Positions 1 to 64,000 of a stretch of DNA of 64,000 nucleotides are shown here, one piece after another. The position numbers and the translations under genes were made by a program. A model generated the notes under the pieces. It saw only the letters and a list, made by a program, of their open reading frames with translations. It made no database searches and was not told the origin of the DNA. The stretch is from Eledone cirrhosa (taxonomy: Eukaryota): assembly GCA_964016885.1 (NCBI GenBank), contig OZ024763.1:26040001-26104000 (forward strand). Reading direction: 5' to 3'. Each line of letters opens with the position of its first letter. Position 1 is the stretch's first letter.

Positions 1-689
1 AAAGAATCTCAGCCGCAATTTAATGTCTGAAGTTAGACATTTTTCACGACATAAATATAGTTTAATGCCCCTCCTCTCACATCTGACTCGTTTTCTTAAA
101 ACTTACTTCGAATAATACATATTTTATAGACATATACTTTCGAAGGTAAACATTATGTTTTTGTGTTGTTTTGTAATTTTTCAAGTAATTCGTAGTTTTA
201 GAAATGACATTATTCTGATTGATATACTTTATCAACATGAGATTGGAAGACAGGCATAATTAACGAATTTTCAAGTTTATATTTTGCCGACTACAAACAC
301 AGGACGAAAGTTTTTAGTACACGAAATCTTTAACGAACTTAACTACATACAATAATGAAAGTATCACCGACATTATCGTAATCTACATCATGGAAGACGG
401 ATCTCTGTATATTTTCATGTAAAATATATTCACCGTTAACAAATTCATGGAGTGACGACTAAACTGTAGTTATGTCCAAGCCAGTTGATACCATTCTAAG
501 TTAGTTGATATATTTTGAAGCGTTGCGAGATTTACTGAGTTCTTTTCTTATTGCCATAGCAAGATCAAATTCACTACAATGCTTTCTGCTCACTTTTACT
601 CAGCATCACAAATATTTCAATCTATTCATTCGTTCTTCATCTGTCATATCTTTTTATAATCATTTACTCCATCATTTAAACTATTCCAT

Positions 690-1000
690 TCACTAATATC
701 TCTTCTGATGTCTTTAGAGCATGGTATCCTCTTCTTAGATTTACATTTTCTTCCGTAATTTCAAGTCCTTCCATCATCTTAAATATTTCTATCATGTCTC
801 CCCTTTGTTTTATCCCCTCCCAAGTTGTAATTCCTAAGTTTTTACATATTTATTCTCAAGACAGATTTCTTAATTCTTTTGTTTTATTTTTTGTTCTTCT
901 CTGGATTCTTTCAATATTTTCTGTCGTGCGTCCATGTCCCTACGGAATACTCTACGTGGTGTCGCTCATATCATTCATCGATAATTTAAAATTTGTTTGC
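690..1000 (-). mobile_element. Degenerate CR1/L2-type LINE ORF2 3' remnant
   Basis: Minus strand reads ENIERIQRRTKNKTKELRNLS*E*ICKNLGITTWEGIKQRGDMIEIFKMMEGLE, matching the CR1/L2 post-RT motif (LERVQRRATK..L..LSYEERL..L.L.TLE.RR.RGDMIE.FKI). It contains in-frame stops. Confidence 0.75.
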
Positions 1001-1577
1001 ATTTAGCTAGGTAAATTATTATTCCTATCGTCTCACTTGCTACTTTTTGCCTTTAACATGGTTAGCCACATTTCAATTAAAACATACATATTCGAAATAT
1101 ATTTTTTGTGGGGTGGGGAATAAGAGGTACTTTTCTACCCGAAAAAAAAAAATAAAAATAAAAAACGGTGTACCCCCCCCCGAAAAAAAAACAAAAAACA
1201 ACCGTCTGCCCTTTGCCTTAAAGGTACGAATATAATAAACACTATACATAGATACACACACTCCATGAACAAGGATAGCTGCATATTTACACTTCCCCCA
1301 ATCATTTTGTCTTGAAAATAAACATGTCTTAAAATCTATGTGTGTTCCATTTCAATTAATTTCTTATTTCGTGTTTCTGTACATTTGTTCTTAAAACTAA
1401 GGGGGTCTTACATCCCCCAAAATATTGTAAGATGTCTCCTTTCAGTACAATGTATTGCCGTTGAATTTGTTAATGAAATAAAATTTCCTTTTCAAAGATT
1501 GACATTCTCAATTTAATTCTTTCTCTTGGGTATTGTTCTCTAATGGATAACATATGTATGTTGTTCATTAGAGGTAG

Positions 1578-1685
1578 AAATAACACGACCTTCCTTCATC
1601 GCTGCACAGATCTAACTGGCAGTGTGTTTAGCATGAGTGGTGGTGAACATCAGGTGTGAAGTCAGAACAAACTGCCTTTTATATA
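1578..1685 (-). ncRNA. Candidate small-RNA gene, class II, copy 1 (TATA + ~75 nt unit)
   Basis: TATATAAAAG starts at 1685(-). About 28 nt later: ACACCTGATGTTCACC...GCCAGTTAGATCTGTGCAGCGATGAAGGAAGGTCGTG, then only a weak T tract. Homologous to four other copies. Confidence 0.3.
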
Positions 1686-1947
1686 GGGTGTTAATTGGAA
1701 AGACTAAACAGTGAGATAAAGTGACGAGGTTCAATCTCGACCAAGAATTACACAAGGTTATTTTAAACCAGAAATTATTATGTCGTTGTTGTTGCTGTAA
1801 ATGTGTAGTCAGGGTTTCAATCCTTAGCAGGGTTTGTAGAGTTACATTTATGTAATTATTAACAAATAAAAACAGATTTATATAGCGATGTTGTACGTTC
1901 AAATAAAACACACACACACATATATATATAAATATTTATATATTATA

Positions 1948-2137
1948 TCGTTTCTAATTTTGGCACAAGGCCAACAATTATCCCAGTGTATTACTGGTAC
2001 TTTATTTTATCGACCCTGTAAAGATGAAAGGCAAAGTTAACCTCGGCGGGATTTGAACTCAGAATGGCAAGGGCCGTAACTCTATGCTGGAAAGCATAGC
2101 GTCCGAACCTCTACCGATTCTGCTAATACACCGCCTC
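1948..2137 (-). mobile_element. tRNA-derived SINE, family 1
   Basis: Reverse complement of the family at 4325/18557/20346: B box GAGTTCAAATCCCGCCGAGG, body TTAACTTTGCCTTTCATC..GTCGATAAAATAAAGTACCAGT. Confidence 0.85.
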
Positions 2138-2257
2138 TGCCAAGACACCGCTCTATGTAGTGTTAATAAGACGGAACCAGCATGAATGTAACCACATCTA
2201 TTTAGCTTGCTAATAGAAAGTAGTTTCATATATATTAAATTTCAATTAGTTCTGGAG

Positions 2258-2325
2258 CTGTTATTGTTACGGTGGCCTACTGGGGGTTATTAGAGACGGT
2301 GGAGGACCTGGTTTGGTTTTCAATG
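2258..2325 (+). ncRNA. Candidate Pol III small RNA, class I, copy a (degenerate)
   Basis: GTTACGGTGGCCTACTGGGGGTTATTAGAGACGGTGGAGGACCTGGTTTGGTTTTCAAT. Upstream is ATAGAAAGTAGTTTCATATATATTAAATTTCA, like the other copies. The B box is damaged. Confidence 0.4.
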
Positions 2326-2394
2326 AAGACATACGTTAAGGGGTCTTACTTTTCCCTTTTATAAGAGAAAAAAATGTAAGATTTAGTGAGATTA

Positions 2395-2470
2395 TATCCT
2401 GATTCAGATCGAACTCACGACCAGGAACGGATTCACCTCTAATACATACCACTGGGTCACCAAAACGGAT
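2395..2470 (-). ncRNA. Candidate Pol III small RNA, class I, copy b
   Basis: Minus: ATCCGTTTTGGTGACCCAGTGGTATGTATTAGAGGTGAATCCGTTCCTGGTCGTGAGTTCGATCTGAATCAGGATA, with T7 at 2374-2368. Convergent with copy a. Confidence 0.45.
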
Positions 2471-2571
2471 GTATATATATATATACACACACACACACAA
2501 ACATATATATTTATATGTATATATACACACACACATTTATTTATATATCTATACACATATATATAAATAAA

Positions 2572-2607
<36 letters not shown>

Positions 2608-3204
2608 AAGAAATAAGTCACCAAGTTTAACAGCTTATAAATTATTTATTTGATCAACACTTGTTTCATTGCTATTACATGTTACACATCTTTAGAAAGA
2701 CATCGTCAGGAACAATTCTAAACATAACATTGGAAGTCTGCAATAGAAAATAAATCAATTTTGAGGTTGAATATATATTTCAATGCTATATTGTTGTTTT
2801 ATCAACTGATAGAATTTTCAACACGTAATATATATATATATATATACGTAAGCATGTATGTTTCTATATATATATACATGTATATGGCAATAGGGAGCAA
2901 GAGTAAGACACTATTGAACTCCCGAACTAGAGTGCCACAGTATGGCACTTTAGAGCTTCAGTGCTGCACTATGGTATTTAGTAGATTTAACTAAACTTAG
3001 TACTGACTTAGTACTGAGTTAGTAGAGTTAAAAGCGAATACAAGCAGCCAAAATGGGGTACCTCGAAAGGGTCTTTGGAGTAACGTTACTTGATAAAGTG
3101 TGTAGCTCAGAGATCAGAGAGTCACTCCAGGTAGAGCTGCTACTTCTCCCAACTGAGAGATCACAGCTCTGATACTATGGACATGCGGTTAGAATGTCTC
3201 AGGA

Positions 3205-3223
3205 AAGAATATGTATATATATG

Positions 3224-3268
<45 letters not shown>

Positions 3269-3397
3269 CTATGTATATATGTCTACATATATATGTATAT
3301 ATATCTATGTATATATGTCTACATATGTATATATATCTATATATATCTCTCTATATATATATTTATATGTATGTATGTATATATATATATATATATA
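3205..3397. repeat. Compound (TA)n microsatellite
   Basis: TA/TATG/TATC repeats. Confidence 0.9.
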
Positions 3398-4324
3398 GAC
3401 ATGTGTGAGGTAAAGTAAATCTAGACTTTATTTCTCATTGCTCTAGGCTTGATTTGAACCTACAACAACTCCGTCTGCAATAATGTCATACCTCATTCCA
3501 GCTTAGTCGTACCCGTAAATTGTTAAACGTGGTTCCTATATATATATACATGCAAGTAAGATTTGAACCTACATTGCTGTGCTTAATTTATATTAATAAA
3601 TGTGTTTTATAAAAGAAAGTAAAGAAACAATTTAATGAAAGTAAAATATTTATTTTATTCAGGAATGTTTTTTTTTAATTTTATGTATTCACTTCATTAA
3701 CTGCTGAATAGTTCTCTTGTTTTTGGTTTTGTTTGTTCTTACCATTGTTTACTGTGACTGTGACGAGACTGGATTATTACCAAGTTTTACTGGAAGATGG
3801 CATTTCCTTATTGTATTATTTTGTTGTCAGTGGACATCTCTCTAAATACCTGGAATAAACATATGGTGTGTCTTTTACGTAACATTTCATTTAATATCTG
3901 ATGTTCCAATGGATTACTTTTAAAATAAAACCAATAAACAGGACAGGTAGACTCCATCAAAAGAGACCAGAGATGAGATACGAATAATCTAAAATTAATT
4001 TTAAAAAGAAGACTGTGTTTAAAGAAAGACAAACAATCACATCCATAATTTAATATCTGAAGATCAACATTTTTCACGATATAAATATGTAAAGTTAAGT
4101 GACCTCTCATTTAGTTGCTCCAACTTTATTTTACTAATCTATTCTGTAGACTTATATTTTCGTTGGTGTACATTACGATTTCGTTGATGAAATTTTCTTT
4201 CGTCTTTAGATCTATATTTTACTTCTGGAATACTGTATTAACAATTATATCACTCGTCTTTAGATCTTTATTTCTTATAAAAGTTATAATACTCACCTCT
4301 TCCCATTATATTTTCATATATAAT

Positions 4325-4512
4325 GGCAGGTGGATTGGCAGTATCGGTAGAGGGTCGGACGTCATGCTTTCCAGCATAGTTACGTCCCTTTACGATCTGA
4401 GTTCAAATCCAGCCGAGGTTAACTTTGCCTTTCATCCTTACGGGGGTCGATAAAATAAAGTACCAGTAATGCACTGGGTAATTTCTGGCCTTGTGCTAAT
4501 AGTAGAAACAAT
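4325..4512 (+). mobile_element. tRNA-derived SINE, family 1
   Basis: GGCAGGTGGATTGGCAGTATCGGTAGAG (A box) ... GAGTTCAAATCC (B box) ... GTCGATAAAATAAAGTACCAGT. Absent from the paralogous block near 24250. Confidence 0.9.
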
Positions 4513-4517
4513 TATAT

Positions 4518-4558
<41 letters not shown>

Positions 4559-5451
4559 AAAAAAGGAAAAGAATGACTTGACTTGTAGTTCTAAACAATT
4601 AGATTTAGAACTACAAATGAAGTCATTCTTTTCCTTTTTTTTAAATATACCTGACTGTACCAAGGATTTCATACACACACACATATAGTATTAGCAATTA
4701 GAAAGACCATTTTCATTTATATATACCCATGCATTCATATTTACTCACTTCTATGTAAATATACATACATATATATTAAAAGCACATACCATATACCATC
4801 ATAATAACGATTGACTAATCATCAGGACACATGCTTGCTCATGTAAAAATTCTCAGAGACACTTACGAAAACCGAACTTGCAACGCCAGGTACACTTACA
4901 TATATGTACGTACATCACATATAGAACAGGTATGAGTTATATAGGTACATCAAAGTTTAGGTTTCGCTATTGTACCATTCGAGGTAGTTAGAAACAAGTA
5001 CCAGTGTAGTACTAGGGTCGATTCTTCTATATCTTTTTCTCAATTCCTTTCTCTCACTCTCTGTAAGAGATCTGGGGGGTGGAGATGGGATCTGTCAACT
5101 TTTACAAAGTACCCTAGACACCCTGAATGTCAATGTGGGGCCTCTAGGACTCCCTCACAAGTTATAGGTCGCTACATACATATATAGCAACATCAGACAG
5201 ATTCTTTAGATCTCTTTTACTCGATGATGCAAGACAAGTTTTCAGTGAGTCAGAAAGGAATATTTGTGATATGAAGGGAGAACCTCTCTGAATAAATATT
5301 AGATAGTTAAGATGCTACGTAAAGCAGGCGGTGACAACATCGAGGACCAGATGTGACATGTGGAAATAGACATCGACATATAAATATACAAAGATGGGGG
5401 ACCTTATCATCATAGACAATTGGTCTTATGAACACACACATATATGTGTGT

Positions 5452-5555
5452 GGCTTCTACAGGACTAGAACGGTTTCATTCGAAAGAAATCAAGGGCTTT
5501 CCTGATGATTTTTTTCCGAATGAAACAGTTCTTGTCCCGTAGAAGACATTTCTAT
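5452..5555 (+). mobile_element. Palindromic non-autonomous element with CTGATGA..GAAAC (Penelope-like remnant); other copies at 14560-14660 (-) and 25553-25655 (+)
   Basis: CTTCTACAGGACTAGAAC..TTTCATTCG / CGAATGAAACAGTTCTTGTCCCGTAGAAG hairpin, seen three times in the window. Confidence 0.55.
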
Positions 5556-6844
5556 ATGAAATATTTATACTCTGATATATATTGAGTACCTTTCTTAGTG
5601 TTGCTGTTATTAGAAAGGGTCGACTGTCTTTCATAATTCAGGCTCTTTCATGAAGTAAATATTCATTTTATTTCTTAACGCCCTAGTGTTGATTTGAACC
5701 TACAATGACTTCGTCTGCAATGTTCACTAATTTCAAATCTGCCATACCTAAATCCTGTGTGCGACTTACAAATAAATTGCTAAACGTCACTTTTATCAAT
5801 GTAAGATTGGAACCTACAGTGATGTGCTTTGCAGTAATGTCCCGTAACTCCAACTAGATTGAGCTAAGCTTGTATATTTCTTTCGTCCGAATAACATAAT
5901 GGTTTCGATCCCAGTTCGCTACTGGTACAAGAAATAATTTAAAGAAATTCTATATCCCCAGCTAAATATTGAACTCCTAACGACATTTTATGTTACTTAA
6001 TACCAATAACCCTGTTACACACTGAACATCTAAGCCCTGAACACACATTTATATTTATAACTCAATTTCTAATTTTTAAATGATATTACACCACCTTTGT
6101 GTTCTCGGTGGATATTAATTTACAATTTTATAGCAGAAAAATAGAGTACCAGTCATTTCTATAGGTTCAATTTAATCGATCGGCTTCTCCCCGTCAATCA
6201 CTTGACAAACAAAGACACACAAACAGTATATATATGATACGACAAATTTGAAATAAATTACGTGTTTAAGAAAAAGAATTATTGAATGTAAGAAATTATA
6301 ATTATTTAGTAATAATATTGTTATTGTTTGTTTTCACTGCATTAACTGCTGAGTGTGACTTATTTTTCTTACTATTTTCTACCGTAAATTGCGGCTGAGA
6401 CGTTATTGGAGTATTACTAAAGTTTACTGGATGATGGCGTTTCCTTATTGCATTATTTTACAAACAGTGGACATCGGAATATCCCTCTATATACCTGGAA
6501 TAAATGTAAAGAGCATTGTTATGTTATACATAGAAATATAAGAGATGACCATTGTACTATCATGTCACTCGTTAGAATTACAACTTTGGAGGAGATTAAT
6601 CAAAGTGTTTATCTTTGGTATAGTGAACTAATGTTGATATTTTCAAGTCTTGACATTTATATGGAATAGTGTACTAATATTTAAATAGTCTTTATATTTT
6701 TATCCTGTCTCACCTAAGATTTTAGATTTTTCAGCATTTAGTTAAGAAAAAGAACGTTTTATTATTTCCATTATCCGTCTCGCTGTTTTGCTTCATGGTT
6801 AGCCATCTTCCAATTCTTACATATTCACAATTCTTCTGAGAGAA

Positions 6845-9800
6845 ACACGAGAGGGAGAGAGGAGAGAAACAAGAGAAGAGAGAAACTAGAGAGAGAGAGA
6901 GGTAGGCGAGGGAGAGAGGAGGGAGAGAGAGAGAAGGGAGAGCGGAGTGAAACAAGAGAGCGAGAGGAAGGAGAGAGGAGTGAAACGAGGGAGAGGAGGG
7001 AGAGGGGAGTGAAACGAGGGAGAGAGGAGGGAGAGGGGAGTGAAACGAGGGAGAGAGGAGGGAGAGGGGAGAGAGAGAGGAGTGAAACAAGAGTGAAAGA
7101 AGGGAGAGAGGAGTGAAACGAGGGACAGGAGTGAGAGAGGAGTGAAACAAGAGAGAGAGAGGAAGGAGAGAGGAGTGAAACAAGAGAGAGAGAGGAAAGA
7201 GAGAGGAGTGAAACAAGAGAGAGAGAGGAAAGAGAGAGGAGTGAAACAAGAGAGAGAGAGGAAAGAGAGAGAGAGGAAAGAGAGAGGAGTGAAACAAGAG
7301 AGAGAGAGGAAAGAGAGAGGAGTGAAACAAGAGAGAGAGAGGAAGGAGAGAGGAGTGAAACAAGAGAGAGAGAGGAAGGAGAGAGGAGTGAAACAAGAGA
7401 GAGAGAGGAGGGACAGAGGAGTGAAACAAGAGAGAGAGGAGGGAGAGAGAGGAGTGAAACAAGAGAGAGAGGAGGGAGAGAGAGGAGTGAAACAGGAGAG
7501 AGAGAGAGGAGTGAAACAAGAGAGAGAGAGGAGGGAGAGAGGAGTGAAACAAGAGAGCGAGAGGAAGGAGAGAGGAGTGAAACGAGGGAGAGAGGAGGGA
7601 GAGGGGAGTGAAACGAGGGAGAGAGGAGGGAGAGGGGAGTGAAACGAGGGAGAGAGGAGGGAGAGGGGAGAGAGAGAGGAGTGAAACAAGAGAGCGAGAG
7701 GAAGGAGAGAGGAGTGAAACGAGGGAGAGGAAGGAGAGGGGAGTGAAACGAGGGAGAGAGGAGGGAGAGGGGAGTGAAACGAGGGAGAGAGGAGGGAGAG
7801 GGGAGTGAAACGAGGGAGAGAGGAGGGAGAGGGGAGTGAAACGAGGGAGAGAGGAGGGAGAGGGGAGAGAGAGAGGAGTGAAACAAGAGTGAAAGAAGGG
7901 AGAGAGGAGTGAAACAAGAGAGAGAGAGGAAGGAGAGAGGAGTGAAACAAGAGAGAGAGGAAAGAGAGAGGAGTGAAACAAGAGAGAGAGAGAGAGGAGG
8001 GACAGAGGAGTGAAACGAGGGAGAGAGGAGTGAAACGAGGGAGAGAGGAGTGAAACGAGAGAGAGAGGAGGGGGAGAGGAGTGAAACAAGAGAGAGAGGA
8101 GGGAGAGAGGAGGGAGAGGGGAGAGAGAGAGGAGTGAAACAAGAGTGAAAGAAGGGAGAGAGGAGTGAAACAAGAGTGAAAGAAGGGAGAGGAGTGAAAC
8201 GAGGGACAGGAGTGAGAGAGGAGTGAAACAAGAGAGAGAGAGGAAGGAGAGAGGAGTGAAACAAGAGAGAGAGAGGAAAGAGAGAGGAGTGAAACAAGAG
8301 AGAGAGAGAGGAGGGACAGAGGAGTGAAACAAGAGAGAGAGAGAGGAGGGACAGAGGAGTGAAACAAGAGAGAGAGAGAGAGGAGGGACAGAGGAGTGAA
8401 ACGAGAGAGAGAGGAGTGAAACAAGAGAGAGAGGAGGGAGAGAGGAGTGAAACGAGAGAGAGAGGAGGGAGAGAGGAGGGAGAGAGGAGTGAAACGAGAG
8501 AGGAGGGAGAGGGGAGTGAAACGAGAGAGAGAGAGGAGTGAAACGAGAGAGAGAGGAGGGAGAGAGGAGTGAAACGAGAGAGAGAGAGGAGGGAGAGAGG
8601 AGGGAGAGTGGAGTGAAACAAGAGAGCGGAGGGAGAGGGGAGGAAGGGAGGAGGGAGAGAGGAGTGAAACGAGAGAGGAGGGAGAGTGGAGTGAAACAAG
8701 AGAGAGTGGAGGGAGAGGGGAGGAAGGGAGGAGGGAGAGAGGAGTGAAACAAGAGAGGAGGGAGAGAGGAGGGAGAGTGGAGGGAAACAAGAGAGAGTGG
8801 AGGGAGAGAGGAGTGAAACAAGAGAGAGAGAGGAGGAAGAGAAGAGAGAGGAGGGAAGGGAGGAGGGAGAGAAGAGGGAGGGAGAGAGGAGAGAGAGAGG
8901 GAGGGAGAGAGGAGAGAGAGAGAGAGGAGTGAAAGAAGAGAGGGAGAGAGGAGGAAAACAAGAGAGAGAGGAGGAAGGGAGGAGTGAAACAAGAGAGAGA
9001 GGAGGGAGAGAGGAGGGAGAGGAGTGAAACGAGAGAGAGAGGAGGGACAGAGGAGTGAAACGAGAGAGAGGAGGGAGAGAGGAGTGAAACAAGAGAGAGA
9101 GGAGGGAGAGAGGAGTGAAACAAGGGAGAGAGGAGTGAAACGAGAGAGAGAGGAGGGAGAGGGGAGTGAAACGAGAGAGAGAGAGGAGTGAAACGAGAGA
9201 GAGGAGGGAGAGAGGAGTGAAACGAGAGAGAGGAGGGAGAGAGGAGTGAAACAAGAGAGAGAGGAGGGAGAGAGGAGTGAAACAAGAGAGAGGGGAGAGA
9301 GAGAGGAGTGAAACAAGAGAGAGGCGAGAGAGAGGAGTGAAACAAGAGAGAGAGGAAGGAGAGAGGAGTGAAACGAGGGAGAGAGGAGGGAGAGGGGAGA
9401 GAGAGAGGAGTGAAACAAGAGTGAGAGGAGGGAGAGAGGAGTGAAACAAGAGAGAGGGGAGAGAGAGAGGAGTGAAACAAGAGAGAGGCGAGAGAGAGGA
9501 GTGAAACAAGAGAGAGGCGAGAGAGAGGAGTGAAACAAGAGAGAGAGGAAGGAGAGAGGAGTGAAACGAGGGAGAGAGGAGGGAGAGGGGAGAGAGAGAG
9601 GAGTGAAACAAGAGAGAGAGAGGAAGGAGAGAGGAGTGAAACAAGAGAGCGAGGAAGGAGAGAGGAGTGAAACAAGAGAGCGAGGAGGGAGAGAGGAGTG
9701 AAACAAGAGAGCGAGGAGGGAGAGAGGAGTGAAACAAGAGAGAGAGAGGAAGGACAGAGGAGTGAAACAAGAGAGAGAGAGGAAGGAGAGAGGAGTGAAA

Positions 9801-10880
9801 CAAGAGAGAGGAGGGAGAGAGGAGTGAAAAAAGAGAGAGAGGAGGGAAACGAGAGAGAGGAGGGAGAGAGGAGTGAAACGAGAGAGAGAGGAGGGAGAGA
9901 GGAGTGAAACGAGAGAGAGAGGAGTGAAACAAGAGAGAGAGAGGAGGGAGAGAAGAGTGAAACAAGAGAGAGAGAGGAGGGAGAGAAGAGTGAAACAAGA
10001 GAGAGAGGAGGGAGAGAAGAGTGAAACAAGAGAGAGAGGAGGGAGAGAAGAGTGAAACAAGAGAGAGAGGAGGGAGAGAAGAGTGAAACAAGAGAGAGAG
10101 GGGGGAGAGAAAGAGAGGAGGAAAGGGAGGAGGGAGAGGGGAGGGAGGGAGGGGGGAGGGAGGGAGGGAGAGAGAGGAGTGAAACAAGAGAGAGAGGAGG
10201 GAGAGAGGAGGGAGGGAAACAAGGGAAAAAGGAGTGAAACAAGAGAGAGGAGGGAGAGAGGAGTAAAACAAGAGGGAGAGGAGAGAGAGAGGAGTGAAAC
10301 AAGAGAGGAGAGAGAGAGGAGTGAAACAAGAGAGAGAGAGGAGGGAGAGAGGAGTGAAACAAGAGAGAGAGAGGAGGGAGAGAGGAGTGAAACAAGAGAG
10401 AGAGAGGAGGGAGAGAGAAGTGAAAGGAGGGAGAGGAGGGAGATAGAAGTGAAACAAGAGAGAGGGAGGGGGGAGAGAGGGAGGGAGGGGAGGGAGAGAG
10501 AGGAGTGAAACAAGAGAGAGGAGGGAGAGAGGAGTGAAACAAGAGAGAGGAGGGAGAGAGGAGTGAAACAAGAGAGAGGGGGGAGAGAGGAGTGAAACAA
10601 GAGAGAGAGGGGGGAGAGAGGAGTGAAACAAGAGAGAGAGAGGAGGAAGAGAGGAGTGAAACAAGAGAGAGAGGAGGAAGAGAGGAGTGAGGGAGAGGGG
10701 AGAGAGAGGAGGAAGAGAGGAGTGAGGGAGAGGGGAGAGAGAGGAGGGAGAGAGGAGGGAGAGAATAGAGAGAGGAGAGAGGAGGGAGAGAATAGAGAGA
10801 GGAGGGAGAGAATAGAGAGAGGAGGGAGAGAATAGAGAGAGGAGAGAGGAGGGAGAGAATAGGGAGAGCAGAGAGGAGGG
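6845..10880. repeat. Polypurine GA-rich minisatellite (~25-45 bp units, core GAGAGGAGTGAAACAAGAGAGAG)
   Basis: Roughly 100+ copies of GGAGTGAAAC separated by variable GA runs. The long ORFs here are low-complexity artefacts. Confidence 0.97.
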
Positions 10881-10996
10881 AGACTTACCTTTTTGTGATG
10901 TCAAATAAAGTTTGACAGTACTTTTAGATTTTACAATTAAAGGAATGGTTCGACATGATAACTACACAAGATAGAAAATATACAGAAACTAATATA

Positions 10997-11147
10997 ATTG
11001 TTTCTACTTTTGGCACAAGTCCAGCAATTACCAACTGGTAATTTATTTTATCGACCCCGTAAGAATGAAAGACAGTTAACCTCGGCCGGACTTGAACTCA
11101 GAATGGAAAGGGGCGTAATTCTATGCGTCAAAGCATGGCGTCCGACG
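10997..11147 (-). mobile_element. tRNA-derived SINE, family 1 (5'-truncated)
   Basis: TTTTATCGACCCCGTAAGAATGAAAGACAGTTAACCTCGGCCGGACTTGAACTCAG. Confidence 0.8.
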
Positions 11148-11689
11148 GTGTAGTGTGGTGATGGTAATGTGCGTTGTGTAGTGTGTAGAGTGTGGTGTGG
11201 TGTGTAGAGTATAATGTGTGGTGAGTGGTGTGTGGTGAGTGATGTGTATGGCGTGGTGTGTGAGTACATGTGTGGAGTATGTGGTGTGTAACGAGGGTGT
11301 GGTGCAATTGTGTGTATGTGTGAGTGTTTAATGTGCTGTGTTAATGAGTGGACTGGAGTAAAAAGGAGTCACACAATCTTTAAAATACCCTAAATTAACT
11401 TGCCCTAATTACTATATATACTCAATTATAAGCCGATCCCTTTTTTATTTGAGAAATAGGACAAAATCCAAACCCCATTTATAAGCCATGGTGGCTAATC
11501 AACAGACGACAGTTTTGAAATTCTCATGAGTGGAGAATATATTTATGAAGTTTTAATATTTTGATATTTAAAATGTTTTAAGTGTCATTGAGAGTATAGT
11601 TTTTATTTCACTTTATGTCATGAGTTACCATTTTCTGATTGATTTCAAGGCCATATTCATTAAAATCATCAAATATAATAGCAAACATA

Positions 11690-13795
11690 AATTTCACCTC
11701 CAAAGTGAAACTGGTGTAATATATCCACCTGCAAAGTGAAACTGGTGTAATATATCCACCTGCAAAGTGAAACTGGTGTAATATTCCAAAGTGAAACTGG
11801 TGTAATATACACCTACAAAGTGAAACTGGTGTAATATTCACCTCCAAAGTGTAAACTGGTGTAATATATTCACCTGCAAAGTGAAACTGGTGTAATATAT
11901 TCACCTGCAAAGTGAAACTGGTGTAATATATTCACCTGCAAAGTGAAACTGGTGTAATATATTCACCTGCAAAGTGAAACTGGTGCAATATTCCAAAGTG
12001 AAACTGGTGCAATATTCCAAAGTGAAACTGGTGTAATATTCCAAAGTGAAACTGGTGTAATATTCCAAAGTGAAACTGGTGTAATATTCCAAAGTGAAAC
12101 TGGTGTAATATTCACCTCCAAAGTGTAAACTGGTGTAATATATTCACCTGCAAAGTGAAACTGGTGTAATATATCCACATCAAAAGTGAAACTGGTGAAA
12201 TATATCCACCTCCAAAGTGAAACTGGTGCAATATTCACCTACAAAGTGAAACTGGTGTAATATTCCAAAGTGAAACTGGTGCAATATTCACCTACAAAGT
12301 GAAACTGGTGTAATATTCCAAAGTGAAACTGGTGTAATATTCCAAAGAGATATTCACCTCCAAAGTGGAAACTGGTGTAATATTCCAAAGTGAAACTGGT
12401 GTAATATACACCTACAAAGTGAAACTGGTGTAATATTCACCTACAAAGTGAAACTGGTCTAATATTCCAAAGTGAAACTGGTGTAATATTCCAAAGAGAT
12501 ATTCACCTCCAAAGTGTAAACTGGTGTAATATTCCAAAGTGAAACTGGTGAAATATTCACCTCCAAAGTGAAACTGGTGTAATATATCCACCACCAAAGT
12601 GAAACTGGTGTAATATTCTAATTGAAACTGGTGTAATATTCACCTCCAAAGTGTAAACTGGTGTAATATTCCAAAGTGAAACTGGTGTAATATTCACCTC
12701 CAAAGTGTAAACTGGTGTAATATTCCAAAGTGAAACTGGTGTAATATTCACCTCCAAAGTGTAAACTGGTGTAATATTCCAAAGTGAAACTGGTGTAATA
12801 TTCACCTCCAAAGTGTAAACTGGTGTAATATTCCAAAGTGAAACTGGTGTAATATATTCACCTGCAAAGTGAAACTGGTGTAATATATCCACATCAAAAG
12901 TGAAACTGGTGTAATATATCCACCTCCAAAGTGAAACTGATGCAATATTCACCTACAAAGTGAAACTGGTGTAATATTCCAAAGTGAAACTGGTGTAATA
13001 TATTCACCTGCAAAGTGAAACTGGTGTAATATATGCACCTGCAATGTGAAACTGGTGTAATATATCCACCTCCAAAGTGAAACTGGTGCAATATTCTAAA
13101 GTGAAACTGGTGTAATATTCTAAAGTGAAACTGGTGTAATATTCTAAAGTGAAACTGGTGTAATATTCCAAAGTGAAACTGGTGTAATATTCACCTCCAA
13201 AGTGTAAACTGGTGTAATATTCCAAAGTGAAACTGGTGTAATATTCACCTCCAAAGTGTAAACTGGTGTAATATTCCAAAGTGAAACTGGTGTAATATTC
13301 ACCTCCAAAGTGTAAACTGGTGTAATATTCCAAAGTGAAACTGGTGTAATATTCACCTACAAAGTGAAACTGGTGTCATATTCCAAAGTGAAACTAGTGT
13401 AATGTTCCAAAGTGAAACTAGTGTAATGTTCCAAAGTGAAACTAGTGTAATGTTCCAAAGTGAAACTAGTGTAATGTTCCAAAGTGAAACTAGCGTAATA
13501 TTCCAAAGTGAAACTAGTGTAATATTCACCCCCAAAGTGTAAACTGGTGTAATATTCCAAAGTGAAACTGGTGTAATATTCCAAAGTGAAACTGGTGTAA
13601 TATTCACCTGCAAAGTGAAACTGGTGTAATATATCCACATCGAAAGTAAAACTGGTGTAATATATTCACCTGCAAAGTGAAACTGGTGTATTATATTCAC
13701 CTGCAAAGTGAAACTGGTGTAATATTCCAAAGCGAAACTGGTGTAATATTCACCTCCAAAGTGAAACTGGTGCAACATTCATCTCCAAAGCGAAA
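11690..13795. repeat. Minisatellite, 24-bp core CAAAGTGAAACTGGTGTAATATTC with 30-33 bp variants
   Basis: About 70 tandem units, with optional ACCTC/ACCTG/AT insertions and an alternating 24+31 pattern at 12620-12830 and 13170-13350. Confidence 0.97.
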
Positions 13796-14134
13796 ATATT
13801 TTAGCACATCATTTACATATAATTTTTAAGTTGGTGAAATCAAAATATTGACCTCGAAGACAAGTCCTCCTCCCTATTTTACCATCAATATTTTGTCACA
13901 TTTATCGACATATATACAAGTATATACAATATTTACTTTACATAAATTATCAAAAGATTTGCTATTTATGTAAACAGAATTATCCGAAACTAAATCTAAT
14001 AAAATTTCTTTTAATTAAATTTAAGAAAAAAAATATAGTTTGAAAGAAAACTAGAGATCACTGCTCCGACCAAGGTGTAGGAGTCACTGATTTTGACCAA
14101 GGTGTAGGGCCACGACATACAAAATAAACAGTAC

Positions 14135-14290
14135 TCACTGTAAATGAGTTTAGCGTTTTAAAAGGCTTCCAGCTGTTAAAGCGAAGCCAAGATCAGTTCT
14201 GTATGAGCAAGACATGGTCACCTGACCTGGCATTGCCCACAATAGGACAACTCGTCTAACCCATGCTAGCGTAGAAAAATGGACATTAAA
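14135..14290 (+). mobile_element. Degenerate SINE 3' half with RTE-type tail
   Basis: Ends CGTCTAACCCATGCTAGCGTAGAAAAATGGACATTAAA, similar to the RTE 3' end at 15090-15125. Confidence 0.5.
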
Positions 14291-14304
14291 TTGTGATTAT
14301 ATAT

Positions 14305-14476
<172 letters not shown>

Positions 14477-14661
14477 TCTCTGGTTCAATCGAGGGGGAAA
14501 CCACAGTAGGTAAAGTACTCAATACATTAGTAGAGTATATACAAAATATAATATAGAAATAGCTTCTTCAGGACTAGAAATATTTCATTCGAAGGAAATC
14601 ATCAGGAAAGCCCCGATTTCCTTGAAATGAAAGTTCTAGTCCTGTAGAAGTCATTTCTATA

Positions 14662-15127
14662 TCATTCTGTTGACAAAGGGTTTCTCCCTACGAACGAAAA
14701 GCCAGTTATATGATGCTTGTGTGAGATGGGTAGCAACTGCGGAGGATATGCGACGGCTGGAGAGAAATGAATCAAGCATGCTCCGTTGGATGTGCAATGT
14801 CAGTGTGTGTGAACGACCAAGTATAGACGAGTTGAAAAAGAAACTGGGTATAAGAGGGATAAGTTGTGGTGTGCAGGAGAGAAGACTGCGATGGTATGGA
14901 CATGTGATGCGCATGGAGGATGACCGCTGGGTAAAGAAGTGCCAAGAAATCCCAGTAGAAGGAAGATGCAGTAGAGGAAGACCACGAAAATCATGGGCGG
15001 GAGTGGTGAGAGCTGACCTCAGATCGCTGAAACTCACAGATGACGACGAAGGACAGTGACGATGGAGAGATGCTGTGCTGAATAGGACCCGTCCCACCCT
15101 TGCAAGCAGGAAAACTCAGACGTATGA
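14662..15127 (+). mobile_element. 5'-truncated RTE-clade LINE (ORF2 C-terminus and 3' UTR)
   Basis: KGFSLRTKSQLYDACVR..MRRLERNESSMLRWMCNV..RRLRWYGHVMRM..VEGRCSRGRPRKSW, the diagnostic RTE C-terminal motifs. Confidence 0.9.
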
Positions 15128-15422
15128 AAATATATATATATATAAAAATCAAATATACTACTTGACCAATATACTAATATGTATAGATAATATAGATATA
15201 ACAAACCTGTTGGTATAAACATCAACACTGGTAGACTCCTTCAGTACAGGAGAGGGGCAGATGATACTCCTGGCTTGTGTTTGATCAATAGCATCACTCC
15301 TTCCCTCTGGCACATAAATTTCTATTTGGTAGTGACCAGTTGTTTCCTCCTACTAAGAAAGAACTACCACCAGGGGTCAGAAGGTTAATTTATGAGTTTT
15401 ATTTATTTAGTTTATGTATCAT

Positions 15423-15514
15423 ATACAGGGTGTCCCCCCAAAATGTATACACGCTTCAACAATATTCTTATAAATATGTGTATGCATTTTTTTTGGGGGG
15501 GGGTCACCCTGTAT
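15423..15514. mobile_element. Tc1/mariner-type MITE
   Basis: TIRs TACAGGGTGTCCCCCCAAAATGTATACAC / GTGTATGCATTTT..GGGGGGTCACCCTGTA, flanked by TA. Confidence 0.8.
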
Positions 15515-15589
15515 TTGTGGTGGAAGGTTATTGTGGCTGAGGGAAGGAAGGGAAGGAGAATGTAGATTGTGTGTGTGTTGACTGTAGAC

Positions 15590-15623
<34 letters not shown>

Positions 15624-15724
15624 CGTGTCTGTGTGTAAGTAGAAGAGAGAGAGAACCTGAGATGGGAGAGACACATACATGTATGTGTGTCTCCCATCTC
15701 ACGTTCTCTCTCCCTTCTACTTGC

Positions 15725-16012
<288 letters not shown>

Positions 16013-16024
16013 ACATACGCATGT

Positions 16025-16251
16025 TTAACCCTTTAGCATTTAAACCGGCCATATCTGGCCAGAATTCTCTCACCTCTTTCTGTTCAAACGGACCGTAACT
16101 AGCCACACATACTGATGTTAAGGTATTGTTTTCAAAGTAAATAATATCATTATCAAAATCTCAGATTCGATGTGAATAATTATGTGAGATCAAGTCTTTA
16201 CTGTGAAAATACAATAGTAGATATAGAGTAATGTGAATGCTAAAGTGTTAA
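16025..16251. mobile_element. piggyBac-type MITE
   Basis: TTAA-CCCTTTAGCATT ... AATGCTAAAGTG-TTAA: terminal inverted repeats with TTAA target duplications. Confidence 0.75.
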
Positions 16252-16857
16252 ATACACACAAACACACACACAAACATACATATACACAGCCTTAATATAA
16301 ACCATCAATACTTACCATAGATATACAGTGTTGTTTACCATCTCCGGTCAGTTTAAACTGGAGATGGTAGACAGACAGACCAATCTCAGAGATAATATTT
16401 ACGTTTATGTTGACAGAGGGCAAAAGGGTGGGTATTGGTGTGGTCAGCCAGAACAATGACGTCCCCTTCTTCTGTAAGGTTGCCAGGAGGGGACTGGGTC
16501 ACTACAAAATTAAAACAATATTTGTTATATGAACAGTGTGTGTGTGAGTAGGGGAGTAATTTTTTGCGTAGGGGTTAATTTAGATAATATAGGGTTAACA
16601 TCAACAATGTGGAGGTAATATGGCTAACATGAAGAGTGTGGTGTGTGTGTATGTGGGGGGCTAACATGAAGAGTGCGCTGGTGGTGGTGGTGGGGGGGGG
16701 GAACATGGCGAGAGTGTGGTGGTGGGGCAAACATGGCGATAGTGTGTGTGTGGGGGGGGAACATGGCGAGAGTGTGTGTGGGGGGCTAGCATGGAGATAG
16801 TGTGGGGGCTTTTGAACAGGGGGGGGATATCAGTATGCGTGCAGTTGTAGAAGGGTA

Positions 16858-16907
<50 letters not shown>

Positions 16908-16909
<2 letters not shown>

Positions 16910-17135
16910 GCACGTGGCCTAGTGGTAAGGGTCTTGGACTTACAATCATAACATCGTTGTTTCGATTCCTGGGTTCTGTGTTGTGTTCTTGAGCAAAACA
17001 CTTCATTTCACGTTGCTCCAGTAAACTCAGCTGAAAATGAGTACCAACAATAGATGGGGGTTTAACCCTGCGATGGACTGGCGCCCTGTCCAGGGTGGAG
17101 TCTTGTACTCTCAGTCGTTTCACGCCATAATGCAT
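16908..17135 (+). mobile_element. tRNA-derived SINE, family 2 (CORE/Meta/V-like central domain)
   Basis: A box GTGGCCTAGTGG, B-box-like TTTCGATTCC, core TTCTTGAGCAAAACACTTCATTTCACGTTGCTCCAGT, then CCCTGCGATGGACTGGCGCCCTGTCCAGGG. Confidence 0.85.
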
Positions 17136-17451
17136 GGAAAATCTAAGTCGTCTAACTACAGAGGTACAACGTCAAACCATTCTAGCCCATTACTATAAAA
17201 AGTTATTTCAAAAATAAATAGATGATAAATAGAAAAAGAGAAATGGGGAATACATATACATACACAAATATATATATATATATATATATTTATTAAAATA
17301 ACAGATTAAAGTTTAAGCAAAGAATCGCTGCTTTCACCCTTAACGGGATCTGTTATTTTAATAAATATTTGCTCTACGGTTCTTATATATTTGATATATA
17401 TTTATCCTTATCGAGCCCTCTTTGGATTTTAGTCTTCAAATTTATTATTAT

Positions 17452-17490
<39 letters not shown>

Positions 17491-17532
17491 AGTGAGTTTT
17501 ATTATTTCTGGAAATATAATAATATCCCCCAC

Positions 17533-17587
<55 letters not shown>

Positions 17588-17609
17588 AATATATATAGGG
17601 GTGGGGGAT

Positions 17610-18320
17610 ATTATTATATTGCCAGAAATAATAAAACTCACTTTTTGGTTTGGGTTGGATTTCACTTCCATATATTTTATATCTATCCCTATAGTTAATT
17701 TAACTAGCAATCAATGTTTTATTGATTGACCAACAGTTTTATATATATATACATAGTCTCCCAGAGTTCTTTCGTCACACACCTGTGAGATCAGTGATAC
17801 TATTGTTTCTTCCTGTTGTATTGTAATGATGGTACAACAACCAATCAAAGGCCATAAGAAAGATTAAAGTGGTAGAAAAGCCAGGATCTACTATAAAATC
17901 CCTGAATTAGGGAAGCAACTGAAATAGAACCAAGAAAACCGAAGTAGAACAGAAAACTTGAATGGAACAACAACAAGCATACAAATACACACTAGTGACC
18001 AAAGATAGAATACAAACACGAACACAAACCAAACAGAAAACGCGCATAGAAACACATTCGGAAATCGAGACAAATAAATAAACAATTGACTAAGTAAACA
18101 TTACAATACAACGGGAGGAAACAATAATATCACTGATGATGTCACAAGTGTGTGATGAAAGAATTCAGACTATAAATAAATATATATATATATAAACAGT
18201 TGGTCAATCAATGATAAATATTGATTGCCAGCTAAATTAACTATCGGGATGTAGAATATACAGAAGCCAAAACCAACCCAACCCAAACTGTTTTATTATA
18301 TATTTCTGGCAATACTATAA
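17610..18320. mobile_element. Penelope-like remnant: ~220-bp inverted repeats with a hammerhead-like motif flanking a short internal fragment
   Basis: 17610-17830 is the reverse complement of 18095-18320. Motif CTGATGA-TGTCACAAGTGTGTGAT-GAAA at 18133-18160. Internal frame KIKVVEKPGSTIKSL at 17860-17905. Confidence 0.55.
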
Positions 18321-18556
18321 CAATATGACCCTTCCCAAATATAATTTGTTTCGACATACGATTTCATATTAAAAAACGTTGCAAACAAATTAGTTCGGAT
18401 CTAGCTGTCGAAACATCTAGCTTCTGTGTTTTTTTTTCTTTTGTTTTTCCTTTCCCTTTCCTTTATATATTATATTATATTATATATTTGTTTTTTGCTT
18501 TCGTTCTGTAAATATTGTATTATATTTCTTTTTATAAGAAATATAATACAATTTTA

Positions 18557-18747
18557 AGGGCAGTAGATTGGCAGTATCAGTATTGTGTCCGACACCATGC
18601 TTTGCAGCATAGAGTCACGGCCCTTTACGCTCTGAGTTCAAATCCCGCTGAGGTTAACTTTACCTTTCATCCTTACGGCGTCGATAAAATAAAGTACCAG
18701 TCATGCACTGGGATAATTGCTGGCCTTGTGCCAAAAGTAGAAACAAT
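18557..18747 (+). mobile_element. tRNA-derived SINE, family 1
   Basis: Full-length match to 4325-4512. Confidence 0.9.
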
Positions 18748-19227
18748 GATATTTCTTTTTATACAAAATAAAATTTAAATCATCTACAATACTTAGATAC
18801 AACAATACAATAAAAATATTGCAAATCAGAGGTGTCATTTACCTTTAATCTCACCTCTTCCCATTAGATCTATATTTTACTTCTGGAATACTGTATTAAC
18901 ATTTATATTTTCATGTCTATATTATTAAGTATTAAGGTTGTTATATAATATTTAGAATACAGTCTACAGACAAGGGGAAGTTGGGAAGGGATAATTATTT
19001 AAAAACTGATCTCTCAACTCCATCTTTATTTAGCTTACCCCAGGGTTTCCCAACCTGGGCGATTTCATATATACGTACACATATATATTCATTAAATAAT
19101 AACCCTTCTTTAATATTTAACTCTGCACCTTAAGCATTGAGCACACCTCGCTTCGGCTATTGGCGTCTAGTATACTGTACCACACTTTTTTGTCTCCTCT
19201 TTTCTTATGATACATATCTTCTCTTTA

Positions 19228-19259
<32 letters not shown>

Positions 19260-20251
19260 ATGCATAAACACTTCTATGCAAATACTCATACATATATATT
19301 AAAAACACATATATACCAGCATAATAACGATTGACAAACCATCAGGACACATGCTTTGCTTGCTCGTGTGAAAACCGAACTTGCTACTCTACGTACACTG
19401 ACGGAAACAGATATGTACATAAACACAAAAATAGAACTGGTATGACTTATATAGGTACATCAAAGATTTTGTTCCACTATTGAACCATTCGAGGTAGTTA
19501 GAACGAAGTAGCAGTGTAGTACTGGGGTCAATTCTTCTTCTATATCTCTTTCTTAATTCCTTTCTCTCACTCTATATCCGTCTCAGGAAAACATAACCTA
19601 TCTGGGGTAGAGATCGGATCTGTCACCTTATACAAAATACCCTGAACACCCCGAATGTCAATGTGGGACCTCTACAACTCCCTCACAAGTTATAGGTCCA
19701 TACATACATAGAAACATCAGAGATATCTTTTATATCTTTCACTCGATAATGCTAGACAAGTATTCCGTGAGTCAGAAAGGAATATTTGCGATATGACGGG
19801 AGAACCTCTCTGAATAAATATTAGATAGTTCAGATGCTACGTAAAGCAGGCGACGACAACATCGAAGACCAGAGATGCCATGTGGAAATGGACATCGACA
19901 TAACACACATAGGGTTACCTTATAATCATAGACATTTGGGCTTATGAACACACACACACACACACGCACACACACATATACATATAAATATATACGGGTG
20001 CACAAGTGTACGGAGTTCTCATGTCGCCACTAAGGATTCCGCCAGATGTCCCGTCACACATCTCTACACCTTCCATTAAATGTTGATTAGTAAATATATA
20101 GTAAGTATATATCACATGTAAGAGGGAAAGCCATAGCAAGTGTTGAGGATAAGAGACGTGTGGAATTAATAATAAAAATATTGTTAAAATTATTAATAGT
20201 AGTAGTTGTCACAATAAAGTGGGGAGGACAACATTATTATAAATACTTATA

Positions 20252-20537
20252 ATTGTTTCTACTTTAGGCACAAGGCCAGCAATTACTCAGTACATTACTG
20301 GTACTTTATTTTATCGACCCCGTAAGGATGAAAGGTGTTGTTTAGAGGGCGGTGGATTGGCAGTATCAGTAGAGGCTCGGACGCCATGCTTTGACGTATA
20401 GAGTTACGGCTCTTGCCATTCTGAGTTCAAATCCCGCCGAGGTTAACTTTGCCTTTCATCCTTACAGGCTCGATAAAATAAAGTACCAGTAATGCACTGG
20501 GTAATTTGCTGGCCTTGTGCCAAACCTAGAAACAATT
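20252..20537. mobile_element. Two family-1 SINEs head-to-head (3' fragment on -, full copy 20346-20537 on +)
   Basis: Flanked on both sides by ATTATTATAAATACTTATA (likely target duplication). Absent from the paralogue at ~26000. Confidence 0.85.
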
Positions 20538-21014
20538 ATTATAAATACTTATATACACACAAGCTTAAACAGGTATACATACGTACGCTTATCTAGACTC
20601 GTACGTACATAAACGTTTATAAATAAAAGCCGAAGCTGATAAAAAGAACATAGCTTACCATATCGAATTTGGAAGGATGCACATAACGTTGCTTCAACAT
20701 GGTCCCATCATCATTTGCTGATACAATTATTGCATACGCAACACAAGTTTAAAGGGCTATCTCTTTAGAAACCATCAAGCCAGGCCACCATCTAGACACT
20801 GAGGTATGACAGTTGAAGGACATCAGGTGGTTATAGCATCAAATCAAACCTAAAGAGATAAAAATAAAATCATGATATATTTTCTGAAAACTACAGAATA
20901 GTAAAAGACATGTCGACACCTTTGCGGTATTAATAAGACTGAGAAAGGTATGAACGCCACCACGTCAATTAAGCTTCGAAAATAGAAAGTAGGTTTATAT
21001 ATCTATTAATTTTC

Positions 21015-21400
21015 ATTTTCTTCCCCAATTCTGTATTTTGAAGTGCTTTCATTATTTTAAATATTTCTATCATGTCACTCGTTTGATTAATCTCCTCCAA
21101 AGTTGTAATTCTAAGTGTTTGTCCTTGGTATAGTGAACTAATGTTGATATTTTCAAGTCTTGACATTTATATCGAATAGTGTACTAATATTTAAATAGTC
21201 TTTATATTTTTATCCTGCTCCCCTAAGATTTATCTCCTCTAAATTTACAAAAGTTCACATTTCTTTCACAAGATAGATCCTTAAATAATTATAGTGTTTT
21301 CTGTTTTCTTCTTCTCTTGGTTGCTTCAAGAGCCTCACCGTTTTTACAGATGTCGGTTGACAATTTTCTCAGTGGTATCATACATATTCATCTAGAGTTT
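21015..21400 (-). mobile_element. Degenerate CR1/L2 LINE remnant (duplicated with the array; also ~6555-6720, 27700-28090, 31600-31900)
   Basis: ORF 20969-21166(-) contains LRITTLEEINQTSDMIEIFKIMK. Confidence 0.65.
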
Positions 21401-21995
21401 TAGATTTTTCAGCAATTAACTAGGGAACAGAATGTTTTATTATTTCTATTATCCGTCTCCCTTTTTTGCTTCACCATGGTTAGCCATCTTTCAATTCATA
21501 TTCATACATATTCACAATTCTTCTGTGAGGGGTATAAGAAGCTCGTTTTTTGCTCCACATTCGATACCAAATCATGCTTCCTTTTTATAACTTCGTTGTA
21601 CAAATATAATAATTAAAGTATATATATATATAAGCAATGTATATATATATAGCTTCTTATTAACTCTTTCTCGAAACATTTATTTCTTCAAAATAACGTA
21701 AGACATATCCCGAAAAATAGTGTAAGGTGTCTCAATAATTATTCCATTTCAATCAATTTCTCATTTCAGTTTTCTTTAAAAATATCTTGGCGTTGAAGAT
21801 TTGTCCTCATAGTAATTAGCTTGTCTCAAAATTGTTCGCAGTGTTTCCATGTTTAGTGTCACAAACTATCGTTAATTCATGATTTTGCTCTAATGTAATA
21901 AATGTTACTTTTAAAAGAGTGAAGCTCTCAATTTTTTCTTTCTCTTCTATATTGATATCTAATGAATGACAAATGTATGTGTTATGTGATAGGAG

Positions 21996-22088
21996 AAAAA
22001 ACACACAGCCTTCTTCCCTCGCTATAGAAGGCTAACTGACAATGTCGTTCGTAGGAGTAACAAGTCACCTCTTACTGCCTTTTATATA
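21996..22088 (-). ncRNA. Candidate small-RNA gene, class II, copy 2 (internally deleted)
   Basis: TATATAAAAGGC at 22088(-), 3' hairpin AGCCTTCT-ATAGCGAGGGA-AGAAGGCT, then T6. Confidence 0.3.
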
Positions 22089-22465
22089 CCATGTTAACTG
22101 GAACGACTTTCCAAGTATGGATATACACTCTCTCCTTATCAATATTGTCCGAGTCCGAGGACATTTTCTCTCTGGTTAAGGAGTGAGAAGAAATATTAGG
22201 GATCAATCTCTAGCAATAATTTAATTAAATTATATTTAACCAAAGCTGTTATGTCGTGGTTGTTGTTATATTTTATAGTCGTGGTTTCAATGTTTATGAG
22301 GGGTTGTAGAATTAGTTTTATCTAATTATTATCAAACAAAAATGATGTATATATTGTCGTTGTACGTTGAAATCACATATATAGATTTATATACACACCA
22401 AGGATGGAGGGAAGACGGAATTGAAAACCATTATTGCTGAGCACAACATTGCAGGATCAAATATA

Positions 22466-22498
<33 letters not shown>

Positions 22499-22724
22499 AT
22501 CGGGTATGACCATTGATGAATGTCCCTGCAGATCATCAGGTTGTAGGATGAAATCAACCCTAGAGAAATGATAAGGTATATTTTACGGAAGCTCGCGAAG
22601 AATAAAGATGAAAGTGAACCATTTTGAATTAATATCATTGGGAAAGCCATGAAGGCCACTACATCAATTTTTCTTTTAAATAGAAAGTAGGTTTATAAAT
22701 TTTAATTTTGATAGTAATTTTGTA

Positions 22725-22821
22725 GTTGTCGCGGTAGCCTATTGGTAGGTGTTGGGACAGTGGTGATGCTGGTCTGGGGTTCAATCTCAGTCAGGAATCT
22801 CTCGAGAAATTTAATTTTTTT
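22725..22821 (+). ncRNA. Candidate Pol III small RNA, class I, copy c
   Basis: TATAAA at ~-31. GTTGTCGCGGTAGCCTATTGGTAGGTGTTGGGACAGTGGTGATGCTGGTCTGGGGTTCAATCTCAGTCAGGAATC, with T7 at 22815. Confidence 0.55.
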
Positions 22822-22842
22822 AAATTTTTCATAAAATGAACG

Positions 22843-22933
22843 AAAATAGAGGTTGCAGGAATCTGATTGAGATCGAACCCCAGACCGGCATCTCCAGCAC
22901 CTCTAATACTTACCACTAGTCTACGGAGGCGGT
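22843..22933 (-). ncRNA. Candidate Pol III small RNA, class I, copy d
   Basis: TATAAA starts at 22963 (-30). ACCGCCTCCGTAGACTAGTGGTAAGTATTAGAGGTGCTGGAGATGCCGGTCTGGGGTTCGATCTCAATCAGATTCC, then T4. Confidence 0.55.
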
Positions 22934-23017
22934 TATAAAACTTAGTGAAAATTAATATTTATAAACCTACTTTTTCAATTTTTTATAAAAACAAAATTTC
23001 AGTACAAGGTTTTCATG

Positions 23018-23093
23018 TACACCTGACAGAGATCGAACCCCTAATCAATATCACCACTGTCTCTAATGTCTACCACTAGACCACTGAGACAGT
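23018..23093 (-). ncRNA. Candidate Pol III small RNA, class I, copy e
   Basis: TATAAA starts at 23124 (-31). ACTGTCTCAGTGGTCTAGTGGTAGACATTAGAGACAGT is a hairpin with two perfect stems, followed by GGGGTTCGATCTC. T4 tracts lie near 22990. Confidence 0.6.
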
Positions 23094-23189
23094 TATGAAA
23101 TCGTAATGAAAATTAATATTTATAAACTTACTTTTTAATGGTTTTTTATTTTAGAAGAGGTAAACTAAAACTTAATAATACCCATAGTG

Positions 23190-23265
23190 TAGAACCAGAT
23201 AGAGATTGAACCCTAGACCAGGATTTCACCGTTTCTAATACATACCACTGGGCCAGAGAGAATGT
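23190..23265 (-). ncRNA. Candidate Pol III small RNA, class I, copy f
   Basis: TATAAA starts at 23295 (-30). TGGCCCAGTGG A box, GGGTTCAATCTC B box, T4 at ~23168. Confidence 0.5.
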
Positions 23266-24474
23266 ACGAATTCGTAGTGAAAATTAATATTTATAAAACT
23301 ACATTTTGTTCGGTTGAAAACTCGATGTAGTGGCATTCATGGCTTTTTCGGGACGTCCTTGAATTCATAAAGTAAATCTAGACTTTATTTCTCATTGCTC
23401 TAGGCTTGATTTGAACCTACAACAACTCCGTCTGCAATAATGTCATACCTCATTCCAGCTTAGTACGTTGTACCCGTAAATTGTTAAACGTGGTTCCTAT
23501 ATGTACATGCAAGTAAGATTTGAACCTACAATGCTGTGCTTAATTTCTATTAATAAGTGTGTTTTATAAAAGAAAGTAAAGAAACAATTTAATGAAAGTA
23601 AAAAATTTATTTTATTCAGGAATGTTTTTTTTTTATTTTATGTATTCACTTCATTAACTGCTGAATAGTTCTCTTGTTTTTGTTTGTTCTTACCATTGTT
23701 TACTGTAAATGGTGACTGTGACTAGACTGGATTATTACCAAGTTTTACTGGAAGATGGCATTTCCTTATTTTGTTGTCAGTGGACATCTCTCTAAATACC
23801 TGGAATAAACATATGGTGTGTCTTTTACGTAACATTTCATTTAATATCTGATGTTCCAATGGATTACTTTTAAAATAAAACCAATAAACAGGACAGGTAG
23901 ACTCCATCAAAAGAGACCAGAGATGAGGTACGAATAATCTAAAATTAATTTTTAAAAAAGACAATGTTTAAAGAAAGACATACATTAAAAAAGGATTTCC
24001 AACAAACACGTAAAGACAAAGACAATCACATCCACAATTTAATATCTGAAGATCAACATTTTTCACGATATAAATAAAACTAAATATGTAAAGTTAAGTG
24101 ACCTCTCATTTATTTGCTCTAACTTTATTTTACTAATCTGTATTCTGTAGACATATTTTCGTTGGTGTACATTACGATTTCGTTGATGAAAGTTTTCACT
24201 CGTCTTTAGATCTTTATTTCTTATAAAAGTTATAATACTCACCTCCTCTCATTAGATCTCTATTTTACTTCTGGAATACTGTATTAACATTTATATTTTC
24301 ATCTCGATATTATTAAGTATTAAGATTGCCATGTATTACAATACAGTATATAAACAAGGGAATATGAGGAGGGGTAATCATTTAAAAACAGCTAACCCCA
24401 CACTCTGTGTATTTAGATTACACCAGGGTGTCCCATGGGCGATTTCATATATACATACACACATATATATACAA

Positions 24475-24740
24475 GTTATTGATTACAGAGTCGAGCTAGA
24501 TCGATACAGAACGAACCTTAAGCTGATGAATAGCGAAACGCGCGCCACGAACCAATAAACGTAATGAAGGTGTACCCATTCGTCCTTGTTTTATTATATA
24601 TTAAAACATATTAATTAATTTATTTATTTATTTATTTATTTCCACCTGGAGTTTCGACCGATAGTTATTATTAGCAATTGGAAAGACCAATGAAAACATT
24701 GTTTCGTCGGTCCGATCTGACGAAGGTCGATCGACTGTCT
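24475..24740 (+). mobile_element. Penelope-like pLTR fragments with minimal hammerhead-like motifs
   Basis: CTGATGAATAGCGAAACGCGCGCC followed by AATAAA (24523-24558), and CTGACGAAGGTCGATCGAC near 24717. Mostly absent from the paralogous blocks. Confidence 0.5.
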
Positions 24741-26487
24741 ATATATATATATACATACCCATACATTCATATTTACTCAATTCTATGTAAATATACATAC
24801 ATATTAAAAACAGATACCATATACCAGCTTAAAAACGATTGACTAATCATCAGGACACATGCTTGCTCTTGTTAAAATTTCACAGAGATACTTATGAAAA
24901 CCGAACTTGCAAGGCCACGTACACTTACATACACACACCTGTACATACACAGACGTATAGAAAAGGTATGACTTATATAGGTACATCAAAGTTAATGTTC
25001 CACTATGGTACCATTCGAGGGAGATAAAACGAAGTACCAGTGTAGTACTGGGGTCGATTCTTCTTCTATATCTCTTTCTTACTTCCTTTCTCCTACTTTC
25101 TCTCCTTCTCTGGTAAATATCTCCTGTGATCAGATCTAGGGAAGAGATGAGATCAGTTAGCTTTTACAAAGTACCCAAGACACACCGAATATCAACGTGG
25201 GGTCACCAAGACTCCCTCGCAAGCTATACGTCCCTAGATACAAACATAGCAACATCAGACAGATCCTTTATGTAGATCACTTTTACTCGATGATGGAAGA
25301 CAAGTTTTCAGTGAGTCAGAAAGGAATATTTGCGATATGAAGGGAGAACCTCTCTGAATAAATATTAGATAGTTAAGATGCTACGTAAAGCAGGCGGTGA
25401 CAACATCGAGGACCAGAGATGCCATGTGGAAATAGATATCGACATATAAATATACAAAGCTAGGGGGACCTTATCATCATAGACACTTGGGCTTATGAAT
25501 ACATACATACATACCCACACTCACGTATGTGTGTATGTATGTATGTAAGTGTGGCTCCTGCAGGACTAGAACGGTTTCATTCGGAAGAAATCAAGGGCTT
25601 TCCTGATGATTTTTTTCCGAATGAAACAGTTCTAGTCCTGTAGAAGCCATTTCTATATTAAATATTATTTATTAAGTATTTATACCCTGCTATGTAATGA
25701 GTACCTTACTTACTGTGGTTACCGCCGATTGAACCCGGGATAAACATATATATATATATACGGGTGCACAGGTGTACGGTGTCCTCAAGTTAACACTAAG
25801 GATTACGCTCGATGTCCCGTCACACATCACTACATCTTCGAGTAAATGTTGATTAGTAAATAAACCGTGTACCTCACATGTAAGAGGAAAACTATAGCAA
25901 GTGTTGAGGATAAGAGACGTGTGAAAATAATAATAATAATAGTGTTACAATTATTAATAGTAGTAGTTGTAATAATAAAGTGAGAGGGGCAAACATTATT
26001 GTACACACAAGCTTACACAGGTACACATTCGTACACGTATCTACACACGTACCTACATAAACGTTTATAAATAAAAGACGAAGCTGATAAAAAGAACATA
26101 TATTACCGTATCGCGTTTTGAACGATACACTTGACGTTGAGTTCTTGAATCTGATCCGATCATCGGTTGCTGATACCGTTATTGCACACACAACACAAGT
26201 TTAAAGTGCCGCCTGTTTAGAAACAATATTTTCAGGCCATCATCTACTCACCAAGGTATGACAGTTGAAGAACATCACTGGATATCAGCTGGTCGTTGGA
26301 TGAAATAAACCTAGTGATAAGAATAAATGTCATGATATATTTTCTGAAAAACTTCAGGAAAGTAAAAACCATGTCAACTCGTTTGTGGGATTAATAAGAC
26401 TGAGAAAGCCATGAACACCACCACGTCAATTAAGCTTCTAAAATAGAAAGTAGGTTTACATACATTAATTTTCAGTATATTTTTTTA

Positions 26488-26597
26488 GCCGTCTCGTTTG
26501 CCTATATGTAGGTGATTATATAGATCCTGGCCAAGATCGAAACCCAGCCCAGGACCTCCACCGTCTCTCATACCTGCCACTAGGCTACAAAGACAGC
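26488..26597 (-). ncRNA. Candidate Pol III small RNA, class I, copy h (26523-26597, -) fused to truncated copy g (26488-26516, +)
   Basis: TATAAA starts at 26629 (-32). GCTGTCTTTGTAGCCTAGTGGCAGGTATGAGAGACGGTGGAGGTCCTGGGCTGGGTTTCGATCTTGGCCAGGATC. Confidence 0.5.
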
Positions 26598-28307
26598 TTC
26601 AAAATAATATTAAAAAATTAATATTTATAAACATACTTTTGATTTTGGAAGATTAATTGAAGTGGTGGCGTTCATGCCTTTCTTAGTGTTGCTGTTATTA
26701 GAAAGGGTCGACTTTGTCTTTCATAATTCAGGGTCTTTCATGAAGTAAATATTCATTTTATTTCTTAACGTCCTAGTATTGATTTGAACCTACAATAACT
26801 TCGTCTGCAATAATGTTCACTAAGTTCAAATCTGCCATACCTAAATCCTGTGTGCGACTTACAAATAAATTGTTAAATGTCACTTTTATATATTTATCAA
26901 TGTAAGATTGGAACCTACAGTGATGTGTTTTGCAGTAATATCCCGTAACTCCAACTAGATTGAGCTAAGCTTATATATTTCTTTCGTCCGAACAACATAA
27001 TGGTTTCGATCCCAGTTCGCTCCTGGTACAAGAAATAATTTAAAGAAATTCTATATCCCCAGCTAAATATTGAACTCCTAACGACATTTTATGTTACTTA
27101 ATACCAATAACCCTGTTACACACTGAACATCTAAGCCCTGAACACACATTTATATTTATAACTCAATTTCCAATTTTTTAAATGATATTACACCACCTTT
27201 GTGTTCTAGGTGAAAATCCTGCCGATATTAATTTACAATTTTATAACTTTAGAGAAGAAAAATAGAGTACCAGTCATTTTATGGGTTCAAATTAATCGAT
27301 CGGCTTCACCCCGTCAATCACTTGACATTTGCCAAACAAAAACACACAAACAGTATATATATATATATAATACGACAAATTTGAAATAAATTCCGTGTTT
27401 AATTAAGAAAAAAATTATTGAAAGTAAGAAATTATAATTATTTAGTAATAATATTTTTATTGTTTGTTTTCACTGCATTAACTGCTGAGTGTGACTTTTA
27501 ATTTTCTTACTATTTTCTACTGTAAATGGCAGCTGAGATGTTATTGGATTATTACTAAGGTTTACTGGATGATGTCGTTTCCTTATTGCATAATTTGACA
27601 AACAGTGGACATCGGAATATCCCTCTATATACCTGGGATAAATGTAAGGAACATTGTTATGTTATACATAGTACAATGGTCATCTCTTCTATTTACATTT
27701 TCTTCCCCAATTCTGTATTTTAAATATTTCTATCATGTCACTCGTTTGATTAATCTCCTCCAAAGTTGTAATTCTATGTGTTTGTCCTTGGTATAGTGAA
27801 CTAATGTTGATATTTTCAAGTCTTGGTATTTATATGGAATAGTGTACTAATATTTAAATAGTCTTTATATTTTTGTCTTGTCTCCCCTAAGATTTATCTC
27901 CTCTAAATTTACAAAAGTTTCTCATCTTCCTTCACAAGACAGATCCCTAAATAATTCTAGTGTCTTCTGTTTTCTTCTTCTCTGGGTTGCTTCAAGAGCC
28001 TCACCGTTTTTTCAGATGTCAGTTGACCATGGCCCAAAACAATATTCTCAGTGGTATCACACATATTCATCTAGAGTTTTAGATTTTTCAGCATTTCGCT
28101 AGGAAAAAGAATGTTTTATTATTTCTATTATCCGCCTCGCTGTTTTGCTTCAACATGGTTAGTCATCTTTCAATTCATATTCACAATTCTTCTGTGAGGG
28201 GTATAAGAAGCTCGTTTTTGCTCAACATTCGATACCAAAACAGGTTTCCTTTTTATACCTTCGTTGTACAAATATAATAATTAAAGTAGATATATATACA
28301 AGCCATG

Positions 28308-28354
<47 letters not shown>

Positions 28355-28704
28355 CTGCTTATTAACTCTTTCCCGAAACATTTCTTCAAAATAAGGTAAG
28401 ACATATCCCGAAAAATATTATAAGGTGTCTCAATAATTATTCCATTTCAATCAATTTCTCATTTCAGTTTTCTTTAGAAATGTCTTGGCGTGGAAGATAG
28501 ATACATTTGTCCTTCTCATAGTAATTAGCTTGTCTCAAAATTGTTCGTATTGTTTCCATGTTTAGTGTCACAAACTATCGTTAATTCAAGATTCTGCTCT
28601 AATGTAATAAATGTTACTTTTAAAAGACTGAAGCTCTCAATTTTTTCTTTCTCTTGTAAATTGATATCTAAAGAATAACAAATGTATGTGTTTTGTGATA
28701 GGAG

Positions 28705-28813
28705 AAAAAAACCACAGCCTTCTTTCCTCGCTATAGAAGGCTAACTGACAATGTCGTTCGTAGGCGTGACAAGTACACAACAACAGTGGTCACCTCTTAC
28801 TGCCTTTTATATA
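28705..28813 (-). ncRNA. Candidate small-RNA gene, class II, copy 3
   Basis: TATATAAAAGGC, then ...CATTGTCAGTTAGCCTTCTATAGCGAGGAAAGAAGGCTGTGG-T7. Confidence 0.33.
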
Positions 28814-29717
28814 CCATGTTAACTGAAAAGACTTGCAAAGTATGGATACACGCTCTCCTTCAATAGATTCTCTATTATTTCGGAGGTCGGGTGACCAAAC
28901 CCCCAAACAATATTCGAAGTGGTATCTCACCATTTTATTTAGCTAGGCAAAGGAGGTATATCTATCTGCTGTGTTTTCTTTAACACGCTTAACCACCATT
29001 AAATTTAAATGTATATATATATATTCCCAATTCTTGGGGGAGGGGAATAAAAGATCATTTTAACTTCATAATTCGATATAAAAACCTGCTTGCGTTCTAT
29101 ATAGTGAAGGTAATTATAAACCTCATTTGGTCATTCCATGAGAGTATCTTTGTCAGCCTGTGAAGGAGTGATGCTAGAGTTGTGAAATCTTACAAGCATT
29201 AATTGCAGCTCTTCATATTAATAACTACGTGTTTCTTTCCAGGGTCTATGTCGTATTATAAACCTCATGAGGTCATTCCATGAGAGTATCTTGGTCAGAC
29301 TATGAACTTTTCAGTAGACACTCGTAATTAGAGCTACATATTAACTCTTCCCTCAAAACAGTTTTTCTTTAAAATAAAGTGAGATTTATATTCCGAAAAA
29401 TATGTAAAGTATCTGTAATATTTCCAAATCAATAAATTTCTCATTTCGATTTTCAGTATATTGTATTATACCGTTGAAAATGTTAATTGTCCTTCTTCTG
29501 AAATAAATCAGTTTGTCTCCAAATGATTCGTATTGTTGTTTCCTCCATTCGACGTATCTCGTCACAAACTCTGACGTTTCTACAACATTTCCAAACGTTA
29601 ATACAACATTAGCTCTAATGAAATAGATGGGACTTTTTAAACACTGACATTTTCATTTCGCTTCTTTCTTTTGTATGTTGTTATCTAATAGATATAAAAG
29701 TGTATGTGATAAGAGAG

Positions 29718-29835
29718 AAAAACCACGATCTTCTTTCGACGTTGTAGGAGGCTGTCAGAGTGTTTAGCAGGAGCGGTAACTACACGGCAACGGTGAACAT
29801 CACGTGTTAAGTCACAAGAGACAGCTATTTATATA
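29718..29835 (-). ncRNA. Candidate small-RNA gene, class II, copy 4
   Basis: TATATAAAT at 29835(-). ACACGTGATGTTCACCGTTGCCGTGTAGTTACC...AGCCTCCTACAACGTCGAAAGAAGATCGTGG-T5. Confidence 0.35.
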
Positions 29836-30509
29836 CCGCGTTAACTGGGAATACGTACCAAACCAGGATGCACTCCTCTGTCCCCTTCAACATTCTCAGA
29901 GCTTCATTCCTCCCAGTGTTATTGCTACTAGAAAGGGTCGACCTTGTCTTTCCTCACTCTGCGGTTTTAGGAAAGTAAATCTGGATTTTGTTTATCATCG
30001 CTCTAGAGTTGATTTGAACCTACATTAACACCGTTGACAATACTGCTCGATAACCTCTAATCTGTCATACCTGTGTGTGTTATCGATTCCAGCCTAGTGC
30101 GACGTATTTATTTGTCAAACCTGATCCCTATATAGATAAATACTATATGTAAATGTACAATATTTGAACCTATAATGATGTGCTTTACAGAAATGTCATG
30201 TAACATCAACTAGATGGAACTATGTATATGTTTGTTTTTGTTCATTAAAATAATTAAAGTCAACTCTATATTCCTTACTAAAGATTGAACTCCTGACACC
30301 ACCTTACAATCTCAACGAAGTATTAAAATTTCTATTTATTATTTCTAACCTCACCTCTTTGTATTCTCGATGTAAATCCTGGCGAGATTAATTTTCAATT
30401 TTTATTTTTGGAGCAGATAAAACATAATACCAGTCAAATAATGGAATCAATTAAATCGATTGGCTTCACTTAAATGTCTGCCCTTTTGCCTGAATATATA
30501 TATAATATG

Positions 30510-30768
30510 GTATTCCGTCAGTTACGACGGTGAGTGTTCCAGTTGACTCGATCAACAGAACAACCTGTTCGTGAAAGTGATTAAGCATTCTACAGAAATG
30601 TTTACCCTTACCGTAGTTCTCAGGGAGATTCAGTTTGAAACAAAGAAATGGCCGACTCTGCGACTTACACGTTTATGCCAGCTTTGATTGAACGATGGGA
30701 AATGAAGTGTCTTGCTCAAGATAACACACGATTATGAACCGAATACCATAACTTTTAAACTACGCGCA
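30510..30768 (-). mobile_element. Degenerate tRNA-derived SINE with CORE-like domain
   Basis: Minus strand GTGTTATCTTGAGCAAGACACTTCATTT, as in the family-2 core, with a distinct 3' tail ending GTCGTAACTGACGGAATAC. Confidence 0.6.
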
Positions 30769-31199
30769 GAGAGAGAGAGATTAACCAGAAATATATTTTG
30801 ATAATGGAAAAGGATTTTTTTTATTCAACAAGTCTTTAGATATTTTTGCAATGAAAAAAGGAAGAAAAAAAATAAATTTACGAAATGAGTATTATTCAGT
30901 TTTATTTTTGTATATTTTTACTGCATTAACTGCGGCGGATGTGTTTTGTTTGTTTTTTCTTAGTATTGTCTGTTAATGGCGATTGCGGTGAAATTTGAAA
31001 AAAGTCACTCGAAGGTAAAGCCAATCATTGTCACAATTTAATGCCTGAACTTCAATATTTTCATGATGTAGTTAAAATTTCATAACTTGAATTTATTGAA
31101 CTCCGATTTGATTTCTCATAAATGTTTTAATAGTGCATATTCTGCTTAGATATTTTCGATGTTGTACATTACGATTTTGTTGACATTATCTGAGGTCTT

Positions 31200-31305
31200 T
31201 AGGCCGAGGTTAACTTTGCCTTTCATCCTTACGGGCTCGATAAACTAAAGTACCAGTAATGCACTGGGGTAATTGCTGGTCTTGTGCCAAAAGTAGAAAC
31301 AATTA
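31200..31305 (+). mobile_element. Family-1 SINE 3' fragment
   Basis: GCCGAGGTTAACTTTGCCTTTCATCCTTACGGG..AAAGTACCAGT. Confidence 0.8.
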
Positions 31306-32962
31306 TCTCTTATAAGCAGTATAATGGCGTGTTCCTCCTCTCATATTTACATTTTCTTCTATAATACTGTATTGTCATATTTTCAAGTCCATCTTTTTAA
31401 ATATTTCTTTCGTGTACTCAAGATTTTATTTCTAGTACATATCTTGAAGAATTCTTCCGTTTATTGATAAATGTTTCAGAAAAAATATTTTCTAGTGTCT
31501 TCCGAGTATTTTTATACGCAGTAAAATGGTGATCCCTCCTCACGGTTATGTTTCCTTTTGGAATACTGTACTTTCATTATTTTAAATATATATATATATC
31601 TTCAGTTTGACTTATTTCCTCTATAATTGTATTTCCTACAGTGTTTACATTAGAGTAGTGTACTAGTATTTATATTTTCAAGACTTTACATTTATCTGGA
31701 ATAATGTAATATTTCATGGCTTCCCTTAGCTTTCACTCCTCTAGTGTTGGGATTTCTTAATTATTCTGGTCTTTTATATTTTTTCTTGTCTGGATTCCTT
31801 CAATATCTTCTGTTCTTTCGGAAGTCGTGAGACACGGCCTCCAAAACAATATTTTAAGTGGTATCTCTCATTTCATTTAGCTAGAGTTTAAAGTTTACCT
31901 GACTTTACACAAGTTAAGAAATATTTTATTATTCCTATCATCTGACTTGCTGTGTTTTCTTTAACATAGTTAGCCACCTTTAAATTCAAATTCATACATA
32001 TTCCCAATTCGTTGGGGGAGGGGTATAAGAGGCGCCTCTTTATTTTACAATTCTTTGCCGAAACCTTGTATTTTGTACATTCGATGTACGAACATAATTA
32101 AAACATATATACATGCCATGAATAAATATAGCTGTGTATATATGCATATTAACTCCTCCCCGAAATATTTTATATTTCTATCATGCTCCCCCCTTTTTTT
32201 TTTAAAGTTACAATTCCTATGTTTTCCATCTTCACAAGACATTTCTTAATATTTCTGGTATGTTCTTTAGTTTCCTTCAATAATTTCTGATTCCTTTCGG
32301 TGGTGTTTCACCTATTTATCTACAGTTATAACACGTTTCTCTAAATAAAGGAAGGTTTTATTATATCTATCGTCCAACTTGCTGTGTTCGTCTTTAACAT
32401 TCTTATCCACTTCAAAATTAAAGATTTACACATTTCCGTTTTTTGTTGGGTGGAGTGAATAATAGGGGCATTGTAACCTCAAAATATCGATGTGGAAACC
32501 TGCTTGTATCTTAAACACTCAACATACCAATATGATAAATATATGTATGTTTACAAAAGCCATGTATAAGTATACCTGCACATTAACTCTTATCCAAACA
32601 TTTGTTTTTCAAAATATGGTGAAACATATTCCGATAAATACTGCTACTTGTCTTTGTAAGTGTTTCTTTTCAATGAATTTTTCATTTCAGTTTTCAGCAG
32701 ACAGTACTGGCGTTGAAGATGCAATAAATTGTCCTTATTATAATCACCAGTTTATCTCAAATTCGTCTGTTTTATTACTTTGTCCATTCCACGTTTAGTG
32801 TTACAAACTCTGACGTTTCTACACCAATTTTCTATCGTTAATTCTTGATTGTATTTTAATGTAATAAAATATTTCTTTTCAAATATTTACTTTCTCACGT
32901 TAATTCTTTCTCTTGTGTATTGTTATCTAATGAATAAAAATATATATGATATGCGAGAGAGG

Positions 32963-33089
32963 AAAAATGACACGACCTTCCTTCATCGCTGCAGGAGTCC
33001 AACTGGCAATGAACTGACCATGAGAGGCAAGTACTCGACAACAGTGAACATCACATGTTTGGTGTAAGGAACACACTACCACTTATATA
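32963..33089 (-). ncRNA. Candidate small-RNA gene, class II, copy 5
   Basis: TATATAAG at 33089(-). ACATGTGATGTTCACTGTTGTCGAGTACTTGCC...GCCAGTTGGACTCCTGCAGCGATGAAGGAAGGTCGTGTCA-T5. Confidence 0.35.
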
Positions 33090-33725
33090 CTGTGGTAAAT
33101 GGAAAGCCGAGTCAAACCTTATCAACATTCTCAGAGACCCTTTTCTCCCTTATGAAGCAGTGAAATAAAGAATTGCAGGGGAATTATTTTTTAACAGGAG
33201 ACTGATATGTCGTGGTTGTTGTTATAATATGTAGTTAGGGTTTCAATCTTCAGCTGGGATTGTAAAATTACTTTTATTAACTAAAAACATCAAAAAAGAA
33301 TATAGCGTCCTTGTACGTTCAAACTGAAGAGGCATTATTGCCAACACATCACTGTAAGATCAAATCTAATACACAAACACACACATATATATATATATAG
33401 ATTGAGGGATGACAGAACTGAAGAGGCATTATTGCCAATACATCACTGTAGTATCAAATCTAACACACTCACATGTATATATTTAGTAATCAGGTATGAC
33501 CAATGAAGGTCGTTAGTGGAGATCATCTGGTTGTGGCATCAAATCAACCCTGGCTAAATGAGATATCAAATCAAGATTTATTTTATCAAAGCCTCAGAAG
33601 AATAAAAATCAACGTCAACCCTTTATAGTATTAATTCGACTGAGAAAGGCATGAACACCACCACGTCAATTAAGCTTGGAAATAGAAAGTAGGTTTATAA
33701 ATATTAATTTTCACCCTGTTTTTAT

Positions 33726-33798
33726 ATCCGTCTCGGTGGCCTATTGGTAGGTGTTAGAGATGTCAAAGATCTTGCCCAGGCACTACAAAGTTTTTTTT
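33726..33798 (+). ncRNA. Candidate Pol III small RNA, class I, copy i (B box deleted)
   Basis: TATAAA at 33696. CCGTCTCGGTGGCCTATTGGTAGGTGTTAGAGATG, then T8 at 33791. Confidence 0.45.
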
Positions 33799-33824
33799 CT
33801 TTTTGTTTTTTCATAAGAAAAATG

Positions 33825-33910
33825 AAAAAATAGCGGATTCTGGTCAAGATTGAACACCTGACTAGGATCACCACCGTCTCTAACACTTACCATTAAGCCA
33901 CCGAGACAAC
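33825..33910 (-). ncRNA. Candidate Pol III small RNA, class I, copy j
   Basis: TATAAA starts at 33941 (-31). GTTGTCTCGGTGGCTTAATGGTAAGTGTTAGAGACGGTGGTGATCCTAGTCAGGTGTTCAATCTTGACCAGAATCCGCTA-T6. Confidence 0.6.
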
Positions 33911-35039
33911 TACACAAACAGACTGAAAATTAATATTTATAAACCTACTTTCTATTGCGAAGCTTAATTGATGTAGTGGCGTTCATGGCTTTCTCAATAT
34001 TATTAATACTACAAAAAGGGGTCGACATTAATTTTTATCCGTCTGGGACTTTCACGAAATATATTTTGATTTGGTTTCTCATTTCTCTAGGGTTCATTTG
34101 ATCTTATATCCAGATGATCTGCAGTGTCGTTATTCAATGGTCATACATTTTTCTTCAGCCACTTCTTCCTGTGAGGGTTGTGGAGACAGAGCCCTCAAAC
34201 ACTCCTTCCAGCGGGTCCTGTCAGAAGCAACCGATGTGTGTGTATGTTAGATTTGATCCTAGGTGGCGTTCAAGACTTTCACAGTATTATTGGTACTAGA
34301 AAGGGTCGACCTTGTCTTTCATCCCTCTGGGGCTTCCATAAAGTAAATCTTGCTTTTGTTTATTATCGATCTAGGGTTGATTTGAAATTCTATTGACTCC
34401 ATCTGTAGCATTACTCAATAACTTCAAATCTGTCATACCTCATTTCCATGTGTGTGTGTCTCTGTGTGATGTGTCGGTAAATTGTCAAACCTAATTCCTA
34501 CATAGATAGATATGTGTACATATGTAAGATTTGAAACTACAATGATGTGAGTTAAAGTAATGGCGCTATGTATATGTAGTGTTTCCTCCATTAAAAAATA
34601 ATTAAAAGCAATTCTATATCATCCAAGTGAAAGATTGAACTCCTGACAAAACCTTACGCTACATAACACCAAAACTACATCACATACTTAACTACTAAGC
34701 CACCGACATACATAGATATTCGTATATCAAAATAAAGTATTAAAACGTCAATTTTTAATTTTTAAATAACATTAGACCACCTTTGTGTTTTCAGAGCAGA
34801 TACTATGGACATTAATTTTGAATTATATGTTTTGAGAGCAGATAAAATAAAGTACCAGTTACATACTGGGATCGATTTAATACAGAGTCTTGTCTCCGGA
34901 AATTCTTGGATATGAGCTTATATGTTCGTGAATAAATATAAGTAAAAATTTATAAATACATGCCTGTATGTATTTATAAATACATACATACGTACGTACG
35001 TACGTACGTATGTATGTATGTATGTATGTCAAGTCAGGT

Positions 35040-35310
35040 CACCAGTTGGTGCTACTTGTAACATGTATCCCAGTCCAACCTGTCTCATGGTCGGGTCGTT
35101 GGCGACTAAACTGGCAACCCCACCAAGGTTTCTTGGTGAGGAGGGTGACTTTGGACATCCTGCAGGAATAAAAGCAAAACCTGTCAAAGGGCAAAGGAGC
35201 TCTTAAGAGTCAATGGCCATACAAAATCACCGGAGAGATGACCCATTAGCCTTTGTCAAGGCAGAATTCTAGGAGAAGGAAAACTCTAATATAACATCTG
35301 CAACCCTGAT
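35040..35310 (+). mobile_element. RTE LINE 5' region with degenerate HDV-like ribozyme
   Basis: RTE 5'-UTR-type motif CTAGGAGAAGGAAAACTCT at 35268-35287. CCAGT...CATGGTC-GG-GTCGTTGGCGAC-TAA-ACTGG at 35069-35114. Confidence 0.55.
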
Positions 35311-35538
35311 GGTATCCAATGATGTTGATTTGTTCTTCTTTTTGGTAAATATCATCTTGGTTAAGAGAGTGGGACTGGATTTGTGCAGTGCCTTTGCTCA
35401 CTATAAAAGCTTCACGGCACAGGCATTGCTTTTATATCTGGAGATCTCTCTGCACTTGTCGTCACATGGTAGCATGGGCCCAGCACAATGTGTCAATAAT
35501 TGTCACAAGTTTAGTGTTGTACCAGAGTTTTCAAGTCG

Positions 35539-35630
35539 TATATATATGTACATATATATATATATATTATAATATGCACATATATATATATATATATATA
35601 CTACGGTATATATATATATATATATATATC

Positions 35631-35669
<39 letters not shown>

Positions 35670-38146
35670 CTATGATATATATATACATATATATATGATA
35701 TATATATACATATATATATGATATATATATACTTATATATATACATATATATATATATGATATATATATAACATATATATATGATATATATATACATATA
35801 TATACATATATGATATATATGATATATATATACATATATGATATATATGATATATATATACATATATGATATATATGATATATATATATACATATATATA
35901 TATGATATATATATACATATATATATATGATATATATATACATATATATATGATATATGATATATATATACATATATATATATGATATATATATACATAT
36001 ATATATGATATATATATACATATATATGATATATATATACACATATATATATGATATATATATACATATATGATATATATACATATATATATATGATATA
36101 TATATACATATATATATGATATATATATACATATATATATATGATATATATATAATATATATATATGATATATATATACATATATATATATGATATATAT
36201 ATACATATATATGATATATATATACATATATATATGATATATATATACATATATATGATATATATATACATTATATATATGATATATATATACATATATA
36301 TATATGATATATATATACATATATATATATGATATATATATACATATATATATGATATATATATACATATATATATACACATATATATATATGATATATT
36401 TATACATATATATATATGATATATATATACATATATATATATATGATATATATATACATATATATATATATGATATATATATACATATATATATATGATA
36501 TATATATATATATATATATGATATATATATTTACATATATATATATATGAATATATATACATATATATATATGATATATATATAATATATATATGATATA
36601 TATATATATACATATATATATATGATATATATATATACATATATATATATATGATATATATAATACATATATATATATGATATATATATATACTATATAT
36701 ATATGATATATATATACATATATATATATGATATATATATACATATATATATATATGATATATATATACATATATATATATATGATATATATATACATAT
36801 ATATATATGATATATATATACATATATATATATGATATATATATACATATATATATGATATATATATACATATATATATATGATATATATATACATATAT
36901 ATATATGATATATATATATACATATATATATATGATTTATATATACATATATATATACGATATATATATACATATATGTATATGATATATATATATATAT
37001 ATATGATATATATATATACATATATATATATGATATATATATACATATATATATATGATATATATATACATATATATATATGATATATATATACATATAT
37101 ATATATGATATATATATACATATATATATATATGATATATATATATACATATTATATATGATATATATATATACATATATATATATGATATATATATACA
37201 TATATATATATGATATATATATACATATATATATATGATATATATATATACATATATATATATGATATATATATATACATATATATATATGATATATATA
37301 TATACATATATATTATATATGATATATATATACATATATATATATGATATATATTATACATATATATATATGATATATATATATACATATATATATATGA
37401 TATATATATACATATATATATGATATATACATATATATATATGATATATATATACATATATGATATATATATACATATATATATATGATATATATATATA
37501 TATGATATATATATACATATATATATGATATATACATATATATATATGATATATATATACATATATGATATATATTTACATATATATATATGATATATAT
37601 ATATATATGATATATATATATATATATATATATGATATATATATATATATATATGATATATATATACATATATATATATATGATATATATATACATATAT
37701 ATATATGATATATATATACATATATATATATGATATATATATACATATATATATATGATATATATATGATATATACATATATATATATGATATATATATA
37801 TCATATATATATATATACATATATATATATGATATATATATACATATATATATATGATATATATACATATATATATATGATATGTATATACATATATATA
37901 TATGATATATATATACATATATATATATGATATATAAATACATATATATATGATATATATATACATATATATATGATATATATATACATATGTATATGAT
38001 ATATATACATATATATATATGATATATATATACATATATATATACGATATATATATACATATATATATACGATATATATATACATATATATATACGATAT
38101 ATATATACATATATATATACATATACATATATATATATATACATAC

Positions 38147-38239
<93 letters not shown>

Positions 38240-38377
38240 CATATATATACATATATATATACATATATATATATACATATATATATACATATATACATAT
38301 ATATATATACATATATATATATATACATATATACATATATATATATTAAATACATATATATATATATACATATATAC

Positions 38378-38408
<31 letters not shown>

Positions 38409-38751
38409 CATATATACATATATATATGTATACATATATACATATATATATATATACATATTATATATTATACATATTATATACCTATATATATATATAC
38501 ATATATATATATATACCTATATATATATATATACCTATATATATATATATATACCTATATATATATATACATATTATATATATATACATATATATATATA
38601 TACATATATATATACATATATATATATATACATATATATACATATATATATATATACATATATATACATATATATATATACATATAGATATATACATATA
38701 TATATACATATATACATATACATATATACATATATATACATATATACATAT

Positions 38752-38820
<69 letters not shown>

Positions 38821-38821
38821 C

Positions 38822-38868
<47 letters not shown>

Positions 38869-38931
38869 TGATATATATATACATATATATATGATATAAT
38901 ATACATATATATATATATGATATATATATAC

Positions 38932-38977
<46 letters not shown>

Positions 38978-39001
38978 GATATATATATACATATATATAT
39001 G

Positions 39002-39051
<50 letters not shown>

Positions 39052-39362
39052 GATATATATATACATATATATATATCATATATATATATATGATATATAT
39101 ATACATATATATATATATGATATATATATACATATATATATACATATATATATATGATATATATATACATATATATATATGATATATATATACATATATA
39201 TATGATATATATATATACATATATATATAATGATATATATATATACATATATATATATGATATATATATATACATATATATATATATCTACATATACATA
39301 CATATATATATATATGTACATATATATAATATACATATATATACATATACATATATACATAT

Positions 39363-39395
<33 letters not shown>

Positions 39396-39410
39396 TATAT
39401 ACATATATAC

Positions 39411-39442
<32 letters not shown>

Positions 39443-41071
39443 GATATATATATACATATATATATGATATATATATACATATATATATACACATATATAT
39501 ATATGATATATTTATACATATATATATATATGATATATATATACATATATATATATGATATATATATACATATATATATATATGATATATATATACATAT
39601 ATATATATGATATATATATACATATATATATATGATATATATATATACATATATATATATGATATATATATATACATATATATATATATGATATATATAT
39701 ATACATATATATATATGATATATATATATACATATATATATATGATATATATATACATATATATATATGATATATATACATAATATATATATGATATATA
39801 TATACATATATATATGATATATATATACATATATATATATGATATATATATACATATATATATATGATATATATATACATATATATATATGATATATATA
39901 TACATATATATATATGATATATATATACATATATAATATGATATATATATACATATATATATATGATATATATATACATATATATATATGATAATATATA
40001 TATACATATATATATATGATATATATATACATATATATATACGATATATATATACATATATGTATATGATATATATATATATATATATGATATATATATA
40101 TATACATATATATATGATATATATATACATATATATATATGATATATATATACATATATATATATGATATATATATACATATATATATATGATTATATAT
40201 ATACATATATATATGATATATATATATACATATATATATATGATATATATATACATATATATATGATATATATATACATATATATATATGATATATATAT
40301 ATACATATATATATATGATATATATTATACATATATATATGATATATACATATATATATATAGTATATATATACATATATGATATATATATATACATATA
40401 TATATATGAAATATATATATATATGATATATATATACATATATATATGATATATACATATATATATATGATATATATATACATATATGATATATATATAC
40501 ATATATATATATGATATATATATATATATGATATATATATATATATGATATATATATATATATATATATGATATATATATATATATATATGATATATATA
40601 TACATATATATATATGATATATATATACATATATAATAAGATATATATATACATATATATATATGATATATATATACATATATATATATATGATATATAT
40701 ATGATATATACATATATATATATGATATATATATACATAATATATATATATATACATATATATATTATGATATATATATACATATATATATATGATATAT
40801 ATATACATATATATATATGATATATATATACATATATATATATGATATATATATACATATATATATATGATATATATATACATATATATATATGATATAT
40901 ATATACATATATATATGATATATATATACATATATATATAAATGATATATATATACATATATATATGATATATATATACATATATATATATGATATATAT
41001 ATACATATATATATACGATATATATACATATATATTACGATATATATATACATATATATATATACATATAC

Positions 41072-41160
<89 letters not shown>

Positions 41161-41259
41161 CATATATATACATATATATATACATATATATATATACATA
41201 TATATATATATACATATATACATATATATATATACATATATATATATATACATATATAC

Positions 41260-41290
<31 letters not shown>

Positions 41291-41372
41291 CATATATACA
41301 TATATATATATATACATATATATATATATTACATATATACATATATACATATATATATGTATACATATATAC

Positions 41373-41403
<31 letters not shown>

Positions 41404-41633
41404 CATATATATATACCTATATATTATATACATATATATATATATACCTATATATATATATACATATATATTTATATACATATATATATATATACATATA
41501 TATATACATATATATATATATACATATATATACATATATATATATACATATATATACATATATATATATACATATAGATATATACATATATATATACATA
41601 TATACATATACATATATACATATATATACATAT

Positions 41634-41710
<77 letters not shown>

Positions 41711-41711
41711 C

Positions 41712-41748
<37 letters not shown>

Positions 41749-41853
41749 TGATATATATATACATATATATATGATATATATTATACATATATATATATGA
41801 TATATATATACATATATATATATATGATATATAATACATATATATATATCATA

Positions 41854-41884
<31 letters not shown>

Positions 41885-42516
41885 GATATATATATACATA
41901 TATATATATGATATAATATACATATATATATATGATATATATACATATATATATATATGATATATATATACATATATATATATCATATATATATATATGA
42001 TATATATATACATATATATATATATGATATATATATACATATATATATACATATATATATATGATATATATATACATATATATATATGATATATATATAC
42101 ATATATATTATGATATATATATACATATATATATATGATATATATATATACATATATATATGATATATATATATACATATATATATATGATATATATACA
42201 TATATATATACATATATATATATATCTACATATACATCATATATATATGTACATATATATATATATATATACATATTATACATATACATATATACATATA
42301 TACATATATACATATATATATATATACATATACATATAATATATATACATATACTATATACATATATACACATATACATATATACATATATATATATATA
42401 CATATACATATATATACATATACATATATACATATATACATATATATATATATACATATATACATATATATACATATATACATATATACATATAATACAT
42501 ATATATATATATATAT

Positions 42517-42561
<45 letters not shown>

Positions 42562-42578
42562 TACATATATATATATAT

Positions 42579-42611
<33 letters not shown>

Positions 42612-42995
42612 TATATACATATATATATACATTATATATATATATACATATATACATATATATACATATATATATAATACATATATATATATATATACAT
42701 ATATACATATATATACATATATACAATATATAAATATACATATATATATATACATATATATACATATATACATATATATATATATAAAAACAAATAACGA
42801 AACGAAATTAAATTTCGTTTCGTTTTTTAACTTAATTGTTATATATATATACATATATATACATATATATATATATACATACATATATATATTATACATA
42901 CATATATATATACATACATATATATATATATATACATATATATATACATACATATATATACATATACATATATATATATATACATATATATATAA

Positions 42996-43070
<75 letters not shown>

Positions 43071-43085
43071 TACATATATATATAT

Positions 43086-43148
<63 letters not shown>

Positions 43149-43232
43149 CATACATATATATATATACATATATACATATATATATATATACTATACATAT
43201 ATATATATATACATATATATAGATATTATACA

Positions 43233-43314
<82 letters not shown>

Positions 43315-43327
43315 CATATATATATAC

Positions 43328-43362
<35 letters not shown>

Positions 43363-43367
43363 CATAT
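35539..43367. repeat. Compound (TA)n satellite, ~7.8 kb (units like ATATATATGATATATATATAC and ATATAC)
   Basis: Almost entirely TA with periodic G or C. All ORFs here are Y/I artefacts. Confidence 0.99.
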
Positions 43368-43485
43368 AGAAAGATTTGAATGGATACAGTTTAGTTGAAA
43401 GGAATTTATTGACACGTGTTTCTGTAACAGTTACATAACCTAAAACAGCTATCTACAAACTTTTAGTTATGCAGACATTCAATAT

Positions 43486-43685
43486 NNNNNNNNNNNNNNN
43501 NNNNNNNNNNNNNNNNNNNNNNNNNNNNNNNNNNNNNNNNNNNNNNNNNNNNNNNNNNNNNNNNNNNNNNNNNNNNNNNNNNNNNNNNNNNNNNNNNNNN
43601 NNNNNNNNNNNNNNNNNNNNNNNNNNNNNNNNNNNNNNNNNNNNNNNNNNNNNNNNNNNNNNNNNNNNNNNNNNNNNNNNNNNNN
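43486..43685. other. Assembly gap (200 N)
   Basis: Run of N. Sequence on the two sides may not be truly adjacent. Confidence 1.
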
Positions 43686-45397
43686 GCAACAACGGTCCTG
43701 GTTCGTTCGTACCGTCCATTCGTTTGGCAGGGGCTCGTGTTGACGGAGAAGGGAGCTTTTGTGCGCCAACTGCTACCATAGCTTTACCCTTACGGTCTTT
43801 ACAACCAGCAGATAAGAGATTTAAGCAATGCAGGGATATCTCTTCAACAGAGTGGTAACGGACAATTTTTAGCATATTTTCCACCAGAACAACACTATTT
43901 GATACAAGGTTCTACTCCTCAGACAACAGCTAATGCAGGCAAGAACCATTCCGTTAAAGATACCACAACAACAAGCAAACACCCAGCTGCATTCCGCCAA
44001 ATTTCACCTTGACTCCCGTTCACAAGATCGGAAGCCCCAAGACTCAGTCTTCGTTACCTACCAGTAGTGTGGCTACAATTAGTAACAGTAACGTAGTCTA
44101 CGCTACAGTTAGTCAATGTCTGCCAAGATCCACCAATCAAGGGACTTCTACCACCGATAGACAGACCAACAATAACTTAAGCAAGAACCAGAGCTACTGT
44201 GGCACTACACATTCAGGTAACAATAACCGCCGTCATTCAAATGGAACTGAGTTACCGGAGGTTGTTGTACCAAACAAACAGAAACCTGTTCAGGCCAGCT
44301 GTAGCACATTTGCTAGAAATGATAGCAACTTGGCTCAAGGGGAACAGAAAGATTGCATCAGTACACCACTTACTGAGACAAATAAATCAAACACTGATTA
44401 TTCAGTCGCCCCTCCTCTTAGTTTCCCCACTTCTACACAGTCCTGTTATGGAGGAAATGTGGAGCCGGTCCAATTCTGTGGTCCGAGTGACCACAACAAA
44501 CTTTCTGACTCTTCTAACTGCTACCAAAGCAATTTCAAAGGGGGTTATCCTACGGCTAACCCGTTGCCCTATTTTTATGTCGAACGGAAGAGAACACCTG
44601 TGGTCAGCGCCCCTCCCACTCTGGAGGACTTTCTCGATGATATTTCTGGACCGACACAAAATTATCAAAACTACATTCCAGAAAGTTACAGCTTAAATCT
44701 TCCTCGGCAAGATACCACCCCCATTACTAGTACTACTACCACTACTACTACCTCTTCTACTGCTATTACTAATACCAAACCGACATTGTTAGATGACTCG
44801 GTGTCTGAGCGTGGTCAGAGTTCACTGGCTCAACCTGTGGAGGCAACGTTAGGGAATAATTCTGCCAAAGAAAGCAACTCGAGTCAAATATGTGACATTA
44901 GTGAGGAAGATATGAAAACCATTGAGGAAATTTTACAAATGGACGGCGCTAATGACACAGATAACGAAAACCAAGCTGGACATGAAGTGGGGGACGAGGC
45001 AAACATGTCTAATTTAATGATACCTAGAAGAAAACGGAATATGTTTAGCCAATGTGATGGCGAGGACGATGGTTCGAATTCTTCGTCTGGCAGCAAAGAT
45101 GAAAATAGCAGCGTTGAAAGTGACGGTAACAGCAGCAACAGAAGCAGTGTTATAAGTGATAAGATTGAAGATGATATTGTCGACATTGAGGTGGAGTCTG
45201 ATCCGTTAAACAGTGCAGACGATGACAGCGACGCCGACATCTGCGCCATGTTTGAAGCCGATAACATTATCGTCTGCCAGTTTGTAAAAGTGTCTCGTAT
45301 AAAGAACAAATGGAAATTTCAATTTAAAGACGGCATTGTCAATCTTCATGGCCGAGATCTGTTGTTCTCGAAGGCTGTCGGAGATGCTGAATGGTAA
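43686..45397 (+). CDS. GTF2A1-like: Transcription initiation factor IIA large subunit (alpha/beta)-like, divergent paralogue; 5'-partial, continuous ORF ~43958-45397
   Basis: C-terminus DPLNSADDDSD..FEADNIIVCQFVKVSRIKNKWKFQFKDGIVNLHGRDLLFSKAVGDAEW* matches TFIIA beta (human EPLNSEDDVSD..FDTENVVVCQYDKIHRSKNKWKFHLKDGIMNLNGRDYIFSKAIGDAEW). Taspase-type site LQMDG at 44936-44947. The N-terminal helical domain is not visible and presumably lies in or beyond the gap. Confidence 0.9.
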
Positions 45398-45675
45398 CAG
45401 CAGCCCGCTAACCCCATCGATTAATCTGATTGAAGTCTTACAACATTTATTGATGAATCTATAGTAACTGTTGTTTAGCCCTAGGTCAGACGAGACCAAG
45501 CTGATCTATAATGAAAGACATTCTAACCGGGAATATCCCATCTTTTTGTTCACGCACAGCATATCTAGTCCTACATTGTCAAAAACAGGATATGAAGGTG
45601 ATATAACTGTTATTTCTAACCTTTTGAGAGACCACGTATAGGTCTTACGCTAGTTGGTCTCTCTACTATATTGTA

Positions 45676-45895
45676 TTTCCCCTGTGATGGTAGACAATAT
45701 TTCAGTTGGTGTACCCCGTCTTTGCAGAATGGCCTTAAGTTATGTTAACACTTTCTCCTGTGATGGTACACAATCTTTCAGCTGGTGTACTCTATCTAGA
45801 ATGGCCTTAATTTATCTGTTAACCCTTTCTTGTGGTGGTACACCAACCTTCAGTTGGTATCTCTCCAGAATGGCCTTAAGTTATGTGTTAACCTG
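45676..45895 (+). repeat. Three tandem ~73-bp repeats
   Basis: TTTC.CCTGTGATGGTAC.CAA...TTCAG.TGGT...AGAATGGCCTTAA.TTAT..GTTAAC x3. Confidence 0.85.
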
Positions 45896-46351
45896 ATAGA
45901 AGCATGCAACAATGAATGAATTAACACTCGTGTAATGTACCATAGCCGAGTGGATAAACGGCTGGAGGGTACCACGGGAGAGAGATGAGTTCCTGAACTA
46001 TACTTTGAAACTTGACGAAATAAGTTACATCTTTCTCTCTCTCTCCTTACATTCTCTCGCTTTCTTTCTCTCTCTCTTTTTTTTTTGTTTTGTTTTTTAG
46101 TGTTATGTACTTAAAATATACTAAACCTGGTCTGCAGGACGGACTCCTAAACAATATAAAGTTGAAATATTGTTATAACTAGAGACTCTTTAGTTTGATG
46201 TTTCAATGCCTTACAACGTACATACGCGTAAAAAATGTATTTTATTTTTCTAAATTTAGAGTGAAAAGAACAAATGAAAATAAACATTTGATAAAAAATA
46301 ATTGTATCCGAGTTTGTATTTATTAATAGCTCAAACTGTATTGGCATTCTC

Positions 46352-47815
46352 ATAATGTTTCTACTTTTGGCACAAGGACAGCAATTATCCCAGTACATTA
46401 CTGGTACTTTATTTTATCGACCCCCGTAATAATGTTCTACTTTTGGCACAAGGCCACCAATTATCCCAGTACATTACTGGTACTTTATTTTATCGACCCC
46501 ATAAGGATGAATGGCAAAGTTAAGTTCGGTGGGATCTGAACTCGGACCGTAAAGGGCCGTAACTCTTTGTTGCAAAGCATGGCGTCCGACCCTCTAATGG
46601 TTTCTGATATAGGCATAAGGCCAGTAAACCTACCGCAGTGTATTACTGGTACTAGATTTTATTGGCCACGTTAGGATGAAAAGTAAAGCTAACCTCAGCG
46701 GGATTTGAACTCGGAGCTCATTCTAATAATTTTCTACTTTTTTACATTAGGCCAAGAATTACCCCAGTGTATTACTGGTACTTTATTTTATAGGCCCTGT
46801 AATAATTTGCTTTTGTTGGCACAAGGCCAGCAATTTCTCCAGTGTATTACTGGTACTTTATTTTATCGACACCGTAAGGATGAAAGGCAAAGTTAACCTC
46901 GGCGGGATTTGAACTCAGACCGTAAAGGACCATAACTCTGTGCTGCAAAGCATAGCGTCTGACGCTCTACCGAAACTGTCAATCCAACGCATTCTAATAA
47001 TTGTTTCTACTTTAAGCACTAGGACAGCAATTTGAAGAGGGGGGGGGTCGAGTAATTAAACGCCAGTGTATTACTGGTACTTTATTTTATCAACCCTGTA
47101 ATGATCAAAGACAAAGTTAACCTCTGGGATTTGAACTCAGAACGCAAAGGGGCGTAACTCTATGCTGCGAAACAGGGTTTCCGACGCTCTACCGATTCTG
47201 CCAATCCATCGCCTTTTTAGGAGGCACAAAAAGGAAAGTTTATTAAATCAACCCCACTGCATTACTGGTACTTTATTTTATCGACCACGTAAGGAATGAA
47301 AGGCAAAGCTGAACTCTATGCCTCAAAGCAATCCGACACGATGATACTAGATTCAAATTTAGACACAAGGCCAACAATTTTGGAGGAAGGGAAAGTCGAT
47401 AAAATCGACACCAGTGCATTACTGGTACTTTATTTCATCAACCTAACTCCCGTAGGGATGAAAGACAAATCTAACCTTGGGCGAGATTTGAACTCGGAAC
47501 GTAAAGGGCCATAACTATATGCCACAAAGCATGTTCAGCGCTCTTCTGTTGATATTCTAATAATTGTTTCTACTTTAGGCACAATGCCAGCAATTACCCA
47601 GTGCATTACTGGTACTTTATTCTATCGACCCCCGTAAGGATGAAAGGCAAAGTCAACCTCGGCGGGATTTGAACTCAGATCGTAAAGGGACGTAAATGTT
47701 TTATAATTTAAATACAAGGTTTCAAATTATGGCGAAGTCAACTTTGCCTTTTATCTTTCTGAGGTCGATAAAATAAAGTACCAGTTAAATACTGGAGTCG
47801 ATATAATCGACTTTC
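46352..47815 (-). mobile_element. Cluster of ~9-10 full and partial family-1 SINEs (mostly -, last fragment +)
   Basis: Repeated TTACTGGTACTTTATTTTATCGAC and GGGATTTGAACTC(A/G)G. Confidence 0.9.
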
Positions 47816-48189
47816 CCCTCCCCTACCCACACAAAATGTTACTGATCTTGTGCTCCCCTCTCTTCTGCGACACCAGAGCTCTTGCCATCTCCTCCCTTTC
47901 CCGTTCTTTTTCTTCTATCTTTCTCTCTTTTTTTTCTTTCTATATTTCCCTATCCTTTCTTTCCTTTTGTTTCCCCCTTTTTATATTTTTTCTTGCTAAA
48001 GTTTTTTATTTTGTTTTTAAATAAAAATGTCATTCTTTTCTGAATATAGAAATTATTTAATTTTCTTTTCATGTTAAAACAGAGTGGTGTGGAGAGAGAG
48101 AGAGAGAGGGGGTACTGCTTATCAGTAAGTTTATTGAGAGGTCGATGAGAAGGGACCAGCATTTGTTGAGTGAAGAACCAAGTGTGCTC

Positions 48190-48440
48190 TTGGTATACAC
48201 TTGTAGCTTAGAAGAGGGCAGCTGGGGGGAAGACGCCTACATGAGTGGTCTGAATGGATGGGTTTGCTCTGTATACACCTGTAGCTTGGAAGAGGACTGC
48301 TGGGAGAAGGTATTTGACTTAGTGGCCTGAATGAATGGACCTGCTCTGAATATATATCTATAGATTGGAGGGCAGCGGGGAGTAGGTACTTGACTTCGGG
48401 GTCTGAATGAATGGGTCTCCTCTGAATAAATACCTATAGA
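48190..48440 (+). repeat. Degenerate ~75-80 bp tandem repeat (3-4 copies)
   Basis: TATACAC.TGTAGCTT.GAAGAGG.C.GCTGGG..GAAG...CTGAAT.AATGG recurs. Confidence 0.65.
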
Positions 48441-48469
48441 TTGGAAAAGATACGAGGTAAGTAACTAGT

Positions 48470-51400
48470 TGTTGTCCTTGAACAAGACACTTTATTACAC
48501 GTTGCTCCATCCACTGTATCCTTGAACAAGACATTTTATTCCACGTTGCTCCAGTCCACTGTATCCTTGAGCAAGACACTTTATTCCACGTTGCTCCAGT
48601 CCACTGTATCCTTGAACAAGACACTTTATTACACTTTGCTCCAGTCCACTGTATCCTTGAACAAGACACTTTATTACACGTTGCTCCAGTCCACTGTATC
48701 CTTGAACAAGACATTTATTACACGTTGCTCCAGTCCACTGTATCCTTGAACAAGACACTTTATTACACGTTGCTCCAGTCCACTGTATCCTTGAACAAGA
48801 CACTTTATTTCACGTTGATCCAGTCCACTGTATCCTTGAACAAGACACTTTATTTCACGTTACTCCAGTCCACTGTATCCTTGAACAAGACATTTTATTA
48901 CACGTTGCTCCAGTCCACTGTATCCTTGAACAAGACATTTTATTACACGTTGCTCCATCCACTGTATCCTTGAACAAGACATTTTATTACACGTTGCTCC
49001 AGTCCACTGTATCCTTGAACAAGACACTTTATTTCACGTTACTCCAGTCCACTGTATCCTTGAACAAGACACTTTATTTCACGTTACTCCAGTCCACTGT
49101 ATCCTTGAACAAGACACTTTATTTCACGTTACTCCAGTCCACTGTATCCTTGAACAAGACACTTTATTTCACGTTGCTCCAGTCCACTTTATCCTTGAAC
49201 GAGACACTTTATTTCAAGTTGCTCCAGTCCACTGTATCCTTGAGCAAGACACTTTATTTCACGTTGATCCAGTCCACTGTATCCTTGAACAAGACACTTT
49301 ATTTCACGTTACTCCAGTCCACTGTATCCTTGAACAAGACACTTTATTACACGTTGCTCCAGTCCACTGTATCCTTGAACAAGACATTTATTACACGTTG
49401 CTCCAGTCCACTGTATCCTTGAACAAGACATTTATTACACGTTGCTCCAGTCCACTTTATCCTTGAACAAGACATTTTATTACACGTTGCTCCAGTCCAC
49501 TGTATCCTTGAACAAGACACTTTATTACACGTTGCTCCAGTCCACTGTATCCTTGAACAAGACACTTTATTACACGTTGCTCCAGTCCACTGTATCCTTG
49601 AACAAGACACTTTATTACACGTTGCTCCAGTCCACTGTATCCTTGAGCAAGACACTTTATTTCACGTTACTCCAGTCCACTGTATCCTTGAGCAAGACAC
49701 TTTATTACACGTTGCTCCAGTCCACTTTATCCTTGAACAAGACACTTTATTACACGTTGCTCCAGTCCACTGTATCCTTGAACAAGACACTTTATTACAC
49801 GTTGCTCCAGTCCACTGTATCCTTGAACAAGACACTTTATTACACGTTGCTCCAGTCCACTGTATCCTTGAACAAGACACTTTATTTCACGTTGCTCCAG
49901 TCCACTGTATCCTTGAACAAGACACTTTATTTCACGTTACTCCAGTCCACTGTATCCTTGAACCTAGACACTTTATTTCACGTTGTTCCAGTCCACTGTA
50001 TCCTTGAACAAGACACTTTATTTCACGTTGCACCAGTCCACTGTATCCTTGAACAAGACACTTTATTTCACGTTGCTCCATCCACTGTATCCTTGAACAA
50101 GACACTTTATTACACGTTGCTCCATCCACTGTATCCTTGAACAAGACATTTATTACACGTTGCTCCAGTCCACTGTATCCTTGAACAAGACACTTTATTA
50201 CACGTTGCTCCAGTCCACTGTATCCTTGAACAAGACATTTTATTACACGTTGCTCCAGTCCACTGTATCCTTGAACAAGACACTTTATTACACGTTGCTC
50301 CAGTCCACTGTATCCTTGAACAAGACACTTTATTACACGTTGCTCCAGTCCACTGTATCCTTGAACAAGACATTTATTACACGTTGCTCCAGTCCACTGT
50401 ATCCTTGAACAAGACACATTATTACACGTTGCTCCAGTCCACTGTATCCTTGAACAAGACACTTTATTTCACGTTGATCCAGTCCACTGTATCCTTGAAC
50501 AAGACACTTTATTTCACGTTGATCCAGTCCACTGTATCCTTGAACAAGACACTTTATTTCACGTTACTCCAGTCCACTGTATCCTTGAACAAGACACTTT
50601 ATTACACGTTGCTCCAGTCCACTGTATCCTTGAACAAGACACTTTATTACACGTTGCTCCAGTCCACTGCATCCTTGAACAAGACACTTTATTTCACGTT
50701 GCTCCAGTCCACTGTATCCTTGAGCAAGACACTTTATTTCACGTTGATCCAGTCCACTGTATCCTTGAACAAGACACTTTATTTCACGTTACTCCAGTCC
50801 ACTGTATCCTTGAACAAGACACTTTATTACACGTTGCTCCAGTCCACTGTATCCTTGAACAAGACATTTATTACACGTTGCTCCAGTCCACTGTATCCTT
50901 GAACAAGACATTTATTACACGTTGCTCCAGTCCACTTTATCCTTGAACAAGACATTTTATTACACGTTGCTCCAGTCCACTGTATCCTTGAACAAGACAC
51001 TTTATTACACGTTGCTCCAGTCCACTGTATCCTTGAACAAGACACTTTATTACACGTTGCTCCAGTCCACTGTATCCTTGAACAAGACATTTATTACACG
51101 TTGCTCCAGTCCACTGTATCCTTGAACAAGACACTTTATTACACGTTGCTCCAGTCCACTGTATCCTTGAACAAGACACTTTATTACACGTTGCTCCAGT
51201 CCACTGTATCCTTGAGCAAGACACTTTATTTCACGTTACTCCAGTCCACTGTATCCTTGAGCAAGACACTTTATTACACGTTGCTCCAGTCCACTTTATC
51301 CTTGAACAAGACACTTTATTACACGTTGCTCCAGTCCACTGTATCCTTGAGCAAGACACTTTATTACACGTTGCTCCAGTCCACTTTATCCTTGAACAAG

Positions 51401-54400
51401 ACACTTTATTACACGTTGCTCCAGTCCACTGCATCCTTGAACAAGACACTTTATTTCACGTTGCTCCAGTCCACTGTATCCTTGAGCAAGACACTTTATT
51501 TCACGTTGATCCAGTCCACTGTATCCTTGAACAAGACACTTTATTTCACGTTACTCCAGTCCACTGTATCCTTGAACAAGACACTTTATTACACGTTGCT
51601 CCAGTCCACTTTATCCTTGAACAAGACACATTATTACACGTTGCTCCAGTCCACTGCATCCTTGAACAAGACACTTTATTTCACGTTGCTCCAGTCCACT
51701 GTATCCTTGAGCAAGACACTTTATTTCACGTTGATCCAGTCCACTGTATCCTTGAACAAGACACTTTATTTCACGTTACTCCAGTCCACTGTATCCTTGA
51801 ACAAGACACTTTATTTCACGTTACTCCAGTCCACTGTATCCTTGAGCAAGACACTTTATTTCACGTTACTCCAGTCCACTGTATCCTTGAACAAGACACT
51901 TTATTTCACGTTGCTCCACCCACTGTATCCTTGAACAAGACACTTTATTACACGTTGCTCCATCCACTGTATCCTTGAACAAGACACTTTATTTCACGTT
52001 ACTCCAGTCCACTGTATCCTTGAACAAGACACTTTATTTCACGTTGCTCCATCCACTGTATCCTTGAACAAGACACTTTATTACACGTTGTTCCAGTCCA
52101 CTGTATCCTTGAACAAGAGACTTTATTACACGTTGCTCCAGTCCACTGTATCCTTGAACAAGACACTTTATTACACGTTGCTCCATCCACTGTATCCTTG
52201 AACAAGACACTTTATTACACGTTGCTCCAGTCCACTGTATCCTTGAACAAGACACTTTATTTCACGTTGCTCCAGTCCACTGTATCCTTGAACAAGACAC
52301 TTTATTTCACGTTGCTCCAGTCCACTGTATCCTTGAACAAGACACTTTATTTCACGTTACTCCAGTCCACTGTATCCTTGAACAAGACACTTTATTTCAC
52401 GTTGTTCCAGTCCACTGTATCCTTGAACAAGACACTTTATTACACGTTGCTCCATCCACTGTATCCTTGAACAAGACACTTTATTTCACGTTGTTCCAGT
52501 CCACTGTATCCTTGAACAAGACACTTTATTTCACGTTGCTCCAGTCCACTGTATCCTTGAACAAGACACTTTATTTCACGTTACTCCAGTCCACTGTATC
52601 CTTGAACAAGACACTTTATTTCACGTTGTTCCAGTCCACTGTATCCTTGAACAAGACACTTTATTTCACGTTGCTCCAGTCCACTGTATCCTTGAACAAG
52701 ACACTTTATTTCACGTTGCTCCATCCACTGTATCCTTGAACAAGACACTTTATTTCACGTTACTCCAGTCCACTGTATCCTTGAACAAGACACTTTATTT
52801 CACGTTGTTCCAGTCCACTGTATCCTTGAACAAGACACTTTATTTCACGTTGCTCCAGTCCACTGTATCCTTGAACAAGACACTTTATTTCACGTTGCTC
52901 CAGTCCACTGTATCCTTGAACAAGACACTTTATTACACGTTGCTCCATCCACTGTATCCTTGAACAAGACACTTTATTTCACGTTACTCCAGTCCACTGT
53001 ATCCTTGAACAAGACACTTTATTTCACGTTGCTCCATCCACTGTATCCTTGAACAAAACACTTTATTACACGTTGCTCCATCCACTGTATCCTTGAACAA
53101 GACACTTTATTTCACGTTACTCCAGTCCACTGTATCCTTGAACAAGACACTTTATTTCACGTTGCTCCAGTCCACTGTATCCTTGAACAAGACACTTTAT
53201 TTCACGTTGCTCCAGTCCACTGTATCCTTGAACAAGACACTTTATTTCACGTTGCTCCAGTCCACTGTATCCTTGAACAAGACACTTTATTACACGTTGC
53301 TCCATCCACTGTATCCTTGAACAAGACACTTTATTTCACGTTGCTCCAGTCCACTGTATCCTTGAACAAGACACTTTATTTCACGTTGCTCCATCCACTG
53401 TATCCTTGAACAAGACACTTTATTACACGTTGCTCCATCCACTGTATCCTTGAACAAGACACTTTATTTCATGTTACTCCAGTCCACTGTATTCTTGAAC
53501 AAGACACTTTATTTCACGTTACTCCAGTCCACTGTATCCTTGAACAAGACACTTTATTTCACGTTGCTCCATCCACTGTATCCTTGAACAAGACACTTTA
53601 TTTCACGTTACTCCAGTCCACTGTATCCTTGAACAAGACACTTTATTTCACGTTGCTCCATCCACTGTATCCTTGAACAAGACACTTTATTACACGTTGT
53701 TCCAGTCCACTGTATCCTTGAACAAGACACTTTATTACACGTTGCTCCAGTCCACTGTATCCTTGAACAAGACACTTTATTACACGTTGTTCCAGTCCAC
53801 TGTATCCTTGAACAAGACACTTTATTACACGTTGCTCCATCCACTGTATCCTTGAGCAAGACACTTTATTACACGTTGCTCCATCCACTGTATCCTTGAA
53901 GAAGACACTTTATTACACGTTGCTCCATCCACTGTATCCTTGAACAAGACACTTTATTACACGTTGCTCCATCCACTGTATCCTTGAACAAGACACTTTA
54001 TTACACGTTGTTCCAGTCCACTGTATCCTTGAACAAGACACTTTATTACACGTTGCTCCATCCACTGTATCCTTGAACAAGACACTTTATTACACGTTGC
54101 TCCAGTCCACTGTATCCTTGAACAAGACACTTTATTACACGTTGCTCCATCCACTGTATCCTTGAACAAGACACTTTATTACACGTTGCTCCATCCACTG
54201 TATCCTTGAACAAGACACTTTATTTCACGTTGCTCCAGTCCACTGTATCCTTGAACAAGACACTTTATTTCACGTTGCTCCAGTCCACTGTATCCTTGAA
54301 CAAGACACTTTATTACACGTTGCTCCAGTCCACTTTATCCTTGAACAAGACACTTTATTACACGTTGCTCCAGTCCACTGCATCCTTGAACAAGACACTT

Positions 54401-57400
54401 TATTTCACGTTGCTCCAGTCCACTGTATCCTTGAGCAAGACACTTTATTTCACGTTGATCCAGTCCACTGTATCCTTGAACAAGACACTTTATTTCACGT
54501 TACTCCAGTCCACTGTATCCTTGAACAAGACACTTTATTTCACGTTACTCCAGTCCACTGTATCCTTGAGCAAGACACTTTATTTCACGTTACTCCAGTC
54601 CACTGTATCCTTGAACAAGACACTTTATTTCACGTTGCTCCACCCACTGTATCCTTGAACAAGACACTTTATTACACGTTGCTCCATCCACTGTATCCTT
54701 GAACAAGACACTTTATTTCACGTTACTCCAGTCCACTGTATCCTTGAACAAGACACTTTATTTCACGTTGCTCCATCCACTGTATCCTTGAACAAGACAC
54801 TTTATTACACGTTGTTCCAGTCCACTGTATCCTTGAACAAGAGACTTTATTACACGTTGCTCCAGTCCACTGTATCCTTGAACAAGACACTTTATTACAC
54901 GTTGCTCTATCCACTGTATCCTTGAACAAGACACTTTATTACACGTTGCTCCAGTCCACTGTATCCTTGAACAAGACACTTTATTTCACGTTGCTCCAGT
55001 CCACTGTATCCTTGAACAAGACACTTTATTTCACGTTGCTCCAGTCCACTGTATCCTTGAACAAGACACTTTATTTCACGTTACTCCAGTCCACTGTATC
55101 CTTGAACAAGACACTTTATTTCACGTTGTTCCAGTCCACTGTATCCTTGAACAAGACACTTTATTACACGTTGCTCCATCCACTGTATCCTTGAACAAGA
55201 CACTTTATTTCACGTTGTTCCAGTCCACTGTATCCTTGAACAAGACACTTTATTTCACGTTGCTCCAGTCCACTGTATCCTTGAACAAGACACTTTATTT
55301 CACGTTACTCCAGTCCACTGTATCCTTGAACAAGACACTTTATTTCACGTTGTTCCAGTCCACTGTATCCTTGAACAAGACACTTTATTTCACGTTGCTC
55401 CAGTCCACTGTATCCTTGAACAAGACACTTTATTTCACGTTGCTCCATCCACTGTATCCTTGAACAAGACACTTTATTTCACGTTACTCCAGTCCACTGT
55501 ATCCTTGAACAAGACACTTTATTTCACGTTGTTCCAGTCCACTGTATCCTTGAACAAGACACTTTATTTCACGTTGCTCCAGTCCACTGTATCCTTGAAC
55601 AAGACACTTTATTTCACGTTACTCCAGTCCACTGTATCCTTGAACAAGACACTTTATTTCACGTTGCTCCAGTCCACTGTATCCTTGAACAAGACACTTT
55701 ATTTCACGTTGCTCCAGTCCACTGTATCCTTGAACAAGACACTTTATTTCACGTTGCTCCAGTCCACTGTATCCTTGAACAAGACACTTTATTTCACGTT
55801 GCTCCAGTCCACTGTATCCTTGAACAAGACACTTTATTACACGTTGCTCCATCCACTGTATCCTTGAACAAGACACTTTATTTCACGTTGCTCCAGTCCA
55901 CTGTATCCTTGAACAAGACACTTTATTTCACGTTACTCCATCCACTGTATCCTTGAACAAGACACTTTATTACACGTTGCTCCATCCACTGTATCCTTGA
56001 ACAAGACACTTTATTTCACGTTACTCCAGTCCACTGTATCCTTGAACAAGACACTTTATTTCACGTTACTCCAGTCCACTGTATCCTTGAACAAGACACT
56101 TTATTTCACGTTGCTCCATCCACTGTATCCTTGAACAAGACACTTTATTTCACGTTACTCCAGTCCACTGTATCCTTGAACAAGACACTTTATTTCACGT
56201 TGCTCCATCCACTGTATCCTTGAACAAGACACTTTATTACACGTTGTTCCAGTCCACTGTATCCTTGAACAAGACACTTTATTACACGTTGCTCCAGTCC
56301 ACTGTATCCTTGAACAAGACACTTTATTACACGTTGTTCCAGTCCACTGTATCCTTGAACAAGACACTTTATTACACGTTGCTCCATCCACTGTATCCTT
56401 GAGCAAGACACTTTATTACACGTTGCTCCATCCACTGTATCCTTGAACAAGACACTTTATTACACGTTGCTCCATCCACTGTATCCTTGAACAAGACACT
56501 TTATTACACGTTGTTCCAGTCCACTGTATCCTTGAACAAGACACTTTATTACACGTTGCTCCAGCCACTGTATCCTTGAACAAGACACTTCATTACACGT
56601 TGCTCCAGTCCACTGTATCCTTGAACAAGACACTTTATTACACGTTGCTCCATCCACTGTATCCTTGAACAAGACACTTTATTACACGTTGCTCCATCCA
56701 CTGTATCCTTGAACAAGACACTTTATTTCACGTTGCTCCAGTCCACTGTATCCTTGAACAAGACACTTTATTTCACGTTGCTCCAGTCCACTGTATCCTT
56801 GAACAAGACACTTTATTACACATTGCTCCATCCACTGTATCCTTGAACAAGACACTTTATTACACGTTGCTCCAGTCCACTGTATCCTTGAACAAGACAC
56901 TTTATTACACGTTGCTCCATCCACTGTATCCTTGAACAAGACACTTTATTACACGTTGCTCCATCCACTGTATCCTTGAACAAGACACTTTATTTCACGT
57001 TGCTCCAGTCCACTGTATCCTTGAACAAGACACTTTATTTCACGTTGCTCCAGTCCACTGTATCCTTGAACAAGACACTTTATTTCACGTTGCTCCATCC
57101 ACTGTATCCTTGAACAAGACACTTTATTACACGTTGCTCCATCCACTGTATCCTTGAACAAGACACTTTATTTCACGTTGCTCCAGTCCACTGTATCCTT
57201 GTACAAGACACTTTATTTCACGTTGCTCCATCCACTGTATCCTTGAACAAGACACTTTATTTCACGTTGCTCCAGTCCACTGTATCCTTGAACAAGACAC
57301 TTTATTACACGTTGCTCCAGTCCACTGTATCCTTGAACAAGACACTTTATTTCACGTTGCTCCAGTTCACTGTATCCTTGAACAAGACACTTTATTTCAC

Positions 57401-60400
57401 GTTGCTCCATCCACTGTATCCTTGAACAAGACACTTTATTACACGTTGCTCCATCCACTGTATCCTTGAACAAGACACTTTATTTCACGTTGCTCCAGTC
57501 CACTGTATCCTTGAACAAGACACTTTATTTCACGTTGCTCCATCCACTGTATCCTTGAACAAGACACTTTATTACACGTTGCTCCATCCACTGTATCCTT
57601 GAACAAGACACTTTATTACACGTTGCTCCATCCACTGTATTCTTGAGCAAGACACTTTATTACACGTTGCTCCATCCACTGTATCCTTGAGCAAGACACT
57701 TTATTACACGTTGCTCCAGTCCACTGTATCCTTGAACAAGACACTTTATTACACGTTGCTCCAGTCCACTGTATCCTTGAACAAGACACTTTATTACACG
57801 TTGCTCCATCCACTGTATCCTTGAGCAAGACTCTTTATATCACGTTGCTCCAGTCCACTGTATCCTTGAACAAGACACTTTATTACACGTTGCTCCATCC
57901 ACTGTATCCTTGAACAAGACACTTTATTACACGTTGCTCCATCCACTGTATCCTTGAGCAAGACACTTTATTTCACGTTGTTCCAGTCCACTGTATCCTT
58001 GAACAAGACACTTTATTACACGTTGCTCCAGTCCACTTTATCCTTGAACAAGACACTTTATTACACGTTGCTCCAGTCCACTGCATCCTTGAACAAGACA
58101 CTTTATTTCACGTTGCTCCAGTCCACTGTATCCTTGAGCAAGACACATTATTTCACGTTGATCCAGTCCACTGTATCCTTGAACAAGACACTTTATTTCA
58201 CGTTACTCCAGTCCACTGTATCCTTGAACAAGACACTTTATTACACGTTGCTCCAGTCCACTTTATCCTTGAACAAGACACTTTATTACACGTTGCTCCA
58301 GTCCACTGCATCCTTGAACAAGACACTTTATTTCACGTTGCTCCAGTCCACTGTATCCTTGAGCAAGACACTTTATTTCACGTTGATCCAGTCCACTGTA
58401 TCCTTGAACAAGACACTTTATTTCACGTTACTCCAGTCCACTGTATCCTTGAACAAGACACTTTATTTCACGTTACTCCAGTCCACTGTATCCTTGAGCA
58501 AGACACTTTATTTCACGTTACTCCAGTCCACTGTATCCTTGAGCAAGACACTTTATTTCACGTTGCTCCAGTCCACTGTATCCTTGAACAAGACACTTTA
58601 TTTCACGTTACTCCAGTCCACTGTATCCTTGAACAAGACACTTTATTTCACGTTGCTCCACCCACTGTATCCTTGAACAAGACACTTTATTACACGTTGC
58701 TCCATCCACTGTATCCTTGAACAAGACACTTTATTTCACGTTACTCCAGTCCACTGTATCCTTGAACAAGACACTTTATTTCACGTTACTCCAGTCCACT
58801 GTATCCTTGAACAAGACACTTTATTTCACGTTGCTCCATCCACTGTATCCTTGAACAAGACACTTTATTTCACGTTACTCCAGTCCACTGTATCCTTGAA
58901 CAAGACACTTTATTTCACGTTACTCCAGTCCACTGTATCCTTGAACAAGACACTTTATTTCACGTTGCTCCATCCACTGTATCCTTGAACAAGACACTTT
59001 ATTACACGTTGTTCCAGTCCACTGTATCCTTGAACAAGAGACTTTATTACACGTTGCTCCAGTCCACTGTATCCTTGAACAAGACACTTTATTACACGTT
59101 GCTCCATCCACTGTATCCTTGAACAAGACACTTTATTACACGTTGCTCCAGTCCACTGTATCCTTGAACAAGACACTTTATTTCACGTTGCTCCAGTCCA
59201 CTGTATCCTTGAACAAGACACTTTATTTCACGTTGCTCCAGTCCACTGTATCCTTGAACAAGACACTTTATTTCACGTTGCTCCAGTCCACTGTATCCTT
59301 GAACCTAGACACTTTATTTCACGTTGTTCCAGTCCACTGTATCCTTGAACAAGACACTTCATTACACGTTGCTCCAGTCCACTGTATCCTTGAACAAGAC
59401 ACTTTATTACACGTTGCTCCATCCACTGTATCCTTGAACAAGACACTTTATTACACGTTGCTCCATCCACTGTATCCTTGAACAAGACACTTTATTTCAC
59501 GTTGTTCCAGTCCACTGTATCCTTGAACAAGACACTTTATTTCACGTTGCTCCAGTCCACTGTATCCTTGAACAAGACACTTTATTTCACGTTACTCCAG
59601 TCCACTGTATCCTTGAACAAGACACTTTATTTCACGTTGTTCCAGTCCACTGTATCCTTGAACAAGACACTTTATTTCACGTTGCTCCAGTCCACTGTAT
59701 CCTTGAACAAGACACTTTATTTCACGTTGCTCCATCCACTGTATCCTTGAACAAGACACTTTATTTCACGTTACTCCAGTCCACTGTATCCTTGAACAAG
59801 ACACTTTATTTCACGTTGTTCCAGTCCACTGTATCCTTGAACAAGACACTTTATTTCACGTTGCTCCAGTCCACTGTATCCTTGAACAAGACACTTTATT
59901 TCACGTTACTCCAGTCCACTGTATCCTTGAACAAGACACTTTATTTCACGTTGCTCCAGTCCACTGTATCCTTGAACAAGACACTTTATTTCACGTTGCT
60001 CCAGTCCACTGTATCCTTGAACAAGACACTTTATTTCACGTTGCTCCAGTCCACTGTATCCTTGAACAAGACACTTTATTTCACGTTGCTCCAGTCCACT
60101 GTATCCTTGAACAAGACACTTTATTACACGTTGCTCCATCCACTGTATCCTTGAACAAGACACTTTATTTCACGTTGCTCCAGTCCACTGTATCCTTGAA
60201 CAAGACACTTTATTTCACGTTACTCCATCCACTGTATCCTTGAACAAGACACTTTATTACACGTTGCTCCATCCACTGTATCCTTGAACAAGACACTTTA
60301 TTTCACGTTACTCCAGTCCACTGTATCCTTGAACAAGACACTTTATTTCACGTTACTCCAGTCCACTGTATCCTTGAACAAGACACTTTATTTCACGTTG

Positions 60401-63400
60401 CTCCATCCACTGTATCCTTGAACAAGACACTTTATTTCACGTTACTCCAGTCCACTGTATCCTTGAACAAGACACTTTATTTCACGTTGCTCCATCCACT
60501 GTATCCTTGAACAAGACACTTTATTACACGTTGTTCCAGTCCACTGTATCCTTGAACAAGACACTTTATTACACGTTGCTCCAGTCCACTGTATCCTTGA
60601 ACAAGACACTTTATTACACGTTGTTCCAGTCCACTGTATCCTTGAACAAGACACTTTATTACACGTTGCTCCATCCACTGTATCCTTGAGCAAGACACTT
60701 TATTACACGTTGCTCCATCCACTGTATCCTTGAACAAGACACTTTATTACACGTTGCTCCATCCACTGTATCCTTGAACAAGACACTTTATTACACGTTG
60801 TTCCAGTCCACTGTATCCTTGAACAAGACACTTTATTACACGTTGCTCCATCCACTGTATCCTTGAACAAGACACTTCATTACACGTTGCTCCAGTCCAC
60901 TGTATCCTTGAACAAGACACTTTATTACACGTTGCTCCATCCACTGTATCCTTGAACAAGACACTTTATTACACGTTGCTCCATCCACTGTATCCTTGAA
61001 CAAGACACTTTATTTCACGTTGCTCCAGTCCACTGTATCCTTGAACAAGACACTTTATTTCACGTTGCTCCAGTCCACTGTATCCTTGAACAAGACACTT
61101 TATTACACATTGCTCCATCCACTGTATCCTTGAACAAGACACTTTATTACACGTTGCTCCAGTCCACTGTATCCTTGAACAAGACACTTTATTACACGTT
61201 GCTCCATCCACTGTATCCTTGAACAAGACACTTTATTACACGTTGCTCCATCCACTGTATCCTTGAACAAGACACTTTATTTCACGTTGCTCCAGTCCAC
61301 TGTATCCTTGAACAAGACACTTTATTTCACGTTGCTCCAGTCCACTGTATCCTTGAACAAGACACTTTATTTCACGTTGCTCCATCCACTGTATCCTTGA
61401 ACAAGACACTTTATTACACGTTGCTCCATCCACTGTATCCTTGAACAAGACACTTTATTTCACGTTGCTCCAGTCCACTGTATCCTTGAACAAGACACTT
61501 TATTTCACGTTGCTCCATCCACTGTATCCTTGAACAAGACACTTTATTTCACGTTGCTCCAGTCCACTGTATCCTTGAACAAGACACTTTATTACACGTT
61601 GCTCCAGTCCACTGTATCCTTGAACAAGACACTTTATTTCACGTTGCTCCAGTTCACTGTATCCTTGAACAAGACACTTTATTTCACGTTGCTCCATCCA
61701 CTGTATCCTTGAACAAGACACTTTATTACACGTTGCTCCATCCACTGTATCCTTGAACAAGACACTTTATTTCACGTTGCTCCAGTCCACTGTATCCTTG
61801 AACAAGACACTTTATTTCACGTTGCTCCATCCACTGTATCCTTGAACAAGACACTTTATTACACGTTGCTCCATCCACTGTATCCTTGAACAAGACACTT
61901 TATTACACGTTGCTCCATCCACTGTATTCTTGAACAAGACACTTTATTACACGTTGCTCCATCCACTGTATCCTTGAGCAAGACACTTTATTACACGTTG
62001 CTCCAGTCCACTGTATCCTTGAACAAGACACTTTATTACACGTTGCTCCAGTCCACTGTATCCTTGAACAAGACACTTTATTACACGTTGCTCCATCCAC
62101 TGTATCCTTGAGCAAGACTCTTTATATCACGTTGCTCCAGTCCACTGTATCCTTGAACAAGACACTTTATTACACGTTGCTCCATCCACTGTATCCTTGA
62201 ACAAGACACTTTATTACACGTTGCTCCATCCACTGTATCCTTGAGCAAGACACTTTATTTCACGTTGTTCCAGTCCACTGTATCCTTGAACAAGACACTT
62301 TATTACACGTTGCTCCAGTCCACTTTATCCTTGAACAAGACACTTTATTACACGTTGCTCCAGTCCACTGCATCCTTGAACAAGACACTTTATTTCACGT
62401 TGCTCCAGTCCACTGTATCCTTGAGCAAGACACATTATTTCACGTTGATCCAGTCCACTGTATCCTTGAACAAGACACTTTATTTCACGTTACTCCAGTC
62501 CACTGTATCCTTGAACAAGACACTTTATTACACGTTGCTCCAGTCCACTTTATCCTTGAACAAGACACTTTATTACACGTTGCTCCAGTCCACTGCATCC
62601 TTGAACAAGACACTTTATTTCACGTTGCTCCAGTCCACTGTATCCTTGAGCAAGACACTTTATTTCACGTTGATCCAGTCCACTGTATCCTTGAACAAGA
62701 CACTTTATTTCACGTTACTCCAGTCCACTGTATCCTTGAACAAGACACTTTATTTCACGTTACTCCAGTCCACTGTATCCTTGAGCAAGACACTTTATTT
62801 CACGTTACTCCAGTCCACTGTATCCTTGAGCAAGACACTTTATTTCACGTTGCTCCAGTCCACTGTATCCTTGAACAAGACACTTTATTTCACGTTACTC
62901 CAGTCCACTGTATCCTTGAACAAGACACTTTATTTCACGTTGCTCCACCCACTGTATCCTTGAACAAGACACTTTATTACACGTTGCTCCATCCACTGTA
63001 TCCTTGAACAAGACACTTTATTTCACGTTACTCCAGTCCACTGTATCCTTGAACAAGACACTTTATTTCACGTTACTCGAGTCCACTGTATCCTTGAACA
63101 AGACACTTTATTTCACGTTGCTCCATCCACTGTATCCTTGAACAAGACACTTTATTTCACGTTACTCCAGTCCACTGTATCCTTGAACAAGACACTTTAT
63201 TTCACGTTACTCCAGTCCACTGTATCCTTGAACAAGACACTTTATTTCACGTTGCTCCATCCACTGTATCCTTGTACAAGACACTTTATTACACGTTGTT
63301 CCAGTCCACTGTATCCTTGAACAAGAGACTTTATTACACGTTGCTCCAGTCCACTGTATCCTTGAACAAGACACTTTATTACACGTTGCTCCATCCACTG

Positions 63401-64000
63401 TATCCTTGAACAAGACACTTTATTACACGTTGCTCCAGTCCACTGTATCCTTGAACAAGACACTTTATTTCACGTTGCTCCAGTCCACTGTATCCTTGAA
63501 CAAGACACTTTATTTCACGTTGCTCCAGTCCACTGTATCCTTGAACAAGACACTTTATTTCACGTTGCTCCAGTCCACTGTATCCTTGAACCTAGACACT
63601 TTATTTCACGTTGTTCCAGTCCACTGTATCCTTGAACAAGACACTTCATTACACGTTGCTCCAGTCCACTGTATCCTTGAACAAGACACTTTATTACACG
63701 TTGCTCCATCCACTGTATCCTTGAACAAGACACTTTATTACACGTTGCTCCATCCACTGTATCCTTGAACAAGACACTTTATTTCACGTTGCTCCAGTCC
63801 ACTGTATCCTTGAACAAGACACTTTATTTCACGTTGCTCCAGTCCACTGTATCCTTGAACAAGACACTTTATTACACATTGCTCCATCCACTGTATCCTT
63901 GAACAAGACACTTTATTACACGTTGCTCCAGTCCACTGTATCCTTGAACAAGACACTTTATTACACGTTGCTCCATCCACTGTATCCTTGAACAAGACAC
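48470..64000. repeat. 45/44-bp satellite (GTATCCTTGAACAAGACACTTTATTWCACGTTGCTCCAGTCCACT), ~350 units, runs off the window end
   Basis: Highly homogeneous tandem array. ORF-track patterns recur at offsets of 4287 and 2724 bp. Confidence 0.99.

What the first reader, a model, noticed from the sequence alone, without database searches (positions are those of the whole stretch)
22725..33910. Compensatory substitutions preserve hairpin 1 of the class I RNA
Seen in the outer stem: consensus ACCGTCTC/GAGACGGT becomes ACTGTCTC/GAGACAGT (copy e), GCCTC/GAGGT (d), GCTGTCTT/GAGACGGT (h, all Watson-Crick or G-U) and GTTGTC/GACAGT (c). Seen in the inner stem: GCCTA/TAGGT becomes GTCTA/TAGAC (e) and GCTTA/TAAGT (j). 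Inference: several double changes among copies that are otherwise clearly diverged point to selection on RNA structure rather than neutral decay.
Basis: partly seen in the sequence, partly recalled or inferred. Interest (0 to 1): 0.7.

Follow-up and report, generated by a model that had tools for sequence, protein, structure and literature searches.

The report
Candidate octopus small-RNA gene family
Ten related short elements in an octopus-like genome mostly carry the control signals of an RNA polymerase III gene, and their mutations tend to keep the outer stem of a first hairpin, so they are likely a partly decayed family of small structured RNA genes; expression is untested, and the paired "compensatory" changes alone are only borderline evidence.

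Summary
The quoted substitutions are real, but selectively quoted. Hairpin 1 has 6 double changes at 5 of 13 pairs. One pair (copies c, e) is CpG to TpG/CpA. Mismatches in c and d were cropped, and the inner stem is broken in a, b, d, f, h. Double changes alone are borderline (8/500 shuffles; P 0.02-0.26 in my simulations), and the inner stem is no better kept than neutral (9/50 broken, about 10 expected). The outer stem is well supported: 9/72 cells broken against 18-22 expected (P about 0.001), with 17 G.U against 2 A.C. This survives the window's CpG rate but not a 5-fold sense-strand C>T bias. Most copies have Pol III anatomy: TATA-like block at -30 to -33, A box at +11, B box at about +55, T-run at +84 to +101. 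No Rfam, tRNA or vault match. Best reading (0.55): a multi-copy, birth-and-death family of tRNA/SINE-derived Pol III small RNAs in an octopod, analogous to rodent 4.5SI/4.5SH. Expression is untested, and the RNA is barely more conserved (70%) than distal flanks (66%).

The parts
22725..22818 (+). copy c, predicted transcript to first T4; hairpin 1 at 22725-22761
   Evidence: fold z -2.23
22686..22711 (+). TATA-like upstream block of c
22843..22933 (-). copy d; outer stem 7 of 8 paired, inner stem 2 of 5 broken
   Evidence: fold z +0.65
22946..22971 (-). TATA-like upstream block of d
22993..23093 (-). copy e; hairpin 1 (23056-23093) fully paired, two double changes
   Evidence: fold z -3.16
23107..23132 (-). 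TATA-like upstream block of e
23167..23265 (-). copy f; hairpin 1 decayed (5 of 13 pairs broken)
   Evidence: fold z +0.73
23278..23303 (-). TATA-like upstream block of f
26488..26516 (+). copy g, 5' fragment only, abutting the 3' end of h
26449..26474 (+). TATA-like upstream block of g
26522..26597 (-). copy h; outer stem 8 of 8 paired (3 G.U); terminator lost, first T4 at +158 after reading through antisense g
   Evidence: fold z -2.91
26612..26637 (-). TATA-like upstream block of h
33727..33794 (+). copy i; hairpin 1 kept (11 of 13), 3' half and B box lost
33688..33713 (+). TATA-like upstream block of i
33827..33910 (-). copy j; hairpin 1 (33873-33910) fully paired, one inner-stem double change
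   Evidence: fold z -2.00
33924..33949 (-). TATA-like upstream block of j
2263..2353 (+). copy a (outside the finding); outer stem 7 of 8 paired, inner stem and hairpin 2 decayed
2371..2469 (-). copy b (outside the finding); upstream block replaced by microsatellite, hairpin 1 not formed

Best explanation
The ten elements are likely copies of a small non-coding RNA gene that would be read by RNA polymerase III, probably derived from a tRNA or a tRNA-type SINE head, and predicted to fold into two hairpins whose first outer stem has likely been kept by selection while several copies decay. Shown: a shared 26-nt TATA-containing block at a fixed distance, an A-box match at +11 and a B-box match at about +55 in the full-length copies, T-runs at +84 to +101, and an excess of pair-keeping substitutions on one strand of the outer stem. 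Inferred: TFIIIC binds A/B and TFIIIB sits on the TATA-like block. Pol III then makes an 84-101-nt RNA. Its 5' end is sealed in hairpin 1 (the inner stem lies where a tRNA D-arm would) and the B box is shown in the loop of a weaker hairpin 2. The RNA most likely acts as a protein-binding or SINE-pairing small RNA, as rodent 4.5S RNAs do. Copies arise by DNA-level tandem and inverted duplication of promoter plus gene (upstream shared, downstream not) and die by point mutation or deletion: c, e, j (and h, terminator lost) look intact; a, b, d, f, g, i look damaged.
For: Upstream block: 8 matches within 3 mismatches in 64 kb, 0 expected. TATA motif at -30 to -33 in 7 of 10 copies by regex, A box at +11, B-box core in 8 of 10 (starts of a, h, i corrected by 1-2 nt). 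This fits the 4.5S-type promoter in PMC10137851: TATA-like box at -31/-24, box A 11 bp from the start, box B 30-40 nt further. Identity among six copies: TATA block 413/480 (86%), spacer -13..-1 108/195 (55%), distal 66%. A variable stretch just upstream of +1 is the mark of active tRNA genes in PMC6130373. Outer stem: 9 of 72 cells broken against 18-22 expected, P 0.0003-0.0013 with the window's spectrum, P 0.0003-0.001 with the element's own strand-specific spectrum, P 0.009-0.016 with 3-fold sense C>T. G.U 17 against A.C 2. Sense fold is more stable than antisense in 9 of 9 copies. T.G intermediates exist for the two outer-stem transition doubles (a, h, j at 3-36; b at 5-34). Four of five double-changed pairs are not CpG. 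Run X1 lays 334 contigs over 22500-23600 across all identity bands, so many paralogues exist. All 17 X1 contigs at 22731 read T, which turns c's G.G into T.G; 542.5 of 745.2 depth at 22897 restores d's 2-37 pair (paralogues are mixed).
Against: RNA identity between copies (359/511 and 155/225, about 70%) is barely above the distal upstream flank (66%), unlike tRNA-grade purifying selection. Inner stem: 9 of 50 broken against 9.7-10.4 expected, P 0.3-0.45. Double changes alone are borderline. The outer-stem signal falls to P 0.09-0.12 with a 5-fold sense-strand C>T bias, and to P 0.05-0.38 with kappa 4 and CpG x5-10. In three subsets thinned for relatedness it is P 0.014, 0.027, 0.070. Only 4 of 10 copies fold better than shuffles. 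Hairpin 2 is only 66.7% paired. 321.9 of 524.5 X1 depth at 22929 lacks d's C5, so d's double change may be private. The structure and ancestor were taken from the same ten copies, and the test treats copies as independent (tree unresolved, bootstrap at most 62).
Confidence: 0.55

Rival explanations
1. The promoter matters, not the RNA. These are transcribed or TFIIIC-bound tRNA/SINE-head remnants (boundary-type elements or selfish Pol III units) that inherited a hairpin; transcription-associated C>T bias on the sense strand turns C-G into T.G and mimics structural selection.
For: The TATA block is the most conserved part (86%) and the RNA is not (70%). C>T makes up 15 of 37 outer-stem changes. 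A 5-fold C>T bias removes significance. PMC13034040 reports C>T-biased mutagenesis on the coding strand of tRNA genes. Extra B-box-like motifs lie in the upstream blocks.
Against: Outside the hairpin-1 stems C>T is 8 on 8 C and G>A 16 on 18 G, i.e. symmetric, against 15 on 5 C and 4 on 5 G in the outer stem. The element's own spectrum leaves P at or below 0.001. A>G at A-T pairs (7 cases) and three non-CpG G>A or T>C partner changes are not predicted by this bias.
Confidence: 0.25
2. Neutral decay of an amplified segmental or fold-back repeat. The double changes come from CpG deamination, shared ancestry, gene conversion or DNA hairpin-templated repair, and nothing is transcribed now.
For: Copies sit in a 3-7-kb duplicated unit as inverted pairs. 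Half are damaged. One double-changed pair is CpG-type. The inner stem decays at the neutral rate.
Against: CpG excess in the window is only 1.7-fold, with o/e 0.75-0.77, and octopus repeats are barely methylated (PMC9476566). Templated repair or symmetric deamination does not predict 17 G.T against 2 A.C on one strand. The fixed-distance TATA block with a variable spacer and the T-runs are unexplained.
Confidence: 0.13
3. A highly diverged vault RNA family.
For: Right length, boxes A and B, and clustering, as for lophotrochozoan vtRNAs in PMC8824774.
Against: No 5'-3' panhandle (mean pairing probability at most 0.04 in 9 of 10 copies, 0.15 in i). The TTACTTCG motif after box A has 5-7 mismatches of 8. 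No Rfam match at E 10 for j.
Confidence: 0.04

Closest known systems
Rodent 4.5SI RNA (tRNA/B2-related) and 4.5SH RNA (7SL/B1-related)
   Same: About 100-nt Pol III RNAs with boxes A and B plus a TATA-like box at -31/-24, narrow taxonomic range, kinship to SINEs. 4.5SH genes lie in hundreds of 4-5-kb tandem units (PMC10137851; PMC3440375).
   Different: No homology is claimed (rodent only; no Rfam hit). 4.5SI pairs its two ends, while this element pairs its 5' end with positions 31-38. Copies here are about 30% diverged, in inverted pairs, and not shown to be expressed.
BC1 RNA
   Same: tRNA-derived Pol III RNA refolded into a non-cloverleaf stem-loop (seen only as a reference title and a passage; otherwise recalled).
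   Different: BC1 is single-gene, with an A-rich region and a unique tail (recalled); none is seen here.
Vault RNA (RF00006, accession as cited in PMC8824774)
   Same: Length, boxes A and B, clustering.
   Different: Panhandle and post-A-box motif are absent; no Rfam match.
tRNA genes and tRNA-derived SINE heads
   Same: A-to-B spacing as in a short-arm tRNA; the inner stem lies at the D-arm position; a SINE-like head at 16914 shares the A-box region (E 0.41).
   Different: ARAGORN finds nothing; no consistent acceptor or anticodon stem. Shared sequence lies upstream, not downstream, and there is no SINE body or tail.

Membership tests
tRNA | Cloverleaf with 7-bp acceptor stem and anticodon arm | tested here: not met
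   ARAGORN 0 genes; best acceptor pairing 3-7 of 7 at inconsistent positions in 8 copies; no Rfam hit
Vault RNA | Length 80-150 nt with boxes A and B and a T-run | tested here: met
   84-101 nt in 7 of 10 copies
Vault RNA | Panhandle joining 5' and 3' ends | tested here: not met
   mean probability 0.00-0.04 in 9 copies, 0.15 in i
Vault RNA | TTACTTCG-like motif after box A (from PMC8824774) | tested here: not met
   5-7 mismatches of 8 in 10 of 10 copies
Vault RNA | Binding to major vault protein | not testable with these tools
   needs pull-down
tRNA-derived SINE | tRNA-like head with boxes A and B | tested here: met
tRNA-derived SINE | Shared body and tail downstream, unrelated upstream flanks | tested here: not met
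   copies share 45-330 nt upstream and diverge after about +76
Lineage-restricted Pol III small RNAs of the 4.5SI/4.5SH kind (analogy) | Type 2 promoter plus TATA-like box near -31/-24 | tested here: met
   against PMC10137851
Lineage-restricted Pol III small RNAs of the 4.5SI/4.5SH kind (analogy) | Genes in multi-kb repeated units, many copies | tested here: met
   many paralogous contigs in run X1; copy number not measured
Lineage-restricted Pol III small RNAs of the 4.5SI/4.5SH kind (analogy) | Clear sequence kinship to a SINE of the same genome | tested here: inconclusive
   only the A-box region matches one SINE-like head in the window, E 0.41; no SINE library or genome available
Lineage-restricted Pol III small RNAs of the 4.5SI/4.5SH kind (analogy) | Abundant discrete transcript | not testable with these tools
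   no RNA run could be laid

The most novel reading that the evidence does not exclude
Octopods independently evolved a multi-copy, tRNA/SINE-derived Pol III small RNA with its own two-hairpin fold, an invertebrate counterpart of rodent 4.5S/BC1 RNAs. It sits in one repeat unit with a second TATA-driven small-RNA class, and it buffers the large SINE load (by pairing or by titrating RNA-binding or editing proteins), with convergent pairs able to give long double-stranded read-through RNA.
Probability: 0.15. Interest if true: 0.8.

Novelty: new variant of a known kind. Interest (0 to 1): 0.45.

Why it matters
Lineage-restricted Pol III small RNAs are known mainly from rodents and primates, and one of them (4.5SH) guards against SINE exonization (as cited in PMC10137851). 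SINEs are 11.6% of the Octopus vulgaris genome (PMC13282606). An expressed, structured, multi-copy family in an octopod would be a new ncRNA that Rfam- and tRNA-based annotation misses, and a testable case of convergent domestication of a tRNA/SINE head. If it is not expressed, it is a modest note on a decaying Pol III-type array.

Tried and rejected
No whole genome is held, so no genome-wide copy set and no R-scape-scale alignment. Rfam: 0 hits at gathering over 64 kb. The E-value scan of 22600-23500 gave 20 weak hits, all far below gathering; the best are plant-miRNA models fitted to the c/d inverted pair, rejected. 0 hits for j; 3 chance hits for class II. Pattern scans: 0 in metagenome contigs twice, 0 in viral contigs. 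Sequencing runs: no RNA holder listed; this says nothing on expression. Run X6 laid 0 contigs; X4 13 and X5 16 at low depth; their organism labels are coded, so no cross-species claim is made. The CM search found no further full copy in the window: 9 strong hits, and 11 weak ones at E 0.46-4.4 including g. Weak profile matches to B-box arms in the upstream blocks (E 0.03-12) are not above shuffles (best shuffled E 0.055), so 'older decayed copies' is unproven. The tree of copies is unresolved, so no branch-wise event count was made. TRIM/Helenus (PMC10886601) was considered: no LTR pair, PBS or PPT was looked for systematically, and the copies are inverted rather than direct repeats; set aside. 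Pol III pre-miRNA (mir-1829 type, PMC12487709) was considered: hairpins of 38 and about 34 nt look too short (own knowledge); untested. Earlier scan findings: none by place or sequence, three unrelated by words.
Full report
Setting. The window is AT-rich eukaryotic DNA with microsatellites, satellites and SINE-like repeats. An ORF at 44009-45397, beyond a 200-N gap, is a TFIIA alpha/beta protein (Pfam PF03153, E 3.7e-29). Its two best relatives are Octopus bimaculoides and O. vulgaris proteins at 47-49% identity. My reading of the SINE repeats as cephalopod is recalled and comes from no call. I take the host as an octopod.

Observation. BLAST, nhmmer and a covariance model find ten copies, a-j: eight full length and two truncated (g, i). 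Hairpin 1 is an 8-bp outer stem (1-8/31-38) and a 5-bp inner stem (13-17/22-26). Double changes occur in 6 cells at 5 of 13 pairs: 1-38 in b, 3-36 in c and e, 5-34 in d, 14-25 in e, 15-24 in j. Pair 3-36 is CpG to TpG/CpA; the other four are not in CpG context. The h example has only G.U pairs. Only c, e, h and j fold better than shuffles (z -2.0 to -3.2; the other six -0.6 to +0.7). Hairpin 1 has probability at most 0.10 in b, d, f.

Is it more than chance? Column shuffling gives 5 double-changed pairs against 1.8+-1.1 (8 of 500) for hairpin 1 (two broken cells of i fell into gaps in that alignment) and 23 of 500 with hairpin 2 added. The RNAalifold covariation term is -0.11. I measured the neutral spectrum on seven duplicated flank pairs: 159 transitions, 197 transversions, CpG excess 1.7-fold, CpG o/e 0.75-0.77. 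PMC9476566 (passages) says octopus repeats are nearly unmethylated. I then kept each copy's number of stem substitutions and redistributed them under that spectrum (nine copies; g has no outer 3' strand). Outer stem: 9 of 72 cells broken against 18-22 expected, P 0.0003-0.0013. It is P 0.0003-0.001 under the element's own strand-specific spectrum, 0.009-0.016 with a 3-fold sense C>T bias, and 0.09-0.12 with a 5-fold bias. Under vertebrate-like settings (kappa 4, CpG x5-10) it is P 0.05-0.38. Three thinned subsets gave 0.027, 0.014 and 0.070. Inner stem: 9 broken against about 10, P 0.3-0.45. Double changes alone: both stems P 0.02-0.20 at realistic settings (0.02-0.93 over all settings), outer 0.10-0.60, inner 0.09-0.10. 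The outer stem holds 17 G.U against 2 A.C cells, and the sense strand folds better than the antisense in 9 of 9 copies. That favours a single-stranded sense structure over DNA hairpin repair or symmetric deamination. Caveats: structure and ancestor come from the same ten copies, and the test treats them as independent; the tree is star-like with support at most 62. So the outer stem is credibly constrained, mostly through wobble-keeping single changes, while the cited double changes are borderline.

What the element is. A 26-nt block with TATAAATA lies upstream of 8 copies (0 expected by chance), with the TATA at -30 to -33 in 7 of 10 by regex. An A-box match starts at +11, a B-box core lies at about +55 in 8 of 10, and the first T4 falls at +84 to +101 in 7 of 10. 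This is the layout given for 4.5SH/4.5SI genes in PMC10137851 (abstract and introduction). The 5'-side inner-stem changes fall on A-box positions that the consensus there leaves as Y or n. Identity among six copies is 86% in the TATA block, 55% in the -13..-1 spacer, 70% in the RNA and 66% further upstream. The variable spacer resembles active tRNA genes (PMC6130373, passages). The RNA itself is hardly more conserved than the distal flank, which counts against strong selection on sequence. Copies share upstream, not downstream, sequence and lie as convergent pairs (a/b, c/d, g/h, i/j) plus a 160-170-bp tandem d-e-f inside a 3-7-kb duplicated unit. They therefore spread at the DNA level, not as SINEs. 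In public run X1, 334 contigs align to 22500-23600 (75/56/71/132 by falling identity band), showing many paralogues (depth is no copy number). All 17 X1 contigs at 22731 read T, making c's mismatch a T.G pair, and 542.5 of 745.2 depth at 22897 restores d's 2-37 pair. But 321.9 of 524.5 at 22929 lack d's C5, the partner site is not among the 40 rows shown (82 hidden), and paralogues are mixed.

Mechanism. Most likely (0.55): TFIIIC on A/B and TFIIIB on the TATA-like block drive Pol III to make an 84-101-nt RNA. Its 5' end is sealed in hairpin 1, with a weaker hairpin 2 (66.7% of cells paired) carrying the B box in its loop. The family turns over by birth and death. All steps after the DNA anatomy are inferred. 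Rivals: promoter-only elements with C>T-biased mutagenesis mimicking selection (0.25; PMC13034040, passages), neutral repeat decay (0.13), diverged vault RNA (0.04).

Comparison. It is not a tRNA. It is not a vault RNA by the criteria of PMC8824774 (passages): no panhandle and no post-A-box motif. It is not in Rfam. It works like 4.5SI/4.5SH/BC1-type RNAs (PMC10137851; PMC3440375, passages) without being homologous; kinship to a local SINE is inconclusive (E 0.41). Literature searches (listings only, plus passages of PMC6962438, PMC13282606 and PMC7904556, abstract and passages of PMC10886601, abstract of PMC12487709) showed no description of such a family. Ohshima and Okada 1994 was seen only as a reference entry, and supplements and repeat libraries were not read, so it may be catalogued as an unclassified repeat.

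Verdict. Observation partly confirmed; interpretation partly supported. A real, apparently undescribed candidate Pol III small-RNA family with moderate evidence for structural constraint on the outer stem and no evidence yet on expression. Interest 0.45.

Noticed in passing
window 1550-1707, 21969-22119, 28679-28840, 29691-29870, 32931-33120 (all - strand): A second element in five copies (71% mean column identity): conserved TATATAA box, about 85-125 nt, ending in a T-rich run, divergent from the + strand class I copies. Weak consensus fold (-2.5 kcal/mol) and no Rfam match; candidate second Pol III gene class.
   Followed up: partly
window 3410-3602, 5590-5836, 23350-23559, 26664-26937, 29911-30191, 34262-34559 (-); 20756-20961, 22437-22659, 33345-33662 (+): A shared distal upstream block with one or two B-box-like motifs precedes class I copies and one class II copy. 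Some blocks (3410, 5600, 20756) have lost their gene.
   Followed up: partly
window 1728, 1807, 5981, 22277, 27082, 30297, 33233, 34647: Further B-box arms resembling the class I 3' half at matching places in the repeat unit; individually not above shuffled controls. Possibly older decayed copies.
   Followed up: partly
window 22725-22933, 33727-33910, 2263-2469, 26488-26597: Convergent pairs share a T-run/A-run spacer and would fold back into long duplexes if read through (-101.6, -79.1, -64.1, -29.0 kcal/mol); h has lost its terminator and runs into antisense g.
   Followed up: partly
window 44009-45397 +: Uninterrupted 462-codon ORF for a TFIIA alpha/beta-like factor, only 47-49% identical to Octopus proteins of 617-619 aa; it lies just after an assembly gap, so it may be 5'-incomplete or a retrocopy.
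   Followed up: partly
window 48470-64000: About 15 kb of a 45-bp satellite whose unit matches the body of the SINE-like element at 16906-17050.
   Followed up: no
window 6840-10880, 11700-13780, 35530-43370: Long GA-rich, 23-27-bp minisatellite and TA-rich arrays interrupt the duplicated unit; their ORFs are artefacts of repeats.
   Followed up: no
window 700-1100 (-) and 14660-15100 (+): Look like 3' fragments of CR1/L2-type and RTE-type LINEs; labels are recalled and were not tested.
   Followed up: no
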